Part shown: positions 1 through 64,000 of the stretch, one piece after another | How positions within the stretch are numbered: the first letter of the stretch is position 1 | Layout of the letters: the number at the start of each line of letters is the position of its first letter | Source of the DNA: Sedimentisphaerales bacterium | GTDB lineage: Bacteria; Planctomycetota; Phycisphaerae; Sedimentisphaerales; SM23-30 | Direction: 5' to 3' | Assembly: GCA_963662515.1 (NCBI GenBank) | Contig: OY759675.1 | Coordinates: 2,185,981 to 2,249,980 of the forward strand | Length of the DNA: 64,000 bases | Position numbers and translations under genes: made by a program | The notes under the pieces: generated by a model | Databases searched by the model: none | Seen by the model: only the letters and a program-made list of their open reading frames with translations | What the model was told of the DNA's origin: nothing

Positions 1-1
1 A

Positions 2-760
2 GAAGCATTAAAAGCAGAAGGTGTTGATCTGCTAACTGGTGAAATAATCCACTCTGCGACTAAAACGGAAAAAGGAGTGTCCATAACCACTAAAAATGGG
101 AAATCTGTCGAGGCTGAAAAGATATTATTAGCAACCGGACGAGCAATGAACTTCGCAGGTTTTAACCTGGAAGCCGCTGGAATTATATATGATAACTCTG
201 GCATAAAAGTTGATAAGTATCTTAGAACCAGTAAAAAACATATTTATGCAGTTGGCGACTGCAATGGCTATTACCAGTTCAGTCATGCAGCTATGCATCA
301 GGGCATGATAGCCATAATGAATTCCATGATGCCGGGGTTAATGAAAATGGATTTCCGGAAATTTGTTGTACCATCCACAATATTTACTGAGCCCCAAATA
401 TCACAAGTAGGTAAAAGCCAGAAAGAACTGGACGACAAAGGCATTAAATACCAGACACACATAGTTCGATATGATGGTTATGGTGCTGCCATTGCCGAAG
501 ATATAGAAGCTGGATTCGTCAAGGTATTTTGCAGTTCAGCGGGCCGCATATACGGCGTAGTAATAGTCGGTGAAGGCTCAGGAGAGATGGTCAATGAATG
601 GGCTATGGCGATCCAATGCAAGATACCCATGCACAAGGTCATGATGCTCCAGCATTCATTCCCTACAATGGGATTTTTAAGCAAAAGAGTCGCTGAAACC
701 TGGATGATGGCTAAGATGAAATCAAAATTTATCCAGAAAATTTGCAAAAAGATGTTTTAA
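2..760 (+). CDS. FAD-dependent pyridine nucleotide-disulfide oxidoreductase (dihydrolipoyl dehydrogenase/mercuric-reductase-like class I), 3' part; the 5' end lies outside the window
   Basis: The frame is open from base 2, and the 'M' at 77 in the track is an internal GTG. It has an 'ATGR' motif, the 'HIYAVGDC' FAD-binding motif, and a C-terminal dimerisation-domain pattern ('FTEPQISQVG', 'HSFPTMG'). Confidence 0.75.
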   Translation, partial: EALKAEGVDLLTGEIIHSATKTEKGVSITTKNGKSVEAEKILLATGRAMNFAGFNLEAAGIIYDNSGIKVDKYLRTSKKHIYAVGDCNGYYQFSHAAMHQGMIAIMNSMMPGLMKMDFRKFVVPSTIFTEPQISQVGKSQKELDDKGIKYQTHIVRYDGYGAAIAEDIEAGFVKVFCSSAGRIYGVVIVGEGSGEMVNEWAMAIQCKIPMHKVMMLQHSFPTMGFLSKRVAETWMMAKMKSKFIQKICKKMF

Positions 761-880
761 TACTTTTATAACCTGTTATTAATAGGTACTTTATATAATT
801 AACAGATAAATTCTAAAAAAGTTGTTTTTTTATTTGCATCTTGTTTTGTTTGTGGTAAAATTATTAGTAAGTAGATAGAG

Positions 881-934
881 ACGCAAGAGAGAGTTGGCTG
901 TAGATAGCAGAAGCTGAATCTTGCGTTTTTTTTT
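881..934 (+). terminator. Possible intrinsic terminator after the oxidoreductase gene
   Basis: Stem ACGCAAGA (881-888) pairs with TCTTGCGT (919-926) and is followed by T9. The loop is long (30 nt), so confidence is moderate. Confidence 0.45.
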
Positions 935-1059
935 GCGCATTTTTCCCCTTTCTGAAGAGAGTAATATAACTGCTTAAACAAGAAGATGTTGTGTAACATC
1001 TTAATAGTGTATGGTGTTATAGAAAGAGTGTAAACTCTGCAAGAAAGTGAGAAAACTTT

Positions 1060-1857
1060 ATGAAAAAGATGATCTCTGCTGCGATTGGGCTTATATTGTC
1101 AACAACAGCTCTGGCTACCTATATGCCTGAGACATATAACAAAACAATATATGCTGAAGATACTACTGCCGTTGGCATTTCCGGAGACTACGCTCCCGGA
1201 TTTGGTACTGGCAGCATAGCAGCTAATGGCGTAAGTAAAAGTGAACTTCGCATCGATATTAACTCAATTTTCAATAGAAATGTGTTTACAAATGCGATCA
1301 AGATAAATGAACTGGCCAGTATTAGTTTTTATACAAAAAAAATTGGCTCTGATTCAAATCAGACTGTTGACTGGTATCTGGAAATATACACAAAGCCAGA
1401 TTTGGTTAACGATGATTCATGGTGGTTTGGAAGGCGTTTGACTATTGAACCTTACTTTTCTGTGCCGGGGGGAACAGCACCAGCAGACCAGTGGAATCAA
1501 TACTCAACAGACGAAGATGCCAGTAACCGCCTCAGAGTATTTGACTATTTTGCCACAAATAACTATGGTAGGTATACAGACCCATTCCTTAGCGATATTA
1601 CCTGTGGGAATGTCAGCTGGAATGACTACGGCTATACTACTGGAATTACCAGAAACTATAGCTGCGAAGAGATCATGTATATGAATATCTCTACTGGAAG
1701 CGGTTGGGCTGCAGGCTATAATGGCCAGGTTGATGGCTTGGTCATCACACTCACTAGTGGTGATACGGCTGTAGTGAATTTTGAAGTGCCAGAACCGGCG
1801 ACGCTTGGCGTATTGGCATTAGGTGGACTGATGGCATTTCGCAGACGCAGAGTTTAA
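1060..1857 (+). CDS. PEP-CTERM sorting-domain secreted protein
   Basis: It has an N-terminal signal peptide (MKKMISAAIGLILSTTALA). The C-terminus 'VPEPATLGVLALGGLMAFRRRRV' shows the PEP motif, a TM helix and an Arg cluster, which is the classic exosortase signal. Confidence 0.85.
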   Translation: MKKMISAAIGLILSTTALATYMPETYNKTIYAEDTTAVGISGDYAPGFGTGSIAANGVSKSELRIDINSIFNRNVFTNAIKINELASISFYTKKIGSDSNQTVDWYLEIYTKPDLVNDDSWWFGRRLTIEPYFSVPGGTAPADQWNQYSTDEDASNRLRVFDYFATNNYGRYTDPFLSDITCGNVSWNDYGYTTGITRNYSCEEIMYMNISTGSGWAAGYNGQVDGLVITLTSGDTAVVNFEVPEPATLGVLALGGLMAFRRRRV

Positions 1858-1871
1858 CAGGCTTTTGTTTA

Positions 1872-1904
1872 ACACCCACTTGCTCAGCAGGTGGGTGTTT
1901 TTTT
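1872..1904 (+). terminator. Rho-independent terminator
   Basis: ACACCCAC (1872-1879) pairs with GTGGGTGT (1891-1898) and is followed by a T-run. Confidence 0.8.
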
Positions 1905-2005
1905 ATACATATAAGCAGCTACCGCTATTGTGGCATTATATTTTTATGAAATGACTGCGTAGTAAATAAATTTATAGATAACTGCCAGATGTAATAGCGG
2001 GATTA

Positions 2006-4099
2006 CTATTTTGCCATTATTTCCAAAAGGTTGATACGGTCATCGGTCCAGGGCGTTACAGTACGCGGTATTGAGTTTATTTTTTCAGCCTTAATAGCCG
2101 GTGTAGCAATCACATCGGCATCAGAACAAAGCAGAACCCAATTGCTGGTAAAAGTAGCCGTTTCATCGCCATCATCGGAAACCCAGGCACTATTAAGGCC
2201 TGCATCTGAGGCCAGAGACAAAACCAGAGCGGGCAGATCAAGGTGATTATTCGAGAGATGAAAGGCCAAAATGCCATCAGGAGCCAGATGCTGCTGGTAT
2301 ATCTGGAGAGCCTCTTTTGTCAGCAGGTGCACAGGCACAGAGTCGCTGGAGAATGCATCAATTATAAGCAGATCAAAGCACTGTTTTTGTTGACGGGCCA
2401 TTACCAGACGCGCATCTCCAAGATAGATATCATAATGTGAGCCGGCGAAATCGCTCAGAAATGTAAACCATTTATCATTAGCCGCCAGAGCAATAACATC
2501 AGGGTTTATTTCATAAAAAGCAAAAATATCGCCGGGCTTACTATATGTTGCCACGGTACCCACCCCCAGTCCAATAACACCTATCTTACGGTTTTGCTTT
2601 TGCTCTATAGCATTAAAGGCGAGCCCCGCCCCACTATGATAACCGTAATAAGCTGTAGGGGTCTTTCTTTTTGATGGGTCAGTAAATTGAATACCATGAT
2701 AGGTTGTGCCATGCTGAAGAATAAGACGCTCATCAGCATTGCCTTCATCTTCCAGCCAGAGCGTAAGTGTTCCAAAGAAATTTCGACTGAACAAAACAGC
2801 CGAACGATTCCCCATACCAACTGGCTTTGCAGTTAAAATGAAGGTAAGAGAAATAGCTGCAATGATCACAGTCCAGACAACCCGTCGCCTGACAGGGATC
2901 CTGTCCTGCACATCAGCCAGAATAGTAAGTAAAATACCTGTGAGAAGCCCCAGATTCAGCTCCATATCGGTTTTGAAGATAAGCGGAGCTACAACAGCAA
3001 CAAAGAAACCACCTAAACAGCCGCCAGCAGCAATGTAAAGATAATAACCCGTTACCGCCCCGTTTTTCGGTCGGAGCATATATAACTGACCATGACAGAC
3101 CATACAGCAGGTAAACAATAAGGCACAATACGATAATATCTGGACCATTATTCCGCAATCAGCAAAATGCAGTTGCAGCCAGATGGTGAAAACTATCGAG
3201 ATAATGAGAAGAAGAAGATAGAATGAGTGATAATACCAGCGGTGACTGTCAAAACAGATGATAAATGTTAGTAAATATATGCTCAAAGGCAATATCCAGA
3301 GAAATGGAATTGCTGCAATATCCTGAGTAATACGGCTGGTAATAGCAAGTAATTCGACCGATGCAACCGCAGGAAATGCCAGCCAGAAAAAAGCTCTGAA
3401 AGCAGATACTCTGCAATTATCAGACTGCATTTGCTTAGTGTCATAGAGCAACAAAGATGTATTTCTGAGATACCTGACAACCATCAAGCTACATAACATA
3501 ATCAGGGCAATAAAACCGGCCATTAGCCACGACCAGCCATAGACCTGACTCATTCGCCCTGAAAAAGGTTCAATAAAGAACGGATAACCCAGCAAGGCAA
3601 GTAAAGAGCCAGTATTACTCAGTGCATAAAGTCTGAATGGGCTTTTGCCTGGCAGACAAAGACCAAACCAGCTTTGCATAAGCGGTCCGGTAGCGGCCAG
3701 AAGCATATATGGACCTCCAACCGCCAAAGATAATAAAATAAGAATACTTGAAACAGGCTGGCTGCCTGATTGACCTGCCAGACTGCTATCTGGCAATGCA
3801 GGAAGAGACAATAAACATAGCAAAGCCAGAGTGCAATGAATAAGAACCTGTATAAAAGGTTTGAAAAAATAGGTAAGCAAATGAGCATATAGGTAGCCAG
3901 CCAATAGTAAAACCTGGAATAAAAGCATACAGGTTGTCCAGACTGCCGGGGTGCCTCCAAACCAGGGTAAAATAAAACGCCCCATGATTGGCTGCACGAC
4001 AAAAAGCAAAAAAGCACCACAAAATACCGTTAAGGCAAAAAAGATCAGCAATGACTTATTTGCTTGTATTTTAGTATCAGACATATTCGATATATTCAA
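2006..4099 (-). CDS. Fused polytopic membrane / spermidine-synthase-like (class I SAM-MTase fold) protein
   Basis: About 430 aa form a multi-TM N-terminus. The C-terminal domain has 'VIGLGVGT' and 'DLLIIDAFSSDSVPVHLLTKEA...PDGILAFH', which are typical of the aminopropyltransferase/spermidine-synthase family. Confidence 0.75.
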   Translation of the reverse strand: MNISNMSDTKIQANKSLLIFFALTVFCGAFLLFVVQPIMGRFILPWFGGTPAVWTTCMLLFQVLLLAGYLYAHLLTYFFKPFIQVLIHCTLALLCLLSLPALPDSSLAGQSGSQPVSSILILLSLAVGGPYMLLAATGPLMQSWFGLCLPGKSPFRLYALSNTGSLLALLGYPFFIEPFSGRMSQVYGWSWLMAGFIALIMLCSLMVVRYLRNTSLLLYDTKQMQSDNCRVSAFRAFFWLAFPAVASVELLAITSRITQDIAAIPFLWILPLSIYLLTFIICFDSHRWYYHSFYLLLLIISIVFTIWLQLHFADCGIMVQILSYCALLFTCCMVCHGQLYMLRPKNGAVTGYYLYIAAGGCLGGFFVAVVAPLIFKTDMELNLGLLTGILLTILADVQDRIPVRRRVVWTVIIAAISLTFILTAKPVGMGNRSAVLFSRNFFGTLTLWLEDEGNADERLILQHGTTYHGIQFTDPSKRKTPTAYYGYHSGAGLAFNAIEQKQNRKIGVIGLGVGTVATYSKPGDIFAFYEINPDVIALAANDKWFTFLSDFAGSHYDIYLGDARLVMARQQKQCFDLLIIDAFSSDSVPVHLLTKEALQIYQQHLAPDGILAFHLSNNHLDLPALVLSLASDAGLNSAWVSDDGDETATFTSNWVLLCSDADVIATPAIKAEKINSIPRTVTPWTDDRINLLEIMAK

Positions 4100-4128
4100 G
4101 GGCAGGTCCTCTGCTATCTTCTAATGTG

Positions 4129-5559
4129 TCAGGACAATTCCTGGTTTATAATCTTTGCAGACTCGGTTATCTGCTTTAACTCAGGTAATTGCTTCTTTGA
4201 ATTTACACCCAGCTCATTAAACCGCCTGGCTGATACCAGAACACGAGATTCGAGCGTCCCAACCGAGCTGTTATAGCCGGAGACAGCCTTTTCCAGGCCA
4301 TCACGAACTTTATCAAAATGACTGGCCAAAAGACAAATGCGTTCGTACAGTTCTTGCCCCAGATCACTAATGCGTCTGGCATTCTCTGCTACTTTTTCCT
4401 GACGCCAGCCATACGCAACGGCTTTCAGCATAGCGATAAGGGTAGTAGGTGTAGCAATAATAATATTTCTTTCTATACCATATTCTATCAATTGAGGGTC
4501 CCGTTCCAGAGCGGCACTGAAAAATGCTTCTCCTGGAATGAATAAAACAGCGAATTCCGGACTTCCATCATAATTAGCCCAGTACGATTTCTGTCCGAGC
4601 TGCTTGAAATGTTCACGAACCTGCCGGGAATGATCCTGCATTAGTTTTTCTTTCTGCTGAGGATCAGCAACCTGACTGGCAGAAAGATATGCATCAAGCG
4701 ATACTTTCGAGTCAACTACAATAGTCTTATCGCCTGGCAGCTTAACAATCATGTCAGGTCTTTGCAGTTTACCCTCACCATCTCTGACACTGTCCTGAGT
4801 TACAAAATCACAATATTCCAGCATTCCAGCCAGTTCCGCAACCCTTTGCAGCTGCATTTCCCCCCATCTACCCCGCCCTTCTGGCCTGCGCAGGGCCTGA
4901 ACGAGACTGGCAGTTTCCGTATTAAGCAGCTTTTGTCCTTCTGATAGATTTTTAACCTGCTCAGCCAGTCCAATATAAGCCTGATTTCTGCTTTTTTCCA
5001 GTTCACGGAGCTGCAAATCAACCTTTGATAGAGTTTCTTTCATCGGATTGATCATTTTATCACCGGCGATCTCAACAAAAGACTGGGTATTATTCTTCAA
5101 AGCATCAGCAGATATGGCCTTGAAGGTTTCAGTCAGCTCCTGACGGGCCGACTGTAACAGCTCTATCTTTTCCTGGGCATTTTTCACAGATTCCTGAGCT
5201 TTTGCCTGAATCTGAGCCAGCTCCTGCTTAAGTGCAATTATCTCCAGCTGGGAATCTCTGTACTGCTTTTCGAGTACACCAAATTGTTCAGCAGCTTTCT
5301 GGGCGGCACTGCGTAACTCAATTTCCCGCTGCAATTTATCATTGAGGTCAGATATTTCCAGCCTGCTTTTTTCACGATCAGATACAAGCTCGCTTATTCT
5401 GGCATCTCGATCAGATATTTGCCGATCAGCAACAGCCTGAGCAGCGTTTAACCTTTCTGCAGCAATCAGGGCTAATGCATTCTGCTTACTGCGCAGGAGA
5501 AAGAAACAACAGGCAAAACCAATTAATGCACCAATAAAAATATATAAAAAGTCTATCAT
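4129..5559 (-). CDS. rmuC: DNA recombination protein RmuC
   Basis: It has an N-terminal TM helix, a long coiled coil, then 'GRGRWGEMQLQRV', 'RPDMIVKLPGDKTIVVDSKVSLDAY' and 'FIPGEAFF...ATPTTLIAMLKAV..GWRQE', which make up the RmuC nuclease-like core. Confidence 0.85.
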   Translation of the reverse strand: MIDFLYIFIGALIGFACCFFLLRSKQNALALIAAERLNAAQAVADRQISDRDARISELVSDREKSRLEISDLNDKLQREIELRSAAQKAAEQFGVLEKQYRDSQLEIIALKQELAQIQAKAQESVKNAQEKIELLQSARQELTETFKAISADALKNNTQSFVEIAGDKMINPMKETLSKVDLQLRELEKSRNQAYIGLAEQVKNLSEGQKLLNTETASLVQALRRPEGRGRWGEMQLQRVAELAGMLEYCDFVTQDSVRDGEGKLQRPDMIVKLPGDKTIVVDSKVSLDAYLSASQVADPQQKEKLMQDHSRQVREHFKQLGQKSYWANYDGSPEFAVLFIPGEAFFSAALERDPQLIEYGIERNIIIATPTTLIAMLKAVAYGWRQEKVAENARRISDLGQELYERICLLASHFDKVRDGLEKAVSGYNSSVGTLESRVLVSARRFNELGVNSKKQLPELKQITESAKIINQELS

Positions 5560-5611
5560 AGAATGATCCTAATAGCGTCCCTGTCATATTCGAGTATATA
5601 AAGATGATATG

Positions 5612-6592
5612 CTATTTAATTCTTACCAGCCTTTTTTCAATGGCGGGAGGCGGATATTGCCCTGCCTGACGCAGGTCATTGAGAAATCGATTCCCATCCT
5701 GATAATAGCCTGCAGTCGGCTTCAGTTCTGGAATGAATTGCTGGAAATATAAATTGATTTGTTCGATCAACATTTCACGAGTAAGTTTGCTGGCCATAGA
5801 TGCCAGTGAGACTGGCAACTGCTTTTGATCTCCTTTAGCTATAAAATGGATCTTCATAGCTCTGTCACCCTCAATTATGTGATAGCTGCTCACCTGCTGT
5901 GTTTGTTTAAGTTCATTGAGCCTGGCATAAGGGAAAAGTTTTTGCAATTTATCACGATAATTAGCTCTTCCACCCTGTTTATCAACAATAATATTGAGCT
6001 TGTCATAGCCAAAGCATTCCCAGGCATAATAAATATGCTGACAGGCCAGATTAAAAAGGACAACGGCTTTATTCCCTGTAAGCTCAACCTGTTGATTATA
6101 TTCCATAACATCTAAAGGTATCGTTTTAATGTATTCGATAGAAACCGAAGCTTTTTTCATGGCTCGCCAAAGACAACTGGCCGCAATAGCCGTATCGGAG
6201 CGATCATAGCAAATTTTGCTATCCAGTAGCTGGGCATACCAGGGATAGTCGTTAAACTGCTTAAAATTGTCGTATTTCAAAAAGGTAAGATAATCGCGAA
6301 TAGTTCCTGGGAAATCCATTTGAGCTGCAGAATCAGAGGCAGCCGCCCGAGCGGCAAAAACACTTCGAGCTAAAAGTGAATAATCACCTACAGTATTATG
6401 TAGCTTTTTGCTATCATTAATGATAACCCTGCCTTTGCTGCCAGTTTTAGCCAAAGCAACCCCTGTCTCAAGCAGTTGCCAAAGCGACTGAGATAACATA
6501 TCATCAGGCAGTGAAAAAGCCGCCGAAGAAACTACCAGAGGGCCTAATAAAGGCCCATACCCAGCTTCGTCTATTCCTACAATTATAGCCAT
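5612..6592 (-). CDS. RNase HII-family protein, unusually long (326 aa)
   Basis: It has the N-terminal 'GIDEAGYGPLLGPLV' motif (RNase HII 'GIDEAGRGPL'), 'NDSKKL', and a late 'AKGDQKQLPVSLASMASKLTRE' segment (the aD...vAaASIlAK.tRd pattern). The extra ~120 aa between motifs is not explained. Confidence 0.55.
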   Translation of the reverse strand: MAIIVGIDEAGYGPLLGPLVVSSAAFSLPDDMLSQSLWQLLETGVALAKTGSKGRVIINDSKKLHNTVGDYSLLARSVFAARAAASDSAAQMDFPGTIRDYLTFLKYDNFKQFNDYPWYAQLLDSKICYDRSDTAIAASCLWRAMKKASVSIEYIKTIPLDVMEYNQQVELTGNKAVVLFNLACQHIYYAWECFGYDKLNIIVDKQGGRANYRDKLQKLFPYARLNELKQTQQVSSYHIIEGDRAMKIHFIAKGDQKQLPVSLASMASKLTREMLIEQINLYFQQFIPELKPTAGYYQDGNRFLNDLRQAGQYPPPAIEKRLVRIK

Positions 6593-6682
6593 AGTAAGGC
6601 ATTATAACATAAATCCATAAACTGACTAGGGAAAAACCTCAGGGTATCTGGCCAGGGCATACTTATTGTAAGAGATTTATTA

Positions 6683-8407
6683 TCAGTGATTTACGATATA
6701 GAGCAAATCGCCAACGGCATCTTGCATATTTGTAACCTGATTAATAAGTGTATCGGAAGAAGAAGAGAAATTCCTGGTTTCCAAAGCATATTGCCTGATT
6801 ACGCTATCAATAACTGCCACTGTGGAATTTAACTGGCTAATGCCAGTAGCCTGTTCTTTAGAAGCATTTGCAATTTCAGTCAGAAAAGAAGCGACTTTGC
6901 GGGCACTTTCTCCAACATTGGTAAAAGTCTCTCCTGCCTTTTGGGCTAATTCCGAACCACTATTGACCCGGGCTATGGTCGTATCAATAAGATTTGCGGT
7001 ACTGTCAGCTGCCTGGGCCGACCTCATAGCCAGATTTCTTACCTCTTCAGCCACAACGGCAAACCCTTTGCCGGATTCACCAGCTCTGGCTGCTTCAACA
7101 GCAGCATTTAGAGCCAGTAGGTTAGTCTGAAATGCTATCTCATCAATAGCCTTGACAATTTTCGCTGTTTCTTCACTGGCCTTGTTTATGCCGGCCATAG
7201 ATGTAATTAATTGCTCCATTGATTCGGCAGTAGTAACCACTACATTATTAGTTTGACTCATATACTTATCAGCCATATCAGCACTCTGAGCATTATTCTG
7301 TGTCATAGAAAGCATTTCTGCCAGAGCAGCTGAGGTCTCCTGCACTGAACTGGCCTGACGACTGGCACCCTGAGCAAGTGATTCACTGGAATTTGCAATT
7401 TCACAGGCTGCACGAGCTACCAGATCTGTACCATTTTTAATCGTATCAGCGATCCGGCGTATAGAGTCTGCCAGAGAGCGAATAAGAATAAAAGACATAA
7501 TTATATAAATAACTATGCTTGAACATACTACTATCAACATAATGGTTATTGCTGCTTGTTTTTTACTCTGAATATCAAGTTCAACATCATCAATAATATC
7601 ATTAGTAATATTTAATACCTGATCGCCAGAAAGATCAAGCTGCCTGATAATTTCATTTTGTTTACTGGTTAAAGCCAGAGAATCACCAATATATATAAGG
7701 AATTTATCCATAGACTCAGATACTTCAACAGCACGAACTACATAGTCATCATTTTTAAGCGCCCGGGTAAATTCTGTCAGCGAAGATATATAAGATTGGG
7801 CATAGCCGCTTGATATTTCTTTGAATCTGTCAACATAGATTATATCACCAGAAGCCATAAACTGATTCTGCAAATTTTGTAATTGCATGAATATTATTTT
7901 ACATTCACGAATAACAACAAACATATCGCGTTCGTCAGCAGAGAGGTCTTCTCCTTCCATCTGCAACTGCGATTGCTTTTCATCCAACTGTAATTTTAGA
8001 TAGTCTAATTGTTTAAGTGAAAGTTCCAAAGGTTCAGTAAGTTTAACTGAAAGTTTATTAATATCATTGTGAACCGTAACTATATTATCAAAATACTTGC
8101 GATACTGTCTATATTGCTCTTCGAGCACCTTAGCTTTTTCTAAAGCTAACTGATTGCTGATCTGTGAAATTGAAGTTAATACCGCATCTGAACTGGTGTA
8201 GAAATTATCACATAACTCTTTGCTGTAGAATTGCATATAAGTTTTTTCGACAAGTCTGTTTTTCTGAATAAAGCTACCTATTGCATTTATTTCATTTTTT
8301 AGTTCCTGACCACGATCGATACCATTAAAACTCAATAAACCAGTAAAACATACAGCAATTATTACTGATATAGAAAAGCACACAAAAAGCATTAACTTCT
8401 TCTTCAT
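6683..8407 (-). CDS. Methyl-accepting chemotaxis protein
   Basis: Two TM segments flank a helical sensor region. The signalling hairpin reads '[36 protein letters not shown]'. Confidence 0.9.
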
Positions 8408-8502
8408 TGAATAATCTCTCTAACCCTATAATGAACAAACACTAACAACAATACTACACCAGCATTGGCAAGATATTAAGACATTATGGTGAATATAAAT
8501 TG

Positions 8503-8539
8503 CCGCTGGAGATATATCTATGCCATATATCTCCAGCGG
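8503..8539 (-). terminator. Strong hairpin between the Cache gene and the MCP gene (terminator or attenuator)
   Basis: A 15-bp perfect stem, CCGCTGGAGATATAT (8503-8517) with ATATATCTCCAGCGG (8525-8539). The trailing sequence on the minus strand is only moderately T-rich. Confidence 0.45.
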
Positions 8540-8547
8540 GTGGGTAA

Positions 8548-9132
8548 TTACTCACCAGTAAGTTTAGCTACTTCTTCATCACTCATATCATATACACCGC
8601 AACCTATGACAACTTCTGTGCCATCTTGCATTTTACACAGCTTAACGAAAGATACTTTAAGAGATGATTCTGATTCACCTGGTTTAGGCCAAAGATAAGA
8701 CACCCAACCCTGACCTTTTTCCCTTGCAATTTTATTCATTTCGGCAAAAAACAATTTGCCTTTCTTATCTTTTAGGCCAATAAGTCTTTTGCCCTCCATT
8801 TTATACTTTATTGGATGCATAAGCATAACACCTTCCATATCATGTACCCATATATAAGTACCGGCAAAGATAAACTCACTGTCTTTACCTTTGAAACTGG
8901 CAAATGCATCCTGCCCTTTTTCGGTAAGTAAGCTGCTGGCTTTTGTAACTTTGTCAATTATCATTTGTGCAGTTGGTTTTATTTTGGCACTGGCAGCAGC
9001 TGCGGCTTCACCTTCTTGCGATATTTTTTCTTTAGCGGCATCATCAACCTCATCTGCATAAACACATACAGGTGTAACCGCCAGAGAAAGAGACATTACT
9101 AACAACATGATTGTTCTTCTCACTAAAATCAT
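8548..9132 (-). CDS. Secreted single-Cache (sCache_2-like) domain protein
   Basis: It has a signal peptide. 'YIWVHDMEGVMLMHPIKYKMEGKRLIGLKDKKGKLFF...GWVSYLWPKPGE' matches the Cache_2 pattern. It lies directly upstream of the MCP on the same strand. Confidence 0.7.
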   Translation of the reverse strand: MILVRRTIMLLVMSLSLAVTPVCVYADEVDDAAKEKISQEGEAAAAASAKIKPTAQMIIDKVTKASSLLTEKGQDAFASFKGKDSEFIFAGTYIWVHDMEGVMLMHPIKYKMEGKRLIGLKDKKGKLFFAEMNKIAREKGQGWVSYLWPKPGESESSLKVSFVKLCKMQDGTEVVIGCGVYDMSDEEVAKLTGE

Positions 9133-10001
9133 TTATTCTTCTCCATTAAAACAAAGTAATAATTAACCAATTTCTTGGAGGTTGTATCCGTTCTTTTGAC
9201 AAGACACTTTAATGTCTTAAAAAATCAGCCGAACATCAATCAGGTTGCAATGAAACATAATAGACCAACATGTATTAAAATCGATAAACAATGGCTACCC
9301 CAATCATCTACTGAGATTATATAGCAAAAAGGAAATGAAGTTCCATAATCAAATAATTATACCGAAGAGCTGGCTAAGGAATACTATTTTGCAAAATATT
9401 AAAGGCAAACAGAAAAAAAATAATACCACACTCAGACCACCGTACAGTACAAGATCGCAAATTTATCACAATATTTTTTTTCAGACAACTCGATACGATA
9501 TTATTGGACCTGCCTCCTGATCCTACTTTACAGTATTTTACACCCATAAAATGCTGATAGAATGTGATAAATCGCAGAAATAGACATATCAAGCCGAATC
9601 AATAATACAATTATATCTAAAAGATACTTATTGTTGACCTTTTGTAACTTAATGCTTCAAACAATTGTGCGTTTTTAGCCAAAAATAATGCTGGAAACAA
9701 TCTTAATATATGTTAGAATTGTTCCGATTAACAGAGTAATTGCCTGATGTGCCATTATGGTTTATCAGACAAAGAGTTAAGCAGGAGAATCCATAGTCTC
9801 CAACACCTGTTGATAGTACCGGTTTTACAATAAGCATATAAATGATGTTGGTGGCTCTAACCAAAATGGGCACACCTGCGGCAAGCGGCGATTAAACTGG
9901 CTCGAATATAAATTATTTCCGAGTACAAATCAAAATAATTTATATATTATGGCAGCGAGTATTAAAATCCAAATAATTTAGTATTAGTTAAGGATAGCGA
10001 C

Positions 10002-12311
10002 ATGGCAAAAACAGCAGGAACGGCATGGGGTATAGACCTGGGCAATAACGCTCTCAAGGCTATTAAGATATCCCGAGGCGATAACGATAAGGTTCAGGTG
10101 TTAGATTACGCGGTAATTGAGCACGAATCAATACTCACATCTCCTGAGATCACGCCTGGCCAGAGAACTGAAATGATCAAAGTTGCCCTGGAGAAGTTTA
10201 CCAGTGAACACGATCTTTCCGGCAGCCGGGTGGTTGTTGGCGTGCCCGGCACAAACAGTTTTGCCAGATTTGCCAAACTGCCACCAGTTGACAAAAAACG
10301 AATTCCCGATATGGTGCGTTACGAAGCCCAGCAGCAGATACCGTTTGACATTAATGATGTTGAATGGGACTGGCAGGTACTCAATGAAAGTGAGGATGCC
10401 CAGGAAATAGAGATTGGTATCTTCGCCATAAAAAGCGATATAGTCAAGCGCGTACTAATGCCCTACGCTGACAGTAATATTCTGATCGATTCTGTTCAGA
10501 TGATTCCAATGGCCTTGTTCAACTTTCTGGACTATGACAAGTTAACATCAAGTGCTCAGGAAGCTGTCATTCTGCTTGATATCGGAGCGGAAAATACTGA
10601 TTTGGTAATATCAAATAAAGGCAGAGTATGGCAGCGAAGCATAAAAATTGGCGGAAATCATTTTACAGCCGCGGTACAAAAGTCTTTCAAGCTGAGTTTT
10701 CAGAAGGCTGAGAATATAAAAAGAACTGCCAATACCAGCAAGTACGCTCGCCAGATATTCCAGGCTATGCGTCCGGTATTTTCAGATCTGGCAGCCGAGA
10801 TCCAGCGTTCACTGGGTTTTTATATGAGTGGAAATCGTGATACCCAGTTTGGCGAGGCATTGGCTATGGGCAATGCTGTTAAACTGCCGGGACTGATCAA
10901 GTTTTTGCAGCAGAGCTTATCAATGCCTATCAAGCGGATTGATAATTTTGACCGTCTGACAACATCCGAGGATGTATCAGTAGCGGAATTTACCGGCCAT
11001 GTTCCGAGTATTACAGCAGCATACGGTCTGGCGCTGCAAGGTTTAGGCGAAGGCTCTATAACCGGCGATCTGCTCCCCAGAGAGATAATTCGTCAAACTC
11101 AATGGAAGCGCAAACATAAATGGTTTGCCGCTGCTTGTGCCTGCATGGTGCTTGGCGGTTCAATACAGTTAGTCAAAGGCATTTCAGGCAGTTCTGATAT
11201 ATCTCAGGCTCAGTCATTATTGCGTACTATCCAGGCGGATGTATCACGAGTTAATGAAAGTGCTTCAGTTAAAGATAATGCCCTTAGCAGCATAAGTGAG
11301 ATAACCAGGATAATTGATAATCATAAAAAGGTTTATCAAGACAGATCACTGATACAGAGATTGTATAAAAGTCTGGTAGAATCATTGCCAAGCCCTGACC
11401 ATAATCCAGAACAGACTGAGCTATTTAAGGCTTATTTTGCCGGTGAGCTTGAAAATGTACTAAAAACACCTCGTGAAGACCGCAAGCAGGTATTTATAGC
11501 CGGCATAAAAATGATCTATACAGATGACCTGACCCAGAGTTTTGACACCATACTCAGTTCTTCATCCGCTACAGGCGGCGGAATGGGCATGTCAATGGGT
11601 CGGGGAGGCATGGATCAGAATATGGGCGGCTTTGCCAGAGGATTGCAAACCACTGAAATAGCAGCAACACCAACTGGAGCAGCAACCGCAGAGACTCCCC
11701 GGGCTGGCTTTGTTATCATACTGGAAGGCAGTACGCCTCATCGTGATAATCTGGCATTCCTGAATCCACCAACTGTCGGACTTGACCGTAGTAAATGGGG
11801 TTTCTTTACCAGATTATATAATCTTGGCAAAACAGATGAGCAGATCAAGAAAGAGCTGGAAGCCAAAAATGCTGCTGTAGATAAAGCGCCTGCGGATGAA
11901 TATCAAAAACAGCAAAATGAACTGGCAAAAAGCCTTCCATTTGAAAGCTTTATTGGCAGTCTGGACCTGAAGAGTTATTTTGATACTGACGAAGGCGCAC
12001 ATGTATCCGGCAATAGCAACACAACCCAACCACTGGGTATAGGAATACCTAAGCCTGGATTCTCCAATGTTGGGGCAATGGCAGGCGGAATGAGAGGCGG
12101 GTTTGAAATGGCAGCCGCCAACAACGAGCAGCTCCCTCAGATGATCGACCCGTTCACGCAGGAAGTAATAAGTACTGAATATAAAGAAAACAATAATGGC
12201 AGCATCGTCCTTGAAGGCGGTAAGCCAATAACTGTGAATCATGACTACTGGTTCAGAGTTAAGATGAAAATTGCATTAAAAAATACCGGCGATACCAGTG
12301 CTGACATGTAA
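10002..12311 (+). CDS. PilM-like actin-fold ATPase fused to a PilN-like anchor (LLPREI motif plus TM) and a ~375-aa extracytoplasmic region with Gly/Met/Arg low-complexity patches
   Basis: The N-terminal ~345 aa have PilM/FtsA-like motifs: 'WGIDLGNNALKAIKI', 'VGVPG', 'YEAQQQIPF', 'LLDIGAENTDLVI', 'IKIGGNHFT', 'MGNAVKLPGL' and 'AYGLALQG'. This is followed by 'GDLLPREIIRQTQWKRKHKWF' and the TM helix 'AAACACMVLGGSIQLV'. Patches 'GGGMGMSMGRGGMDQNMGGFARG' and 'GAMAGGMRGGFEM' follow. Confidence 0.8.
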   Translation: MAKTAGTAWGIDLGNNALKAIKISRGDNDKVQVLDYAVIEHESILTSPEITPGQRTEMIKVALEKFTSEHDLSGSRVVVGVPGTNSFARFAKLPPVDKKRIPDMVRYEAQQQIPFDINDVEWDWQVLNESEDAQEIEIGIFAIKSDIVKRVLMPYADSNILIDSVQMIPMALFNFLDYDKLTSSAQEAVILLDIGAENTDLVISNKGRVWQRSIKIGGNHFTAAVQKSFKLSFQKAENIKRTANTSKYARQIFQAMRPVFSDLAAEIQRSLGFYMSGNRDTQFGEALAMGNAVKLPGLIKFLQQSLSMPIKRIDNFDRLTTSEDVSVAEFTGHVPSITAAYGLALQGLGEGSITGDLLPREIIRQTQWKRKHKWFAAACACMVLGGSIQLVKGISGSSDISQAQSLLRTIQADVSRVNESASVKDNALSSISEITRIIDNHKKVYQDRSLIQRLYKSLVESLPSPDHNPEQTELFKAYFAGELENVLKTPREDRKQVFIAGIKMIYTDDLTQSFDTILSSSSATGGGMGMSMGRGGMDQNMGGFARGLQTTEIAATPTGAATAETPRAGFVIILEGSTPHRDNLAFLNPPTVGLDRSKWGFFTRLYNLGKTDEQIKKELEAKNAAVDKAPADEYQKQQNELAKSLPFESFIGSLDLKSYFDTDEGAHVSGNSNTTQPLGIGIPKPGFSNVGAMAGGMRGGFEMAAANNEQLPQMIDPFTQEVISTEYKENNNGSIVLEGGKPITVNHDYWFRVKMKIALKNTGDTSADM

Positions 12312-12382
12312 GTCTGCGGCAAAAACAATAGCGATCCTAAAATCAAGATTAACCTGATTGATATATCGAAAGATCTTATATA

Positions 12383-13849
12383 ATGGAATTGATAAAAAAA
12401 TATTACATATATGGCGTATATGTCCTGATTGTGCTGGCCTCTTTAGGCCTTTATGCCTGGGGCATGATGAAAAACAATGCTAACATTCAGGAATATAACA
12501 AGATAAATTCACAATATAGTTCTGCTATGTCTTTGCAGGGCAAAGCAGTGCATGAAAATGAAATTAAATTTCATAATGACAACATAGCCAGAGCAGAAGA
12601 AGATAAAAAAGCTGTGATAGATTTTTGCAGAAAGACCAGCAGCAGGCCCTATCTCTTTATTAATGTTTTCCCCTCTGCCCCACAGGTTGAAAGTAAGCAA
12701 TACTATATGAACTTTGCAGAGAAGTATTGTGAGGGAGTAGATAATATACTTAAGATAATGCGGGCAGGTAATAAGCCTTCTGAGCTTGAAGAAAGCAATT
12801 ATCTTGAAAAAGCAAAACGAACCACAGAAACCGGGGCTGATGGCATGGGTATGGGAATGCGTGGTGAGCGAGGTGGTATGGGCGGTTATGGAGCTATTAC
12901 CGCAGGATCATCAGATGATAAGTTGCGTGTCGAAATGAGAGAGAACCGGGCAAATGAGATAAGCATTTATAGCGAACCTGAATCATTTGTTTTATATAGT
13001 TTCTGGAAAGAACATGATGGCAGCACAGGAACCCCGGCAACACTTCAATTTGACAGCTGGTACAGTCAGATCGCTTATTGGATACAAGAAGATGTAGCTT
13101 TCTCAATTAACAAGATTAATGATAATACAAACAGTAGCTCGGTAAAAAAGAATCCGATAAAGCGTCTTATTGAAGTTTCGTTTGGCGGCCCTTCAGCGTC
13201 AACAGGCAGTGGCAGTGCCGCCGGGACAATGGGCGGAGGCATGAGAGGTATGGGCCGTGGTGACATGATGGTAAATCGTGGGGGAATGACCGGCGGCATG
13301 GGACGCGGCTCTGCCAGCATGACAGCTGGCACATCTGCTCAGCGGACAGGTAGTACAACAGCCCTGCCGGCACCAGTAAGCAAGGGTGCTGCCGCGCCCG
13401 GAATGGAAGCAACAGGCACCAGTGCAATGCAAAACTCAATGACAACATCATGGACCAAAAGAGCTAGTGACGAACTGACAGATGTTTTTCATTTTTCAGT
13501 TAGTGTGATAGTCGCCAGCGACAGGGTTAACGATTTTATTAACGCCCTGCAAAGTCCCAGAACAAACCTTGATGGTACTAACAGCCGCAATCAAATAACA
13601 GTACTTCAGTTCAATGTGAACCCGGTTAATATACAGGCAGAAGAAGCTGCTGGTTATTACTATGGTGCCGGTGCTCTTGTGCAAGTAGATACTATCTGTG
13701 AATATGTATTTTTCAGAAGCGGCTATGAAGCTCAGATGCCAGATATCATAAAGAAAGGCCCGGAAGCTGCTGTTGATACACCAGTTACTCAACCAACCTT
13801 CGATGCAAATCCAAGAGGCGGCATGTTTGAACGCGGGCGTGGAATGTAA
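12383..13849 (+). CDS. Single-pass membrane protein of unknown function with RGGM-type repeats (operon partner of PilM-like gene)
   Basis: It has an N-terminal TM helix (YIYGVYVLIVLASLGLYAWGMM). Patches are 'GADGMGMGMRGERGGMGGYG' and 'GTMGGGMRGMGRGDMMVNRGGMTGGMGRGS', and the extreme C-terminus is 'RGGMFERGRGM'. It starts 71 nt after the previous gene. Confidence 0.7.
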   Translation: MELIKKYYIYGVYVLIVLASLGLYAWGMMKNNANIQEYNKINSQYSSAMSLQGKAVHENEIKFHNDNIARAEEDKKAVIDFCRKTSSRPYLFINVFPSAPQVESKQYYMNFAEKYCEGVDNILKIMRAGNKPSELEESNYLEKAKRTTETGADGMGMGMRGERGGMGGYGAITAGSSDDKLRVEMRENRANEISIYSEPESFVLYSFWKEHDGSTGTPATLQFDSWYSQIAYWIQEDVAFSINKINDNTNSSSVKKNPIKRLIEVSFGGPSASTGSGSAAGTMGGGMRGMGRGDMMVNRGGMTGGMGRGSASMTAGTSAQRTGSTTALPAPVSKGAAAPGMEATGTSAMQNSMTTSWTKRASDELTDVFHFSVSVIVASDRVNDFINALQSPRTNLDGTNSRNQITVLQFNVNPVNIQAEEAAGYYYGAGALVQVDTICEYVFFRSGYEAQMPDIIKKGPEAAVDTPVTQPTFDANPRGGMFERGRGM

Positions 13850-13926
13850 TAAGTATTACATTCCATTTAATTATCAATAAGAACATTACAGAATAATTCT
13901 GATTTAATATAAAGCAGGAATTTAAT

Positions 13927-15639
13927 ATGGCAAAAAAACAGACAATGAATTTACTCGAAGCTCATTTTGAGAAGATAGTTATAGCACTTGCCGCCCTTTT
14001 TCTTTTATGGGTATTATATGCAAATGTAATTAATGCACCGGGTGCAGAGATCAACGGCCAGAAAGTTAGTGCTGTTGAGGCAGCAGAAAAGGCCCAGCAA
14101 CTGGCCCGGGATGCAGTAATGAGCATGAGCAGACCTTCTCCTCTGGACGATCTGGAAGAGTACAAGCCTGTTGGCGACTTGTTAACTTTGGTAGAACCAC
14201 TGGCAATGAATGAAATACCGCTTAGTCCTCCTGATATATCCAGAATGATAATGGAGCAGGATATCAGAGATTATACACTACCTGCCCTGCCAGAACTGCA
14301 AGCAGCTAAATTGATATTAACTCATGCCATGGCTAGTGTACCTGTTGAAAACAAAGACACTCAGGCTAATGCACAGGCCCAGATGTTTGAGGCCCGCGGT
14401 GGTTTAGGAGCAGGAACTGAAGTGGAAGTTAAAGATGTAATGTTCGTCAGTGTAGAAGCAACTTTTAACATGGAAAAACTTTATAACGATTTTGAAAAGG
14501 CATTTACAGGGCCGCAAGTCGAGAAGAGGTTAACCGATAACTACCTTCCCATAGTTGCAACTGTTGACCTGCTCAGGAGAGAATTGCAGGATGATGGACA
14601 ATGGTCAGCTCCTGTTTCAGTACCCCGTTGCAAGGTTGATCCGATGAGAAACAGTCTTAATGCTACTGATATGCTGTCTATTTCTAAGGTAAGACAAAAT
14701 GTAGCAATGAAAGATAATCAGTCAGAACAAACACAGCTTATGCTTCTACAGCCAACTACCTATAATCTTATTGGAGACCCATGGGTAAACCCCAGTGCTA
14801 AAACTGAGGAAGCACAGAATGCCAACCGTCAACCAGCAAATGCCAGAGGCGGCTTTGACATGGGCCGTGGCGGTATGATGGATATTCGAGGTGGCATGAC
14901 AGGCGGGGAAATGAGTACTCTTAAGAGCAATGAACTCAAGATATGGGCTCATGATGACTCACTTACACCCGGCAAGATGTATAAGTATTCTATCAGGCTG
15001 GGCATATTTAATCCCTGCTACGAAACTAACTGGTTAACTAAAAGCCAGTCTGATATATTCAAATCAGTTCCGGTCTTATGGACAAAAGAGCTAAGCGTCG
15101 AAGATCCAATCCAGACCCCGCCAACTTCATTATTCATACCAAAAGCAATAGCTGATAATCAGAGTGCCAGAGTGGAAGTATATAAGTTCCAGAATGGCCA
15201 ATGGTTCAAGAGGCCATTTACGGTTACTACCGGCGAAAAGATAGGCGATATTGTTAAATTGTACGCACTTGACCTGACCTCTTCAGCCACTCAGCAATTT
15301 GATATGGGAGGCATGGGCCGAGGCCGTGGCGGAATGGGTGCTGCACCGGATACCGCTGATACACAGCAATCAAATGAGATCGATGTTGACTTTACAATGG
15401 ACGCTATTGTGGTTGAGATCAAAGCACCAGCCACAATTACCAAGGAAGTTGATGGGCAAACCGTAACAGAGATCAGTGGCGAGATCATTTATAAAGACTC
15501 TGCCGGGGTTACCCGCTCTTTGACAAATAATAACGCCTTCTGGCCTGATTCATTCAGAAAGATGCAATCTGATATTAACCGTGCCTTTACAGCAGACGAA
15601 AAGAAAAGAAGAGATGCTGCCAAATCGACTAATCGTTAA
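13927..15639 (+). CDS. Single-pass membrane protein of unknown function with RGGM-type repeats (third operon member)
   Basis: It has an N-terminal TM helix (IVIALAALFLLWVLYANVI). Patches are 'ARGGFDMGRGGMMDIRGGMTGGEMS', 'FDMGGMGRGRGGMGAAP' and 'FEARGGLGAG'. A terminator follows it. Confidence 0.7.
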   Translation: MAKKQTMNLLEAHFEKIVIALAALFLLWVLYANVINAPGAEINGQKVSAVEAAEKAQQLARDAVMSMSRPSPLDDLEEYKPVGDLLTLVEPLAMNEIPLSPPDISRMIMEQDIRDYTLPALPELQAAKLILTHAMASVPVENKDTQANAQAQMFEARGGLGAGTEVEVKDVMFVSVEATFNMEKLYNDFEKAFTGPQVEKRLTDNYLPIVATVDLLRRELQDDGQWSAPVSVPRCKVDPMRNSLNATDMLSISKVRQNVAMKDNQSEQTQLMLLQPTTYNLIGDPWVNPSAKTEEAQNANRQPANARGGFDMGRGGMMDIRGGMTGGEMSTLKSNELKIWAHDDSLTPGKMYKYSIRLGIFNPCYETNWLTKSQSDIFKSVPVLWTKELSVEDPIQTPPTSLFIPKAIADNQSARVEVYKFQNGQWFKRPFTVTTGEKIGDIVKLYALDLTSSATQQFDMGGMGRGRGGMGAAPDTADTQQSNEIDVDFTMDAIVVEIKAPATITKEVDGQTVTEISGEIIYKDSAGVTRSLTNNNAFWPDSFRKMQSDINRAFTADEKKRRDAAKSTNR

Positions 15640-15676
15640 TAGTTATTTTCGACAGCTTTTTATCAAAATTACACTG

Positions 15677-15712
15677 GACGGCTGCTAATAACAGCCGTCT
15701 TTTTTATTTTTT
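15677..15712 (+). terminator. Rho-independent terminator closing the PilM-like operon
   Basis: GACGGCTG pairs with CAGCCGTC across a 7-nt loop and is followed by TTTTTTATTTTTT. Confidence 0.8.
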
Positions 15713-15791
15713 GACAAAAAGTAACCGATAATAATACTGCCCCTATAATAATTACAACTCATATTAAGTATATAAGCACATTGAGAGTTAA

Positions 15792-16502
15792 ATGGAGAAG
15801 CTACAAAAACTAATTATTGCGATAGATGGACCTGCAGGAAGTGGTAAAAGTACAATAGCAAAAATGCTGGCTGAACGCCTGGGAATATCCTACCTGGACA
15901 CAGGGGCAATGTATCGAGGTATAGCCCTCTCAGCCCTCCTGAAAAAGATAGATCTTAATGACCAAAAAGCTCTCACTCAAATGGCAAGTGAAACAGATTT
16001 AGAGTTTGCAAGGGTAAATCATAACAACATACTGCTTATCAATGGACTCAAAGAGCTGCCTGATGGGCGAACTATATCCGAAGCAATCAGAAGTCGAGAG
16101 GTAACTCAGGCATCCAGATATGTTGCCGATAATCCTGATATCCGTAAAATGCTGGTTGAGCAGCAAAAAAAAATCGGGCATAAATGCAAATTGCTGGTTA
16201 CTGAAGGCAGAGATCAGTCCACAGTGGTTTTCCCAGATGCAGATTTTAAGTTTTATCTCGATGCCAGACCTGAAGTACGGGCCAGACGCAGGTATGAACA
16301 AATGCTCACTCAGGGGAATATCAGTATAAGCTATGAGGATATTCTCTCTGACCAACAAAAAAGAGACCTGGCAGACCAGAATCGCCTCACAGGTGCCTTA
16401 CGGATCGCAGATGATGCTATTGTTATAGATACATCAGAAATGGATATTTCTCAAGTAGTCAGTTATCTGATAACGGTCATAAATAATAACAAAAAACCGT
16501 AA
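15792..16502 (+). CDS. cmk: Cytidylate kinase
   Basis: It has the P-loop 'IAIDGPAGSGKST' and 'YLDTGAMYR', and the length is typical for Cmk. Confidence 0.9.
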   Translation: MEKLQKLIIAIDGPAGSGKSTIAKMLAERLGISYLDTGAMYRGIALSALLKKIDLNDQKALTQMASETDLEFARVNHNNILLINGLKELPDGRTISEAIRSREVTQASRYVADNPDIRKMLVEQQKKIGHKCKLLVTEGRDQSTVVFPDADFKFYLDARPEVRARRRYEQMLTQGNISISYEDILSDQQKRDLADQNRLTGALRIADDAIVIDTSEMDISQVVSYLITVINNNKKP

Positions 16503-16547
16503 TCGTAAAACTATGATTAGTTTAATAACAATTAACAGGAGTAAGCA

Positions 16548-17240
16548 ATGCCTTTTAATGAAAAGTTAAATAAAGAAACCTGGCGTATATTCCGAATAAT
16601 GGCTGAATTTATCGAAGGGTTTGAGGAGCTTTCCTACCTGGGCCCGGCGGTATCAATTTTTGGATCAGCCAGAACCTCACCTGATAGCCCATATTATAAA
16701 ATGGCTGAAGAAACTGGTGCAGAAGCTGCTCGCGCCGGCCTGGCCGTAATAACTGGCGGTGGCGGCGGAATAATGGAAGCTGCAAATAAAGGGGCTTTTG
16801 AGGCTGGTGGTAAAAGTGCCGGATTGAATATCCAACTGCCTCATGAACAGAAATCCAATGATTATCAGACATTAGAACTGCATTTTAAATATTTTTTTGC
16901 TCGTAAAACAATGTTTACGAAATATGCAAGTGGCTTTATAATATTACCCGGAGGCTTTGGCACTCTGGATGAATTTTTTGAGGCTTTAACTCTGATGCAA
17001 ACCCTGAAAATGAGCCATTTCCCTGTGGTTGTTATGGGTAAGGCTTACTGGTCCGGCCTCTTTAAGTGGATAGAAGAAAGTATGTTGGCTGAAAAAACCA
17101 TTTCGCCGGAAGACTTGAAGCTATACGACCTTACTGATGACCCGAAAGAAGCTATAGATATTATATTAAAAGCAAAATCCGGCGCCTTAACTGAATTTTC
17201 GGGTGCCGGCACAAATGCAATTAAAAGAACTACTGTTTAA
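16548..17240 (+). CDS. LOG-family protein (TIGR00730-type; cytokinin riboside 5'-monophosphate phosphoribohydrolase-like)
   Basis: It has 'VSIFGSAR', 'ITGGGGGIMEAANKGA' and 'PGGFGTLDEFFEALTLMQT'. Confidence 0.85.
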   Translation: MPFNEKLNKETWRIFRIMAEFIEGFEELSYLGPAVSIFGSARTSPDSPYYKMAEETGAEAARAGLAVITGGGGGIMEAANKGAFEAGGKSAGLNIQLPHEQKSNDYQTLELHFKYFFARKTMFTKYASGFIILPGGFGTLDEFFEALTLMQTLKMSHFPVVVMGKAYWSGLFKWIEESMLAEKTISPEDLKLYDLTDDPKEAIDIILKAKSGALTEFSGAGTNAIKRTTV

Positions 17241-17257
17241 TATTTTTAGAGAGCATA

Positions 17258-17971
17258 ATGTACATATTACCGGCAATAGACTTGCGTGATGGCAAATGTG
17301 TTCGCCTTATCCAGGGCGACTATAACAGACAGATTAATTACAATGATGACCCGGTAGCACAGGCCTTAATCTTCGAACAGCAAGGGGCTCAATGGCTACA
17401 TGTTGTAGATCTGGACGGTGCGTTACACGGTGACCAATACAATCTAACTGTTCTGAAAGCTATCAGAGAGAAAACCTCATTAAATATCGAAGTTGGTGGT
17501 GGTATCCGTACTGAAGATAGTATTTCCAAACTACTGGAAACCGGCATTAACAGGGTGATTTTGGGTACCAGTGCTTTCGAGCAACAGCAATGGTTTCATG
17601 ATATGGTACGAAAGTATCCGCAAAAGATTGTGTTGGGAATGGATGCCAAAAATGGTATGATCGCCACCCATGGCTGGACAGTCACCGGTAAGATGAATGT
17701 ACTGGAAATGGCCCAAACAGTTAACAATCTTCCCCTTGCCGCTATTGTATATACAGATATAGCCAAAGATGGCATGTTAACTGGCCCAAATCTGGAATCA
17801 ACCAGAGAGCTGGCCGAAAACTGCCAAATACCAATCATCGCCTCTGGCGGGGTTGGTTCGCTACAAGACATTGTCAACCTGAAAGACCTTCCTATCGAAG
17901 GGATCATTACCGGAAGAGCTCTTTATGAAAATAAATTTACAGTAGCTCAGGCGATTAAGGCTCTGAATTAG
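17258..17971 (+). CDS. hisA: Phosphoribosylformimino-5-aminoimidazole carboxamide ribotide isomerase HisA
   Basis: It has 'ILPAIDLRDGKCVRLIQGDY', 'HVVDLDGA', 'EVGGGIR' and 'ASGGVGSLQDI'. No other his genes are in the window. Confidence 0.9.
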   Translation: MYILPAIDLRDGKCVRLIQGDYNRQINYNDDPVAQALIFEQQGAQWLHVVDLDGALHGDQYNLTVLKAIREKTSLNIEVGGGIRTEDSISKLLETGINRVILGTSAFEQQQWFHDMVRKYPQKIVLGMDAKNGMIATHGWTVTGKMNVLEMAQTVNNLPLAAIVYTDIAKDGMLTGPNLESTRELAENCQIPIIASGGVGSLQDIVNLKDLPIEGIITGRALYENKFTVAQAIKALN

Positions 17972-17995
17972 CATTTATTCAGGTTATTTGGCATA

Positions 17996-18571
17996 TTATA
18001 AAGTCTGACTGTTATTCTCACCAAATACATCGGCAGTGAAAACTAAGACCTCTGTATCAGCCTGCTTCCAGGCATCAGGTGGCAGGCCAGCTTTATGACT
18101 ACAGCAATAACTTAGAAATTGCTCCTTACTCCAGCCTGTTTCAGTTGCCACCTGCGGTAAAAAACAGCCGCAGTGAAAACCCCGGCGAATAAATATACCG
18201 TGACAACCAAGCTCAAGATCAAGCGGATTTTCGATCTTTGCCAGAGGTGACAGTACTGATATTTCTATATCAATATCCTTAAGTTCTGCTTTTGTTATTG
18301 GATTGGAAAGAAAACGACTGTCATGACAGGAGGCCTGGGCCATTTCCACTATAGTTTCCAGCAATGAACCTTCAGGGCTAAAATTACCAATACAGCCTCT
18401 TAACTGGCCATGATTGTGAATGGTGACAAAACAGCCCCGTTTTTCCTTGAATATCTCATCTAAAAACTCTGGGCAGATTATCTCTTTGTTCTTGATAACA
18501 GATTCTATAACATTACGGGCAATTTCTAATAGAGTTTTTTTCTGGGGATCAGTCAATTGCATATTTGCCAT
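17996..18571 (-). CDS. AMMECR1-domain protein (AmmeMemoRadiSam system protein A-like)
   Basis: It has 'KRGCFVTIHNHGQLRGCIGNF', 'DSRF' and 'GCHGIFIRRGFHCGCFLPQV', which are hallmark AMMECR1 motifs. Confidence 0.85.
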   Translation of the reverse strand: MANMQLTDPQKKTLLEIARNVIESVIKNKEIICPEFLDEIFKEKRGCFVTIHNHGQLRGCIGNFSPEGSLLETIVEMAQASCHDSRFLSNPITKAELKDIDIEISVLSPLAKIENPLDLELGCHGIFIRRGFHCGCFLPQVATETGWSKEQFLSYCCSHKAGLPPDAWKQADTEVLVFTADVFGENNSQTL

Positions 18572-18670
18572 GGAGTGCTCCTGTAATTGTTTTTAATCGG
18601 ATATTATCAATTAAAGCAAATCAAGTATAGATTATTATTATACAAAACCCTATTAGAGCAGACAAGCAAT

Positions 18671-18713
18671 AAAAAAGACGATCTGCCACCTTATATCGGC
18701 AGATCGTCTTTTT
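18671..18713 (-). terminator. Bidirectional-looking intrinsic terminator downstream of the GH78 gene
   Basis: A 12-bp stem, AGACGATCTGCC (18676-18687) with GGCAGATCGTCT (18698-18709), is flanked by an A-run on one side and a T-run on the other. Confidence 0.8.
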
Positions 18714-18736
18714 ATATTTGATAACAATTACTACAT

Positions 18737-21724
18737 TTACTTAACTATAGTAATCGTGTGCTCACCCGGCAATAAAGTAACTGTAGCCCCATCCGCTCTG
18801 CCTTTAATGGAATAAAGCTCGGCTTTAGAGCTTATGGTGACCTGGCCAGGCAATTCAGCAGTGGCCGTAGTATTAGCGGGAATAACCGCCGTCAATACGA
18901 TATTATCCGGGCTTTTAACCCATTTTACTGAAGCCAAACCATAAGGGGTTTGCAGTTCAACTGAAGCATTATCTAATGAGCATTCAAACATTGGCTTAAT
19001 AATTATATGCTTATATCCTGGTATGTTTTTGTCAGGAGCCAGTCCGGCTAGTCTTTCATACATCCACTGCCCTATAGCACCGTAGGCATAATGATTGAAT
19101 GAATTCATACCGGTGGTTTCAAAACCTTTATCAAGGGTAAAACTATTCCAGCGTTCCCACATAGTAGTAGCACCCTGATTAATAGAATAGAACCATGAAG
19201 GATAAGTTTCCTTGAAAAGTGCTCCTAATGCCAGATCGCGATAACCAAGATCATCAAGTACTGAATTAAACAGTGGTGTTCCCAAAAAGCCGGTACGAAG
19301 ATGGCCATCAGCCTGTTCGATCAAACGCAATAAATTAGAAATTACCCCATCTACTTTATCAGGGGTAAGTAAACCATAACCTAAGGCCATAAGATAAGCG
19401 GTTTGAGTATCATATTTTGTATTAACTTTTCCATTCTCATCAAAATATTTATTGCTAAAAGCAAGGGCTATAGACTGGTGCAATTCTTTATAATATTTAA
19501 CATCATGCTCAATTCCAAGTGCCTGGGCAGCATCTGTCATTATCATAGCACAACGCCCAAAATAGGCAGTAGCTATCAGATCGCTATCAGTATCACCATG
19601 TGAACCATTACTGGAATAAGGCTGTAACCAATCGCCATAACCATGATGTTTAACTAAATAGTTATCAGCCAGGTCGTTATAATACGCTACCCATTTTTTC
19701 ATTGTATCGTAATTGTCGCGTAATATTTCAATATTACCAGAACGAACATATACCTCCCAAGGCACAACAACACAGACATCTCCCCAGCCCGGGCTGGTAA
19801 ACCTTGTGCTTTTCCATGAAGGAGTAATAGGAATAAAGTCTGGAATAGAGCCATCTGTTCTCTGGTCATCACGAATACTCTGAGTCCAGCTGGCCCAGAA
19901 AGAAAGCACATCATAATTGAACATTGATGTCGGACAAAAAACCTGGGCATCACCTGTCCAGCCCAATCGCTCATCTCGCTGCGGGCAGTCAGTCGGAATA
20001 TCCAGAAAATTTCCTATCTGCCCCCATTGAATATTTTGCTGCAATTTATTCAATTTAGCATTTGAACTGGAAAAGTAACCCTTTTTATCAAAGGCAGAGT
20101 AAAGTACAACACCTGTAACATTTTTCAGATCGGGCTTAAATCCCTCTGGCAAACCACTCAGCTCAACATAACGGAAGCCGTGAAAAGTATGCGTTGGCAT
20201 AAAAGAAATCTGGCCATCTGCCGCCGCTGTATAATAATCAGTTGAGCGGGCATTTCTATAGTTTCCAGTATAAAATGTTCCATCCTGATTAAGCATCTCG
20301 GCGTATCGTACCATCACCGTAGAATCCTTAACCACCGGAATATTCAAACGAGGCACACCAACCATATTTTGCCCAAGATCATATATGTAACGGCCTGGTT
20401 CATTTTGAATGATTTTCTGAGTTGGCAACTCTTTCATTATTCTAACTGGATTATGCCTTTTAGGTACAAGAGCAACATCCGCATCAATAGACTTAGTATG
20501 AACTATGCGCCAGGAACTATCATCGAAACCAATATTATTCCAACCGGGCATATCTTTGCGAGCATCAAAATTAATACCATGATAATTACTGGCATAGCAC
20601 AATGGTCCATCATTAGTGACTTTCCACTTTTTGTCAGTATTAATTATCGTAGTATCGCCATCTGCGCTGGTAACTTCCAATTGAACCAGTAATTCGGGAT
20701 AAGCTACAACGCCGCGAGTCATAACATCGCCGCCAAACCAGCCGTTTCCTAATATCGCAGCAATAGCATTATCTCCATTGTTTAGCAAATTGGTAACATC
20801 ATAAGTCAGTGTCTCGATCCTTTTATCATAAACAGTATAACCAGGAGCCATAAAATCATTACCAACCCTCTGACCGTTTATATACATCTCAAATATTCCC
20901 CTGGCTGTCACATAAAGTCTGGCCTTAATGGGCGATTTTGCCAGCGAAAAATCGCGACGCATATACTGGGGAACACACCTGTCATCCAGTACCTCTTTCC
21001 CGGTAAAAAGATCCATATTCTGACCTTCCTGACCTGTCAGCTTAAAGAATTTACCTCTCAGGTAATATTCGATACAAAATTGCTTCTTAGAGCCGTAAGC
21101 TGGATCGTTCCCTGCATAATCATTATTCACAGAGAACTGGTAGTGCCCTTCTGATACTGCCGCTGATACCTTTGAAGTAATATCGACTATCTTATCTGAT
21201 GTATCCAAAAGACCATAAAGTGCCTTTTTAACCTTTATTTCCGATGCAGCCTGAGCCTTCAAATTCGCCTGATCCTGCTGCATGGTTATCCACTGTCCCT
21301 GCCACTGGCTATTGTCAAGCAAGCCAAGTTCAAAATATGCGGGCTCACTCCAACTGGTAATTATCCCGGCATTATCCAGTAAACGAACCTGCCAGTAACA
21401 TCTCTGACGACTTGATAATGGTTTTCCCTGGTACAGAATAAATATTGAGCTATCTGACATTACCATACCAGAATCCCATAAATCAGCTTCATCTGTCAAT
21501 AAGTCTTCCCGGCTGGCAACAACTATCTGATACCCCTGCTGGGAGACAGCCTCTATCGGCAATTTCCAGGAAAAACCAGGTGTGCTGTCATAGAAACCGA
21601 CAGGATTAACAAAATTCTCGCTCACACTAAGGCCATAAGGACATATATCTGCAAAAGCGGAAATATACGATAAGAAAACCAGAAAGGCGCAGAGAATCGC
21701 CCGGAAATGGTGAAATAAATCCAT
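18737..21724 (-). CDS. Secreted alpha-L-rhamnosidase, glycoside hydrolase family 78
   Basis: It has a signal peptide. 'PTDCPQRDERLGWTGDAQVF' is the GH78 catalytic-domain signature. The 995-aa multi-domain length is typical. Confidence 0.9.
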   Translation of the reverse strand: MDLFHHFRAILCAFLVFLSYISAFADICPYGLSVSENFVNPVGFYDSTPGFSWKLPIEAVSQQGYQIVVASREDLLTDEADLWDSGMVMSDSSIFILYQGKPLSSRQRCYWQVRLLDNAGIITSWSEPAYFELGLLDNSQWQGQWITMQQDQANLKAQAASEIKVKKALYGLLDTSDKIVDITSKVSAAVSEGHYQFSVNNDYAGNDPAYGSKKQFCIEYYLRGKFFKLTGQEGQNMDLFTGKEVLDDRCVPQYMRRDFSLAKSPIKARLYVTARGIFEMYINGQRVGNDFMAPGYTVYDKRIETLTYDVTNLLNNGDNAIAAILGNGWFGGDVMTRGVVAYPELLVQLEVTSADGDTTIINTDKKWKVTNDGPLCYASNYHGINFDARKDMPGWNNIGFDDSSWRIVHTKSIDADVALVPKRHNPVRIMKELPTQKIIQNEPGRYIYDLGQNMVGVPRLNIPVVKDSTVMVRYAEMLNQDGTFYTGNYRNARSTDYYTAAADGQISFMPTHTFHGFRYVELSGLPEGFKPDLKNVTGVVLYSAFDKKGYFSSSNAKLNKLQQNIQWGQIGNFLDIPTDCPQRDERLGWTGDAQVFCPTSMFNYDVLSFWASWTQSIRDDQRTDGSIPDFIPITPSWKSTRFTSPGWGDVCVVVPWEVYVRSGNIEILRDNYDTMKKWVAYYNDLADNYLVKHHGYGDWLQPYSSNGSHGDTDSDLIATAYFGRCAMIMTDAAQALGIEHDVKYYKELHQSIALAFSNKYFDENGKVNTKYDTQTAYLMALGYGLLTPDKVDGVISNLLRLIEQADGHLRTGFLGTPLFNSVLDDLGYRDLALGALFKETYPSWFYSINQGATTMWERWNSFTLDKGFETTGMNSFNHYAYGAIGQWMYERLAGLAPDKNIPGYKHIIIKPMFECSLDNASVELQTPYGLASVKWVKSPDNIVLTAVIPANTTATAELPGQVTISSKAELYSIKGRADGATVTLLPGEHTITIVK

Positions 21725-22116
21725 TACTGTAACTCCTAAATTATTTTATCCTATTAGCGTAAAACTGGCTTTTCAGGGAGCCAGAACAGGTTAATCTTAA
21801 CTATGCATTAGTTCACTGTCAAGATAAATGGAAAATCATAATAATTATAAAAGGAAGTTCGCTCAGGTACGTTACCGGGCTTCAAAAGCAATCATAAATC
21901 GTTTATTATAATAGTCAAAAAAGTCTCAGGTGAACAGAAATCAAGTATGATAAACAACTTGTATCTTTGTATAAGTGAGCTATAATGTAGGTCTGACCTG
22001 AGATACTCTTAATACTGGACAAAAGATAAGTTATTTACAGTTCAGATGTTACAATAATGAGACAGCTAAATGGTCATGCTGGTGTTAGGCCAGCGTTATT
22101 TAGGATAAAATTAGTA

Positions 22117-23052
22117 ATGAAAATAATATTTATGGGTGGAGGTGAGTTTGGTTGCGATACTCTGCGTTGGCTAGCCAGTTCACATCATCAGGTATTGAAA
22201 GTTTTTACTCAACCAGCCAGGCCGGCAGGAAGAGGCCGCAGTACAACACCAACACCTATTGCTGCCCTTAGTGGGAAATTAGGTCTGGAATGCACAGAAA
22301 CTGCCAATATTAATTCTGCTGAAAATCTGGAGTGCATCAGGCAGCTAAACCCTGATGCTATTGTAGTTATTGCATTTGGTCAGTGGTTAGGAAGTGCATT
22401 ACAGAAGTTGCCGACAAAAATAATTAACTTGCACAGTTCCCTTCTACCAAAGTATCGTGGGGCAGCTCCGATCAATTGGGCAATCATTCAGGGAGAAACA
22501 GTTACCGGTGTAACAGTCATAGAGATAAATGACATCTGGGATGGCGGCGGTATTTTAGCCAGTGAATCAATAGAGATCGGAGAGACAGAAACAGCGGGTG
22601 AATTACATGACAGACTGGCAGCCCTGGGACCGGCGTTAATTGCCGAAGTACTTGGTGAATTTGAAGCAGGAATATACAACCCGCAAAAACAGAACGATTG
22701 TCTGGCCTGTAAAGCACCTAAAATGCAAAAGAGCGATGGTAAAATTGATTTTACCCGCCCGGCCGCCGAGATAAAATGTAAAATACTTGGTATGTGGCCA
22801 TGGCCGGGAGCGTTTTGCTTTTTACAACAGGAAGGTTCTGACCCACTGAGACTGAGTCTGTGCCGCTGCCAACTGGTCAATAATACACCATCAAATCTGC
22901 CCTGCGGCACTCTCAACAGCCAGCTTGACATAATCTGCGGTGATGGCATGGCATTGCGATTACTGGAAGTAAAACCAGACAATAGCAAACTGATGACATT
23001 CAAAGACTTTGCAAACGGCAAGAGATTAAAAAGTGGGGATATTTTCTGCTAG
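22117..23052 (+). CDS. fmt: Methionyl-tRNA formyltransferase
   Basis: It begins 'MKIIFMGGGEFG' and has 'HSSLLPKYRGAAPINWAI'. The ATG at 22117 gives a canonical N-terminus. The track ORF start at 22057 adds 20 non-conserved residues. Confidence 0.85.
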   Translation: MKIIFMGGGEFGCDTLRWLASSHHQVLKVFTQPARPAGRGRSTTPTPIAALSGKLGLECTETANINSAENLECIRQLNPDAIVVIAFGQWLGSALQKLPTKIINLHSSLLPKYRGAAPINWAIIQGETVTGVTVIEINDIWDGGGILASESIEIGETETAGELHDRLAALGPALIAEVLGEFEAGIYNPQKQNDCLACKAPKMQKSDGKIDFTRPAAEIKCKILGMWPWPGAFCFLQQEGSDPLRLSLCRCQLVNNTPSNLPCGTLNSQLDIICGDGMALRLLEVKPDNSKLMTFKDFANGKRLKSGDIFC

Positions 23053-23166
23053 AAATTATTCTCTATACATATTTTCAATTTGTACCATATAAATACATTT
23101 TTTTGTAAAAACAGGATCATATCCAAATCATAAATTTCATAATTAACTAAAATATCAGGAACAAAA

Positions 23167-23622
23167 ATGTTAAGGAAAGCCAGACTAAGTGATGTCCCGG
23201 AAATTCACTCTCTGATCAATTATTTTGCAGAAAGAGAGAGAATGCTTTTTCGTTCGCAAACCAACTTATGTGAACACATTCGCGATTTTGTTGTCTGGGA
23301 AGAAGAAGGCCATGTGGTTGGTTGCTGCGCATTAGCTATTACCTGGAAAGAACTGGCAGAGATAAAATCTTTAGCTGTCGATAAGAATATGCATGGTAAA
23401 GGAATAGGTCGCAAAATGGTAAGTTATCTGGTTCAGGAAGCAGTTGAACTTGGATTGAAAACTGTTTTTTGTCTTACTTTAGAACCAGAATTTTTCACGA
23501 AGCTAAAATTTGAAGTAATAGAGAAAAAACTTTTACCAATGAAAGTGTGGTCCGAATGTGTCTCCTGCAATAAGCAGGATCATTGCGATGAAATAGCTAT
23601 GTGGCTTAAGCTCAATCCATAA
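23167..23622 (+). CDS. GNAT-family N-acetyltransferase resembling the acetyltransferase domain of N-acetylglutamate synthase (ArgA-like, short form)
   Basis: 'RKARLSDVPEIHSLIN...LFRSQTNLCEHIRDFVVWEEEGHVVGCCAL...AEIKSLAVDKNMHGKGIGRKM' parallels the ArgA NAT-domain pattern. The acetyl-CoA motif Q/RxxGxG is present as 'HGKGIG'. Confidence 0.65.
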   Translation: MLRKARLSDVPEIHSLINYFAERERMLFRSQTNLCEHIRDFVVWEEEGHVVGCCALAITWKELAEIKSLAVDKNMHGKGIGRKMVSYLVQEAVELGLKTVFCLTLEPEFFTKLKFEVIEKKLLPMKVWSECVSCNKQDHCDEIAMWLKLNP

Positions 23623-23646
23623 TAAAACCATTAACAGCTTAAAAAC

Positions 23647-23694
23647 AAAGATCAACTCTAACATACCTGCTAGTAAGTTTGAGTTGATCTTTTA
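23647..23694 (+). terminator. Rho-independent terminator after the GNAT gene
   Basis: AAAGATCAACTC (23647-23658) pairs with GAGTTGATCTTT (23681-23692), with trailing T residues. Confidence 0.7.
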
Positions 23695-24482
23695 TAAAAG
23701 TAAACTAATTATAACGATAAGAATTTGCTATTGATTATTACAACAAGCAAACTACACTCGGACTATTGCGACTAACATTTAACCGCATAATATTGGCGGT
23801 AAATTGTAATTCATTATACTTAAATAATAACAAGTCTGGTTAATAAGTAATTAATATACACCAATCCTTTATTGGCTGCTACGGTGTTAATATCATAGGT
23901 TGAATTCTGACATTGCAGTTGAGAATCTAAGTCCTGCTTAAATGCCAAAGTGTTCCTTTTTGTATAACGGTCCGTTCTATTACCTTTGATTATATTGTAT
24001 TAATTTACAATTGGAGGCGACCGTTCCGGGTTCAAAACTGAAAAGACTTTTCTCCAAAGCAAATTTTCTTTACAATAATCATTAAAAGCATAAAGTTCAA
24101 GCCATACTCTGAATCTCACCAGCAAATAGCATATTGCCGGACTAATTAATGTTTTAGTAACCATTTTTCACCTTACTTTCTATTGTGTCTGCTATGCATA
24201 TCAGATTGCCGTCGATGTTTGTCGTCAGAATCTCATTTTTTAATAATCTTTTTGTCTGTCTCTCCTATGCCCCCTCAACCAGTAAACTATCACTCAGGCC
24301 CTTTTCAATACTGGGAAAACGCCGTCCTATAAATATTTCAGACTTAACAGTACTGATAATGAATAATTACTTAAATATTATAAAAAATGATTTATAAGTA
24401 ATAATTTAAAAAAATGTCGCAGATAAAAACTAACTTGCTAAAATAATCTCTGATTTCTTAATAATAAAAACATAAGGCAACT

Positions 24483-25190
24483 ATGATCAATATAAATTAC
24501 GAGTTATTAATACCCGCCCTACTGATAGCCTCAGCATCGGCATATTATATTTTGCTGGTATTTCGCTCAAATAAGCGGCTCCTGATGTTTGGGCATATTG
24601 CTGATCGATGGGGTATGAGATTTCAGAAAGATATCTTTTCCGGATTGCCCGAGTCTATATCAGGTTCTTATTTATGTACAAAAGGCCATAGTCGTTCTGC
24701 TTCCGGCGTACTTTGCGGTCGTCAGCTTAATGTACCTTTGTGTATTTGTGATTACTGTTATGAATTAGGCACAGGTATTTCACGCAAAGTAATAAGAAAA
24801 AACATTTTTGTAGCTGAATTATCAGAAATTAAACCACCATTGTTAATATTATATAATAGCTCTCTTGTCCCTTTTGGCCATTTCTGTGACTTTCGTCAGC
24901 TCGAAATAACTAGACTATTAGAACAGACCAGGCCTGAGTCAGCAGTGCGATCATATCTGAGGAAATGCCATTTTTATAGCAGCCGACCCGTTGACGCTGA
25001 AAAATCACTCAGTATGGAAGTTCTAAACGCCCTAGGTAAGATAAAATCTGCTGATATTGAAATAATAGGAGACAAAATAATAGTTGTATCCGAACCTGTC
25101 AGTTCTAAATATCGCCTGATACAACTGGCCGCCCGCTTAGTTGCGGCAGCTAAGGCCGCAGATCGCAACCTGACCGCTACTAAAATTTAA
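24483..25190 (+). CDS. Hypothetical membrane-anchored protein
   Basis: It has an N-terminal TM helix (LLIPALLIASASAYYILLVF) and no recognisable domain. Coding is inferred from ORF length and from being the first gene of a same-strand cluster. Confidence 0.5.
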   Translation: MININYELLIPALLIASASAYYILLVFRSNKRLLMFGHIADRWGMRFQKDIFSGLPESISGSYLCTKGHSRSASGVLCGRQLNVPLCICDYCYELGTGISRKVIRKNIFVAELSEIKPPLLILYNSSLVPFGHFCDFRQLEITRLLEQTRPESAVRSYLRKCHFYSSRPVDAEKSLSMEVLNALGKIKSADIEIIGDKIIVVSEPVSSKYRLIQLAARLVAAAKAADRNLTATKI

Positions 25191-25336
25191 GTAGTTTGAT
25201 TTCCTTTTGCATATATTTTAATTGCTGTGAATCAGGTAACATTACATTTTGCTTTAAGTAGCAAATATGATTATAATGCTTTCTCATTGAGAGAAACGAA
25301 ATAAGGAACAAAAACATAAATAATGATAACCAAGCT

Positions 25337-25783
25337 ATGTTAACATGGGTAAAATGCGGTCCTGGAAAGAGGGCTATTTGTGGCATAGTAGCCTTTTTTT
25401 TATGCATAATATTGACGCTCGCATATTATGTCAAACCTGAAGCCCAGGGTTTTGGCAGTCACAAGCAATTATCCTTGCCAGAATGTGGCTGGATTACCCA
25501 AAAAAATATGCCTTGTCCTACCTGTGGAATGACCACCGCCTATAGCCTTACAGTACGAGGCCGGCTTATCCGAGCCCTGATCACTCAGCCAGCTGGGTGT
25601 TTGTTAGCCCTTACCCACTTGGCACTTACATTTTTACTGTCAATAGTAGCCATATATGGCAAATATCCTCAAAGCTTTGTCATATGGGCCAATTATCATG
25701 CTTTGCGTTTACTGTTTGTTGCGGTTATAATCGTTGTAGCCGGATGGGGCTGGACTATTTTGAGATTCAAGGACATAATTTGA
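25337..25783 (+). CDS. DUF2752-like small membrane protein
   Basis: A 'CPTCGMTTAYSL' motif (DUF2752 CPxCGxTRA-like) is followed by TM helices. Confidence 0.55.
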   Translation: MLTWVKCGPGKRAICGIVAFFLCIILTLAYYVKPEAQGFGSHKQLSLPECGWITQKNMPCPTCGMTTAYSLTVRGRLIRALITQPAGCLLALTHLALTFLLSIVAIYGKYPQSFVIWANYHALRLLFVAVIIVVAGWGWTILRFKDII

Positions 25784-25793
25784 GGAAAATAAA

Positions 25794-26462
25794 ATGAATA
25801 TAAATACTAAAAATACCCCGGTTTCAATTTCAGTTAAACTTGTAGTCTGGCTTATGCTGCTGGCTTTACTGGCGACAGGTGGTTGTAATGGTATGGGTTA
25901 CATTAGTTATGTCCTTTTTGGCAGTGGACAAAAAGAGATAAAAGCAAAATACCCGGGATTACAAGATAAAAAAGTCATGATCCTGCTTAATACCCCATCA
26001 GGCATGGAATATAGCTATCCGCAATCTCGAGAAAGTATTATTCTCGCCTGCATGACCATTCTCAAGGAAAAGGTACAGGGAATAAGCTTCAGCGACCATG
26101 AAATGATTGAGAATTATATTGCCCGTGAACTCGACTGGATAAGCGTACCCACCGATGTATTGGCACGCAAATTTGGGGCTGAAAGAGTAATTTATGTCGA
26201 TATGTTTGAATTTACTCTACAGGATTCCGATAGTGTTGGTATATATCAGGGCCAGGTAAATGCCGAAATCAAAGTATATGAAACAGATAGCGAAAATCGC
26301 ACAAAACCCATCTTTAATAGTTACATTGACCTTAAATATCCAGAAAACCACCCGGTAGCAGCGACCCCAGATGCCCGCTATCGCATACTGTCTGGTACAA
26401 TAAAGCTGGCTGCGTTTGAGATCTGCAAAAACTTCTTCGATTATAAACAGGAAATAGAATAA
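25794..26462 (+). CDS. Lipoprotein of unknown function (paralogue 1)
   Basis: It has a signal peptide with a lipobox-like 'LLATGGC'. It can be aligned with the next gene ('GAERVIYVDMFEFTLQ' against 'NAEIVILVDISHFSVQ'). Confidence 0.6.
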   Translation: MNINTKNTPVSISVKLVVWLMLLALLATGGCNGMGYISYVLFGSGQKEIKAKYPGLQDKKVMILLNTPSGMEYSYPQSRESIILACMTILKEKVQGISFSDHEMIENYIARELDWISVPTDVLARKFGAERVIYVDMFEFTLQDSDSVGIYQGQVNAEIKVYETDSENRTKPIFNSYIDLKYPENHPVAATPDARYRILSGTIKLAAFEICKNFFDYKQEIE

Positions 26463-26510
26463 ACAGACAGACAGATCAAATATTTCAAAACTGGCTTAAG
26501 AGTAATAATT

Positions 26511-27164
26511 ATGATATTAACTATTAAAAAAGCAATCCTATCCCTGAATTTAGGACTGTTTTTACTATCAATAAGTGGTTGTGGACCAATTATTGGCATA
26601 TTCATAGAAACAATGCCCAAACCAGACATTCCGGCAGAATATGACACTGCCGGTAAGAATGTGGCCGTTTATGTCTGTTCACAAAACAACAGCGAACTTA
26701 GTCCCATATTCAAAAGAGAGCTGACCACACAGTTAAATGCCGAGCTTTTAGCCAACAACGCCGCAGCCACTACTGTTGATTACTCCGACATTAGCGATAT
26801 GATACTAACCGGAAGTGATATCATTACTCCTGAAAATATTGGTCAGGCCACAAATGCTGAAATTGTCATTCTTGTCGATATTAGTCACTTTTCAGTGCAA
26901 TTTCAGGCAAGTGACAAAATGGAGCCGGGCCAGGTTTTATGCCTTATATCAGTTATCGATGCTAAAACCGGCCAAAGACTATGGCCCTCTGACCAACTTA
27001 ATAAAGCCTATCTTATAAATGGCAAGATTGGTCACGACCCTCAGATAAAACTAACAACTGGCCGGATAATGCACGACCTTGCTGAACAGTCAGCAATAGA
27101 ATTAGGCCGACTTTTCTACTTGCACAAAGAACCCAACAAATCTCCATCAGAAATTAAGAACTAG
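26511..27164 (+). CDS. Lipoprotein of unknown function (paralogue 2)
   Basis: It has a signal peptide with lipobox 'LLSISGC' and shares blocks with the preceding lipoprotein. Confidence 0.6.
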   Translation: MILTIKKAILSLNLGLFLLSISGCGPIIGIFIETMPKPDIPAEYDTAGKNVAVYVCSQNNSELSPIFKRELTTQLNAELLANNAAATTVDYSDISDMILTGSDIITPENIGQATNAEIVILVDISHFSVQFQASDKMEPGQVLCLISVIDAKTGQRLWPSDQLNKAYLINGKIGHDPQIKLTTGRIMHDLAEQSAIELGRLFYLHKEPNKSPSEIKN

Positions 27165-27430
27165 CCACTCTGTCAGTATCGCTACGCGGTGAATTTAGAA
27201 TTTATATATATTTATATCTTTTGATGTAATAAGACTACAAATGTAAATAATGTAAAACGATTAGTATATTCAGTTTGCTTTACTTTCATAGTCAAATATG
27301 CTATAATGTTAGGCTGCAAAGACTTACAAATAATGAACAAACTGTGTCATTTAGGATCATAGTTCATTATTAAATATAAACTACTGAGGATATTGACCTT
27401 AGGATAACAGGGGATAATATAGCAAATAAA

Positions 27431-28666
27431 ATGGAATTATCAAATATACCTGAGATATTGGATGAGTTGCGTGCCGGGCGTATGATCGTTCTGGTAGATG
27501 ATGAAGACCGGGAAAATGAGGGCGATTTAGTCTGTGCCTCGGAGAAGTGCACACCCGAGATAGTCAATTTCATGGCAACTCATGGCCGGGGCCTGATCTG
27601 TGTTTCACTGGAAGCCACACGCTGTCAGGAATTGAACCTTCACCCTCAATGCTCAAATAACACCGCAGCACTGGGCACAGCGTTTACCGTTTCTGTTGAT
27701 GCCGCCCACGGCATTACAACAGGCATATCAGCAGCAGATCGCAATCTGACTATCCACGAGCTGTTACGCTCAGATGCCAAGCCCACAGACCTTGCTCGTC
27801 CCGGGCATATTTTCCCCTTAACAGCCCGTCCGGGCGGCGTATTAGTGCGGGTAGGTCAGACCGAAGGCTCTCTGGACTTAGCCAGATTAGCCGGCCTTTA
27901 CCCATCGGGTGTGATATGTGAGATAATGAATGATGATGGCACAATGGCTCGCGTGCCGGAACTTAAGGAATACTGCCGCAAGCATGGTCTGAAAATGACA
28001 AGTGTAGCCAAACTTGTCGAGTATCGTATGCAGACAGAAAAATCACTTGTCCGTCGCATCGAAGAAGTAGAAATGCCCACAGACTGCGGTATCTTTCGCC
28101 TGATCGGGTATGAAACACTGGTTGATAATCATATCCACCTGGCTTTGTGTAAAGGCGATGTAGGCCTGCTGGGCCCGGATGGTAAGGTTATTGAGCAAAA
28201 AGAAGTTGTACCAGTGCGTGTTCACAGCGAATGTCTGACCGGCGATGTATTTCATTCTATGCGTTGCGATTGTGGCAGCCAGTTGCATGAGGCAATGCGT
28301 ATGATAGACCAACATGGCAAGGGAGCTGTTATCTACCTGCGTCAGGAAGGTCGCGGCATAGGTCTGGCCGCCAAACTTAAAGCATATAAATTGCAGCAAA
28401 ATGGCATGGATACGGTCCAGGCCAATATAGCACTCGGTTATGATGCAGATAAAAGAGATTTTGGCCTGGGTGCTCATATCTGTCGTGATCTTGGCATTTC
28501 TCGCATAGCCAATATTACCAACAATCCTCTCAAAACTGACCGCTTGAGAGTATTCGGCATAAGCGTGGAAGAGCAGATCCCGCTGGAATTTCCGCCTAAT
28601 GAGCACAATTATAAATATATGAAGACCAAAAAAGATCTCATGGGCCATTGTTTAAGGCATCTATAG
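27431..28666 (+). CDS. ribBA: Bifunctional 3,4-dihydroxy-2-butanone-4-phosphate synthase / GTP cyclohydrolase II
   Basis: '[12 protein letters not shown]' and '[16 protein letters not shown]' mark the RibB part. '[23 protein letters not shown]' and '[10 protein letters not shown]' mark the RibA part. Confidence 0.92.
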
Positions 28667-28707
28667 TACATCATATAAACACTTAACATACCTGGAGTGT
28701 ACATATA

Positions 28708-30252
28708 ATGCAAAAGGTTCGGATGAGTCAAATTGATGGCGGAGTAGTCTATCTGGCCGGCGCTGGCCCGGGCGACCCTGGATTGATAACAGTCCGGGCA
28801 CTGGATCTGCTCACTCGTGCTGATGTGATTGTGTATGACTATCTGGCCAATGAATGCTTACTGGACCATGCCCGTCCGGAAGCTGAGCTGATATATGTCG
28901 GCAAGAAAGCCGGTCAGCACAGTATGCCACAGGAAAGCATCAACGAACTTTTAGTAAATTTGGGACAAAAAGGCCTTGAAGTATTGCGATTAAAGGGTGG
29001 CGATCCATTTATATTTGGTCGCGGCGGCGAAGAAGCTCAGGCCCTTGCTCAAGCTGGTGTAAAATTTGAGGTTGTACCCGGCGTAACCGCTGGCAGTGCC
29101 GTAGCCGCGTATAGCGGTATTCCGATAACCCAGCGAAATATTGTCAGTACAGTATGTTTTATTACCGGACATGAAGACCCGACTAAAGAAGGCTCTCAGG
29201 TCAACTGGCAGTCACTTGCCGGTTTGGGCGGCACTCTGGTATTTTATATGGGAGTAAAACACCTGCCTGAAATTTCCCGTGAATTGATCAGCAATGGTCT
29301 GTCTCAGGCAACACCGACAGCCATAATTGAAAAAGGCACTCGCAGCAGCCAGAGAACTATAACTGCCCGACTTGACGAAATAGCTCAAGCTGCCGCTTCA
29401 GCAAAAGTTTCCCCTCCTGCAATAATAGTTGTAGGCCAGGTGGTATCTTTGCGCGAACAGATCAGTTGGTATGAAAAACGCCCACTCTTTGGCAAAACGA
29501 TAGCAATCACTCGTGCGCGTGCCCAGGCGAGCAGCCTGAGGGAAATATTAACAGAGCTGGGAGCAGAGGTAGTAGAGTTTCCCACGATAAAGACTTTACC
29601 ACCTGATGATATATCACCCCTGGAAACAGCTATAATCGAGATCCATAAATACAACTGGTTGATATTTACCAGCGTCAATGGAGTTGAGAGCTTTTTTGAA
29701 ACAATGTTTAATCTGGGACTTGATAGTCGCCGGGTTTCTGGGGTTCAGATCTGTGCTATCGGCCCGGCAACAGCAGATAAATTACGCATATACGGTATAA
29801 TAGCCGACCTGATGCCGGAGAAGTTTGTGGCTGAAGCTATTGCAGATGCCTTTGAGCGATCTGGAGGAGTTTCAGGCCAGAATATACTTCTGCCTCGTGC
29901 TGATATTGCCAGACCTGTTCTGACTGAACTACTTGAGGCTATGGATGCAGTGGTTAATGAAGTTACCGCCTATAAGACGATCGCCGACACCGGCAACTGT
30001 CAGCAGCTGCAAGAGCTGCTGACCAATGATAAACTTGACTATATAACATTCAGCAGCTCCTCGACTGTTAAGAATTTCTTTGAGCACATCAGTGCTGATT
30101 CACTTTCAGGCAAGAAAACAAAACTGGCCAGTATTGGTCCTATTACCAGCCAGACATTAAACGAGTATGGATTTGAGCCGGCAGTTGAGGCCACTCAATA
30201 TACTATAGATGGAATGGTCATGGCTATTATTGATAACTGTCACAATCTGTAG
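28708..30252 (+). CDS. cobA/hemD: Uroporphyrinogen-III C-methyltransferase fused to uroporphyrinogen-III synthase
   Basis: The N-terminal 'VYLAGAGPGDPGLITVRA', 'VIVYD' and 'LKGGDPFIFGRGGEE' are SUMT motifs. The C-terminal ~250 aa have the HemD-like pattern ('ITRARAQASSL...', 'LIFTSVNGV', 'ITFSSSSTV'). Confidence 0.88.
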   Translation: MQKVRMSQIDGGVVYLAGAGPGDPGLITVRALDLLTRADVIVYDYLANECLLDHARPEAELIYVGKKAGQHSMPQESINELLVNLGQKGLEVLRLKGGDPFIFGRGGEEAQALAQAGVKFEVVPGVTAGSAVAAYSGIPITQRNIVSTVCFITGHEDPTKEGSQVNWQSLAGLGGTLVFYMGVKHLPEISRELISNGLSQATPTAIIEKGTRSSQRTITARLDEIAQAAASAKVSPPAIIVVGQVVSLREQISWYEKRPLFGKTIAITRARAQASSLREILTELGAEVVEFPTIKTLPPDDISPLETAIIEIHKYNWLIFTSVNGVESFFETMFNLGLDSRRVSGVQICAIGPATADKLRIYGIIADLMPEKFVAEAIADAFERSGGVSGQNILLPRADIARPVLTELLEAMDAVVNEVTAYKTIADTGNCQQLQELLTNDKLDYITFSSSSTVKNFFEHISADSLSGKKTKLASIGPITSQTLNEYGFEPAVEATQYTIDGMVMAIIDNCHNL

Positions 30253-30268
30253 GAAAATGCGATTGTGA

Positions 30269-31900
30269 CTATTGCTTCTTTCTGTTCCGGCGGAGATTAT
30301 TCAGAAAGGCCAGAGTTATAATAAATAATACCAGTGCCAGAGCCGAAAGCATCAGATCACCTGCAGGATTAGCTCCTGTGAGCCTTTTATTCCCTGCGGA
30401 ATTAAAACTCATTACGGCCATTTGATATAGCCCTGTCATGGTAATAGCAAACATAATAATAGCCGGAATAATCAGCATTCGATATGGCCGGCTATTCTTT
30501 TTGAGCCACACCCATAGTGTCACAAAGGTAAATAAGGCTATTAACTGGTTGGCACAGCCAAATATTGGCCAGATTATGCTATAGTCACACATGCCCAGTG
30601 CCCCGCCGCAGGCGACAGTAAACAATGAAGCCGCATATTTATTTGACATCAACTGCCTGAGCCCCAGCCTATCAAATACAGTCATTTCTTCAGCCATATT
30701 CTGCATTATATAACGGGCAACCCTTGCCACTGAATCAAGACTGGTCAGGGCAAATGATGAAACAGTAAGAGTAATAAATGCACTGACAGTATCAACCGGT
30801 AAACCAAAGACCTTGAGAATTCCACCTAAACCGCTGGCAAAAATGGTTAAGGGATTTTTAAGTTCTGAATATTCCTGACTGGTAAAACTCGCCGCAACCA
30901 ACAATGCAATAATAGCCAGCACACATTCTACCAGCATTCCACCTCCGGCAATAGGTAAGGCATCAGACTGCCGGAACAACTGTTTAGAGGTAGTAGCGGA
31001 GGCAAACATTGCATGATAGCCCGAAATAGCACCGCAGGCCACAGTAATGAATAGATATGGGAACAGGTATTTGTCGCCATTTACAACAAAAGAAGTAAAA
31101 GCCGGCATTTTAATTTCCGGACTTGCAAATACAACGCCAAAAACACTCAGTATTATAAGTGCCAACAGAAAGAAACTATTAAGATAATCACGAGGTTGTA
31201 ATAATACCCAGACAGGAGTAACAGAAGCCGTGGCTATATAAATTAAAATAAGGTACAACCAAACACTTTTATTTAATGCTAAAGGAAAAGCATTTCCCAG
31301 CCATAGACATATAAGCATCATAATTAGTGCAATAACTGTAGCAGGCAACAACTTTAACCTTAACCGATTAAGCATAAGACCAAATATAATAGCCACTAAT
31401 ATGAACAGCGAAGAAGAACTGGCCGCAGCGGGCATCTGGGCAAAGCTGCCTGATACTACATTTACAAAGGCGGCTATTACAAGCAATGAGGTAAGCCAGA
31501 TATATAGTGAAAATATCCGGAAGCTCGTCATCCCTATATTCGACTGTATAACCTTACTGAGATCTTTGCCATTATGACAAACTGAAGCCAGTAGTGCGCC
31601 AAAATCATGGACCATTCCGATAAATATCCCGGCAAAGATTATCCAGAGCAAAACCGGAACCCAGCCGAATACACCCGCGACTATAGGGCCGATTATTGGT
31701 GCTGCTCCTGCTATTGAAGCAAAATGATGACCAAATAAAACAGGTAAGGCTGTTGGTACATAGTCTGTTCCATCATTGAGTTGATGAGATGGTGTTACCT
31801 GAGAATCATCAACGCCCCACCAGCGAGCCAGAGCCCTACCGTAAGTAAAATATGCCAAAACAAATACACCAATAGCGAGCAAAACTATAACACTTGACAT
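30269..31900 (-). CDS. cstA: Carbon starvation protein A family transporter
   Basis: It has 'FGHHFASIAGAAPIIGPI' near the N-terminus and is polytopic throughout. Confidence 0.88.
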   Translation of the reverse strand: MSSVIVLLAIGVFVLAYFTYGRALARWWGVDDSQVTPSHQLNDGTDYVPTALPVLFGHHFASIAGAAPIIGPIVAGVFGWVPVLLWIIFAGIFIGMVHDFGALLASVCHNGKDLSKVIQSNIGMTSFRIFSLYIWLTSLLVIAAFVNVVSGSFAQMPAAASSSSLFILVAIIFGLMLNRLRLKLLPATVIALIMMLICLWLGNAFPLALNKSVWLYLILIYIATASVTPVWVLLQPRDYLNSFFLLALIILSVFGVVFASPEIKMPAFTSFVVNGDKYLFPYLFITVACGAISGYHAMFASATTSKQLFRQSDALPIAGGGMLVECVLAIIALLVAASFTSQEYSELKNPLTIFASGLGGILKVFGLPVDTVSAFITLTVSSFALTSLDSVARVARYIMQNMAEEMTVFDRLGLRQLMSNKYAASLFTVACGGALGMCDYSIIWPIFGCANQLIALFTFVTLWVWLKKNSRPYRMLIIPAIIMFAITMTGLYQMAVMSFNSAGNKRLTGANPAGDLMLSALALVLFIITLAFLNNLRRNRKKQ

Positions 31901-32031
31901 AACTATCTGGCCTGCAAAATATTACGCTAAATAGAACAAACTAAACAATAACTTATTAAATAAAAAACAACCACAACATTATACCTTGCAGAAGATGAAC
32001 ATTAAAGTGTTTTTTATTAACCATTTCACCC

Positions 32032-32084
32032 AAAAAAAATACCCCCGGCATAAAACCCTTTACAGGTTCTCTTTATGCCGGGGG
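32032..32084 (-). terminator. Rho-independent terminator after the LamG gene
   Basis: A 13-bp stem, CCCCCGGCATAAA (32042-32054) with TTTATGCCGGGGG (32072-32084), has an A8 run on the + strand, which reads as U-run on the minus transcript. Confidence 0.8.
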
Positions 32085-32130
32085 CATGTAATAACTCAAA
32101 CAGTAAAACTACTATTTGATATATTATAAC

Positions 32131-34446
32131 TTAGTTAACACAACCTGGATACAAGCCGCACTCGAGCCAACGAGAGGCTAAAATAGCCAGATCAAGAACA
32201 TTAACCTCACAGTCATCATTGATATCATACTTGGCCAGAGGCTTACTTGACTGTACACAAATTGTGTCGCTGCCGGTAACATTATAGTAGTTTTCAGCAA
32301 CCTGCAATTCAGTGATAGCATAGTTTGACAGTTTAATCTCATCAATTGCACCAACAAAGAACTTTTCATTGGTCTGCAGAGAACCGATCACTATCCTGCT
32401 TGGAGCATCCTTAGTACCTGTAGGTGCTACAGCAGTGGCTTCTCTTTCGCCGTCAACATACAATGCTATGTCACCGGTAATATGGTTACGAGTAGCAACC
32501 AGATAATGCCAATTACCATCAACAATATTAGTTGTGCCCTTAATAGTAGTAGCGCCACCACCGGTACGACCTACACCAAAGGCAAAAACATTGCCAACCA
32601 GAGCTGTGCCAAAATCATGCTGATCACCCGGCAATTCAGCATCCACCAAACCAAAACCATTATACCAGCCGCCACCATCGGAAGCCGCAACACTGGTCTT
32701 AATCCACATTTCAATAGTCATACTATTCTGAATTGAGCGGCCTACTTCTACAGCCTCTGGTGCGCCGTTCAGATTGAGAGCTTTGCCAAAAGCAGCATTA
32801 TAGCTATCGACATAACTAAATACAGTTGATTCATTTACTGGTTCACCATTATAGCCGGTTACTGAATCATTGAGATTATCGCTAAAGCTGTAGTGAGCTA
32901 TAAGGCCTTCAACTTCCAACAACGCCACAGCAGAATAAACTTTATTATTGCTGGTATTATTTACTACGCAATAATAATAGCCCTGATCCTGTGCAGCGAT
33001 ACCTGTCAGTTCCAATTTATCTGAATTTGAACCAACCTGTACATCATCATCAAATGTACTGTTAGACTGATCCAGAGATCTGAACCAGATAAAACTAGGA
33101 GTGGTAATACTGGTTGCCGCAATACTCATACTGAATGTTGAGCCTGCCACAACCACACCACCAACAGGCTGTGCGGTAATAACCGGCACTGAATACAAAG
33201 ACTGGAATGAGGAGAAAGGACTGCAAACAGCATTAGGATCTGTCAGTTCAGCAAGAGTGCTTTCGCCTGGTTCAAATGAATCATTTGAACCTGTTCTCAG
33301 CCCAACTACCGCCCACTTATACCTGGTATCAAATTTCAGATCAGTCTGAATTGATGCTGTAACGCTACTGCCTGGAGCATTCAGCTTGCCCACGCAATAT
33401 ATATTAGGATCTGAAGTGTTAACTTCTCCAACAAATACATACTGTTCAGCAAGAGCAGTACCGGTAACCACAGCATTATCCCAACTGAGAGTTACATCAA
33501 CATCCTGATTGATCAGATCTGCAACCTGAACCACAGGCTGGGGCTGCTGTACCGAAGAACCATAAAGGAATTCCCCGGCTGTCAGTGCGCCATCAGAGAT
33601 ACGAACCTCATCAAAATAACCATAACCACGATCACGATGTTGACCCTCAAACAGACCGCGACCAACGGTAAAGGTACCGGCATCCCAGTCACCACCATCA
33701 CCAGCACCTGTGCTCAAGGCCGGATTAGTTGTATTCTGAATATCAGCCTGACCGATCAATTCATAGCCATTACCTGAACCAAGAATGTTCATATAAAGAT
33801 ACATCTTGCTTCCATCGCTTACAGCTGCCAGAGCCGTCCATGGTACCAGACGGTCACCTGACTCATTGCCCGAAACAAAATTATATCCCTGCCTTACATT
33901 TTCTGTGTTTATCTGATGCCAGACACCAGAAGCATCACAAAACTTGAATGAATAACCATTTCTGTCATTTACCTGAAGATAAAGGGCCGAAGTATTACCA
34001 TTAGGACCTACATCGCCATTAGGCTGAGTATTGGCCCCGAGACTATCACGGCCAACGATTGTTCTCCAGTTACCATTTTCAAGTCTTACTACAGCTTCAA
34101 TGGTAAATGCTGTTGGACTCCAGGTATTCATAGTGTTACACCACATACCCGGATCACCACCAGTATTTTTTACACTGCTGGTGCTTGATGGTGATGCTGT
34201 ATCTGATCTGTAAGCATATCCGGCACCACCGCCAGTAGCCCATACCGATAGATGATTATCATTACCTGAAACATCCAGGATGTCAGCACTGTAAACACCA
34301 TCACCACCACCGGTATTTATTACATTTTCACCTGAGATACCGCCATCAAACTTCCAATGTGCCTTTGTAGTTGCTGCCGAAGCCATAGCACCGGCATAAA
34401 CAAATCCAAGGGCCACTACTGCCATTGCGAATTTCTTCATTCTCAT
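32131..34446 (-). CDS. Secreted protein with two LamG (concanavalin-A-like lectin) domains, an Ig-like domain and a C-terminal dockerin-like Ca-loop module
   Basis: It has a signal peptide. The LamG patterns are 'FTIEAVVRL..GNWRTIVGRD ... FDEVRISDGALTAGEFL' and 'MTIEMWIKT ... DGNWHYLVATRN ... LYVDGE ... IDEIKLSNYAITE'. The Ig-like segment reads 'PVITAQP...QGYYYCVVNN'. The C-terminus is 'YDINDDCEVNVLDLAILASRWLECG'. Confidence 0.8.
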   Translation of the reverse strand: MRMKKFAMAVVALGFVYAGAMASAATTKAHWKFDGGISGENVINTGGGDGVYSADILDVSGNDNHLSVWATGGGAGYAYRSDTASPSSTSSVKNTGGDPGMWCNTMNTWSPTAFTIEAVVRLENGNWRTIVGRDSLGANTQPNGDVGPNGNTSALYLQVNDRNGYSFKFCDASGVWHQINTENVRQGYNFVSGNESGDRLVPWTALAAVSDGSKMYLYMNILGSGNGYELIGQADIQNTTNPALSTGAGDGGDWDAGTFTVGRGLFEGQHRDRGYGYFDEVRISDGALTAGEFLYGSSVQQPQPVVQVADLINQDVDVTLSWDNAVVTGTALAEQYVFVGEVNTSDPNIYCVGKLNAPGSSVTASIQTDLKFDTRYKWAVVGLRTGSNDSFEPGESTLAELTDPNAVCSPFSSFQSLYSVPVITAQPVGGVVVAGSTFSMSIAATSITTPSFIWFRSLDQSNSTFDDDVQVGSNSDKLELTGIAAQDQGYYYCVVNNTSNNKVYSAVALLEVEGLIAHYSFSDNLNDSVTGYNGEPVNESTVFSYVDSYNAAFGKALNLNGAPEAVEVGRSIQNSMTIEMWIKTSVAASDGGGWYNGFGLVDAELPGDQHDFGTALVGNVFAFGVGRTGGGATTIKGTTNIVDGNWHYLVATRNHITGDIALYVDGEREATAVAPTGTKDAPSRIVIGSLQTNEKFFVGAIDEIKLSNYAITELQVAENYYNVTGSDTICVQSSKPLAKYDINDDCEVNVLDLAILASRWLECGLYPGCVN

Positions 34447-35214
34447 TCTCCTGATTCACATAGTATCAGTGTTTAAAATAACTGAAAACCGTTTCAATCA
34501 TCCTGAACACTTCTTTAAACACAATTCATAAACACAAATGCAACACACAGGAACGAAAACGATCCTGTCATACATATTATTCTACTGGAGGTAAGTATCA
34601 CCCTCTGAGCTGATCACTAAAACGGACCGCACAACGATACATCCACCTTTATACAGGACTTATCGTCAGCTCAGGGCAACTGGATAAATGAAAACTTACA
34701 GATGAGTCTCTTCTCTCTCCGGAACTACATTCAATAATTCTCTTATCCATCTTAAATGTGTGATTATTGGCAGGCTAAACAGGTTACTTTCGGTATATAC
34801 CTGATAAACTATCTACTACAATTCTCTCTCCTACTTTAATGTATGATTCAATTATAGTATGTTAAATCTATTAAAACAATTAAATTTTAATAACACAATT
34901 AGCACAGATAATACCCATAATATGAAATACGGTACAATACAGCACAAGAGCTAATAGCAGTTAACCACTTATATAAACTAGAGTTAATTCTTCGATAGCT
35001 ATTTATGGCCACAATAAACAGCCTGAACTATTCCTGATAAAAAAATAAGTTTTTTAAACAACTTCCCGCTAAAAAGAATCCTGGAAAACATAATACTTAA
35101 AGATTAAACCAGTTATGACGATTATACTGACCGATCAGGCGAACCGGCGGCATAATGGTTTTTCCCTGAACATATGATCATATATATAAGATTATAAGAC
35201 CTAAAATGCTTCGT

Positions 35215-35490
35215 TCAGTGCTCACGATCAAGAGGCACAGGATCATAGCCGCCTTTGGCAAATGGGTGGCAACGAAGAATACGCTTAACAGTCAGCCATA
35301 AGCCACGCACCGGCCCGTACATCAACAGGGCCTGACGACTATATTCACTGCAAGTAGGCACAAAACGACAAGAAACAGGCAAATATGGAGATATGCACAA
35401 CTGGTAAAGCCGGATAAGAAACACCATAAAAGCCAGAGCAGTCTTGTTGATCAACTTAACTATAAAGCAAATGGGTTTATTTCCGGCCAT
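35215..35490 (-). CDS. yidD: Membrane protein insertion efficiency factor YidD
   Basis: It has '[31 protein letters not shown]' and '[14 protein letters not shown]'. Its start lies 1 nt after the rnpA stop. Confidence 0.88.
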
Positions 35491-35491
35491 A

Positions 35492-35866
35492 TCAGAGTAA
35501 CCCTTTCTTTTTGCTTCTTTTAGCTATACGGGCAGTAAGTGTCTTTAATGAGCTGATATAGACAATAGAAGAAATATTATCATTTGGCCTGGGTACTATA
35601 ACAAAATCATATCCAGAGGGAATTTCCTGTCGGTTAAGCCTGAATGCTTCTCTTATACATCTTTTACAGCGATTTCGGGCGACTGCATTACCATATTTAC
35701 GACCAATGGAAATACCAAACCGGCTATAAGCCCGCTGATTGGGCATACCGTATATCAACAAATAACCATCAGCAGAACTGTTTTTTTCTCTGAAAACAGT
35801 CTGAAATGAATCTAAACCTGACAATATAAGGCTTTTAGGTAATTTGTTACTGGCAGCTGGTTCCAT
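35492..35866 (-). CDS. rnpA: Ribonuclease P protein component
   Basis: '[28 protein letters not shown]' is the RnpA basic motif. It is in the conserved position upstream of yidD. Confidence 0.85.
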
Positions 35867-35927
35867 AGTATCTCAGTGTGTTTTTTCATATCAACTATGA
35901 TCCATTGTAATCACTATCATATTGCTG

Positions 35928-36095
35928 TCAAGCAAGCATTGTATCCAGGCCAGGGCTAACGCATGAAAATTTCAGACAGGATAACCGACTGAGTACAGTC
36001 TGGATTTGCCGCAGTTTAAGCGTGACGGGTTTGAGTTTGTGAGCTTTCTTACCTTTTCGACCCTGATTCGCCTTAAATTGATAATTAAATCTCAT
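35928..36095 (-). CDS. Small, very basic ORF (55 aa) in the position normally held by rpmH (L34). It may be a divergent or decayed L34, or unrelated.
   Basis: The ATG at 36095 is preceded by GGGGG 5 nt upstream, which is SD-like. 'MRFNYQFKANQGRKGKKAHKLKPVTLKLRQIQTVLSRL...' begins like L34 (MKRT[FY]QP) and is Lys/Arg-rich, but it lacks the HGFR core. Its 3' third is encoded by one arm of an inverted repeat. Confidence 0.3.
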   Translation of the reverse strand: MRFNYQFKANQGRKGKKAHKLKPVTLKLRQIQTVLSRLSCLKFSCVSPGLDTMLA

Positions 36096-36216
36096 AAGCC
36101 CCCGCTCGGGAGGGGAAATCTTTGCCGGACGATACCAAAGCAAGCTCAAGCTGCCAAAGATCCAGCCCGTAATCGGGCGGTTATCCTGTCAAATATTATT
36201 TCATGCGTTAGCCCTG
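35951..36216. repeat. Split inverted repeat (18 + 13 bp perfect helices) enclosing ~190 bp
   Basis: CAGGGCTAACGCATGAAA at 35951-35968 pairs with 36199-36216. GACAGGATAACCG at 35975-35987 pairs with 36178-36190. A small internal hairpin GCCCG-ATTA-CGGGC is also present. Confidence 0.75.
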
Positions 36217-36239
36217 ATATCCCGGCTTACAAACAATGA

Positions 36240-37829
36240 TCAGATCACTACATAATTATTCCTGCCGTTCTCCTTTGCCTTGTAAAGACAATTGTCTGCT
36301 GCTTCTATTATCAGGGAAACACCTGCGTTCTCAGAGGTAAGCTGGGCAACTCCAGAACTGAGCGTTACTTTCATACTATCACATTTCCACCTTACAGCTT
36401 TTAACGCCTGATATATTCTCTCCATAGCCAGCTTTGCCTTTTCTTTGTCCTGATCGATAAATATAAGCAGAAATTCATCGCCGCCGTACCTGCCAAAAAG
36501 ATCAGATTCGCGAATAATACCCTTTATTGTATTTACAACAGTAACAATTACCTCATCACCGCTCTGGTGACCAAACCTGTCATTGATCTGCTTGAAATAA
36601 TCAATATCAATTACAGCTACGGACAAATTATGTTGATATCTGACCGCACGGGAGATTTCTATTTCCAGCTTATCCAGGATAGTCTTGTGATTAAGAATTC
36701 CGGTCATACTGTCAGTGGTCGCCAATATTTCCAGCTGCCTTGATTTAGTCTGGATATTGTTAAGCAGATTATTGAACTGAATTGCCAGATAGCCAAGCTC
36801 ATCTTTTCGCTGCGATGACTCCTGAATTGAAAGATCCTCGCTTAGCTGAATTGATTCAATCTCCTGTACCATACGATTCAAAGGCTGCAAAACGATCTTT
36901 CTGGTCAATACAGTCATAACAATAAAGAGTAATAAGAACGATACGGTTATAGCACAAAAGAGATATTTAACCGCTGAAACGCCAAGATTTACTATCTCAC
37001 CATCTACCGCACAGTTAATCTTAAAGACCGGCTGACTATTGTTATCGTAGATTATAGTTGAAATCGTCTGCCGCCCTTCTATCATGGCAAACTTATAATT
37101 ATATGTCTTGAATATTCTGCCATTATTATCAGGAATAACCACATAATCACTGCCGCTATCATCGTCAGAGGCAAGCAGTTCTGCGGTGAAATCGGTACCG
37201 ACACTCTCACGAATTTCATCGAAAAGATCTTCTTCAATAAATCGTCCCATAATTATCGTGCCCCGACACTCACCCTCACTGTCTGAAGGTAAAACAGGAC
37301 AAGAAACAGTGATCAGATAATTCTCCTCAGTAATGCGAACAAAGTTATAGACCAGCTCATCTTTATCGGCATCAGCCGGAAATAGTGTGCCGGGCATAAA
37401 TTCCGGATCACCAGAAAGCTCGGCCAGATCGAGCTCAGCCCTGCTTTGGGTCTCATAACATTTGCCAAAAACCAGTTTGCCCTTAGCATCATAATAGTAG
37501 ATCAGATTCATACCGGTTGTGGCAAATGATTCTGTCTCCAGATTTGAATCTATATATTCCTGATTAAGATCGATGATAAAATTATAGGTATCGTCCCAGG
37601 CGCCCCAATCGTGACATAAAACATTTATATGTAAAATCACATTTTCTACGGTTTTTTGTATTATACTCAGCTCTACCCGTGCCTTTTTATGCTCAAGGTC
37701 AGTAAAAGCCGGTCTGATCAAAAAGTGGCTCACCGACATTAACAGTAAAAGACCAAAAAAACTGACAATTAAGGCAGTGATCAATAACTTAAACTTTATA
37801 GACTCTCTGAATCGTATCATTATTCTCAT
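36240..37829 (-). CDS. Sensor diguanylate cyclase (CHASE4-like periplasmic domain plus GGDEF)
   Basis: It has two TM segments. The sensor region has 'HDWGAWDDTYNFI', which is CHASE4-like. The GGDEF domain has 'DIDYFKQINDRFGHQSGDEV' and 'GRYGGDEFLLIF'. Confidence 0.88.
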   Translation of the reverse strand: MRIMIRFRESIKFKLLITALIVSFFGLLLLMSVSHFLIRPAFTDLEHKKARVELSIIQKTVENVILHINVLCHDWGAWDDTYNFIIDLNQEYIDSNLETESFATTGMNLIYYYDAKGKLVFGKCYETQSRAELDLAELSGDPEFMPGTLFPADADKDELVYNFVRITEENYLITVSCPVLPSDSEGECRGTIIMGRFIEEDLFDEIRESVGTDFTAELLASDDDSGSDYVVIPDNNGRIFKTYNYKFAMIEGRQTISTIIYDNNSQPVFKINCAVDGEIVNLGVSAVKYLFCAITVSFLLLFIVMTVLTRKIVLQPLNRMVQEIESIQLSEDLSIQESSQRKDELGYLAIQFNNLLNNIQTKSRQLEILATTDSMTGILNHKTILDKLEIEISRAVRYQHNLSVAVIDIDYFKQINDRFGHQSGDEVIVTVVNTIKGIIRESDLFGRYGGDEFLLIFIDQDKEKAKLAMERIYQALKAVRWKCDSMKVTLSSGVAQLTSENAGVSLIIEAADNCLYKAKENGRNNYVVI

Positions 37830-38087
37830 TTTCCTGTAATATATTCAGAACAGAGCGGTTACAATTCGCCCCGGACTGCTATTATCGGTCAATTCTGATA
37901 TGAAAATTAGAAAATGTTAACTTATCAGACCACTTTCTTACCCTGAGAACGATCAGCAGAATCTGCAAGATCAAAAAAAAACAGAACATTCCCGGCAGCG
38001 AACAGACTGTCTTAACCTGTTACAATACCCGGCATGTTCTGTTAATATTTTTATAAGCCAGTACGCTGGCCCGGCTCTTTTCCACTT

Positions 38088-38164
38088 AGTAAGAGTCCAG
38101 CGTTTACGCAGTTGAGTTATTCCGAAATCCCGAACTCGCTTCGGGATTTCGCTGCAGCTCAACC
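38088..38164. repeat. REP/MITE-like palindromic element, copy A
   Basis: An extended hairpin reads GTTGAG..CCGAAATCCCGAA-ctcgc-TTCGGGATTTCG..CTCAAC. Related copies are at 41141-41200 and 41251-41297 (same orientation), and at 40237-40285 and 40908-40950 (opposite orientation). Confidence 0.65.
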
Positions 38165-38168
38165 TTTC

Positions 38169-38252
38169 ACTTTTCACTTTTTACTTTTTACTTTTTACTT
38201 TTTACTTTTTACTTTTTACTTTTTACTTTTTACTTTTTACTTTTTACTTTTT
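38169..38252. repeat. Heptanucleotide microsatellite (ACTTTTT)n: 11 perfect units plus 1 degenerate unit
   Basis: Read directly: perfect 7-nt periodicity from 38176 to 38252. It abuts the left end of the IS element. Confidence 0.92.
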
Positions 38253-38273
38253 ATCGGTGTTCGCTGCGCTCAC

Positions 38274-39963
38274 AGCTTTAAGAACCGGCTGAAGGGCTTG
38301 TTGCCCTGAGTGTTTTTTGGCGGGGTTTATTGTATTGTTTTTGTATATTCTGTTTTCAGTTGAATTTTATCTGGAATAATCGGAATTTGGCTCAGGATGA
38401 GGTTTGGGAAGTCGGATTACGCAATAAGTGCAAAAGCTGAGCTAAAATCAGGGTTGAAATCGCGGCTAAAACGGAATTAGCTGCTGTTTGAGCCTTTTTC
38501 ACTCCGGCCAGCGTGATCAGCTTACGCACATTCTGCACTGCTGCTATCAGAAGGTTCTGGATCTCTGCTTTTATCAGAGTTCGCCACCGGCATCTTTTCA
38601 GACCGTGATTGTTTGCGCCATCAGCAAAACTGCCCTCGCTGCGGGCCATTCGCTTTTGTCTCAGACTGCATCTTTCTGCAGAAGTAAAACAACCATCCGC
38701 CCAACGCGAATATTCCATATCAAGCTGCTCGCTTATCTGCCGGCCGCTGCTCTTACTCTTTACACATTCACTGAAATACTGACATTGTTCACATACCTTA
38801 CGATCAGCCTCATAGGCATAGTGCTTGCCATGACTACTGCCTTTTATCCCAGTAAATTCCAGCTTCTCTCCCGCAGGACATATATAACAATTGCGTACTT
38901 CATCATAAACAAATCGGTCTTTCTGAAATTCCCGGCTCTGGCCGCTCGAATGATATCTCGCATGATCAATGCAGGGCATAGCTCCTTTATCCTGCAAATA
39001 TCTGTAATTGTCCAGCGTACCATAAGCCTTATCCGCAACTACTGTCTCAACGGCTTTATGTGTATTTGATTCGTGAGTCTCGATCGCCTGCTCTAATACT
39101 TTGCCATCATTCACATTGGCCGGTGTTGTCACGGTAGCAGTTATAATTCCATGAGCATCATCCACCACCCGATGGTCTTTATATCCCAGCGTGGTTTTGC
39201 CATTCTTTGTGGCTAAACGGGCATCCGGATCACTTTGGCTGGCCCGCTGACAAAGCTCGGCATCGGCAGGCTTAACCTCGGTTTGCGACTTGCTGTTATC
39301 TTCCACTTTGTCCTGATCATCAAGCTGCTCATAGAGCCTGTCGCTGAGCTGATGTATTTGCGGACGCAAATGGTCCTTACTGGCATCAGCCGTTATCGTG
39401 GTAGAATCAATATGAATTATCTCGCCATCAACCAGACCGGCTTCTATGCACTGATCAAGCACTATCTGAAAGAACTCGGCAAATACTTCCCGGCCCCAAC
39501 GCTTGCGGGCCTTGGACAAGACACTGTGGTCAGGGGTCTCATCATCAAGATCATAATCACAGAACCACAGCCAGTCCATACGCAAAGGCAACTGAGCGGC
39601 AAGCTGTCTTTCAGATTTGACATTCTCCAGAAATAACAGAAAGATCAACTTCATGATCACAGCCGGATCGATCGAAGTATTACCCCTGGCTCCATAAAGC
39701 CCGGCTACACGCTTACGCACAAAAGAAAAGTCTATGGCCTTTTTGATCTTACGCAAAGGATGATCCGCCGGAACCTTCTGCTCCAGAGAAATCCCATAAA
39801 ACAACTTCGGCTTAATGTCCTTGGCTTTGCCCATCATAATAAATATATCTCCTGTTATTCAGACAGATATATTTTAAACATTATCAAAACAGATACAATT
39901 AATAAGTTCATGTTTTAATAAATATTTGGGCAACACGCCCTGAAGCCCGGTACTCTTAAAGCT
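38274..39963 (-). mobile_element. IS1182-family-like insertion sequence (~1.7 kb) with imperfect ~35-bp terminal inverted repeats
   Basis: The left IR AGCTTTAAGAACCGGCTGAAGGGCTTGTTGCCC (38274-38306) matches the reverse complement of the right IR GGGCAACACGCCCTGAAGCCCGGTACTCTTAAAGCT (39928-39963). It encloses a single transposase ORF. The exact ends and target duplication are uncertain. Confidence 0.75.
38392..39837 (-). CDS. IS1182/IS5-superfamily DDE transposase
   Basis: The N-terminal DUF772-type region reads 'HPLRKIKKAIDFSF...SIDPAVIMKLIFLLFLENVKSERQL...DWLWFCDY'. The DDE region has 'IHIDSTTITADAS' and 'VVADKAYGT'. The 481-aa length fits IS1182-family enzymes. Confidence 0.88.
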   Translation of the reverse strand: MMGKAKDIKPKLFYGISLEQKVPADHPLRKIKKAIDFSFVRKRVAGLYGARGNTSIDPAVIMKLIFLLFLENVKSERQLAAQLPLRMDWLWFCDYDLDDETPDHSVLSKARKRWGREVFAEFFQIVLDQCIEAGLVDGEIIHIDSTTITADASKDHLRPQIHQLSDRLYEQLDDQDKVEDNSKSQTEVKPADAELCQRASQSDPDARLATKNGKTTLGYKDHRVVDDAHGIITATVTTPANVNDGKVLEQAIETHESNTHKAVETVVADKAYGTLDNYRYLQDKGAMPCIDHARYHSSGQSREFQKDRFVYDEVRNCYICPAGEKLEFTGIKGSSHGKHYAYEADRKVCEQCQYFSECVKSKSSGRQISEQLDMEYSRWADGCFTSAERCSLRQKRMARSEGSFADGANNHGLKRCRWRTLIKAEIQNLLIAAVQNVRKLITLAGVKKAQTAANSVLAAISTLILAQLLHLLRNPTSQTSS

Positions 39964-40101
39964 CACTTCGTTCGCGTTTTATTATCTCACACCACCAGCC
40001 CAATCTCAACTGTCGCTTCGCAAATCTCGCCCGCGTGAGCGTAAGGACCTGAAGCCCGGTACTCTTAAAGCTCACTTCGTTCGCATTTTATTATCTCACA
40101 C
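39939..40101. repeat. Direct duplication of a 54-bp segment comprising the outer half of the IS right end plus adjacent sequence
   Basis: CCTGAAGCCCGGTACTCTTAAAGCTCACTTCGTTCGC(G/A)TTTTATTATCTCACAC occurs at 39939-39992 and again at 40048-40101. Confidence 0.85.
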
Positions 40102-40236
40102 TTTTCAGTCAAACACACCTGATGCCACCGGTTGCAACAGTCACAACTCCAACCATGATAATTCATCGCCAGCGGCGATGACCCACCCCATAGCAACTAT
40201 TCAATTTTCCCCCGCTGCTGTCAGCAGCAGCGGACC

Positions 40237-40285
40237 CGCCCGTGCGGTCCCGAAGCGAGTTCGGGATAAACTCCAGCGACAATGG
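40237..40285. repeat. REP-like unit in inverted orientation, with a near copy at 40908-40950
   Basis: GCCCGTGCGGTCCCGAAGCGAGTTCGGGATAAACTCCAGC compares with TCGCCCGTGCGGTCCCGAAGCAAGTTCAGGATAAACTCCAGC. The core is the reverse complement of ATCCCGAACTCGCTTCGGG. Confidence 0.7.
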
Positions 40286-40576
40286 TTTTTTCGGGGTTTT
40301 TGAGCTTGGGGTTAATTTTTTTCTGGCGGTTCGATCTTTTTTGGTCGGCCCGCTAAAAGCGATCTGTCGGCCCAGTTTGAGCAAATATTTACTTTTCAAA
40401 GAATTAGCGCTATCGCTGTTTTCTGCCGGTACTACCATTTAATTACTGCTGATAATCTGATAAAATCCGGCTGAGAAATTTATCGGAACCTGCACTGGCA
40501 GGCCAGGCCCCATAACTGCGGCGAAATACAAATGGTGGCTCCAAAATAAAAAAATCTTTTCAAAAACCAAGTCATA

Positions 40577-40805
40577 CTTTTAATTAAATCAACTTGCTTT
40601 TTAATTTCCGCATTTATTTTTTTAATTTCCACAACTATTTTTTTAATTAAATCGATCGTACTTTTAATTAAATCACTTGTCTTTTTAATTAAATCGATCG
40701 CACTTTTAATTAAATCACTTGTCTTTTTAATTAAATCGATCGTACTTTTAATTAAATTGCTTATCTTTTTAATTAAATCGATCATCTTTTTAATTAATTT
40801 GGTTT
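40577..40805. repeat. Tandem array of about 11 direct ~21-bp repeats, each containing the palindrome TTTAATTAAA
   Basis: The units are CTTTT(T)AATTAAATC followed alternately by GATCG(T/C)A or ACTTGT, which gives a 42-bp higher-order period. The outer units are degenerate. Confidence 0.88.
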
Positions 40806-40818
40806 GCTTTTATTTATT

Positions 40819-41135
40819 TAAACCACAGAGTCACAAAGTTTTTTTTAACCACGAAGCACACGAAAAACACGAAATTTAAATTAATAAAACCAGATGCCAC
40901 GGCAAGTTTCGCCCGTGCGGTCCCGAAGCAAGTTCAGGATAAACTCCAGCACTGTGATTCGTGGTTAAAGAATATTTTTTACCATGAAGTTCATGAAGAT
41001 ATTGAAGAAATTCAATTAACACTTCACTTACTCCACTAACTCCACGGTTCAAAATAGTTTTTGTTTTTTAAACCACAGAGGTCACAGAGGTCACAGAGTT
41101 TTTTTTAACCATGAAGTTCATGAAGATATTGAAGT
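40819..41135. repeat. Dispersed short repeats (AAACCACAGAG..TCACA.AGTTTTTTTTAACCA(C/T)GAAG and ACCATGAAGTTCATGAAGATATTGAAG)
   Basis: The first motif is at ~40819-40858 and ~41069-41115. The second is at ~40981-41007 and ~41109-41135. Confidence 0.7.
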
Positions 41136-41140
41136 TTTTT

Positions 41141-41297
41141 TGTAAGAGTTCAGCGTTTACGCTGTTGAGGTAATCCGAAATCCCGAACTCGCTTCGGGGG
41201 TCCTTACGCCGGACGGGCGAAACATTAGTACTCTTGCCTTTTGCTGGAGCCCTTTACGCTGTTGAGGTACTCCGAAATCCCGAACCTGCTTCGGGAG
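41141..41297. repeat. Two further REP-like palindromic units (copies B and C)
   Basis: Copy B reads TGTAAGAGTTCAGCGTTTACGCTGTTGAGGTAATCCGAAATCCCGAACTCGCTTCGGGGG. Copy C reads CCTTTACGCTGTTGAGGTACTCCGAAATCCCGAACCTGCTTCGGGAG. Confidence 0.7.
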
Positions 41298-41421
41298 ATC
41301 TTTACAGTAGTTTGAGTTGGCCGCGAGTGAAGTTGTTATTATTTTACCTTTCCGAACCCGGCTTGATTAAGTTTTATTTATTTAATTAATCAGTCTCGAG
41401 CGAAGCGAGAATCATGAGCTT

Positions 41422-41463
41422 ATTTCATATTTCTTATTTCTTATTTCTTATTTCTTATTTCTT
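41422..41463. repeat. Heptanucleotide microsatellite (ATTTCTT)n: 5 perfect units plus 1 degenerate unit
   Basis: Read directly: perfect 7-nt periodicity from 41429 to 41463. Confidence 0.9.
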
Positions 41464-41602
41464 TTTTTCAGCCAGAATAACCGGGCGATTACGCCTTTGA
41501 TCTTTATAATAGTTTGAGTTTGTTTCAAGTGAAGTTGTTACTATTTTTCTTTCCGACTTTGGCTTGCTTTTGTTTTTATTGAATTACATATTCCGGATGG
41601 GT

Positions 41603-44233
41603 TTATTGATCTTTGATCATGTCTGCGAGTCTGGCAGTTTCGGGGCAATATGGGTATTGCTGCTGCATTTGCTGTAAGATAAGATCGGCGGGCTCTGGCT
41701 GTTCCAGGGCCAGAAAGGCCTGGGCCCTCAGATAGAGCAGTTGGTGCATAATATTATCAGAAGCAGACAAAGCCATACATCGCCCGGCAATATTAGCCTG
41801 CCGGAGAGATGACCCGGCTGCCTTTAACAGGGCCAGACGGGCGAGATTAAAATCAGGGGTAAACAGCCAGGCAGGCGATTTATTCAGGGCCTCACTGAGC
41901 TCATTAAAGCTCGCCGCAATCATTTTTTGATCAGCCCCCTGAGCTGCCAGCCGGGCCCGGCGCAAAATGGCCGTCAGTTCCTGCTGTCTCATATTCTCAT
42001 CGGCAGGTGAACCGGTGGGCATAGTAAAATAGTCTGATTCGGCCAGTGCTCTGCCGCAGCCCAGATCAATCTCGGCCCGGAGTATCTTGGCAGTGAGAAT
42101 CTGTTTTAAGGACAGATCGCCCTTTAAGCGTTCCAGCTCACGCAGGGCCAGGCCATAATCAGCGGCATGATCGATCAATAATCTGATATAGAGCAGGCGG
42201 GCATCGATAAACCGTTTATCCTTTTCAATATTATCAGAACTGAGCATGGCAGTCAGAAGCTCCAGTGCCTTTGTTGTCTGGTCTGAAGTAATAGCAGAGA
42301 GATACACCGCCAGTTCATAATAAAAGTCCGGATCAGCACCAGTAGCCAGCGAATCTGGGGGCCGGGCACAAATAATATCGGCTGTTGCAGATCGCAGGGG
42401 ATCCATTTCCAGCTCAGTTGCAAGCCTGAATAAGCCTTTAAGGCTGTTAATATCAGCATGGGCCAGAAAGACAGGATCCAGAGCATTATCAAAGAGCTGC
42501 TGATTACGAGGCTCGCATCTGAGCCTGTCAGTATCAATGTCGGCACATACCATCTGTCTGGCAGTAAAGACTGTATTACCGGCCCTGACAGCAGTCAATG
42601 TAACCTCATACAAACCGCGAGCGAGATATACATGTTCGATCTGGGCCCCCTGTGCAATAAGGCCATCGCCCAGCCGCCAGCGATATTCCAACTGGTCAGT
42701 ATCGTAACCGGCAGGCGGTATTACCTGAAAGCCGATCGCAACCAGCGCAGGTGAACCATCGGCAATATCTGCCCGCATATCATCGGTTACCTGCCAGCTG
42801 AACGAACCGCACAGGTCGCTTTTGGCACTCTGAATTGAATCGGGCCGATAGTAACCCCAGCTAAGAAATTCAGGGGCTGTCATAATACGATATACTCCAT
42901 CGGCATAACGCCAGGCACACATAGTGAACTGACTGCCCCATTTATTATAATTCATATACTCGAATTTGTGAATGCCGGGCTCCAGATAGATTTTACCGCT
43001 GTATTGGCAGCGACGACCGGCATGAAAATCATGTTTTCCCGGCCAATGCACAACAAACCGGTCATCAACAAAAACGGTTGAACCCCAGTTTGAAGCCGTG
43101 GCAAAATCATATTCACCGGCCTGATGAATATTGAACCAGCCTTTATAGGTATATAATGCCAGAGAGCTGTTTTGCTGGTTAATGAGCTTATCGCCCGGCC
43201 CGAGCAAGGCGGCAGGATAACTGGCATGAACTGCATCAACCGGCCGGAAATCAACCGGCCGGGCCGCACCAGACCAGGCTTCCATAAAACCCGGATGAGT
43301 ATAGACCTGCTCGATGTTCTGAGTGAGTATTTTAGTTTCAAGCGATAACCCGGCAGGATGCGGCCAGGGGGCAGACTGAGATAATGCAGTATCATCTGCT
43401 GCTGTGAACACATAAGCGTGGTAGTATAATTCACTGCCTGAACTGCTGTCAAAGATGATCCGAAGCGGCTGATGCCGGACATTACTGACAATATGTGCTG
43501 ATACTTCAACTCCGGTGCTGTCGAAAACTTTAACAGCACTAATCGGACCGATAATACCATCTGGCAGATAAAGATCTGCCAGTGAACCCGGCGGGAATTT
43601 GCCCAGCTCAAGAAAGCCGGGAGCAGACCATATAACCTCACTGCCATTATCACCCGAAACCATGGTTAAAAGCTTGAGTTTGCGTACCTCCGGCGCAACA
43701 GCAACATTTATCTCGATCGCTCTGGCATATTTATCGATCTGAGGTGAGACAAATAATCTTTCATTGTCAGCCCAGACCTCAACCCGCACCCGGGCTGCAT
43801 CTGAAGCATTGTCAGCAAGCCCCACCTGGGCGGTAAATCCCCGATAACGGCCATTACAGCGATAGACCGCAATGCCTGTACCTTTTACCGCCATAAAATA
43901 ACTGCGAATCCGGCCATTGAGGGTTTTATACAAGGCTTTACCCGGTTGCGGGCCAAAAGAAAGATTGCCGGTAGAATCAGGATTGACCAGTCTCACATCG
44001 GCCAGATGAATATCAGGAATGACAGACTTATCAGTGTCAGGCCTGAGAGTAAATGCCAGTTGAGCTGAGGGACAATGCCATTGACCGGCACTGACAGCAG
44101 GACCGATGAAACTGATAAGCACTAACAGAAACAGGATCATCAGTTGTGATAGCGAGGTCAGACGCTCTGGGCCAAACATTGTTACAGGCAGGAGCCGGGA
44201 CGAACTGCCAAAGTTGTCAGTTAGTATTTTCAT
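41603..44233 (-). CDS. Membrane-anchored or secreted multidomain protein: NPCBM-like, PA14, PKD and a C-terminal TPR-like helical region
   Basis: It has an N-terminal hydrophobic anchor (LMILFLLVLISFIGPAVSA). The NPCBM-like segment reads 'IAVYRCNGRYRGFTAQVGLADNAS...VRVEVWADNERLFVS'. The PA14-like segment reads 'GWFNIHQAGEYDFATASNWGSTVFVDDRFVV'. The PKD-like segment reads 'YRWRLGDG...HVYLARGLYEVTLTAV'. The C-terminal ~300 aa are Ala/Leu-rich helical repeats. Confidence 0.65.
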   Translation of the reverse strand: MKILTDNFGSSSRLLPVTMFGPERLTSLSQLMILFLLVLISFIGPAVSAGQWHCPSAQLAFTLRPDTDKSVIPDIHLADVRLVNPDSTGNLSFGPQPGKALYKTLNGRIRSYFMAVKGTGIAVYRCNGRYRGFTAQVGLADNASDAARVRVEVWADNERLFVSPQIDKYARAIEINVAVAPEVRKLKLLTMVSGDNGSEVIWSAPGFLELGKFPPGSLADLYLPDGIIGPISAVKVFDSTGVEVSAHIVSNVRHQPLRIIFDSSSGSELYYHAYVFTAADDTALSQSAPWPHPAGLSLETKILTQNIEQVYTHPGFMEAWSGAARPVDFRPVDAVHASYPAALLGPGDKLINQQNSSLALYTYKGWFNIHQAGEYDFATASNWGSTVFVDDRFVVHWPGKHDFHAGRRCQYSGKIYLEPGIHKFEYMNYNKWGSQFTMCAWRYADGVYRIMTAPEFLSWGYYRPDSIQSAKSDLCGSFSWQVTDDMRADIADGSPALVAIGFQVIPPAGYDTDQLEYRWRLGDGLIAQGAQIEHVYLARGLYEVTLTAVRAGNTVFTARQMVCADIDTDRLRCEPRNQQLFDNALDPVFLAHADINSLKGLFRLATELEMDPLRSATADIICARPPDSLATGADPDFYYELAVYLSAITSDQTTKALELLTAMLSSDNIEKDKRFIDARLLYIRLLIDHAADYGLALRELERLKGDLSLKQILTAKILRAEIDLGCGRALAESDYFTMPTGSPADENMRQQELTAILRRARLAAQGADQKMIAASFNELSEALNKSPAWLFTPDFNLARLALLKAAGSSLRQANIAGRCMALSASDNIMHQLLYLRAQAFLALEQPEPADLILQQMQQQYPYCPETARLADMIKDQ

Positions 44234-45149
44234 TTAATTCTCGTATTATACCGCGGGTGAGCAAACCATAACAGGTGTACTCACAATCAGAATAATTATC
44301 ATGCAGACTGCCGCGATAGCCGCCCTCGGGCAATGCCAGAGAATCAAGCCGGATGGCTGTCTGGCGGATCTGATCAGCACTGATACGCGAGCCAAAGCCG
44401 CAATATACCAGAGCGAACAGCCCTACTGCGGTTGATAAAAGGTCGATCTCTGCCCCGGGAGCAACCGCAATACCGCCGGCAGAGTCAAAACAACTAAGCA
44501 GCCAGTCAACGGTATGAGGGGATATTTCAGTTCCGGCTATCTTATACAGGATCATAGCCGCTGCGGTAGTGGGAACCAGCCCTACCGGCATATTTATATC
44601 ATTGACAAATGAACCATCTGGCAATGCCAGTTTTTGCAGAGAATCAACAACTCTGGCGATATTATCAATGTTTATACCAATATCCTGTAAAGCATTTACC
44701 GCCAGAAAGGCCGCATAAGAACTGCCTGATGACTTGCCGCCCTGATCAAGGGCATAACCACCATCGGCAGCGGCAAAGTCAGAAATACGAGCGGCTATTT
44801 TATCACGCAGGGCATTAAAACGGTATTCCAGAGAGAGAAAACCAAAACACCTGCCATAAGAAGCCGCTTCGACCAGATCCATATCTGCCAGTATAGGGTA
44901 TAAGCCCTGAAGATAGCCGCTCAATCGCTCATGAGGTATGGCCGCCCCCACCGCCTGCAGCAATTGCAGACCAAAGACGGTATAATACAGGTCGCTTTTG
45001 CCATTGCGATCAATAAATCCACCATCAGAGGCCATTTGAGAGATGATATATGCCGTAAGCGAACTGCCGGCCGCAAAGCCAGATCCATAACCGCCTGTCA
45101 AATATCGCAATATTGAATCTCGAATGGTCAACTTAATACTCCAGCTCAC
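44217..45149 (-). CDS. Prenyltransferase / squalene-oxidase-repeat (alpha-alpha toroid) protein
   Basis: Aromatic/Gly repeats recur about every 50 aa: 'SDGGFIDRNGKSDLYYTVFGLQLL', 'ADGGYALDQGGKSSGSSYAAFLAVNAL', 'PDGSFVND', 'SAGGIAVAPGAEIDLLSTAVGLFAL' and 'PEGGYRGS...CEYTCYGLL'. No signal peptide is present. Its 3' end overlaps the downstream gene start by 17 nt. Confidence 0.65.
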   Translation of the reverse strand: MSWSIKLTIRDSILRYLTGGYGSGFAAGSSLTAYIISQMASDGGFIDRNGKSDLYYTVFGLQLLQAVGAAIPHERLSGYLQGLYPILADMDLVEAASYGRCFGFLSLEYRFNALRDKIAARISDFAAADGGYALDQGGKSSGSSYAAFLAVNALQDIGINIDNIARVVDSLQKLALPDGSFVNDINMPVGLVPTTAAAMILYKIAGTEISPHTVDWLLSCFDSAGGIAVAPGAEIDLLSTAVGLFALVYCGFGSRISADQIRQTAIRLDSLALPEGGYRGSLHDNYSDCEYTCYGLLTRGIIRELNENTN

Positions 45150-45315
45150 TGCTTTTACGACTTGTACGGATCCGGAAAAGATATACGAATCTTAGTACAA
45201 TACATTTGGTTCACTCCCAAATGAAACGCCAGTCGATAAATAATTGTAACACATCCAATATAAATCTAACAAGTAAAATATAATACTCCTTATAGCAGGA
45301 GTATTATATTATGAA

Positions 45316-45353
45316 CAGGCGGAAAAAGCATTAATAAACACTTTTTCCGCCTG
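45316..45353 (-). terminator. Hairpin downstream of the GH127-like gene; a second hairpin lies at ~45280-45308
   Basis: CAGGCGGAAAAAG pairs with CTTTTTCCGCCTG as a 13-bp stem. The second stem is ATAATACTCCT with AGGAGTATTAT. The U-tract is weak. Confidence 0.5.
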
Positions 45354-45391
45354 CATAGACTTAAATCAGATTTTTCACGATAATAGTATTA

Positions 45392-47983
45392 TTATTCTAC
45401 CACTACCTCATATATTCCCCCGGAATAGTTTTCCTGTAATTTCACTTCAATACGAATAGAATCAGTCACAACCGGATCAAATACGGCCGCATTGAATATT
45501 CCGACCTGTGTATCAAAGCCCTGAGAATTGCGCACCGGCTGGAAACTGTCATTTTCATTACGGTAGAAAAGCTTCCAGGATTCCGGCACCCGGCACTGGC
45601 CCTTACCGGTATCATCAAACCAGAAAACAGCAACAGATGAAATACTCTTTTTGCCCCCAAGGTCCATTTCGAGCCATTGCTTGTTGCCTTTCATGGGCCA
45701 CCAGGTATGTCGGGCAATATCAGGCTGCCGTTCGGTCGGTACCAGCCCATCTTTAACCGCCATAGGGTCATCTTTCTCATAACAACTGGAACAACGAACC
45801 GAAGGTATTTCTTCCTTAACCCAGACATTGGCATCAGGTCCTTCGCCAATAACCGGAAATGCTGATATGCGTAAACGGGCAGCTCCCATCGGGATAAGGC
45901 TGATAGTTTCTACCGGCTCATCAGAAGCTACCGGGCTGTCCTGAAGCAGACCACACAGGCCGTAACGGTCAATCGTCCACTGGGGTATCCGTTTTGCTTT
46001 AACGGTTACTGTCAGAGGAACTGAATCGGTGGTGAAGGGGTAATTATCTGCCGGCCACTGCTTCCTGATTATGGTAAATGAACGGGCAGGATCATTCTTA
46101 TCAAGGATCAGGCCATAATTCCAGGCATTATCAGCATGGATCTCATAAGAAGGCCAGAGAGACTTATTTACACCTTCCTGCCACTTAGAATCCCAGATCG
46201 CAGTTTCATCACTGGGGTATGCATCATATCTTTCTTTAATTTTCAGAGAGAGGGTAAGCGGGCCATAATTAACACTTACGCTATTATGATTCTTTTCCCA
46301 GGTCTTAACCTTAAGAGTCATGGGCATATTGTAAGAAATAAAATCGCCTTTCTGCCAGAGTCGTTCAATTTTAATGAGCTCACCGCCGGTTGGCTTAACT
46401 GCCAGCGGCTCACCGTTCAGACTGACCGTTGCCCCATTACACCAGGAAGGAACTCTGATATAAAGCGGGAAGGAAACCGCCTTTTCAGATTCGACAGTTA
46501 TCTTAACATCCTCTTCAAAAGGATAATTGCTATCCTGTACTAATTTAACCTCTGTACCATCTCCGGCTTTAGCAGTTACAGTATTACTGCAAAACATTAC
46601 AGCACAAAGACCATTATCAGGAGTTGCCATCCAGAGGTTTTCTGCATAATAGGGCCAGCCATGTGAATGATTATGCTGACAGCAGCGACTGCTGAAAGGA
46701 TTCATCATCAAAAACGGCCCGCCATTATCAATACCGGGATGATGATTATCCTGATCGCAGCGAACCATATTGGGAGCGGTAAGATAACGCAAAGCCTTAA
46801 AATCACTGGTAAATGCCGTTGTGTAGGTATTAAAAGCCACTTCCTCGCAATGGTCAGCCCAAAAAACATCTCCGGTAATGGCAAACATGCGTTCATCAGA
46901 TTGCATATGCTCTACCAATCCGCAGGTTTCAACTGCCTGCCGGGGATCATCATAACCTGAACGGCTGTTTTCATCACCGCCCCACATTCCACCGGGTACC
47001 TGACCATACATCTCACGAATTTTGGCAAAATTATTATATGCGGCCTGTAAATGCTTTGGATCTTTGGTCTGAAGATAGTAGAAAGCAGGCTCAAGGAAAC
47101 CCTGAGCAATATTTACATTATGCCAGTTGGGCAGATCATTTTCCATGCACCAGTTTGCCGTACAACGATGTATCTTTTCAACCAGATCAAGCAGCCATGC
47201 TTCACCAGTCCTATTATAAAGCCATTGAATACTGTAAATATTATCGCCACCACGCATCCTGTCCCAATAACCGGTAAGCATATGCTCATCTGGGATCGAG
47301 AGTTGATGTTTGAAATATTTGCTCATCAGGTCGAGCACCCGCTGATCGGGATTATATTCATAATAAGACTGCAAACAGTAAAGCATGATCATGTTTGACC
47401 AGTAATCGCGATCACCGTTGCCATGACGCTGGTCAGGGCCAAAATCACCATTATCCCGCTGACTGGCCAATGCGGCCTCTATCCATACCAAAGCCTCATC
47501 TATTATCTTCTTATCATCAAGGATATAGCCCAGATTGGCAAACCCCTTGAGCCAGTACGGCACTTCTTCCCAGCCCCATTGGCCTTTACCATCTGGAGCC
47601 AGCCAGGCATTACCTTCTTTCTGCAACCAGGCACTGACACTACCAAGCTGGCCGGTCAGGCCATCACGCTGACGATTAAGAAACTCGCCCACCCAACCGG
47701 CAGGCTTGACCGCCGTTACCGGCAACTTTATAAAAACACTGGGAGCCAGGGGCGCCCGGTTACTGACATAAAAAGAATTAGTGCCGGACATATCCGGGAG
47801 CTTTACCACAGAGGCAACTGTCTTACTCTGCTCATTAATTGCAGATGTCTCAGAAGAAACAGCCCGATCAGAGCCTTTAACTGAAATCTCACCCTGCTGG
47901 CCCTGTTTTTTATCACAGCCTGCATTGAAGATGAGTGTACAACAAATGAGTATTATGCCATACGCTACTTTTTTTTGATTCAT
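45392..47983 (-). CDS. Lipoprotein-type glycoside hydrolase of the DUF1680 / GH127-GH146 (beta-L-arabinofuranosidase-like) family with a C-terminal discoidin/F5-8-type-C-like domain
   Basis: It has the signal/lipobox 'LIFNAGC'. 'AVETCGL' and 'SSRCCQHNHSHGWPYY' resemble the Glu/Cys-Zn motifs of GH127. The C-terminal 'KQWLEMDLGGKKSISSVAVFWFDD...' is a discoidin-like pattern. Confidence 0.6.
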   Translation of the reverse strand: MNQKKVAYGIILICCTLIFNAGCDKKQGQQGEISVKGSDRAVSSETSAINEQSKTVASVVKLPDMSGTNSFYVSNRAPLAPSVFIKLPVTAVKPAGWVGEFLNRQRDGLTGQLGSVSAWLQKEGNAWLAPDGKGQWGWEEVPYWLKGFANLGYILDDKKIIDEALVWIEAALASQRDNGDFGPDQRHGNGDRDYWSNMIMLYCLQSYYEYNPDQRVLDLMSKYFKHQLSIPDEHMLTGYWDRMRGGDNIYSIQWLYNRTGEAWLLDLVEKIHRCTANWCMENDLPNWHNVNIAQGFLEPAFYYLQTKDPKHLQAAYNNFAKIREMYGQVPGGMWGGDENSRSGYDDPRQAVETCGLVEHMQSDERMFAITGDVFWADHCEEVAFNTYTTAFTSDFKALRYLTAPNMVRCDQDNHHPGIDNGGPFLMMNPFSSRCCQHNHSHGWPYYAENLWMATPDNGLCAVMFCSNTVTAKAGDGTEVKLVQDSNYPFEEDVKITVESEKAVSFPLYIRVPSWCNGATVSLNGEPLAVKPTGGELIKIERLWQKGDFISYNMPMTLKVKTWEKNHNSVSVNYGPLTLSLKIKERYDAYPSDETAIWDSKWQEGVNKSLWPSYEIHADNAWNYGLILDKNDPARSFTIIRKQWPADNYPFTTDSVPLTVTVKAKRIPQWTIDRYGLCGLLQDSPVASDEPVETISLIPMGAARLRISAFPVIGEGPDANVWVKEEIPSVRCSSCYEKDDPMAVKDGLVPTERQPDIARHTWWPMKGNKQWLEMDLGGKKSISSVAVFWFDDTGKGQCRVPESWKLFYRNENDSFQPVRNSQGFDTQVGIFNAAVFDPVVTDSIRIEVKLQENYSGGIYEVVVE

Positions 47984-48330
47984 AATCTATTTTCCTTATT
48001 AATTGATTCTAAAAACCTTAACGGAAATTACAGACAATTGTACCTGAAGTTCCTATTCAATCTGCATCTGTATTTATTTATATATTGCCAGAACACCCCC
48101 ATAAAGGCTGATACTTATTGGCTATCATTGATTATTTATATCTTGAATATAAATTTAACAGGCCCAGGGCCAAATGTCCAAGAAAAACACCCCATTCCAA
48201 CACATGAATAATTAGAACCCCGAATCAAACTGAACAATAATAAAATATAACAGTTCACTCATACGAAAAATTATCTTTTTTATTGCACTTTATACGAAAA
48301 AATATTTTGGCCGAGCCAGATATATTTTAT

Positions 48331-48375
48331 AAAAAAAACAAGACCAGAACGGAAGTTTCGTCCTGGTCTTGTTTT
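48331..48375 (-). terminator. Rho-independent terminator of tkt
   Basis: ACAAGACCAG...CTGGTCTTGT forms an extended stem, and an A8 run on the + strand gives a U-run on the transcript. Confidence 0.8.
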
Positions 48376-48397
48376 AATATGTAACAAATATCAGAGA

Positions 48398-50410
48398 TTA
48401 CTGGTTGTTTGCTATAACCTCTTTAGCAGCATCTACTACCGCACTGGTAGTAATATTAAAGTATTCAAAACATTTTTTAGCCGGTCCGGAAATACCAAAG
48501 CCGGTCATACCAACAAACTTGCCATCAAGGCCGATGTATTTATGCCAGCCCTGATCAATACCTGCTTCCACAGCTACGCGAGCCCGAACTGATGGCGGTA
48601 TTATTGCATCTTTATAGGCCTTATCCTGTTTATCAAAGACATCAAGCGATGGCATAGAGACAACCCGAGCTTTGATATTTTCTTTGGCCAGCTCAGCAGC
48701 AGCGGCAACGGCCAGCTCAACTTCAGAACCGGTAGCCAACAGCAGAACATCAGGCTCAGCCTGATCAACAACTATATACGCACCACGAGCTACACCCTCT
48801 TTACCATTATCTTTTGATGCCTGCATATTCGGCAAATTCTGGCGAGTAAGGCACAGTGCAACAGGTCCATCATTATTCTTCAGGGCATACTGCCAGGCAT
48901 AAGCTGTTTCAAAGGAATCTGCCGGACGAAATACTGTCATGCCCGGCATAGCACGCATTGATGCAATCTGTTCAACCGGCTGATGGGTCGGCCCATCTTC
49001 GCCCACACCAATACTGTCATGCGTATAGACATAAATAACCGGATGCTTGCTGATAGCTGCAACCCGCATCGCCCCACGCAAATAATCACTGAACACCAGG
49101 AATGTACTGCCGTAAACCTTGAGAAGTCTTGTTGCTGCTATACCGTTCATGATCGCTCCCATGGCATGCTCACGCACACCAAAGCGTAAATAGCGTCCCT
49201 GCGGCGTTGCCTTCTGGAAATCTGTCATACCGGGCCAGTTGGTAAGATTGGAACCAGTCAGGTCAGCACTACCACCAAGCATCAGGGCGGTATCCGGCAT
49301 AAACGAACCTATAGCCATCTGCGAAGCCTTACGAGTAGCAATACTGTCACCCACCTTGAAATCCGGCATTACTTTATCAGCATCAAAATCAAGCTTACCG
49401 GCAATAGCAGCACCTAACTTGACAGCCAGCTCCGGATACTTAGCCTTATAAGCATTATATATATCATTCCAGGCCTGCTGGGCCTTAGTACCCTTATCGA
49501 GGCAGTTCATGTGACTGGCAACTTCAGCAGGTACATAAAAACTCTTATCCGGATCCCAGCCAAAGCCCTGCTTAACCAGCCTAATCTCATCAGCTCCCAA
49601 AGGTGCTCCATGACATTTTTCCTGACCGGCCAGGTTTGGACTGCCAAAACCAATAATGGTCTTTATTTTAATCAGGGTCGGCTTGTTTTTCTCTGCCTTG
49701 GCCTTTTCAATTGCAGATGAAATAGCAGATACATCATTGCCATCACCCGGCACTTCAATTACCTGCCAGTCAAAGGCCTCAAAGCGTTTAACAACATCTT
49801 CGGTAAAGGAAACTTCCGTCTCACCATCAATTGTAATGCCGTTATCATCATATAAGACAATAAGCTTACCCAGACCAAGGTGTCCAGCCAGAGAAGCCGC
49901 CTCAGAAGAAATACCCTCCTGCAGGCAACCATCACCACAAATAACAAAAGTATTAAAATCGAAAAGATCAAATCCAGCTTTGTTAAATGTTGCAGCAAGA
50001 TACTGCTGAGCAATAGCCATACCGACGCCATTGGCTATACCCTGCCCCAGCGGGCCGGTGGTAACTTCAACGCCGGGTGTATGACCAAATTCCGGGTGCC
50101 CCGGTGTCTTACTGCCTATCTGGCGAAAGTTTTTGAGATCATCAATTGACAGATCATATCCGGTAAGATGCAAAAGAGAATATATCAATGTACTGCCATG
50201 GCCGGCAGAAAGTATAAACCTGTCACGGTTAACCCAATCAGGATCGGCTGGGTTATGCTTCATAACCTTACTCCAGAGCAGATATGCAGGTGTTGCCATT
50301 CCCATGGGCATGCCGGGATGGCCGCTATTGGCAGCCTGCACTGCATCTGCCGCGAGCAAACGGATCGTATCGGCACATAAAACATCTATATTCTGACTTG
50401 CATTTGTCAT
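48398..50410 (-). CDS. tkt: Transketolase
   Basis: It has 'SGHPGMPMGMA', 'GDGCLQEGIS' and 'THDSIGVGEDGPTHQPVEQ', and its 670-aa length fits. Confidence 0.93.
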   Translation of the reverse strand: MTNASQNIDVLCADTIRLLAADAVQAANSGHPGMPMGMATPAYLLWSKVMKHNPADPDWVNRDRFILSAGHGSTLIYSLLHLTGYDLSIDDLKNFRQIGSKTPGHPEFGHTPGVEVTTGPLGQGIANGVGMAIAQQYLAATFNKAGFDLFDFNTFVICGDGCLQEGISSEAASLAGHLGLGKLIVLYDDNGITIDGETEVSFTEDVVKRFEAFDWQVIEVPGDGNDVSAISSAIEKAKAEKNKPTLIKIKTIIGFGSPNLAGQEKCHGAPLGADEIRLVKQGFGWDPDKSFYVPAEVASHMNCLDKGTKAQQAWNDIYNAYKAKYPELAVKLGAAIAGKLDFDADKVMPDFKVGDSIATRKASQMAIGSFMPDTALMLGGSADLTGSNLTNWPGMTDFQKATPQGRYLRFGVREHAMGAIMNGIAATRLLKVYGSTFLVFSDYLRGAMRVAAISKHPVIYVYTHDSIGVGEDGPTHQPVEQIASMRAMPGMTVFRPADSFETAYAWQYALKNNDGPVALCLTRQNLPNMQASKDNGKEGVARGAYIVVDQAEPDVLLLATGSEVELAVAAAAELAKENIKARVVSMPSLDVFDKQDKAYKDAIIPPSVRARVAVEAGIDQGWHKYIGLDGKFVGMTGFGISGPAKKCFEYFNITTSAVVDAAKEVIANNQ

Positions 50411-50762
50411 CGGTCTAAAACCTCCTGGTTGTCTCTGGCAGGATACTTACAATACCTGACAGAAAATGTAAACTATGTTCATTTCTATCCTATTAACTGA
50501 ACTGCACATAATACATTGACCGCAATAGCAAATCAAGTACGATCTTGGTTATTTTCAACCCTTTTTGCGAAATACAATAACCATATTCCGCAACAGGTAG
50601 TCATGCTGACAATATCTTGTTTTAATACAAATAGTTACATTAAGAATAAACGCTACTAAAACTGGTTATTTTTTGAAGCAATTAACCATTTTATCACACA
50701 GATAACCAGCTATTGAGCGTCAGGAACGCCAGACAAATCCTTATATCCAGACTCCAGCGATA

Positions 50763-53700
50763 TCAATTCCCCGGCGAAGGTAACCCGCCAGTCCAGTTTT
50801 CCGGCTCATTGGCATAGCCGTTATCAACCAGACGAATAAGCGAATAGCCACTGCCATCGGCCTCGGTTGGCCAGGGCGCATCATCGCTATAATTAACACG
50901 ATCAGCTCTGATATAAGTCCGGATATCACCATCAAGCTCACCCGGTATCTGCAATTCGACCTTTTCCCCGGAATTTGATAGCTTTCCTGCCGTCCACTGC
51001 ATATATCTTGTATAAGGCGAAAGCGGGCCATACTCCTGTACAAAAGCTGAAATATCTTTTATCAGCAGAAATTTTTCACCTCTCAATAAAGTTACATTTG
51101 TTGGCAATACCGCCATTACACCATCTTCATCGATCAGACGCCAGGGCATAATTTCAGCAGTTACCGGATCTATAAATCGCAGTTGTAATGAAGCTGCCGA
51201 TATATTTTTTAGCTCGATATATTCAGCATCTGAATCGCCAGCCGGGTTATACATTATCTCAGAAATGACTAATGGACTGGTACGGGGCCAGGAATTGGCT
51301 CGTCCGGGAGTTGCCTCCAACAATAAGATAAAATTAAATGAGCCATCACTTTTCTGATAACGGCCATATGAAACTCCTTGCGGAGCTGCATCAAAATCTT
51401 CAGATACCTGATAGCCGGTAAGCACTCCATTTACCGCCGAGCTAAGAGTAAGATCTTCACCAAACTTGCTCAGACCAAAACTTGAACCGAAACTAGTCTC
51501 ATCATATAACACAAGATAACCATCTGCAGGAACAACAGTTCCCTGTTCTATCTGATATTTGAGCAGATCAGAGCTTGAATCACTTAAATACCAACCACCA
51601 ATATTTATCGGCTTAGAGGTATTATTCTTCAACTCAATCCAATCAGGCATACCATCCTCCGGATTTGACATCACCTCATTGATCACAATACTGTTACCAG
51701 TAATAGCCTCATCCAGCTCACCTGGCGATCCGCCGGCATAAGTACTCACAGCCCAGCTTTCTTTCTTATTCCAGAGAGATAGGTCACCCTGAGTAGGGTC
51801 TGGTATATTTATAGAAAAACCCTTTCCATCAGTCAGGTCATACCAATCGTTAAACTCAAAGTTCTGTATTACCTCACCGCTGGCATCACAGAAGACTATA
51901 TATTCGCCAGCATTATTTAAAGATCCCGAATCCCATTGCATAACAATAATATCTGCAGGTAAATCAGGATATCTGCCAGCAAAAGCGACACTATCCTGAG
52001 TAAGCACAATAAACTGATCAGGAACTAGCCAGAGATCACCAAAAGTATGGTTTATACCCTTATTAAAAGATACTTTATTAAGATTAACCGCTCTTTGTCC
52101 AATATTGCGGATCTCAAGATACTCCACCCCGTTAAGCTCAGGATGATACATCAACTCAGTAATACGCAGACTTTCACTAACCGGACCAACAGAATAAAAT
52201 GCCTTAGTAACCGGCGACCATTCTACACCATCAAACACACGGGTATTGATCTCACTGCTAATATCAAGCGTTATCGGAGATGTGTATTCTATGGCATGCT
52301 CAGCAACCTGCCCAGGATCCTCAACACCAGCAACCAACACCGCAGATATAAGCATATCGCTACTGCCAGCATCATCATTCAAACCCTGTATAGCAAGAAC
52401 ATTATTGCCATTGCGTAATAGGCCGATATGCCGACTGATATCAACCTGGGTCATGGCTATTGATATACTGTCATCACGAGGCGTATCTGCCTGTGAATTA
52501 TAGTTTAGCAACACACCATCAACATTATCTCTAAACACTTCTACACCATTAAGATAGACCACACAGCCATCATCATAACGCAAATTCAATTTCAAACTGT
52601 TAATGTCAGCACTTGCAAAGTTAAATGGTATTCTGATATAGCAGGATGTTGCTTTATTATACATCTGACTCTGAAGGTTAATGCCTGCATTAATATAACT
52701 GGAATAGTTTATTGAATCTCCCGGCCGGTTCTCATAACCAACTGCCCCTGTACCATTGATCCAGCTGGTAGGGACATAATTCACAGAAGCCCAGATGTTT
52801 TCCGGAACTGAAAGATATTGACCGGGAATGATTATCGGCCCGCTTATACCCGGACCAGACCAGCCTACATTAAGATTATCGGCTCCACTACCCTCTTTAT
52901 GCAAAGCCTCGAGATAGTATGGCTTGTTATATTCAAGATAGATTTGTTCTGATTGCTGACTGCCATCCTTATACCATTCATTACTATATGACCAGGTTGT
53001 CAGATAAGCAATTTCAACAGCATTAGCCGGACTTGCATCAGAACTTAACCTGAGACTGCTATTATCATCACTGGTTATCCAGAATGTATAGTAGCCAGTA
53101 GCCGGAGGATACAATATGGCCCGAACTCTTGTTCCATAATTATCATTATGGTCAATAGCAGGCATTGCCAGCGAAGGCCATAGCTCTCTGTAGTTTGGAT
53201 TTGCTGGATAATTAACCGATGAAGTCAGGGCCGAAAGAGCATTGCCCTGTATGTTGTTATAAACCTCTGCCAGTACATTACCAGTGGGTTTCATTATATT
53301 GGCCGTAGGTACCAAAACATATTTAAAGGCATTTTCCGCTACTAATACCGTTTCTGTAACATTGATATTGTCTGGCAACTCTCGTGGGTCAGAACCATCA
53401 GTAGTATAATATACCACCCCCCTGCCATTAGGATTAGACATAGTAAGCTGGTAACCAGTTTCAACCTTACCACCATAACTGCTTAACACAGTTGATTCCA
53501 GATCAGAATACCAGCCTACCGAACGAAACTGTTCTTTCAATCTTTGTTCTCTGGGATACTTTGGCCAATCCTGCCTGGCATTTAATGTACCATTGGTTGA
53601 CAGTGTACTACTGGTGCCATTAATCCAGTTATAGGTAAATTGCAGGGCATCGAGCCAGTTGGCCTTTGTCCGTGGTACTGAGCTGGTCGAATCACCCCAA

Positions 53701-56369
53701 CGGGCAGACTCCGCTACAATAGCCATATCTAACTGACTGGCAAGACTGTTCATAGTTTCACATGCTTTTTCATGAGTAAGCAAACCGCCATTATCCAGCA
53801 AGGCATGAACTCTATCTGCAAATCTCATACGATACTCAATAACATTATTTGCCAACTGCTCATGTAGCCATTGCGGATTAAAATAGACAAAGTTTGCACC
53901 ATCTGTTGTCAGTGGTGTAACCATATTTTCCCGACATGAGTTATTCAGGCTGTAAACTGAAAATGAATGTTCACTGTCATGCTGCAACCATTTAAAACCA
54001 TCAGGATCAGTACGATTAAATATTGCAGTGAAATTATTAGTATAGGTAAAACGAGAGCCAGGCCCATCATAGTCTGCTGTAAAGTAATCTATAAGCATAA
54101 AATCAATAAGATTATCTACATCCAGTAGTCGTTTATATGACGCATTTACAGTGGCATCAGGATTCATACCTTGTAATCTGAAATATTCATTTGTATCTAA
54201 ACCATCAATTACTGCATCATACAATTCTCTATAACTACTGTTATTCCCTTCGGCGGCTAAAACATGGTAGTTATAGGCTACATCAACCTTCATTACATCA
54301 TAGTCTTCTCTGGCACCACCCATATATGATGCGGCAAAGCGTGCATCTGCCCTTTCTTCAGTCTGATACACACCCCAATACTGACCATTAATGTACAGAT
54401 GATAATAACGGCCTTTAGTATAAAGATTCCCCAGCTTGCCTTGCACTAACCTTGACCACTCATCGCGAGTAAAGGTATTCAGATAACCATTTGTGCTATC
54501 ATAATGCCAGCTGTAATTTGCAGCTGTACGCAGATCAATCTTATCAAATTCATCTGTGCCCTCATCGCCAAAAAGTGGATATTTGAGCTTTGCATCACCA
54601 TACATACTGCGGAAAAAGAAACGCAGAGCATGCTTGGGATTTGACGAACTACGACTGTAACCACCTCGCAAACGAACACCGCAATCTACCTGAAATCCAT
54701 CGCTGCCATCAGGATTAATCAATTCAAGCGAAACTGGCTTTTCATATTTGTCGCCGTTAATTCTTGTATCAGCCGATGTACAGACATATACACCATTTGT
54801 TGAATTAAATAAATTACTAAGATCAGTAACCAGTGACAATGTAGGAATGGCCAATAAGGCATCATCCATCAGATCGGCATATTGGGCATTATTAACTATG
54901 TCTGGATCCATGCCATAATCCATTTTATGATTATTAACTGCATAACTATTTGGCCACCCAGTTGGGGTCTGGCCATTGGGAGACTGTGTTATTACATCAT
55001 TAATAAAGATATATGTCTGGGTCTCAACATTACTGGGTAACCAGCCCGTTTTGAAGGCAGCCGCCCGCAGCGTTGTTGTTCTATCGATATAAATCGGATT
55101 ATCTGGATCATATATATATCCTTTACTTTCCGTTGGTGTGCTACCATTAAGTGTATAGCGTATAACAGTACCGCTTTCTTTTGTAGATAGTCGAACTGTG
55201 ATCGGTTCATTGAAAAAACCTCGCTTAAGTGAAAAGACTATATCGGCAACAGTACCAATAACCGAGTTAATATTGGCTGCCCCTGGTGTCGCCGGATAAA
55301 AATATCTCTGCTGAGTGAAATAACCGAACATACCATAAGAAATATTCTCTTGCTGAGCAGGAAATCCCCCTTCATCAGTATTAAACTCATGAATAATTTT
55401 CCCTGTTGGATCAACTATTGCCAGACACTCACCTTCAGAGCTCAATGAAAAATTAGTATGAATAAACCCTGACTCAGCAGTATCTTTACCACTGGCATAA
55501 ATAATAAGATAACCATTTGCAGCAATAGTCTGGCCGGCAGGGAAATGCCACTTGTAAATATCTTCACTATCATCAGTAAGGCTCCAGCCTGTAAGATCAA
55601 CCGTCTCCGAACTGACATTATACAATTCTATCCAGTCAACCGAGTCGCCATCTTCATCAAATACTTCCCAGCTCTCTCGCGGCAATTCAGGATCTGTACT
55701 ATTATTAACCGCAACAAATTCATTTATCAATACGGGGCCAAAAGACTCGCCCCACTCGCTGGCCATAACGCTAAAGTCCTGAATATCCACGCCATCCCCC
55801 CCTGATATATCGGCACAAGGAAGACCTGAACAGTTACTATCCAGCCATTGTACTGCCAAAATTTGCAGATCGGCAATACTTACCCTGCAATCTCCATCTA
55901 TATCGTAAGCAGGACAAGGCGATAACACAGAATCTGATATATACACAGTTATATCACTAATCATATATCCATTATATAAAGGATCATCACTTTCTACCAA
56001 AAAGCTCAGAGTCGTTGTATGCTCACCTTCTTCTATGCCATCCTGAACCGCTCTTATTGTCACTTCCTGAGCTTCGGACCAGTTAAGACGGGTGAAATAT
56101 AAAAGTATGGCATCACCAGGAAAATCACCATTGAGTTCAAGATCGGCAGTTGCAGGAATAATTTCAATACTAATATCTGCCAACGGCTGGCTATCGAGCC
56201 TGACTGATATAATATCTGCTTGCTGACCCTCTGATACATTAGTAATTGCGTCAGATTCCCAGACTGAAATACCAGCAGCAGATAGTTCCTGTGATATAAA
56301 AGCAACCCAGGCCAATACCAGACATAAATACACTTTTAAACCTGAATTATCTATATACATAATCAACAC
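50763..56369 (-). CDS. Giant secreted CotH-domain protein (1868 aa) with Calx-beta-like, dockerin-like, 4 lamin-tail (LTD), CHB_HEX_C-like and PA14 domains; paralogue A
   Basis: It has a signal peptide. The dockerin-like loops read 'YDIDGDCRVSIADLQILAVQWLD ... DISGGDGVDIQDFSVMASEWG'. The LTDs read 'VLINEFVA..WIELYNVS', 'LRITELMYHP..YLEIRNIG', 'IVINEVMSNP..WIELKNNT' and 'LVISEIMYNP..YIELKNIS'. The CotH core reads 'KHALRFFF...YPLFGDEG...GRYYHLYINGQYWGVYQTEER...KRLLDVDNLIDFML'. The PA14 segment reads 'YPPATGYYTFWITSDDNSSLRL'. Confidence 0.85.
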   Translation of the reverse strand: MLIMYIDNSGLKVYLCLVLAWVAFISQELSAAGISVWESDAITNVSEGQQADIISVRLDSQPLADISIEIIPATADLELNGDFPGDAILLYFTRLNWSEAQEVTIRAVQDGIEEGEHTTTLSFLVESDDPLYNGYMISDITVYISDSVLSPCPAYDIDGDCRVSIADLQILAVQWLDSNCSGLPCADISGGDGVDIQDFSVMASEWGESFGPVLINEFVAVNNSTDPELPRESWEVFDEDGDSVDWIELYNVSSETVDLTGWSLTDDSEDIYKWHFPAGQTIAANGYLIIYASGKDTAESGFIHTNFSLSSEGECLAIVDPTGKIIHEFNTDEGGFPAQQENISYGMFGYFTQQRYFYPATPGAANINSVIGTVADIVFSLKRGFFNEPITVRLSTKESGTVIRYTLNGSTPTESKGYIYDPDNPIYIDRTTTLRAAAFKTGWLPSNVETQTYIFINDVITQSPNGQTPTGWPNSYAVNNHKMDYGMDPDIVNNAQYADLMDDALLAIPTLSLVTDLSNLFNSTNGVYVCTSADTRINGDKYEKPVSLELINPDGSDGFQVDCGVRLRGGYSRSSSNPKHALRFFFRSMYGDAKLKYPLFGDEGTDEFDKIDLRTAANYSWHYDSTNGYLNTFTRDEWSRLVQGKLGNLYTKGRYYHLYINGQYWGVYQTEERADARFAASYMGGAREDYDVMKVDVAYNYHVLAAEGNNSSYRELYDAVIDGLDTNEYFRLQGMNPDATVNASYKRLLDVDNLIDFMLIDYFTADYDGPGSRFTYTNNFTAIFNRTDPDGFKWLQHDSEHSFSVYSLNNSCRENMVTPLTTDGANFVYFNPQWLHEQLANNVIEYRMRFADRVHALLDNGGLLTHEKACETMNSLASQLDMAIVAESARWGDSTSSVPRTKANWLDALQFTYNWINGTSSTLSTNGTLNARQDWPKYPREQRLKEQFRSVGWYSDLESTVLSSYGGKVETGYQLTMSNPNGRGVVYYTTDGSDPRELPDNINVTETVLVAENAFKYVLVPTANIMKPTGNVLAEVYNNIQGNALSALTSSVNYPANPNYRELWPSLAMPAIDHNDNYGTRVRAILYPPATGYYTFWITSDDNSSLRLSSDASPANAVEIAYLTTWSYSNEWYKDGSQQSEQIYLEYNKPYYLEALHKEGSGADNLNVGWSGPGISGPIIIPGQYLSVPENIWASVNYVPTSWINGTGAVGYENRPGDSINYSSYINAGINLQSQMYNKATSCYIRIPFNFASADINSLKLNLRYDDGCVVYLNGVEVFRDNVDGVLLNYNSQADTPRDDSISIAMTQVDISRHIGLLRNGNNVLAIQGLNDDAGSSDMLISAVLVAGVEDPGQVAEHAIEYTSPITLDISSEINTRVFDGVEWSPVTKAFYSVGPVSESLRITELMYHPELNGVEYLEIRNIGQRAVNLNKVSFNKGINHTFGDLWLVPDQFIVLTQDSVAFAGRYPDLPADIIVMQWDSGSLNNAGEYIVFCDASGEVIQNFEFNDWYDLTDGKGFSINIPDPTQGDLSLWNKKESWAVSTYAGGSPGELDEAITGNSIVINEVMSNPEDGMPDWIELKNNTSKPINIGGWYLSDSSSDLLKYQIEQGTVVPADGYLVLYDETSFGSSFGLSKFGEDLTLSSAVNGVLTGYQVSEDFDAAPQGVSYGRYQKSDGSFNFILLLEATPGRANSWPRTSPLVISEIMYNPAGDSDAEYIELKNISAASLQLRFIDPVTAEIMPWRLIDEDGVMAVLPTNVTLLRGEKFLLIKDISAFVQEYGPLSPYTRYMQWTAGKLSNSGEKVELQIPGELDGDIRTYIRADRVNYSDDAPWPTEADGSGYSLIRLVDNGYANEPENWTGGLPSPGN

Positions 56370-56426
56370 CGCTCCTCAAAATTAGCTCAATAGCACGCTC
56401 TATACTGTTTTTATTAATAACACAAA

Positions 56427-56504
56427 CTCAAGTGCCATTTATTTGCATAAGCAAATATCTGACACTTGAGCCTATATCATAATACTGTATACTTACAGTA
56501 TTAT
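56427..56504 (-). terminator. Two hairpins in the 161-bp spacer between the CotH paralogues (possible terminator of the upstream copy)
   Basis: The first hairpin is CTCAAGTG (56427-56434) with CACTTGAG (56463-56470), with a nested ATTTGC/GCAAAT. The second is ATAATACTGTA (56479-56489) with TACAGTATTAT (56494-56504). The U-tracts are weak. Confidence 0.4.
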
Positions 56505-56530
56505 ATTTGTATATCGAGTATTGGTGGTGT

Positions 56531-59500
56531 TTAATAGCCGGGCGTTGGCAGACCATAGGTCCAATTCAAATAGTCGTTACCATATACCGAATTGTTATTG
56601 CGGTGCAAAGCATCGCCACCACCATCAGCAGAAACCGGCCAAAGATCAGCATCATCATAATTGACACGATCAACCCGTATATAAAACCGCTCTACACCAT
56701 CGGTATCGCCGGGCATCTGCAATTCTATCTTCTCGCCACCATTTGACAATTTCCCCGTTTCCCACTGAACAAACTTCGTCCCTGAAGCCAGTTCGCCGTA
56801 TTCCGAGATAAAGGCTGTTAAATTCTGCAAAAGAAGCATCTTTTCGCCAGGCATAAGCACCGTATCTACCGGGAATGTCAACATTACACCACTTTCATCG
56901 ATAAAACGCCAGGGAACTATCTCAGAATTCTCTGTATCTGAAATCGAAAATGTCACTGGTAAAGCCGATATATTCTGTATTTCAATATATTCAGCATCTC
57001 CGTTCACAGCCGGATTGTACATGATTTCTGTAATCACTACAGGGCCTACCAATGGCAGAGAATTTACATTACCCGGCGTGGTTGCCTGCATGGATACAAA
57101 ATTATAGCTTCCATCACTTTTCACATATCGGCCAAAAGAAACTCCGGTAGCAGATGCACCAAAGTCCTCAGTAACCAGATATCCTGTCTGAATACCATTT
57201 ACCGCCGAACAAAGTGATACTTCTTCACCATTCTCGCTAAGGGCAAAAACACTGCCAAAATGCATGTCCTCATAAAATACTACAAATCCATAGGGAGCTA
57301 TAAAGGTACCATCCGGTATCTGGTACTTTAGTAAATCTGTACCTGAATCACTCAAATACCATCCACTGATATTGATTGCCATGTCAGTAGTATTATACAA
57401 CTCGATCCAGTCGGGAAGAGTAGAATGAGAATGAGCCAAAACCTCATTGATCACAATACTATTTGTAGCCAGAGCATTATCAATTACTCCTGGGGTGCCG
57501 CCCTTTACTGTACTTGTCGTCCAACCATTCTTCTGACCCCATAGGCCAAGATCTGTTGCTGCCGGATCCACCAGCGTAAGCGAAAAACCTTTCGCATCTG
57601 TAAGGTCATACCAATTACTATAACTAAATGATTGTATCAAACCACCTGCCGCATCAAAATATTCGATCTTTTCACCAGCATTATTCAATAAGCCGGAAGT
57701 CCATTGCAATACTACCGTATCTTCAGGAATATCAATATAGGCAATATCAAAAGCGGCCTTGTCTGACACAAGAACCACAAAACCTGAGGGTTCAACAATA
57801 GTATGTCCAAAAGTATGATCTATGCCATTTCTAAATATAACTTTATTAAGATCTATTGTCTGAGTTCCGATATTCTGTAATTCAATAAATTCCAAATTAG
57901 ATTGTACGGGATTATACATTATCTCAGTAACTCTAAGACTTTGAGCTACAGGACCAATTGCAAAAGTTGCACTTGTCAGTGCTGACCAGCTATTGCCAGT
58001 AAATACCCTGGCCTTCACTTCAGTACTATTGTTCAATACTACCGGCGAATCATATTTTTCTGCCGTAGCTGCTGGCAAACCCCTGGATATCTGACGACAA
58101 GCCAGTGAAACAGACATCAGCATATCACTACTATCTGTTTTATCATTAAGTGCCTGTATTGCCAATACATTATTCCCATTTATCAAAAGATCTTTATGAT
58201 GAGTTATATCAAACGAAGTTGAAACAATAGCATCACCATCATTACGGAAGTCCCTTGCTTCACTGTTCCAGGTCAAACCGTAAGTCTCATTTACATTGTC
58301 CCGCAAGATCTCTACACCATTGAGATAAGCTACAAAACCATCATCATATCTGATATTAAGTTTAAGCTCATCCATGTCAGATTGCTCATATATAAATGGT
58401 ATTCTAATATAACAGGTTGCATTTAGTTTGTACATCTGACTCTGAACATCAATGCCAGAACTAACAAAGTTCGAATAATTTATCTCATCTCCCGGCTTAG
58501 TCTCATAAGCAACCGGACCAGAGCCTGATATCCACCCTGAAGCATCATAAGAGGGCAGAGTCCATATATTCTCTGGGGTTTTCAAATAGGCATTTGGTAT
58601 TACAGTCGGACCGCTTATACCCGGCCCCTCCCAGCCTACATAAAGAAAATCTCCTCCAACATTATCCTTCTGCAAAGCTTCGATATAATAAGCATTACCT
58701 GCCTGCAAAGTAATTACCTGAGAGCTTTGAGAACTGAACTTGCCCCAGTTACCCGGATCACCCCAGGTATTCTGCCCGTAAATATACGCTATCTCTGTTG
58801 CGTTGGCAGGATCAGTATCAGTACTCAGAAGCAAACTGCCATTATCATCACAATTCAAATAGAATGTATATTCTCCCGTAACTGGCGGATACAGCAATCC
58901 CCTTGTTCTGGTACCATAATTATCATAACGATTGGTAGCTGGTACCGCATAATCCTGCCATACTTCAACTGTGTCTGGAGAATGAGGGTAATCAGGAGAT
59001 TGCAGTAAATAGTCCACAAAAAAGCCAGGGATATTTTTATATATTTCAGCCAAAACTCCCTGGCTATTTAATACACCTGATGGAACAAGAACCTGTTTGG
59101 GAGCATCTTCTGTGACCAGATACACAGTTTGGGTAGCACTTGCAAATACATCACGCGGATCTGCACCATCGGTAGTATAATAAATATCTCCTGTATTATC
59201 CGGATTTGTCATGGTCAGGGCATAACCATCAGAAACATACCCACCATGCTGGGAAAACTCAGGTGCATCTAATGCCGGATACCAGTTAACACTGCGGAAC
59301 TGATCCATTACTCGTACTTCTCTGGGCTGCAATGGCCATGTCTGATAATTATTCAGATTGGCATAGGTCAGGGTTGTCTTTGTACCCTGCAAAAAGTTAT
59401 AAGTAAACTGCAAAGCCTCAAGCCAGGTAGCCCGTGTATAAGGCGTAGAAGAAACCATATCACCCCAGCGTGCCGACTCGGCAATTATGGCATTATCTAA

Positions 59501-62137
59501 CTGTCCTGCTAACTGCTCCATTACCTCCTGCACACGATCAGCAGTAAGAATACCGCCATTACTAAGCCGTTCTCTGGCCTTGTCTGCAAACCTGAGACGA
59601 TATTCAATGTTCTGATCTGCCAGTTGTTGATGCAGCCAGTGCGGATTGAAATAAGTGAAATTTGCCCCTGAGGTAGTATATGGTGTCACCATATTCTCTC
59701 GCCGGCTGTCATTGGTCTCACACACTCCAAAAGTATGCTCATTATCGTGAGCAAACCACTTAAAACCATCAGGATTCACACGATTAATAACAGCATAAAA
59801 ATTATTTGTCGGTGTCCATCTTGAACCTGGACCATCAGTATTACATGAATAATACTGCAAAAGCATAAAATCAATCAGATTATCTACATCAAGTAACCGT
59901 TTATGAGTGGTACTGAGCGTACCATCTGGGTCTAGTCCCTGCAATGTATAATATTCTTCCGGGTCAATACCATTGATCACCGCATCATACAATTCCCGAT
60001 AAGCATCCAGATTTCCATCTGTTGCCACAACCTGACGGCCAACATAGTCAACCTTTATTGTGTCAAAATCCTCTTTTACGCCGGGCATATACGATGCGGC
60101 ATATCTGGGATCTATCCTTTCCTGCGTGCCATATAGTCCCCAATACTGACCATTCAGATACAAATGGTAGTACCTGCCCCTTGTGTAAGGATGTCCCATA
60201 AGACCCTGAGCTATACGACAGTATTCATCTCTGACACAGGTATTAAATATTGATATCCAGCGCGGCAGCCAGTTCCCATGCCAGGCAAAGTTGGCATTGG
60301 TACGAATATCAATTTTGTCAAACTCAGCTACACCTTCATCGCCAAAAAGTGGATATTCAAGTTTAGACTTACCATATTCGCTCCGGAAATACATATGGAA
60401 TGAATGCTTGGGATTGGTCAATTGACGACTATAACCGCCCCGCAACCTGAGTCCACAATCAATCTGGAAGCCTTCAGTACCAGCAGGATCAATCAATTCA
60501 AGCGATACTTGCTTTTCATATTTATCACCATTAATCCTGGTATCATTATCTACATGAACATATACACCATCGGTAGCATTGAAAAGCCTGTCCGGGTCAG
60601 TAACTATCGATAAAGTAGGAATATCCAGCAAAGCATCATCAATCAAGTCGGTATAGGCAGGATTATTCACTACATCAGGGTCCATACCATAATCCATAAT
60701 ATGACCATTTGCTGTCCAACTTGCCGGCCAACCGGCAGGAACCTGCCCGGCAGGAGACTGCGACTTCACATCTTCTACAAAAATATAGGTCTGAGTATCA
60801 ACATTACTCGGCTCCCAGCCAGATTTGAATGCAGCAGCACGCAATGTGGTTGTAGAATTTATATATATCGGATTAGCCGGGTCATACACCTGACCATTAT
60901 TCAGAGTCGGTGTACTGCCATTAGTAGTATAACGAATCTCTGTGCCAGACTCCTCAGTTGAAATCTCTACATAGAATGGCTCTGAGTAAAAACCTCGTTT
61001 TACTGAAAATTTAGTGTCAGAAACTGCATAAGCTACCGCATTTGCGTTTGACGCCAAAGGTGTTGCCGGCGAAAAGTACCTCTCTCTGGTAAAATAACCG
61101 AACATACCATACGAAATATTAGCCTGCTGTGGAGGAAAACCTCCATCGTATTGACTGTACTCATGCACGACCTCTCCGGCCGGGCTTACCAGTGCCAGAT
61201 ATTCACCTCCAGCACTCAGAGCAAAATTAGTATGGATATAATCACCCTGAGCTGTATCATTACCACTGGCATAGATCAGCATATATGATTCTGGTGCGAT
61301 CGTAGCATACGATGGAAACTCCCATTTTTCCAGATCATCTGCATCATCAGTCATAAACCAACCAGCCAGACTCACAGAAACAGATGAAACATTATACAAC
61401 TCGATCCAATCAACCGCCTTGCCATTTTCGTCAAAAACCTCCCAGGCCTCCTGATCTACACCCGGGTCATCAGCCTTATTGCTGGCCATAAACTCATTTA
61501 TCAAAACTGGACCAAATGACTGACCCCATTGTTCTGCCAGAACACTGAAATCAAGAATATTTACCCCATCTGAATTAATTATATCAGCACAGTCCAGACC
61601 GCTGCATCCATAGCCATTAAGCCACTGAGTAACCAATACGATCAGATCATCCATAGTTACCTGACAGTCACCATCAATATCAGCTTCTGAGCAGGGATCT
61701 ATTATATAGTCCGATATGGTAACAGTAACAGCAGGAACCACAATTGCATTGTAATTAACATCACTGCTTGACAGTTCAAAACTGATAACAGACGAATGAA
61801 CTCCCTCTTGTATGCCATCCTGAATAGCTACAACATTTATCTGACGAGGTGTTGCATAATTGGCAGGAGTAAAAGTGATAGAAACAGAATCGCCGGGAAA
61901 ATCGCCATTTAGCTCCAGGTCCAAAGATGACAGGTTTAATGTCACTTCCACATCAGCTAAAGGCTCACTGGAAAGAGATAGGAAAATATAGTCAGGAGCC
62001 AGCCCCTCAGCTACCACAGTTATGCCATCTGTCTCATCAACATTCAAACCGGCACTATAAACAAATTCTGCCATCAATATCGACATTAAAAAAAATACCA
62101 TCCCACAGGATCGTTTAAAATTACCCAATAGACTCAT
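56531..62137 (-). CDS. Giant secreted CotH-domain protein (1868 aa), paralogue B, with the same domain order as paralogue A
   Basis: It is co-linear with paralogue A along its whole length. Shared blocks include 'FGPVLINEF', 'WIELYNVSS', 'DKYEK.VSLELI.P', 'GRYYHLY.NGQYWG.Y', 'KRLLDVDNLIDFML', 'AESARWGD', 'ALQFTYN', 'CYIRIPF', 'GNNVLAIQ.LND', 'YLSDS..DLLKYQI' and 'GKLSN.GEK.ELQ.PG'. Confidence 0.85.
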   Translation of the reverse strand: MSLLGNFKRSCGMVFFLMSILMAEFVYSAGLNVDETDGITVVAEGLAPDYIFLSLSSEPLADVEVTLNLSSLDLELNGDFPGDSVSITFTPANYATPRQINVVAIQDGIQEGVHSSVISFELSSSDVNYNAIVVPAVTVTISDYIIDPCSEADIDGDCQVTMDDLIVLVTQWLNGYGCSGLDCADIINSDGVNILDFSVLAEQWGQSFGPVLINEFMASNKADDPGVDQEAWEVFDENGKAVDWIELYNVSSVSVSLAGWFMTDDADDLEKWEFPSYATIAPESYMLIYASGNDTAQGDYIHTNFALSAGGEYLALVSPAGEVVHEYSQYDGGFPPQQANISYGMFGYFTRERYFSPATPLASNANAVAYAVSDTKFSVKRGFYSEPFYVEISTEESGTEIRYTTNGSTPTLNNGQVYDPANPIYINSTTTLRAAAFKSGWEPSNVDTQTYIFVEDVKSQSPAGQVPAGWPASWTANGHIMDYGMDPDVVNNPAYTDLIDDALLDIPTLSIVTDPDRLFNATDGVYVHVDNDTRINGDKYEKQVSLELIDPAGTEGFQIDCGLRLRGGYSRQLTNPKHSFHMYFRSEYGKSKLEYPLFGDEGVAEFDKIDIRTNANFAWHGNWLPRWISIFNTCVRDEYCRIAQGLMGHPYTRGRYYHLYLNGQYWGLYGTQERIDPRYAASYMPGVKEDFDTIKVDYVGRQVVATDGNLDAYRELYDAVINGIDPEEYYTLQGLDPDGTLSTTHKRLLDVDNLIDFMLLQYYSCNTDGPGSRWTPTNNFYAVINRVNPDGFKWFAHDNEHTFGVCETNDSRRENMVTPYTTSGANFTYFNPHWLHQQLADQNIEYRLRFADKARERLSNGGILTADRVQEVMEQLAGQLDNAIIAESARWGDMVSSTPYTRATWLEALQFTYNFLQGTKTTLTYANLNNYQTWPLQPREVRVMDQFRSVNWYPALDAPEFSQHGGYVSDGYALTMTNPDNTGDIYYTTDGADPRDVFASATQTVYLVTEDAPKQVLVPSGVLNSQGVLAEIYKNIPGFFVDYLLQSPDYPHSPDTVEVWQDYAVPATNRYDNYGTRTRGLLYPPVTGEYTFYLNCDDNGSLLLSTDTDPANATEIAYIYGQNTWGDPGNWGKFSSQSSQVITLQAGNAYYIEALQKDNVGGDFLYVGWEGPGISGPTVIPNAYLKTPENIWTLPSYDASGWISGSGPVAYETKPGDEINYSNFVSSGIDVQSQMYKLNATCYIRIPFIYEQSDMDELKLNIRYDDGFVAYLNGVEILRDNVNETYGLTWNSEARDFRNDGDAIVSTSFDITHHKDLLINGNNVLAIQALNDKTDSSDMLMSVSLACRQISRGLPAATAEKYDSPVVLNNSTEVKARVFTGNSWSALTSATFAIGPVAQSLRVTEIMYNPVQSNLEFIELQNIGTQTIDLNKVIFRNGIDHTFGHTIVEPSGFVVLVSDKAAFDIAYIDIPEDTVVLQWTSGLLNNAGEKIEYFDAAGGLIQSFSYSNWYDLTDAKGFSLTLVDPAATDLGLWGQKNGWTTSTVKGGTPGVIDNALATNSIVINEVLAHSHSTLPDWIELYNTTDMAINISGWYLSDSGTDLLKYQIPDGTFIAPYGFVVFYEDMHFGSVFALSENGEEVSLCSAVNGIQTGYLVTEDFGASATGVSFGRYVKSDGSYNFVSMQATTPGNVNSLPLVGPVVITEIMYNPAVNGDAEYIEIQNISALPVTFSISDTENSEIVPWRFIDESGVMLTFPVDTVLMPGEKMLLLQNLTAFISEYGELASGTKFVQWETGKLSNGGEKIELQMPGDTDGVERFYIRVDRVNYDDADLWPVSADGGGDALHRNNNSVYGNDYLNWTYGLPTPGY

Positions 62138-62453
62138 TTTCCTCTCCTAACTCATTAAAACACAATTCAAAATTCACAATTCGCAGATTCAATTACAAGA
62201 ACATAATTCGTTTGAGATTTTAACTGAACGAGACTGTTACAGTCCCATCCATATTAGATATTCTACCAATTAATAGTCATTATTTAGCAAAAAATACAGT
62301 AAAATATCCATAAAAGAAATGATAGCCACCTAAACACCTTAAAATAATGATTTTAAGTGAGAGAATCTTAATATATCTTTTAATCTGAAAATATTATTGG
62401 ACTTAAATTCTGATAAAAAACTTGATAAAAAAAGACAAGATTAATAAAAAAAA

Positions 62454-62527
62454 TACACCCGGAGGGATTCGAACCCACGACCTACGGATTAGAAATCCGT
62501 TGCTCTATCCAACTGAGCTACGAGTGC
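62454..62527 (-). tRNA. tRNA-Arg (anticodon TCT)
   Basis: A manual cloverleaf gives acceptor GCACUCG/CGGGUGU, D-arm GCUC-AGUUGGAUA-GAGC, anticodon arm ACGGA-UUUCUAA-UCCGU (anticodon UCU), and T-arm GUGGG-UUCGAAU-CCCUC. It is 74 nt with discriminator A, and CCA is not encoded. Confidence 0.9.
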
Positions 62528-62779
62528 ATAGTAGTTTCTTGCAGCAATTCAACCTGCAAAAGACCAGTATTTATAACAAGATAGAACTTAAATGTCAACA
62601 GGAATCTGACATTGGCCACAGAAAAGTTACGACACTATTTTCTGTGACTTAAAATAAAGCAATTACAATAAATGATAGCAAATTTTAGTCTAATAATACC
62701 CATTAATGCAAAAGGACAGTCTCTACACATCAAATAGAAACTGCCCTTTTGCCTGAATATATTTTATGTTAACCCAAAA

Positions 62780-64000
62780 TCACTTTTGAGCCTGTTCTGT
62801 CAGAGACCTTATCTTGTTTGCCATTTTACCAATAAGGCCACTTTTGGCCTTAACCGCTCTAAAAGTATATCCCCATTTATACTGCTTTCCAGCCGGGTAA
62901 CAAAATTCTGGGTGAGTGCGTGCCCCCCAACTGTTGTCACCGCCAACACCCATCTGGCCCAAGTCTATATTGACAGTAATAAATTCATCTGGAAGGCCCA
63001 GCTCAAATGGGTGGCGGGTATTTTCAAGTTTTTCCTGACTCCATGGCCAGGCTGACACTTCAATAGTATCAGATGCAATAGCCATTAACCCAAAATCCTT
63101 AGCGTTGAGCCAGGCACTCCAGCGAACATCCGTTTTATTGCCATAATCCTGCACATCAACATACATAGGCTCTGGCGAGTTAATAACTTCATTATAAATA
63201 CCAATATTAGCACCGGTATTGCGATCGTTATAATTTTCCCACGGCCCCCGGCCATACCAATATGCCTGAACATAGTCAGCTGGCATTTTAAGCTGATGGC
63301 CAACTCTGGGGAGTTCAGGCAGACCAGGATCAGAATTCAGCTCATTTGATACTGAAACATTACCATTAGCATAAACATTGTATATGGTTTGCAAAGTAGC
63401 CTTGCCTTCGACCATGCTGTGATTAGTTTCAATAGAAATGGAGCCATCTTTTTGCTTCTGCCAGGTCATACTGGTAAGAATTGACTCAGGACCGGCGTTT
63501 CGCCATACCTTATGACGGTCTGGCATACCATTGCCCCTGTCATTATTAGTGGGCACACGCCAGAAATTAGGAGTAAGTTCACTGGCGATCAGAGCCTTGC
63601 CCTGACTATGATAAACTGACAACCTGCCTGTTATCCGGGAAAAGGAGATATTAAAGTCACTACCAGCAATATCTAATTTCTGGTCATTTTCATGCAAACT
63701 AAGAGCTCCACTCTTTTCAGCCGTAACAACAGAAGGTCTGTCCAGGTTGGTCAGGGCTATCTGCTGCCACGCAATTACATGTCCTTTCCGTGCCCATGAC
63801 TGATCATCATTAAGTACAAAATTAACATTTAGCAAATACTCACCCGCTCCGCCAGATCTCTTCATACTATACGGAATAACTATGTTCTCGGTCTGGCCGG
63901 CTGGCACTTCTGGACAATTCAGAGTTCCCTTATCTATTTCGATACCATTTTCCAGTAATTGCCATTGAATGCTAATACTGGCCAGAGCAATATAAGTGAA
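62780..64000 (-). CDS. Beta-galactosidase (GH2), C-terminal portion; the 5' end lies outside the window
   Basis: The frame is open to base 64000, and the 'M' at 63907 in the track is an internal GTG. It has LacZ domain-5 motifs 'PNFWRVPTNNDRGNG', 'WYGRGPWENYNDR', 'QDYGNKTDVRW' and 'GVGGDNSWG'. Confidence 0.85.
   Translation of the reverse strand, partial: FTYIALASISIQWQLLENGIEIDKGTLNCPEVPAGQTENIVIPYSMKRSGGAGEYLLNVNFVLNDDQSWARKGHVIAWQQIALTNLDRPSVVTAEKSGALSLHENDQKLDIAGSDFNISFSRITGRLSVYHSQGKALIASELTPNFWRVPTNNDRGNGMPDRHKVWRNAGPESILTSMTWQKQKDGSISIETNHSMVEGKATLQTIYNVYANGNVSVSNELNSDPGLPELPRVGHQLKMPADYVQAYWYGRGPWENYNDRNTGANIGIYNEVINSPEPMYVDVQDYGNKTDVRWSAWLNAKDFGLMAIASDTIEVSAWPWSQEKLENTRHPFELGLPDEFITVNIDLGQMGVGGDNSWGARTHPEFCYPAGKQYKWGYTFRAVKAKSGLIGKMANKIRSLTEQAQK

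Follow-up and report, generated by a model that had tools for sequence, protein, structure and literature searches.

A probable MITE-like, transposase-less element of the ISAs1 family in the intergenic region upstream of rnpA

Upstream of rnpA, the 64-kb stretch of DNA analysed here (the window, by which we mean the whole stretch) carries an imperfect palindrome of 266 bp that is very probably a non-autonomous element of the ISAs1 family; we term it MITE-like, since a MITE by definition occurs in several copies and one is seen in the 64 kb. Among the explanations offered in a first-pass annotation of this DNA it is the MITE-like insertion that our results favour: the arms of the long inverted repeat are ISAs1 terminal inverted repeats and a degenerate 10-bp target duplication lies outside them. 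The apparent anomaly at a conserved locus, i.e. the lack of L34, an odd open reading frame (ORF) and a giant hairpin, would then amount to an ordinary miniature transposon in a lineage where rpmH is unlinked to rnpA. Knowing this should prevent the ORF from being annotated as a diverged L34, and the hairpin from being taken for a riboregulator.

A palindrome with ISAs1-type ends

The inverted-repeat search of the window retrieved a perfect 18-bp repeat at both ends of the element, which is the longest perfect inverted repeat with a span of no more than 400 nt across all 1.2-kb tiles of the window; shuffling of the region gave a perfect inverted repeat of more than 15 bp in 0 of 300 trials. This repeat and a second perfect helix of 13 bp, formed together by 35951-35987 and 36178-36216, are located precisely as the first-pass annotation had reported (Table 1). 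Complementarity of the arms continues at 74% over a further 57 nt (35968-36024 against 36141-36197), and the arms are complementary over about 75 nt, beyond the terminal repeat alone. When folded as a single strand, the 306-nt region reaches -121.5 kcal/mol on the + strand (z = -8.0 against shuffles) and -118.8 kcal/mol on the - strand (z = -6.3), the long hairpin being a consequence of the palindromic build of the element. Each arm is also predicted to form a local side hairpin; those of the left and right arms differ in two stem pairs, both sides being changed in each pair. Immediately outside the repeats, the left and right flanks GTATCCAGGC and ATATCCCGGC agree in 8 of their 10 bases, the offset being exactly that expected of a target duplication (P ~4e-4).

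Table 1. Features of the element and its locus (positions in the window), and transposase-less elements with the same terminal repeat found in other genomes (sizes)
Feature	Position or size	Strand	Remarks
Target-site duplication, left copy GTATCCAGGC	35941..35950		8/10 against right copy
Target-site duplication, right copy ATATCCCGGC	36217..36226		
Probable MITE-like ISAs1-family element, imperfect palindrome	35951..36216, 266 bp		18-bp terminal inverted repeats, no transposase similarity, long-hairpin fold
Left terminal inverted repeat CAGGGCTAACGCATGAAA	35951..35968	+	18-mer also found at the ends of ISAs1 elements, in 105 genome stretches
Right terminal inverted repeat	36199..36216	-	Reverse complement of left repeat
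Subterminal 13-bp helix arm GACAGGATAACCG	35975..35987	+	Pairs with 36178-36190
Partner arm of 13-bp helix	36178..36190	-	
Left-arm local side hairpin GACTG-AGTA-CAGTC	35987..36000		Predicted
Right-arm local side hairpin GCCCG-TAAT-CGGGC	36165..36178		Predicted
55-aa Lys/Arg-rich ORF (MRFNYQ...)	35928..36095	-	ATG 36095, stop 35928; judged non-genic (almost certainly)
Putative sigma-70-like promoter TTGACA-16-TACAAT for rnpA-yidD	35904..35931	-	11/12, consensus match only; outside element, intact
rnpA (RNase P protein)	35492..35866	-	PF00825, E = 4.2e-26
yidD	35215..35490	-	PF01809, E = 4.5e-30
CHASE4-HAMP-GGDEF diguanylate cyclase gene, upstream	36240..37829	-	Stop codon 24 nt from element
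Miniature element L079	132 bp		Planctomycetota MAG; target duplication 10/10
Miniature elements L056, L097, L015	182-184 bp		Phycisphaerae MAG24; target duplication 10/10
Miniature element L026	182-184 bp		Grouped with L056/L097/L015
Miniature element L028	255 bp		Saprospiraceae MAG; apparent 8-bp target duplication, shifted by 2

ISAs1 elements are characterized by inverted repeats of 14-22 bp starting CAGGG and by a 10-bp direct repeat (PMC11946415), and a direct repeat of the same length accompanies the terminal repeat CAGGGCTAATGCAAAGTCG of ISArsp11 (PMC6305408). The window element has an 18-bp repeat that starts CAGGG, is perfect at both ends and is common to autonomous elements encoding ISAs1 transposase; its target duplication of 10 bp falls within the range of 8-10 bp and lies outside the repeats, being degenerate in the window and 10/10 in family members; and its 266 bp are well under 600 bp and include no transposase gene. 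Compared with insertion sequences of the family (ISAs1, IS1358 and the H-repeat elements; e.g. ISArsp11, PMC6305408), which measure ~1.2-1.6 kb, it shares the 10-bp duplication and a terminal repeat resembling that of ISArsp11, but it is much shorter, lacks any transposase or remnant of one and pairs its arms far beyond the terminal repeat. No similarity to transposases was detected by tblastn inside the element, whose ORFs were also without Pfam or NCBIfam match. A frame ending at the TAG of the right repeat was considered as a transposase coding remnant and discarded, being open over 12 codons only and devoid of similarity. Some observations count against this explanation, namely that the duplication is imperfect while the repeats are perfect, that the window contains one copy of the element and no ISAs1 transposase as searched by tblastn over the 64 kb, and that the interior of the element is without relatives in the repeat-bearing loci of other genomes and in JGI metagenomes.

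The 18-bp repeat is an ISAs1 terminus

The 18-mer CAGGGCTAACGCATGAAA was scanned in one genome per species and found in 105 genome stretches (L007-L111), the window's own copy not being among the matches, against about 17 stretches expected by chance according to our estimate from the size of the collection. Hosts of the 18-mer belong to the Planctomycetota, Chloroflexota, Proteobacteria, Bacillota, Bacteroidota, Spirochaetota and Verrucomicrobiota. Alignment of the matches revealed that the flanks outside CAGGG diverge at once in every case, and that inside it divergence sets in after 18-25 nt, from which it follows that the 18-mer forms the outermost end of a mobile element. Many copies were found 37-140 nt from contig ends, as is typical of unresolved repeats. 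In the matches L012, L019, L023, L032 and L041, the 18-mer occupies nt 57-75 of their contigs.

Full-length insertion sequences have the 18-mer at both ends. In L068 an inverted pair of 18-mers bounds a 1216-bp element flanked by a 10/10 target duplication, and its 378-aa ORF matches NF033564 (ISAs1 family transposase; E = 1.4e-121) together with PF13808 and PF01609; another full element with a 10/10 duplication is enclosed by inverted 18-mers in L042, and the same sequence is the terminus of elements in L033, L074 and L088. An ISAs1 transposase was present within 2.5 kb of the 18-mer in 27 of the stretches that carry it. Two further details were noted among the 105 stretches: in L042 (Methylocaldum; 1050-2000) the ISAs1 copy is interrupted by an insertion encoding a 316-aa zinc-finger-type transposase-like protein, the ISAs1 transposase being split into two ORFs, and in L007 (~1981-2022) two ISAs1 terminal repeats nearly abut (CAGGGCTAACGCATGAAATTTAATTTTCATGCGATTGCCCTG), representing a minimal element of 42 bp or else the remnant of an excision or junction.

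Transposase-less derivatives with the same ends

The same 18-bp repeat is carried by transposase-less derivatives of 132-255 bp, all of them folding into hairpins closed by it, and those of MAG24 also have a hairpin directly inside the repeat. With these elements, from Planctomycetota, Phycisphaerae and Saprospiraceae MAGs, the window element shares the terminal repeat, the 10-bp duplication, the intergenic hairpin build and a subterminal local hairpin, whereas their interiors are unrelated and none of them is as long as the window element. When the window element was compared by blastn with the 105 loci that carry the repeat, alignments were confined to the terminal 20-35 nt and no interior relative emerged; JGI metagenomes scanned with a pattern combining the repeat and the second helix, as well as with a degenerate one spanning the two side hairpins, returned no match. 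One Phycisphaerae MAG (JAEIOG01) harbours around 30 copies of the 18-mer, many of them breaking contigs, in addition to miniature elements that form one family, measure 182-184 bp and are flanked by perfect 10-bp duplications. A minor by-product of this study is an 18-bp ISAs1 terminal repeat that is conserved across many phyla, being identical base for base in members of at least seven, and from which several miniature derivatives unrelated to one another have arisen in the Planctomycetota.

Known bacterial MITEs (Correia/NEMIS, ERIC, RUP and the Microcystis MaeMITEs; PMC2779907) resemble the window element in their size below 600 bp, terminal inverted repeats, target duplication and lack of transposase, as well as in intergenic insertion near promoters and in the long hairpin that they form if transcribed. 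They differ from it in that the window repeats come from a different IS family and in that a single copy was seen here, in a 64-kb window. In the literature searched we found no explicit description of ISAs1-derived MITEs, whereas MITEs of other IS families are well known.

The rnpA locus and the missing rpmH

All genes of the locus are on the - strand, the CHASE4-HAMP-GGDEF gene being followed by an intergenic region of 373 nt, rnpA and yidD. The last two match their Pfam families, are intact and are separated by 1 nt, in agreement with the earlier description of them as intact and tightly coupled. The adjacency and tight coupling of rnpA and yidD are common to this locus and to the rpmH-rnpA(-yidD-yidC) operon of E. 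coli and many bacteria; unlike that operon, the window locus lacks rpmH in front of rnpA, and yidD is not followed by yidC, so that the conserved arrangement is only partly present, as had been noted. Between yidD and the next gene, which encodes a 771-aa LamG-like secreted protein, extends an AT-rich stretch of ~770 nt (34447-35214) with no ORF longer than 37 aa; the Rfam search of this stretch gave nothing notable, its best match, a yeast snoRNA model at E = 0.81, being attributable to chance.

The first-pass annotation had further suggested that the element disrupted or replaced rpmH. Its premise that no recognisable L34 is encoded upstream of rnpA holds true according to Pfam, NCBIfam and tblastn, and three L34 sequences gave no tblastn match below E = 0.01 anywhere in the 64-kb window. 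The displacement itself finds no support. Excision of the element together with one copy of the duplication restores a spacer of 97 bp between the stop codon of the GGDEF gene and the start of rnpA, which leaves no room for rpmH (~135 nt for 45 aa, plus signals), and the retention of the target duplication argues for a simple insertion rather than for a rearrangement that caused a deletion. The closest relatives of RnpA, at 57% and 47% identity (none closer among 5.8 billion proteins), are encoded in loci where other genes and short spacers precede rnpA; in L001-L006, tblastn over the 0.1-5 kb available upstream of rnpA, depending on the locus, found no rpmH, and neither an element of this kind nor any repeat-like sequence is present there. 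Given that the 97-bp spacer is too short and that the nearest relatives also lack rpmH in this position, the missing linkage of rpmH and rnpA is a trait of the lineage and not an effect of the insertion.

The 55-aa ORF

A Lys/Arg-rich ORF of 55 aa does exist upstream of rnpA, as previously reported, and the inverted repeat brackets its start, the ATG lying between the arms and the left arm encoding its C-terminal part (...FSCVSPG). It is almost certainly an accident of the element's sequence and not a gene. Its ATG start, a nearby run of G residues, its richness in Lys and Arg and its location in the position of rpmH in many bacteria could be taken to indicate a real gene, for either an L34 that has diverged in this lineage or some other small basic protein, but we give this reading hardly any credence. 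Searches of Pfam (E up to 1) and NCBIfam (E up to 0.01) retrieved no match, including to the L34 model PF00468 with its KRT[FY]QP...HGFR core, and blastp produced no alignment with the L34 proteins of E. coli, B. subtilis and T. thermophilus at E up to 1000. The L34-like start that had been pointed out in the ORF is coincidental. A query joining all segments of the element that are open in any of the six frames was run against 5.8e9 proteins; at E <= 10 it recovered no homologue, and hence no annotated copy elsewhere, nor did it recover itself, which implies that the ORF was not called in the source annotation. The ORF lies wholly within or across the mobile element, and its last third is the translation of the terminal repeat and its flank; the C-terminal FSCVSPG, translated from the repeat, recurs in an unrelated repeat-crossing ORF of L033. 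The GGGGG run, which could pass for a ribosome-binding site, is only 3 nt from the ATG and within a predicted local stem, and no comparable ORF was found upstream of rnpA in the relatives L001-L006.

Regulatory RNA, DNA switch or domesticated element

The near-consensus sigma-70-like site is located between the element and rnpA, and on this ground the rnpA-yidD promoter appears to be untouched by the insertion. The element itself, if transcribed, would most likely form the 3' untranslated tail of the mRNA of the upstream gene. These predictions bear on the earlier suggestion of a large structured RNA (a leader, an attenuator or a small RNA, whether original or a domesticated MITE) regulating rnpA and yidD, which we consider very unlikely. 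The very low free energy of the fold on both strands would suit such an RNA, as would the differing side hairpins, each of them self-complementary after changes on both sides of two stem pairs, and a weak internal promoter-like site (9/12) directed toward rnpA. However, the best promoter-like site for rnpA is downstream of the element, which would place the hairpin outside the rnpA leader, and the stability of the fold is fully accounted for by a palindromic build that is common to unrelated ISAs1-type miniature elements. In addition, Rfam assigned nothing to the element, either in the whole window at gathering score or in 35700-36450 at E up to 10, and no conservation of it is seen in front of rnpA in the closest relatives.

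As a MITE-like element of the ISAs1 family, the palindrome could also have acquired a function after its insertion, e.g. as a four-way hairpin RNA of ~266 nt that would separate the diguanylate cyclase gene from rnpA-yidD as an insulator, terminator or stability element, or through expression of the small basic ORF; we see only a slim chance of such domestication. In that event the paired changes in the side hairpins would reflect selection on single-strand structure, and not chance or hairpin-templated repair. With just two arms to compare, selection and hairpin-templated repair cannot be separated as the cause of these changes.

Perfect inverted repeats around a segment that adjoins a promoter region are likewise what would be expected of an invertible or excisable DNA switch operated by a site-specific recombinase, the third proposal of the first-pass annotation. 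This is exceedingly improbable at the present locus, where the neighbours are a diguanylate cyclase gene and rnpA and no recombinase or invertase gene is found among the flanking genes. Moreover, the repeats are termini of a DDE-transposase family accompanied by a target duplication, and site-specific inversion systems make no target duplication.

Proposed course of the insertion and neighbouring repeats

The non-autonomous ISAs1-family element may have reached its position by mobilisation in trans, an ISAs1-type DDE transposase supplied from elsewhere recognising both 18-bp terminal repeats. Insertion would have occurred at a 10-bp staggered cut within the former 97-bp spacer between the GGDEF gene and rnpA, with 10 bp between the insertion point and the -35 box of the predicted rnpA promoter downstream of it, at a site where rpmH would never have been present. 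The event is probably not recent because the target duplication is degenerate, its age being judged from the divergence at 2 of 10 positions. The insertion was probably neutral, and the 55-aa ORF is almost certainly a by-product of the element.

The surroundings of the element contain further repeats. A gene for an IS1182-family transposase (NF033551, E = 4.5e-100; also PF13751 and PF05598) lies on the - strand at 38392-39837, 2.2 kb from the element. It has on both sides, in inverted orientation and ~2.1 kb apart, the perfect 20-bp palindromic sequence ATCCCGAACTCGCTTCGGGA (38127-38146 and 40248-40267), and adjoining this IS1182 element is a tandem array of the heptamer TTTTACT, repeated 12.7 times with 98% identity (38165-38253).

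Follow-up and report, generated by a model that had tools for sequence, protein, structure and literature searches.

The interval at positions 37830–41602 of the window, by which we mean the whole 64-kb stretch of DNA analyzed, lies between the start codon of a GGDEF gene (37829) and the stop of an NPCBM/PKD gene (41603). A first-pass annotation had described it as a repeat area with a transposase as its only credible gene; the repeat-rich interval is real, and all five repeat classes were found where they had been placed. Locally repeated 12-mers cover 21.9% of positions 38001–41800, compared with 0–3.3% in the non-overlapping windows, and the strong tandem repeats of the 64 kb are all confined to this interval. 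Its features are the following.

37973–38043, minus strand: intrinsic terminator made of a long hairpin and a U9 tract, separating the repeat cluster from the GGDEF promoter and start.
38086–38163, plus strand: mosaic unit copy 1, left module GTAAGAGTCCAGCGTTTACGCAGTTGAG and a 53-nt palindrome around the core CCCGAACTCGCTTCGGG (D3, I20).
38165–38253, plus strand: (TTTTTAC)x12.7, 98% matches by TRF.
38274–38294: left half of a palindromic target module, AGCTTTAAGAACCGG, with the left CTGAAG copy.
38295–39939, minus strand: IS1182-family insertion sequence of 1645 bp with 12-bp terminal inverted repeats GGCTTGTTGCCC and GGCGTGTTGCCC.
38392–39837, minus strand: intact 481-aa transposase ORF (Pfam DDE_Tnp_1_6, DUF772 and DDE_Tnp_1).
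39940–39992: right CTGAAG copy, right half of the target module, CCCGGTACTCTTAAAGCT, and conserved flank (D5).
40037–40101: unoccupied paralogous target module, GCGTAAGGAC-CTGAAG-CCCGGTACTCTTAAAGCTCAC... (D5).
40223–40438, minus strand: dispersed module of ~215 bp ending in a hairpin of subtype 2 (core 40249–40265).
40578–40808: array of ~11 units of 21 bp, TTTTAATTAAAT plus 9 nt; AT-rich, 29% GC.
40808–41137: two rounds of an A/B module pair, with a T-run, AACCA and 9-nt x3 mini-arrays (D4, D7, D10, I13).
41139–41198, plus strand: mosaic unit copy 2, reaching ~41237, with imperfect terminal inverted repeats TGTAAGAGTTCA / GCAAGAGTACTA (D3).
41236–41295, plus strand: mosaic unit copy 3 (D3).
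41297–41590: tandem duplication of ~200 bp, 41297–41390 against 41499–41590, 81% identical (D6, D9).
41419–41467: (CTTATTT)x7, 92% matches by TRF.

The terminator folds as RNA with a dG of -29.6 kcal/mol (z -3.2), and 0 of 200 shuffled sequences folded equally well. The claim that no credible gene accompanies the transposase holds. The 101-aa ORF running through the 21-bp array was rejected as a gene, being without homologues (a single match, E = 8e-4) and absent from public gene calls. The 91-aa ORF at 40163–40438 is called in public annotation and is an orphan with no Pfam match; of 1.84 billion representative proteins, only P0145, encoded on the same genome contig, is related to it. P0145 is identical to residue 60, differs in the loop (S to W) and departs from the ORF right after the hairpin. 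The ORF is probably spurious.

The transposase matched the NCBIfam IS1182 equivalog NF033551 at 335.8 bits (cutoff 270), and the IS1182-like element proposed in the first-pass annotation is intact, with termini and target duplication. The IS transposed into the loop of a palindrome, duplicating CTGAAG as a perfect 6-bp target-site duplication (38289–38294 and 39940–39945), and the reconstructed empty site has a 15-bp stem with the duplication in the loop (dG -14.6 as DNA, z -2.9). The unoccupied module lies ~100 bp from the occupied site, is 98% identical to the occupied right half and folds more weakly (dG -8.4); its interpretation as a solo IS end or IS remnant was rejected, as it is an intact empty target site. 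A Logan contig 93% identical to the IS covers 38299–39941, the same 4.24-Mb contig carries at least four transposase variants, and the 13-mer GGGCGTGTTGCCC stands at both ends of the related IS copies L171–L173. Because a palindrome target was seen for this one copy only and the flanks of L171 and L172 are non-palindromic, a palindrome specificity of the IS is not established.

Five hairpin cores of the form CCCGAA-N5-TTCGGG are present, at 38129(+), 40249(-), 40922(-), 41182(+) and 41279(+), compared with 0.1 expected by chance; there is none elsewhere in the 64 kb, and the other 60 kb contain no member of the repeat family. Of the earlier proposal of at least five palindromic REP/MITE-like units, the five cores stand, but the units are heterogeneous: a full palindrome, of 53 nt, exists only at 38111–38163 (dG -30.7, z -6.4), two copies keep the left arm alone, and the other two represent a second subtype, GCTGGAGTTTAT-core-ACCGCACGGGCG. 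One of these (core 40922–40938, minus strand) lies inside the A/B rounds, flanked by 26-nt inverted repeats at 40835–40860 and 40953–40978. The label REP/MITE-like holds only as an analogy: the units lack the GTAG that marks REPs, no RAYT was seen, and the resident IS, with its GGGCGTGTTGCCC ends, is not the source of the modules. The five hairpins belong, as modules, to a mosaic, BIME-like family.

Both T-rich heptanucleotide microsatellites, the 21-bp array and the duplicated segments (D3–D10, 23–60 bp, 68–98% identity) were likewise confirmed. The centre of the 21-bp array is a 42-bp A/B unit repeated 3.8 times at 93%, and TRF detected five mini-arrays of 9 nt x2–3 at 40850–41136, those of the A/B rounds having the units CACAGAGGT, CACGAAGCA and CATGAAGTT. 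Nested tandem duplications with periods of ~130, 200 and 255 bp occupy 40.8–41.6 kb; the ~200-bp duplication encloses the module CTCGAGCGAAGCGAGAATCATGAGC together with the (CTTATTT)x7 array (41396–41467) and abuts the stop of the NPCBM gene. The arrays are 92–100% homogeneous, so recent amplification is indicated. With the perfect target duplication in a palindrome loop, an empty paralogous site adjoining, nested duplications and homogeneous arrays, the interval has undergone insertion and duplication, as had been suggested, and the cluster may still be variable.

The units do not occur only here. In the Sedimentisphaerales MAG JAFGDI01, modules were found on at least eight contigs, directly 3' of stop codons, in stretches of 36–57 nt that are 91–100% identical and include a heptamer array. 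Mosaic unit copy 1 has 35–36-nt matches (94–97%) to contigs of this MAG, and the units at 41139–41295 are identical over 40/40 nt to contigs L022, L053 and L060 and 90% identical over 58 nt to L008. The CTCGAGCGAAGCGAGAATCATGAGC/CTTATTT region is 91% identical over 57 nt, heptamers included, to L057, and the 12-mer module of the 21-bp array is found on L057 in single copy, after a CTCGCTTCGCTCGA module. The modules also form a 220-nt long-hairpin element in this MAG, with a stem of inverted heptads (z -5.8), in which short TTTACTT/TTTTAAC heptads make up one arm, the counterpart of the TTTTTAC array. Another copy of the ~215-bp module with its hairpin lies at a different place in the same 4.24-Mb genome. 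Since the modules recur on MAG contigs and elsewhere in the same genome, the repeat units are a dispersed family, which may be sparse in this genome (at least two loci). The 7-, 9- and 21/42-bp arrays have the appearance of family modules amplified by slippage.

The interval is probably a non-coding mosaic repeat cluster built from dispersed palindromic modules, which were duplicated and amplified and then invaded by an IS. The cluster would have grown within what was probably a narrow space, with the NPCBM/PKD gene on one side and the GGDEF terminator and promoter on the other, from small palindromic modules of a family dispersed in Sedimentisphaerales-like planctomycetes. The set comprises a CCCGAA-CTCGC-TTCGGG hairpin that comes with two types of flank, a AGCTTTAAGA...TCTTAAAGCT palindrome and the modules CTCGCTTCGCTCGA and TTAATTAAAT. 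We infer that modules arrived or were copied in both orientations; no Y1/RAYT, integrase or second transposase was found within the 64 kb as a mobilizing enzyme. Replication slippage probably turned module-borne 7-, 9- and 21/42-bp units into arrays, as suggested by their homogeneity and by the single-copy counterparts in the relative, and the repeat map shows local tandem duplications of 130–255 bp as a further route of growth. An active, multi-copy IS1182-family element entered the loop of one palindrome afterwards. The cluster most likely serves no dedicated role; as by-products, the hairpins and downstream terminator probably keep read-through out of the GGDEF gene, and further insertions find a safe landing pad in the cluster.

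A different reading, which we regard as unlikely, is that the hairpins act as functional signals, in RNA or DNA, that a conserved host factor reads (3'-end stabilizers, processing sites or insulators, for example), the cluster being a pile of these and not of selfish or neutral repeats. The exact 19-mer core is present at 80 or more loci in several phyla, distant ones included, with 59 of 88 sites outside any open frame of at least 120 aa, and is associated ~10-fold with heptamer arrays. The next two bases lengthen the stem by AT at 32% of sites, compared with 6% expected. At five Flavobacteriaceae loci (labeled Salegentibacter twice, Flavobacteriales, Aequorivita and Patiriisocius; HSP70 by Pfam in 2 of 5), the hairpin lies in the dnaK 3' UTR, ~55–70 nt after the conserved DnaK-type C-terminus, and the UTR around it varies whereas the hairpin itself does not. 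This conservation at an orthologous position hints that the core hairpin is functional and not merely selfish, and the element on contig L053 also follows a stop codon in sense orientation. However, the five copies in the window stand in both orientations against uniformly minus-strand genes, one arm of the extended palindrome is lost in three of the five copies, Rfam gave no match for either the window or 18 related loci, and a literature search found no paper containing the hairpin sequence. One terminator would moreover suffice, making five hairpins and the arrays superfluous.

It is very unlikely that the repeats form a phase-variable control region in which heptamer number switches expression of the GGDEF (c-di-GMP) gene, even though a (GTAAAAA)n array lies on the coding strand 336–424 bp upstream of its start and long simple repeats are classic contingency switches (PMC4679880). 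The strong terminator stands between the TTTTTAC array and the gene; therefore, the GGDEF promoter must lie in the 140 bp below the terminator and the heptamer array is not in it. The remaining arrays are cut off by the IS and 3 kb of other repeats, 7 bp does not correspond to a helical repeat, and the array does not occupy a spacer of -35 and -10 elements. GGDEF homologues of 50% identity have upstream gaps of ~300 bp and unrelated contexts.

Equally doubtful is the view that proteins bind the 21/42-bp array, as iterons or as a sopC-like centromere, and that an integrated plasmid or phage left it behind. The array resembles these in its phased direct repeats (21 bp, two helical turns), its AT-rich DNA and its internal palindromes, TTAATTAA and ATCGAT/CGATCG in each repeat. 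In contrast to such arrays, it has neither a cognate rep or par gene nor a replicon around it; rep, par, integrase and phage genes are all missing from the ORFs annotated in the 64 kb, and a search of 72,556 plasmids gave no match. The 12-mer is single-copy and joined to another family module in the related MAG, which argues that the array is an amplified mosaic module; elsewhere, arrays sharing the 12-mer occur only in viral contigs of very high AT content, a resemblance probably due to chance. Reading the array as a replication origin was rejected, as DnaA boxes are not enriched and a skew switch is absent. Highly improbable, and largely refuted, is local decay debris, that is, dead genes and old IS copies unique to the locus: one solo target module, several degenerate unit copies (68–81% identity) and an otherwise family-free window fit it, but the modules lie at other places in this genome and on many contigs from another species, the presumed solo IS end is an intact empty target site, and the interval yielded no pseudogene-like ORFs with family matches.

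The mosaic cluster that we favor is of a familiar bacterial kind, while the repeat family itself is undescribed. Like the REP/BIME/REPIN elements of Enterobacteria and Pseudomonas (PMC3116915), it consists of short extragenic palindromes and small motifs, mosaic, in both orientations and dispersed in the genome; the long hairpin of the related MAG is made of two inverted halves, as in REPINs, and, as with REPs, a unit served as IS target, here in the hairpin loop. Unlike REPs, it has no GTAG motif and no RAYT gene seen in the 64-kb window, its modules carry heptamer arrays, and its core 19-mer is common to several phyla, whereas REP families are lineage-specific. The resident IS resembles the IS1182 family and REP-targeting IS in its DDE transposase, short terminal inverted repeats, target duplication, multiple copies and palindrome-loop insertion, but differs from REP-targeting IS in that a palindrome target was seen for one copy only. 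REP sequences were reportedly described as IS targets by Tobes and Pareja in 2006 (IS1397, ISKpn1).

Heptanucleotide arrays are the commonest long simple repeats in prokaryotes (PMC4679880), and they differ between close relatives with the same gene neighborhood (PMC4679880; PMC4692102). Cyanobacterial STRR, the TAACTGA repeats of Beggiatoaceae, Cyanobacteria and Bacteroidetes (PMC4679880) and GGGAATC of Xanthomonas (PMC4692102) are likewise intergenic tandem heptamers, often with several units per intergenic region; they are missing from the same neighborhood in close relatives, and their patchy phylogeny suggests horizontal spread with no known vehicle. The units here are A/T-rich (TTTTTAC, CTTATTT), unlike TAACTGA, CCCCAGT or GGGAATC. 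The arrays here and in relatives are physically joined to a hairpin module that is conserved, and the stem of the long palindrome in the related MAG consists of them; such a link is not described for known heptamer repeats in the consulted sections of PMC4679880 and PMC4692102.

The family also resembles small dispersed repeats in having a ~21-nt hairpin-forming unit in many unrelated contexts, inside other repeats too, but differs from them in sequence and in spanning several phyla rather than one cyanobacterial clade. Such repeats (SDR, 21–27 nt) were reportedly described in heterocystous cyanobacteria by Elhai et al. in 2008. Insertion polymorphisms are the defining evidence for SDR mobility. 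As a separate observation on the hairpin unit, it replaces the anticodon arm in the tRNA-like units of L029.

The interval 37830-41602 is a cluster of REP/BIME-like modules, heptanucleotide arrays and one IS; the family is undescribed, and the type of system is already known. The cluster lies between two genes:

36240-37829, minus strand, CHASE4-HAMP-GGDEF gene
41603-44233, minus strand, NPCBM/PKD/PA14 gene

Since both flanking genes are on the minus strand, which carries all the long ORFs across 30-62 kb of the window, the interval lies 3' of the NPCBM gene and 5' of the GGDEF gene. Ordinary chromosomal genes surround it, namely those for CstA, the biosynthesis of riboflavin and haem, transketolase, GH127, rnpA-yidD, PilM, RmuC and an MCP. 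The best homologues of the GGDEF gene were 50% identical and lacked synteny, and a single metagenome scan gave only distant GGDEF-domain matches.

Each of the repeat classes listed in the first-pass annotation was found in the interval. Locally repeated 12-mers make up 21.9% of 38001-41800, compared with 0-3.3% in non-overlapping windows, and the strong tandem repeats of the 64 kb are all confined to the interval. The hairpin pattern CCCGAA-N5-TTCGGG has five sites there, where chance predicts 0.1, and the remainder of the 64-kb window has none. A second gap, of approximately 770 bp (34447-35214), has no ORF of at least 40 aa and no member of the hairpin family; it carries weak 9-10-nt tandem repeats at 34862 and 34926.

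All five hairpin cores are intergenic with stems of 6-8 bp, one of which is extended to 53 nt. The complete 53-nt palindrome is found only at 38111-38163 (dG -30.7 kcal/mol, z -6.4). The copies at 41182 and 41279 retain only the left arm GCTGTTGAGGTAATCCGAAAT, and those at 40249 and 40922 form a second subtype, GCTGGAGTTTAT-core-ACCGCACGGGCG. There are thus two flank subtypes, together with the shared motifs ACGGGCGAAA and GCGTAAGGACC, and the copies lie in both + and - orientations. The REP/BIME (REPIN) systems likewise consist of short (20-40 nt) imperfect palindromes outside genes, arranged in mosaics with other small motifs in both orientations; they differ in that their hairpins have a conserved GTAG at the 5' foot, which is absent from the consensus of this family, GTTGAGGTAATCCGAAATCCCGAAC. 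In its extended form, each arm of the window hairpin consists of two heptads (TCCGAAA TCCCGAA), a speculative hint that palindromes of this type originate when heptamer arrays are inverted.

An intrinsic terminator that had not been listed previously was found on the minus strand at 37973-38043 (dG -29.6, followed by U9), and it separates all the repeats from the GGDEF gene. A promoter switch for the GGDEF gene was rejected because of this position. The protection that this downstream terminator gives the GGDEF gene may explain why the cluster is tolerated.

The transposase is the sole credible gene of the interval, and two other ORFs were evaluated as candidates. The 101-aa ORF spans the 21-bp array and is omitted from the public gene calls. 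It is simply the only frame left open by the palindrome TTAATTAA, and the frame stays open across the units because 21 is a multiple of three. It gave a single marginal match (E = 8e-4) among 5.8 billion proteins. The 91-aa ORF (40163-40438) is present in the public annotation. Exhaustively searched against 1.84 billion representative proteins, it matched three sequences and no others: itself, a 2305-aa protein of low complexity, and P0145, a 90-aa protein encoded on the same genome contig. P0145 is identical to the 91-aa ORF through residue 60, has a loop variant of the hairpin (IPNWLRD in place of IPNSLRD), and diverges directly after the hairpin. Its tail, GWWCKIIKRERSEL, is the translation of another interval module, the flank of the AGCTTTAAGA palindrome. 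P0145 is thus a composite of two interval modules at a second locus of the same genome, so the hairpin family occupies at least two loci there and the 91-aa "gene" looks like a repeat copy. Neither ORF was accepted as a gene, as they belong to no family and have no homologues except the paralogous repeat copy. For annotation purposes, the interval is a repeat cluster with one IS, not a set of genes.

The transposase scored 335.8 bits against NCBIfam NF033551 (equivalog cutoff 270), covering profile positions 7-488 of 488. With a transposase above the cutoff, inverted repeats, a target duplication and multiple copies, the element agrees with the IS1182 family in all these features. It extends over 38295-39939 (1645 bp). 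Its 12-bp inverted-repeat ends, GGGC(G/T)TGTTGCCC, agree at 11 of 12 positions, and a perfect CTGAAG target duplication lies on either side of it (38289-38294 and 39940-39945). These bounds are based on the termini of related IS copies at different sites in two fetched loci, L171 and L172, both of which end exactly at GGGCGTGTTGCCC, and on a 93%-identical contig from another sample that covers window 38299-39941. The 13-mer ends of the window IS are also present in relatives L171-L173. A 33-bp inverted repeat running from 38274 to 39963 was considered as the IS ends; it is the palindromic target, and the related IS copies rule it out. The 93%-identical sequence (nucleotide level) is a 1642-bp Logan contig from an independent run, SRR24962751 (L169), and it suggests that public data include a related strain or species.

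When the IS and one CTGAAG were excised in silico, the sequence AGCTTTAAGAACCGG-CTGAAGC-CCGGT(AC)TCTTAAAGCT was obtained. This reconstructed target forms a 15-bp stem with the hexamer in the loop (dG -14.6 as DNA, z -2.9), so the IS entered a palindromic module at its hairpin loop. A 54-bp duplicate, at 40048-40101, is an unoccupied paralogous target module with CTGAAG intact. This duplicated segment (D5 in our repeat map) was also considered as a solo IS end, which was rejected since it is the empty paralogous target site. The locus provides a clean case of an IS1182-family element in a hairpin loop. A general preference of the IS for palindromes cannot be claimed because the flanks of L171 and L172 are non-palindromic. 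Four distinct transposase sequences of more than 90% identity were found on the same 4,243,401-bp contig. The intact ORF, the perfect duplication and the presence of at least four transposase variants on the contig indicate that this is a recently active, multi-copy IS. The IS had no match in the plasmid collection.

The 40.8-41.6 kb region consists of nested tandem duplications. In the repeat map, pairs of A/B modules (D7, D10) are spaced approximately 255 bp apart in this region and B modules (D4) approximately 130 bp apart, and a duplication of approximately 200 bp (D6, D9) abuts the NPCBM stop codon. The identities between duplicates range from 68% to 98%, so the duplication events are of different ages. 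Five mini-arrays of 9-nt units in two to three copies (40850-41136), absent from the earlier list of repeats, were also detected. The 97-bp unit at 41141-41237 has imperfect ends, TGTAAGAGTTCA and GCAAGAGTACTA, matching at 9 of 12 positions. The possibility that the hairpin units are a MITE of the resident IS was rejected, since the termini of this unit are unlike the IS ends and no target duplication is evident.

The tandem arrays are highly homogeneous: TTTTTAC is repeated 12.7 times at 98% and CTTATTT 7.0 times at 92%. They resemble the heptanucleotide LSSR/STRR arrays in being intergenic tandem 7-nt units, longer than expected by chance, and differ from them in the unit itself, which is not CCCCAGT or TAACTGA. 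The 21-bp array (29% GC) comprises approximately 11 contiguous units, each combining a constant 12-nt part with a stretch of 9 nt for which two forms alternate. No copy of this array was present in any fetched locus. Six viral contigs have two phased copies of its 12-mer in common with the window. We judged this match to be chance: in the one contig inspected (L164), which is very AT-rich, the 12-mer TTTTAATTAAAT and the 21-bp period are in common with the window array, and the 21-bp unit is the contig's own and unrelated. The L164 array itself (IMG/VR contig, extremely AT-rich, positions 681-782) has 4.9 copies of 21 bp, TTTTAATTAAATAATTTAGAT.

To locate the family elsewhere, the 19-mer ATCCCGAACTCGCTTCGGG of the hairpin was scanned against one genome per GTDB species, and at least 80 loci were obtained, compared with approximately four matches expected for a random 19-mer (our own estimate; 596 Gb, both strands). 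Among the matches listed, the exact 19-mer was present on 10 contigs of the Sedimentisphaerales MAG JAFGDI01, and the extended unit on eight. Other loci listed belong to further Sedimentisphaerales, Phycisphaerae and Anaerohalosphaeraceae MAGs. Non-coding modules are up to 100% identical between the window and the Sedimentisphaerales MAGs, which suggests that the window comes from a Sedimentisphaerales-like planctomycete. Window 41160-41199 is identical at 40/40 nt to three of these loci (L022, L053 and L060), and L008 aligns with the window over 58 nt at 90%, including the left module GTAAGAGT...CAGCGTT. Window 41396-41452 aligns with L057 over 57 nt at 91%, comprising the CTCGCTTCGCTCGA module and (AAGAAAT)n heptamers; in L057 the 12-mer TTAATTAAAT directly follows the CTCGCTTCGCTCGA module, just outside the aligned stretch.

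In MAG JAFGDI01, the elements are placed right after stop codons as units of approximately 220 nt, in the order of terminal small hairpins, GTAAAAG-like heptads, core hairpin, second hairpin and those heptads again in inverted form. The whole unit folds as a single long hairpin (dG -38.6, z -5.8). The window (TTTTTAC)12.7 array corresponds to an amplified counterpart of one arm of this unit, and the starting module of the window 21/42-bp array, TTTTAATTAAAT + N9, is single-copy in a relative. Because the heptamer is a unit arm and the 21/42-bp module is single-copy in the relative, the arrays are read as slippage amplifications, not independent features. In L004 (Sedimentisphaerales MAG JAFGDI... 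Zod_Metabat.1436), a 12-copy 9-nt array, TCCACNNCG, was observed at 3651-3762, ending only a few bases upstream from a start codon on the minus strand, which GGAG precedes. GTGGAC-type 9-mers akin to it also occur in L014 and at window 41021-41045.

The interval is therefore a mosaic whose modules are dispersed both in the relative MAG and at a second locus of the window's genome, and the units are not confined to the interval. The original reading of a repeat hotspot is broadly right: the locus is insertion- and duplication-prone, non-coding and a mosaic of a dispersed family, with an IS in a hairpin loop and nested duplications. We found no description of a mosaic hairpin-plus-heptamer family in Sedimentisphaerales-like planctomycetes, with no Rfam match and no paper with the sequence.

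Other identities were evaluated. The phased direct repeats of approximately 11 × 21 bp resemble iterons or plasmid centromeres, which have 17-43-bp direct repeats in AT-rich DNA; they differ from these in that the window lacks a cognate gene of the rep or par type. Nor does the window have integrase or phage genes, and the repeat area was unmatched in the plasmid collection, so the reading as a remnant of a plasmid or phage was rejected. Immediately downstream of the GGDEF gene, at 35215-35866, are yidD (Pfam YidD) and rnpA (Pfam Ribonuclease_P), and yidD-rnpA clusters often adjoin oriC. A chromosomal origin was considered because rnpA-yidD is 2 kb away, and it was rejected: DnaA-box-like sites were not enriched (15 observed, 20.7 expected), the skew follows the gene strand without a switch, and minus-strand genes lie on both sides. 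CRISPR arrays consist of identical 23-50-nt repeats with unique spacers of similar length; the units here are contiguous without unique spacers, and this identity was rejected as well. An attC-like reading of GTTGAG...CTCAAC was dismissed, as no integrase is present and the motifs run in the order opposite to RYYYAAC...GTTRRRY. Searches for known RNA families were negative for the window, for the interval at E <= 5, and for 18 related loci.

With regard to the origin of the cluster, the modules would arrive by copying; no RAYT (Y1_Tnp) was present among the annotated ORFs of the window, which also offers no other candidate, and GTAG is absent. The arrays would grow by replication slippage, to which heptamer arrays are usually attributed in the literature (PMC4679880; PMC4692102). 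Published heptamer-rich intergenic regions are missing from the corresponding gene neighbourhood of close relatives (PMC4679880) and differ between Xanthomonas species (PMC4692102). By analogy with those regions (PMC4679880; PMC4692102), the cluster may be variable between strains, and if so it would be a good strain-typing marker. It is also a likely breakpoint in short-read assemblies.

The core hairpin was also analyzed beyond planctomycetes. The 80 loci listed contain 88 exact 19-mer sites, 59 of which are outside any open frame of at least 120 aa. In 32% of the 88 sites, compared with 6% expected, the seed is followed by AT, which extends the stem, and a heptamer array lies within 120 nt of 18 of them, compared with a background of 2.1% in the same loci. 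Seven is the commonest tandem-repeat period in these loci (67 rows), which represent relatives and not the window's genome. CCCGAA-N5-TTCGGG was absent from approximately 1 Mb of unrelated control loci, and an IMG/VR scan with the real, loop-permuted and stem-permuted 19-mers gave no matches for any of the three. The unchanged hairpin occurs in mostly non-coding DNA of Planctomycetota (Sedimentisphaerales, Phycisphaerae), Bacteroidota, Victivallales, Treponema and others, and a literature search found no paper containing its sequence. In Saprospiraceae, NNNCAGT-type heptamers surround it. They include ACTGGGG, which was seen only in the Saprospiraceae matches; its reverse complement, CCCCAGT, is the STRR1 unit of cyanobacteria.

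Five Flavobacteriaceae loci (L018 5735-5900, L030, L080, L079 and L050), with the alignment labels Salegentibacter (two), Flavobacteriales, Aequorivita and Patiriisocius, have the hairpin 55-70 nt past a conserved DnaK-type C-terminus, which was identified as HSP70 by Pfam in two of the five (L018 and L079). In this dnaK 3' UTR, the hairpin lies between a variable hairpin and an intrinsic terminator and is invariant while the surrounding UTR differs, so it may be a conserved 3'-UTR element. In the Aequorivita MAG contig JBLWUV010000003.1 (L029, 4380-5340), a genuine tRNA-Arg(ACG) stands beside tRNA-Arg-like units in tandem with a 114-bp period, one full-length and six 5'-truncated. These units have the hairpin ATCCCGAACTCGCTTCGGGAA in place of the anticodon arm, each is followed by a terminator-like hairpin, and ARAGORN called only the genuine tRNA. 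This replacement is the one hint of the behaviour that marks the cyanobacterial SDR micro-elements, 21-27-nt units that are present or absent at orthologous sites which are otherwise conserved.

A doubtful reading, which we regard as possible, is that the 19-25-nt hairpin (CGAA)ATCCCGAACTCGCTTCGGG(AT) is a trans-phylum micro-element which nucleates or travels with heptamer arrays; it would be either mobilised in some unrecognised way or a recognition target of a conserved host factor. The hairpin bears on the old question of why the distribution of heptamer arrays across phyla is so patchy. If the association with heptamers is true, the hairpin would serve as a sequence handle for distinguishing horizontal spread from convergent factor-driven selection.

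Two further observations were made. The contig with a 51%-identical GGDEF homologue (L082) has intergenic CTAACTA-type heptamers downstream of dnaK at 6625-6670, and its dnaK 3' UTR lacks the hairpin and carries an ordinary terminator. In the window, the tandem genes at 50763-56369 and 56531-62137 each encode exactly 1868 aa with LTD, CotH, CHB_HEX_C and PA14 domains, and their products are 55% identical over the full length; the pair is an old tandem duplication in which the length has been kept.

Follow-up and report, generated by a model that had tools for sequence, protein, structure and literature searches.

The window, a 64,000-nucleotide stretch of a Sedimentisphaerales (Planctomycetota) genome, harbors two head-to-tail open reading frames on the minus strand, with gene A as the upstream and gene B as the downstream copy (Table 1). 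The first-pass annotation had described this pair and its 161-bp gap, and the coordinates confirm both, with the addition of the strand, which had been left unstated. The GTG start of gene B lies 2 nt after the ribosome-binding site GAGGAG. Alternative starts are a TTG at 56366, with a spacing of 5 nt (1867 aa), and an ATG at 56360 (1865 aa), the latter being collinear with the signal peptide of A. Judged from the sequence, TTG or ATG is a more plausible true start than the GTG.

The RNA of the spacer between the genes is predicted to fold with a minimum free energy of -51.8 kcal/mol (z -6.3), and its hairpins may act as a transcript-end or stabilizing structure. A consensus scan gave no intrinsic terminator in the spacer, and the regional counts stayed at the shuffle level, strong as the hairpins nonetheless are. 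The placement of the tRNA-Arg gene next to A is retained in the sister MAG. An island integrated at this tRNA was considered and rejected, as the 3' end of the tRNA is not repeated elsewhere in the window, leaving no sign of integration; GC3 is like that of other genes, and synteny is found in the sister MAG. The surroundings are of the polysaccharide-degrader type, with GH78, GH127, GH2 and NPCBM genes.

Table 1. Coordinates of the gene pair, its predicted modules and candidate active-site residues (positions in the window)
Feature	Position (gene A for paired features)	Position in gene B	Strand	Residues (aa)	Remarks
Gene A (upstream copy)	56531..62137		-		1868 aa + stop; ATG start 6 nt after AGGAG
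Gene B (downstream copy)		50763..56369	-		1868 aa solely from GTG at 56369
A/B spacer	56370..56530		-		161 nt; two strong hairpins, then ribosome-binding site of B
tRNA-Arg(TCT)	62453..62528		-		directly upstream of A
Predicted Sec signal peptide	62054..62137	about 56286-56360	-		A: K/R n-region, hydrophobic core, VYS/AG; B: LSA/AG; both from hydropathy and alignment
N-terminal beta-rich module, weakly Calx-beta-like	61694..62053	55926-56285	-	~29-148	
Dockerin-like double Ca-loop module	61517..61693	55749-55925	-	~149-207	4 conserved Cys
LTD1	61052..61516	55284-55748	-	~208-362	Pfam
CHB_HEX_C_1 / Fn3_assoc Ig-like module	60773..61006	55005-55238	-	~378-455	Pfam
CotH kinase-fold core	59258..60772	53490-55004	-	~456-960	Pfam and model
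Candidate active-site residues	K577 (60407-60409), D768 (59834-59836), N779, D798 (59744-59746), E800	K579, D768, N779, D798, E800	-		
Second CHB_HEX_C-like module	59078..59257	53310-53489	-	~961-1020	two CHB_HEX_C_1 stretches
PA14 domain	58583..59077	52815-53309	-	~1021-1185	Pfam
Galactose-binding-domain-like jelly roll	58088..58582	52320-52814	-	~1186-1350	RYDDG motif
Three C-terminal LTDs	56534..57961	50766-52193	-	~1393-1550, ~1558-1689, ~1697-1868	

Domain Architecture

Pfam returns the same set for A and B: four lamin tail domains (LTD), two CHB_HEX_C_1/Fn3_assoc modules, CotH and PA14. The common domain order proposed in the first-pass annotation largely holds, with the exception of its Calx-beta element, which appears below threshold only. 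Calx-beta (PF03160) is found in three of ten orthologous N-terminal segments with a best E of 0.049, but A itself gives no match at E<=5. A similar split applies to the dockerin-like loops. A profile of the same ten segments matches the dockerin structure 2y3n_B at E 3.7e-4, followed by about ten further dockerins at E 0.04-1, and Pfam Dockerin_1 (PF00404) matches six of the ten segments (best E 6.2e-5), although A alone is without a Dockerin_1 match at E<=5. No cohesin was detected among the neighboring genes scanned within the 64-kb window.

The lamin tail assignment (PF00932) comprises four stretches per protein, starting at residues ~211, 1401, 1561 and 1700 and with totals of 177.5 and 183.9 bits (cut-off 34.3), and with a short Fn3_assoc-like piece preceding the three C-terminal copies. 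PA14 (PF07691) is marginal, at 27.2 bits in A and 26.1 bits in B against a cut-off of 24. Sequence searches of Pfam and the PDB gave no match for the segment that follows PA14. Modeled with AF2 (A residues 1183-1385, pLDDT 75), it matches the structures of GH78 rhamnosidases and of GH86 and GH2 enzymes, with E between 1.6e-4 and 1e-3 and a probability of 1.0. Its earlier description as jelly-roll-like is thus borne out by a predicted galactose-binding-domain-like sandwich of the kind present in GH78 and GH2 enzymes. NCBIfam contains no family matching A or B.

The CotH Core and Its Candidate Active Site

The CotH profile (PF08757) has a cut-off of 23.8 bits; A reaches 67.5 bits and B 73.7 bits, over positions 1-309/316 of the 322 in the profile. 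The AF2 model of A residues 450-1000 (pLDDT 72, pTM 0.81) matches the Bacillus cereus CotH kinase (5jd9/5jda) with a Foldseek E of 3.3e-10, a probability of 1.00 and a TM(target) of 0.67, all subsequent matches lying at E>0.1. The model represents the A core, to which the B core is 61% identical. At the level of sequence, the A core and 5JD9 are only ~12% identical; searches for solved CotH structures by sequence alone, with either the A core or a 20-sequence profile, gave no link, and an intermediate step through a CotH from a Deinococcus plasmid was equally unsuccessful.

Residues were mapped onto the 5JD9 chain sequence taken from the PDB. In a weak hhalign alignment of the family profile with 5JD9 (E 0.11), EKKSY lines up with A through its second Lys (opposite K577), and NFDG through its Asp (opposite D768). 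The HDxE motif at 797-800, part of HD(N/S)EH, was mapped manually onto WDYD of 5JD9, and the placement of N779 and D798 is likewise manual. The two Asp residues concerned lie 23 residues apart in 5JD9, as do D228 and D251 in B. subtilis CotH, mutation of which inactivates the kinase (PMC7821199). In an alignment of 110 sequences (108 homologues besides A and B, with core identity as low as 32%), K577, D768, N779 and E800 are invariant (110/110), and D798 is present in 109. Both copies therefore appear to retain counterparts of the Lys at the ATP site, of the catalytic Asp, of the Asn and of the metal-binding Asp/Glu. The comparison with Bacillus CotH suggested in the first-pass annotation leaves all candidate residues intact in A and B, and on the basis of sequence and model the kinase core looks intact in both.

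What A and B have in common with Bacillus CotH (B. cereus 5JD9/5JDA and B. subtilis) is PF08757, the fold as far as the A model represents it and, putatively, the Lys of the ATP site together with the Asp residues that in B. subtilis are D228 (catalytic) and D251 (metal-binding). In other respects the proteins differ. Bacillus CotH is a single-domain protein of ~360 aa from a sporulating Firmicute, whereas the A/B core of ~500 aa contains insertions and is one part of a predicted secreted protein of ~1868 aa that has a further 11-12 modules and is encoded by a non-sporulating planctomycete. The Bacillus substrates CotB and CotG, with their Ser/Lys/Arg-rich repeats, have no evident counterpart beside A and B. 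We rejected an assignment of A and B as orthologues of the Bacillus spore-coat type on account of their size (1865-1868 aa), multidomain build, 12% identity and relatives in Sedimentisphaerales and Phycisphaerae.

A resemblance in setting is offered by the cellulosomal proteins of Clostridium thermocellum, which include CseP/Cthe_0044 (CotH) and Cthe_0239, with the order LTD, LTD, Fn3, CotH (PMC6083626). That organism, too, degrades polysaccharides, and its extracellular proteins unite CotH with LTDs and a dockerin-type module, the counterpart of which in A and B would be the dockerin-like loops. A and B come from another phylum, however, and differ in module order, with an N-terminal, Cys-rich dockerin-like module, and in possessing many more modules (PA14, the galactose-binding-like jelly roll and four LTDs).

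Age of the Duplication and Selection

Between A and B, identity is 55% at the protein and 60% at the nucleotide level; the longest in-register identical run is 22 nt, in agreement with the earlier remark that the copies are clearly diverged and free of long identical runs. Their synonymous sites are saturated (pS 0.73). Recent gene conversion was considered and rejected, as identity over 150 nt peaks at 73% and stays level at third positions (0.43 +/- 0.07). In a neighbor-joining tree, A groups with the single-copy orthologue P0002 from another genome to the exclusion of B (97% bootstrap). B evolves slightly faster and lies slightly further from the outgroups than A, and its basal position could be exaggerated by long-branch attraction in this neighbor-joining tree. 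Saturation, the lack of conversion tracts and the grouping of A with P0002 all point to an old duplication rather than a recent copy, as had been proposed from the sequence at first sight.

Orthologues of A are P0001 (88% identity) and P0002 (60-61%). The closest relative of B is a fragment from the sister MAG (L007, 86%), all others showing at most 55% identity. The sister MAG possesses orthologues of both genes, against which A has a dN/dS of 0.088 over 1671 codons, and B one of 0.101 over 838 codons. These comparisons indicate that A and B are ancient tandem paralogues, both maintained under strong purifying selection, and that both copies have probably been kept since before a deep split, roughly at genus level or older. 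Decay or silencing of one copy, raised in the first-pass annotation, is scarcely credible and already contradicted at the level of sequence: B lacks a close database relative save the one MAG fragment and has diverged slightly more from the outgroups, but its frame is intact over 5.6 kb behind a ribosome-binding site of its own, its dN/dS against the orthologue is as low as 0.10, and the conserved core residues, including the candidate catalytic ones, are all kept in it as in A.

Divergence between the copies is distributed unevenly. Identity is lowest in the N-terminal module (36%), and PA14 (50%) also ranks with the more variable segments, compared with 61% in the CotH core, bearing out the earlier choice of the first two as candidates for divergence. 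The CotH core also displays the lowest dN/dS of all modules (0.06).

Length of the Two Proteins

Under a mechanical ORF rule, both frames encode 1868 aa, which the first-pass annotation had read as strict length conservation. The equality itself stands under that rule, whereas B is more plausibly 1867 or 1865 aa long. Aligned from the GTG start of B, the two proteins are separated by 12 short indels, with 11 residues in each direction and a net difference of zero; the last ~580 residues are free of indels. Relatives of the same architecture measure 1870, 1876, 1878, 1879 and 1882 aa, and those with an extra Laminin_G_3 module 1920-2089 aa. With relatives of the same architecture spanning 1870-1882 aa, a chance of about 1 in 10 suffices for two equal lengths.

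Selection for equal length, for example through matched-length spacers or an in-register heterodimer, would fit the 1868 codons and the indel-free C-terminal part. We regard it as very improbable, given that it requires the GTG start 2 nt from the ribosome-binding site and that twelve indels offset one another by chance, and given the variation in length among relatives of the same architecture. Taken together, the sequence comparisons indicate that the identical length is a coincidence, without biological meaning, and that what is conserved across the subfamily is the domain architecture with its short loops, not exact length.

Family and Gene Neighborhoods

A and B are members of a large, already annotated and functionally uncharacterized family. 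Database matches at E<=1e-3 number 1547 and 1124, most of them named "lamin tail domain-containing protein", and the range of the family covers Sedimentisphaerales, Phycisphaerae, Planctomycetota and Verrucomicrobiota. With more than 1500 relatives, the statement that secreted CotH proteins with LTDs are common in annotations and uncharacterized holds true, and our literature search turned up no work on the function of LTD/CotH proteins from planctomycetes. Relatives such as P0002 and P0007-P0010 share the domain order and 40-60% full-length identity with A and B. In this lineage the gene forms an ancient tandem arrangement; in the complete genomes or large contigs examined, by contrast, each relative stands alone, and the loci are unrelated. 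A fixed pair is therefore not a property of the family, even if the sister MAG has both copies.

Comparison of six loci revealed no conserved gene neighborhood across the family, and hence no hint of a partner or substrate. A different picture emerges for the sister clade of A and B (P0003 and P0005, 55-57% identity). At its loci L005 and L006, and at these two only, a same-strand run comprises a VTC (polyphosphate-polymerase domain) gene, a DUF4956 gene, two further genes and, in last place, the CotH/LTD gene. Searches of the 64-kb window by tblastn with VTC, DUF4956 and the two further L005 genes gave a best E of 0.64, and the 8-10 kb around each of six other family members are likewise free of VTC and DUF4956 genes.

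Proposed Function

The most likely reading of the sequence and model data is that A and B are surface-anchored extracellular phosphotransferases with different targets. A Sec signal peptide would export each protein, and the dockerin-like Ca-binding module would probably anchor it to the surface or to a scaffold partner. The CotH-type core, with its Fam20C-like, atypical protein-kinase fold, would be catalytically competent and displayed among ligand-binding beta-sandwich modules, namely PA14, the galactose-binding-like jelly roll, four LTDs and Ig-like spacers. These modules may hold the enzyme on a polymeric extracellular target, such as a glycan-rich surface or a matrix protein, which the core would phosphorylate. 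As divergence between A and B is greatest in the N-terminal module, PA14 and the linker/LTD surfaces, their targets probably differ, pointing at subfunctionalization in which one catalytic core serves different targets. We hold this explanation as a whole, from ancient tandem paralogy through export and anchoring to CotH phosphotransferase activity on different targets, with moderate confidence. A point against an ATP-dependent kinase is that the supply of ATP outside the cell is left unexplained.

Next in rank, although we judge it considerably less probable, is the alternative that the CotH core acts on a glycan or other non-protein polymer, or uses or handles polyphosphate instead of ATP, with the PA14, galactose-binding-like and LTD modules binding that polymer. 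Among the Fam20 and POMK kinases, which are related to CotH, some members are glycan kinases. Carbohydrate-type binding modules adjoin the core, the genomic context is that of a polysaccharide degrader, and the sister-clade gene closes the VTC-DUF4956 run at L005 and L006. A trio of VTC, a 4-TM protein and a secreted CotH also occurs in the pel locus of Streptococcus intermedius (SIR_1592-1594), where the CotH and 4-TM genes affect Pel-dependent aggregation (PMC12345266). The link of A and B to this trio runs, however, through homology to the sister clade of P0003 and P0005 only, and the missing VTC and DUF4956 homologues in the window and around the six other members speak against this alternative. 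In addition, the biochemically characterized CotH enzymes are exclusively Ser/Thr protein kinases using ATP (PMC7821199).

Non-enzymatic surface adhesins or scaffolds, with a CotH fold that serves for binding only, as proposed for the CotH invasins of Mucorales, are an unlikely alternative of still lower rank. About 70% of each protein consists of binding-type beta-sandwich domains, and fungal CotH proteins have been described as host-cell ligands (PMC9973265). Yet the Lys, Asp, Asn, Asp and Glu residues are invariant or nearly so throughout the 110-sequence alignment, and the core evolves under the tightest constraint of all modules. Together, these features form the pattern of an active site rather than of a binding surface, which favors an enzymatic core.

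More speculatively, and with little probability in our estimate, the LTD/CotH giants could be the catalytic, outward-facing part of a system for phosphorylation outside the cell, with exported polyphosphate as the phosphate donor. The VTC-domain polymerase and the DUF4956 membrane protein, encoded upstream in the sister clade, would make polyphosphate and thread it out of the cell, and A and B would be two target-specific versions acting on different glycan or matrix polymers of the planctomycete surface. If true, such a donor would account for a kinase working where ATP is absent.

Significance

The equal length that drew attention to A and B carries no information. Secreted CotH-fold proteins, on the other hand, abound in Planctomycetota and Verrucomicrobiota as well as in clostridial cellulosomes and streptococcal biofilm loci, while a substrate or role is established for Bacillus spores only. 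With a shared, conserved active site and diverged putative targeting modules, A and B represent a natural experiment, and they are reasonable candidates for biochemistry on what extracellular CotH enzymes phosphorylate.

Domain Organization and the CotH Core

The domain list of the first-pass annotation for the tandem giant proteins A (upstream copy) and B (downstream copy) is essentially right; its weakest item is Calx-beta, which is matched in the N-terminal module by 3 of 10 orthologues, all below threshold. Judged by hydropathy and alignment, each protein begins with what resembles a Sec signal peptide: an n-region that is basic, then a hydrophobic core, then small residues ahead of AG.

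Location of the features in the window, evidence for the modules and A/B protein identity per module (nt, window positions; aa, A numbering; LTD, lamin tail domain)
Feature	Position	Strand	Evidence or content	A/B identity
Gene A (upstream copy)	nt 56531-62137	minus	long ORF, 1868 codons by mechanical rule	
Gene B (downstream copy)	nt 50763-56369	minus	long ORF, 1868 codons by mechanical rule	
A/B spacer	nt 56370-56530	minus	161 nt	
N-terminal module	aa ~29-148		sub-threshold Calx-beta only	36%
Dockerin-like module	aa ~149-207; nt 61517-61693 (A), 55749-55925 (B)	minus	profile and orthologue matches	58%
LTD1	aa from ~211		Pfam	59%
CHB1 (CHB_HEX_C_1/Fn3_assoc)	aa ~378-455		Pfam	68%
CotH core	aa ~563-917		Pfam	61%
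CHB2 (CHB_HEX_C_1/Fn3_assoc)	aa ~961-1020		Pfam	53%
PA14	aa ~1026-1181		Pfam, marginal	50%
Jelly roll (galactose-binding-domain-like)	aa ~1186-1350		fold match only	53%
Linker	aa 1351-1395			40%
LTD2	aa from ~1401		Pfam	51%
LTD3	aa from ~1561		Pfam	55%
LTD4	aa from ~1700		Pfam	53%
PilM/FtsA-like gene and two ORFs	nt 10002-15639	plus		
IS-type transposase	nt 38392-39837	minus	DDE_Tnp_1_6, DUF772	
Toroid and NPCBM/PKD genes	nt 41603-45149	minus		
GH2 beta-galactosidase, C-terminal part	nt 62780-64000	minus	LacZ_4, Bgal_small_N	

A 10-sequence profile of the dockerin-like segment matches the cellulosomal dockerin 2y3n_B (E 3.7e-4) and, more weakly, many other dockerins. Pfam Dockerin_1 is matched by 6 of the 10 orthologous segments (best E 6.2e-5), the segment of A itself giving no Dockerin_1 match even at E <= 5. 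Four Cys of this module (C149, C158, C178 and C183 in A) are invariant or near-invariant among orthologues, which suggests two disulfides, unusual in comparison with classical dockerins. For the jelly-roll segment no sequence match was found in Pfam or PDB; its AF2 model (pLDDT 75) resembles galactose-binding-like accessory domains of GH78 rhamnosidases, GH86 and GH2 (E ~1e-4, probability 1.0).

The AF2 model of the A core (aa 450-1000; pLDDT 72, pTM 0.81) has as its only significant PDB matches the B. cereus CotH kinase entries 5jd9 and 5jda (E 3e-10, probability 1.0, TM 0.67 on the target, 12% identity); sequence-only searches gave no link between this core and solved CotH structures. Alignment of the 5JD9 chain sequence to a 20-sequence family profile scored weakly (E 0.11) and was collinear, pairing the A family motif RLRGGYSRQLTNPKHSFHMYF (key residue K577) with VYRGAHIREFEKKSYHVMF, YHLYLNGQYWGLY (no key residue) with VFIKINGQIQGVY, and LLDVDNLIDFMLLQYYSCNTDGPG (D768) with a 24-residue 5JD9 segment. 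By manual alignment, NNFY...FKWFAHDNEHTFG (N779, D798, E800) corresponds to HNYA...FEVIPWDYDATWG. The two Asp of the Bacillus 5JD9 chain lie 23 residues apart, the spacing of D228 and D251 of B. subtilis, substitution of which inactivates the CotH kinase (PMC7821199).

Across 110 aligned sequences (A, B and 108 homologues, with core identity as low as 32%), no substitution occurs at K577, H658, Y665, W666, E673, D768, N779 or E800, while 109 keep D798. B has all of these residues (its Lys is K579; D768, N779, D798 and E800 carry the same numbers), and no disrupted catalytic motif occurs in either copy.

Divergence and Age of the Two Copies

The N-terminal module and PA14, which had been proposed as candidates for specificity, are indeed among the most diverged modules when compared with the CotH core. 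The catalytic centre is conserved and the peripheral binding modules have diverged, a pattern that would fit two enzymes with shared chemistry and different targets.

BLASTP aligns A and B over their full length at 55% identity (72% positives). Their DNA is 60% identical, with a longest in-register identical run of 22 nt, in agreement with the earlier reading that long identical runs are lacking, and a best 150-nt window of at most 73%. Third-position identity is flat, and hence nothing points to gene conversion. Between A and B, pS is saturated (0.73) at a dN of 0.38, so that dN/dS is not meaningful for this pair.

The Sedimentisphaerales MAG GCA_016932145.1 holds an orthologue of A (88% protein and 85% DNA identity, gap-free over 1671 aa), the upstream sequence of which matches the window up to the tRNA-Arg, and, on a separate short contig, an orthologue of B (86% and 83%, gap-free over 838 aa). 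Against these orthologues, dN/dS is 0.088 for A (dS 0.70) and 0.101 for B (dS 0.82), the CotH core being the most constrained module (0.06). The two contigs of this MAG, JAFGDI010000318.1 (5342 nt) and JAFGDI010000035.1 (2517 nt), show the assembly broken inside both paralogues; tandem CotH/LTD pairs may be under-counted in MAGs owing to such breaks.

In a tree built by neighbour-joining only (1586 gap-free columns, 200 bootstraps), in which B evolves slightly faster, A groups with P0002, a 1870-aa orthologue encoded by a single gene on a 4.6-Mb contig (97% bootstrap), and A, B and P0002 group together at 100%. The duplication is therefore older than the divergence of the P0002 lineage, and that lineage appears from this grouping to have retained only the A type. 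Saturation of pS, the grouping of A with P0002 and low dN/dS against the orthologues together give good support to the first-pass view of an old duplication with both copies kept. Other relatives, in complete genomes or on long contigs, have single genes at unrelated loci, indicating that the pair is old but lineage-specific and that copy number is not fixed in the family.

Start Codons and Length

The two equal-length head-to-tail ORFs are present as first described, but their equality needs the GTG start of B. The start codon of A is an ATG 6 nt past AGGAG; B reaches 1868 aa only from a GTG 2 nt past GAGGAG. A TTG with 5-nt spacing would yield 1867 aa and an ATG 1865 aa, the latter product being collinear with the A signal peptide, and these two are better candidates than GTG. 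In the global alignment, 12 indels, each 1-5 residues long, add up to 11 residues either way, and the lengths are equal only because these cancel. Relatives with the same architecture measure 1870, 1876, 1878, 1879 and 1882 aa, and those with an extra N-terminal Laminin_G_3 module 1920-2089 aa. The identical lengths were once read as a sign of strict constraint, but they arise artefactually from the choice of start codon and from indels that cancel. The subfamily retains a compact architecture in which loops are short; that A and B match exactly in length is roughly a 1-in-10 coincidence.

Genomic Surroundings

Folding of the A/B spacer RNA gives two hairpins that are long and strong, first a stem of 11 bp and then one of ~26 bp with an internal loop (MFE -51.8 kcal/mol, z -6.3 versus shuffles). 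A consensus scan called no intrinsic terminator there; the hairpins could serve to end the A transcript or to stabilise it.

The window is ordinary chromosome of a polysaccharide degrader, with glycan genes (GH78 rhamnosidase, GH127, GH2, NPCBM/PKD and Laminin_G proteins) amid housekeeping genes, tRNA-Arg(TCT) upstream of A, transketolase downstream of B and no island signature around the pair in the window. One IS-type DDE transposase lies between a GGDEF/CHASE4 gene and glycan-related genes. The frame of the GH2 beta-galactosidase is open to the window edge, so that this gene continues beyond that edge rather than being a fragment. Downstream of GH127, the gene for a 310-aa prenyltransferase-like alpha-alpha toroid protein has a 17-nt overlap with the start of that for an 876-aa NPCBM/PKD protein, and the two may form a small glycan-processing operon. 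Elsewhere, the gene for a PilM/FtsA-like protein of 769 aa precedes two large ORFs (488 and 570 aa) that match no Pfam family and may encode divergent pilus or secretion assembly components.

Proposed Function

In the best-supported reading, A and B are both exported CotH-type phosphotransferases, probably anchored to a surface or scaffold. The analysis shows the fold, the modules, the conserved active site and the selection; we infer export, anchoring, activity and substrate. The sandwich modules would hold both proteins on a polymeric target. No functional study of this LTD/CotH subfamily was found in the literature searched, and the nearest analogues are the functionally uncharacterised cellulosomal CotH proteins (PMC6083626) and the secreted CotH of the S. 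intermedius pel locus, which there forms a trio with a VTC (polyphosphate-polymerase domain) protein and a 4-TM protein (PMC12345266).

In a sister clade (P0003 and P0005, 55-57% identical), the CotH/LTD gene is the last of a same-strand run (L005 5375-16270; L006 1017-11101) that comprises VTC (PF09359), DUF4956, a 380-aa protein with faint HlyD-like matches, a ~530-560-aa protein with a faint OEP match, and CotH/LTD. Its VTC-DUF4956-CotH/LTD arrangement resembles the S. intermedius trio. VTC/DUF4956-type cluster genes are absent from the window and from six other family loci, and a link between secreted CotH enzymes and polyphosphate is therefore a hypothesis only. A and B add new members to a large family that is annotated but functionally uncharacterised; the observation itself is real.
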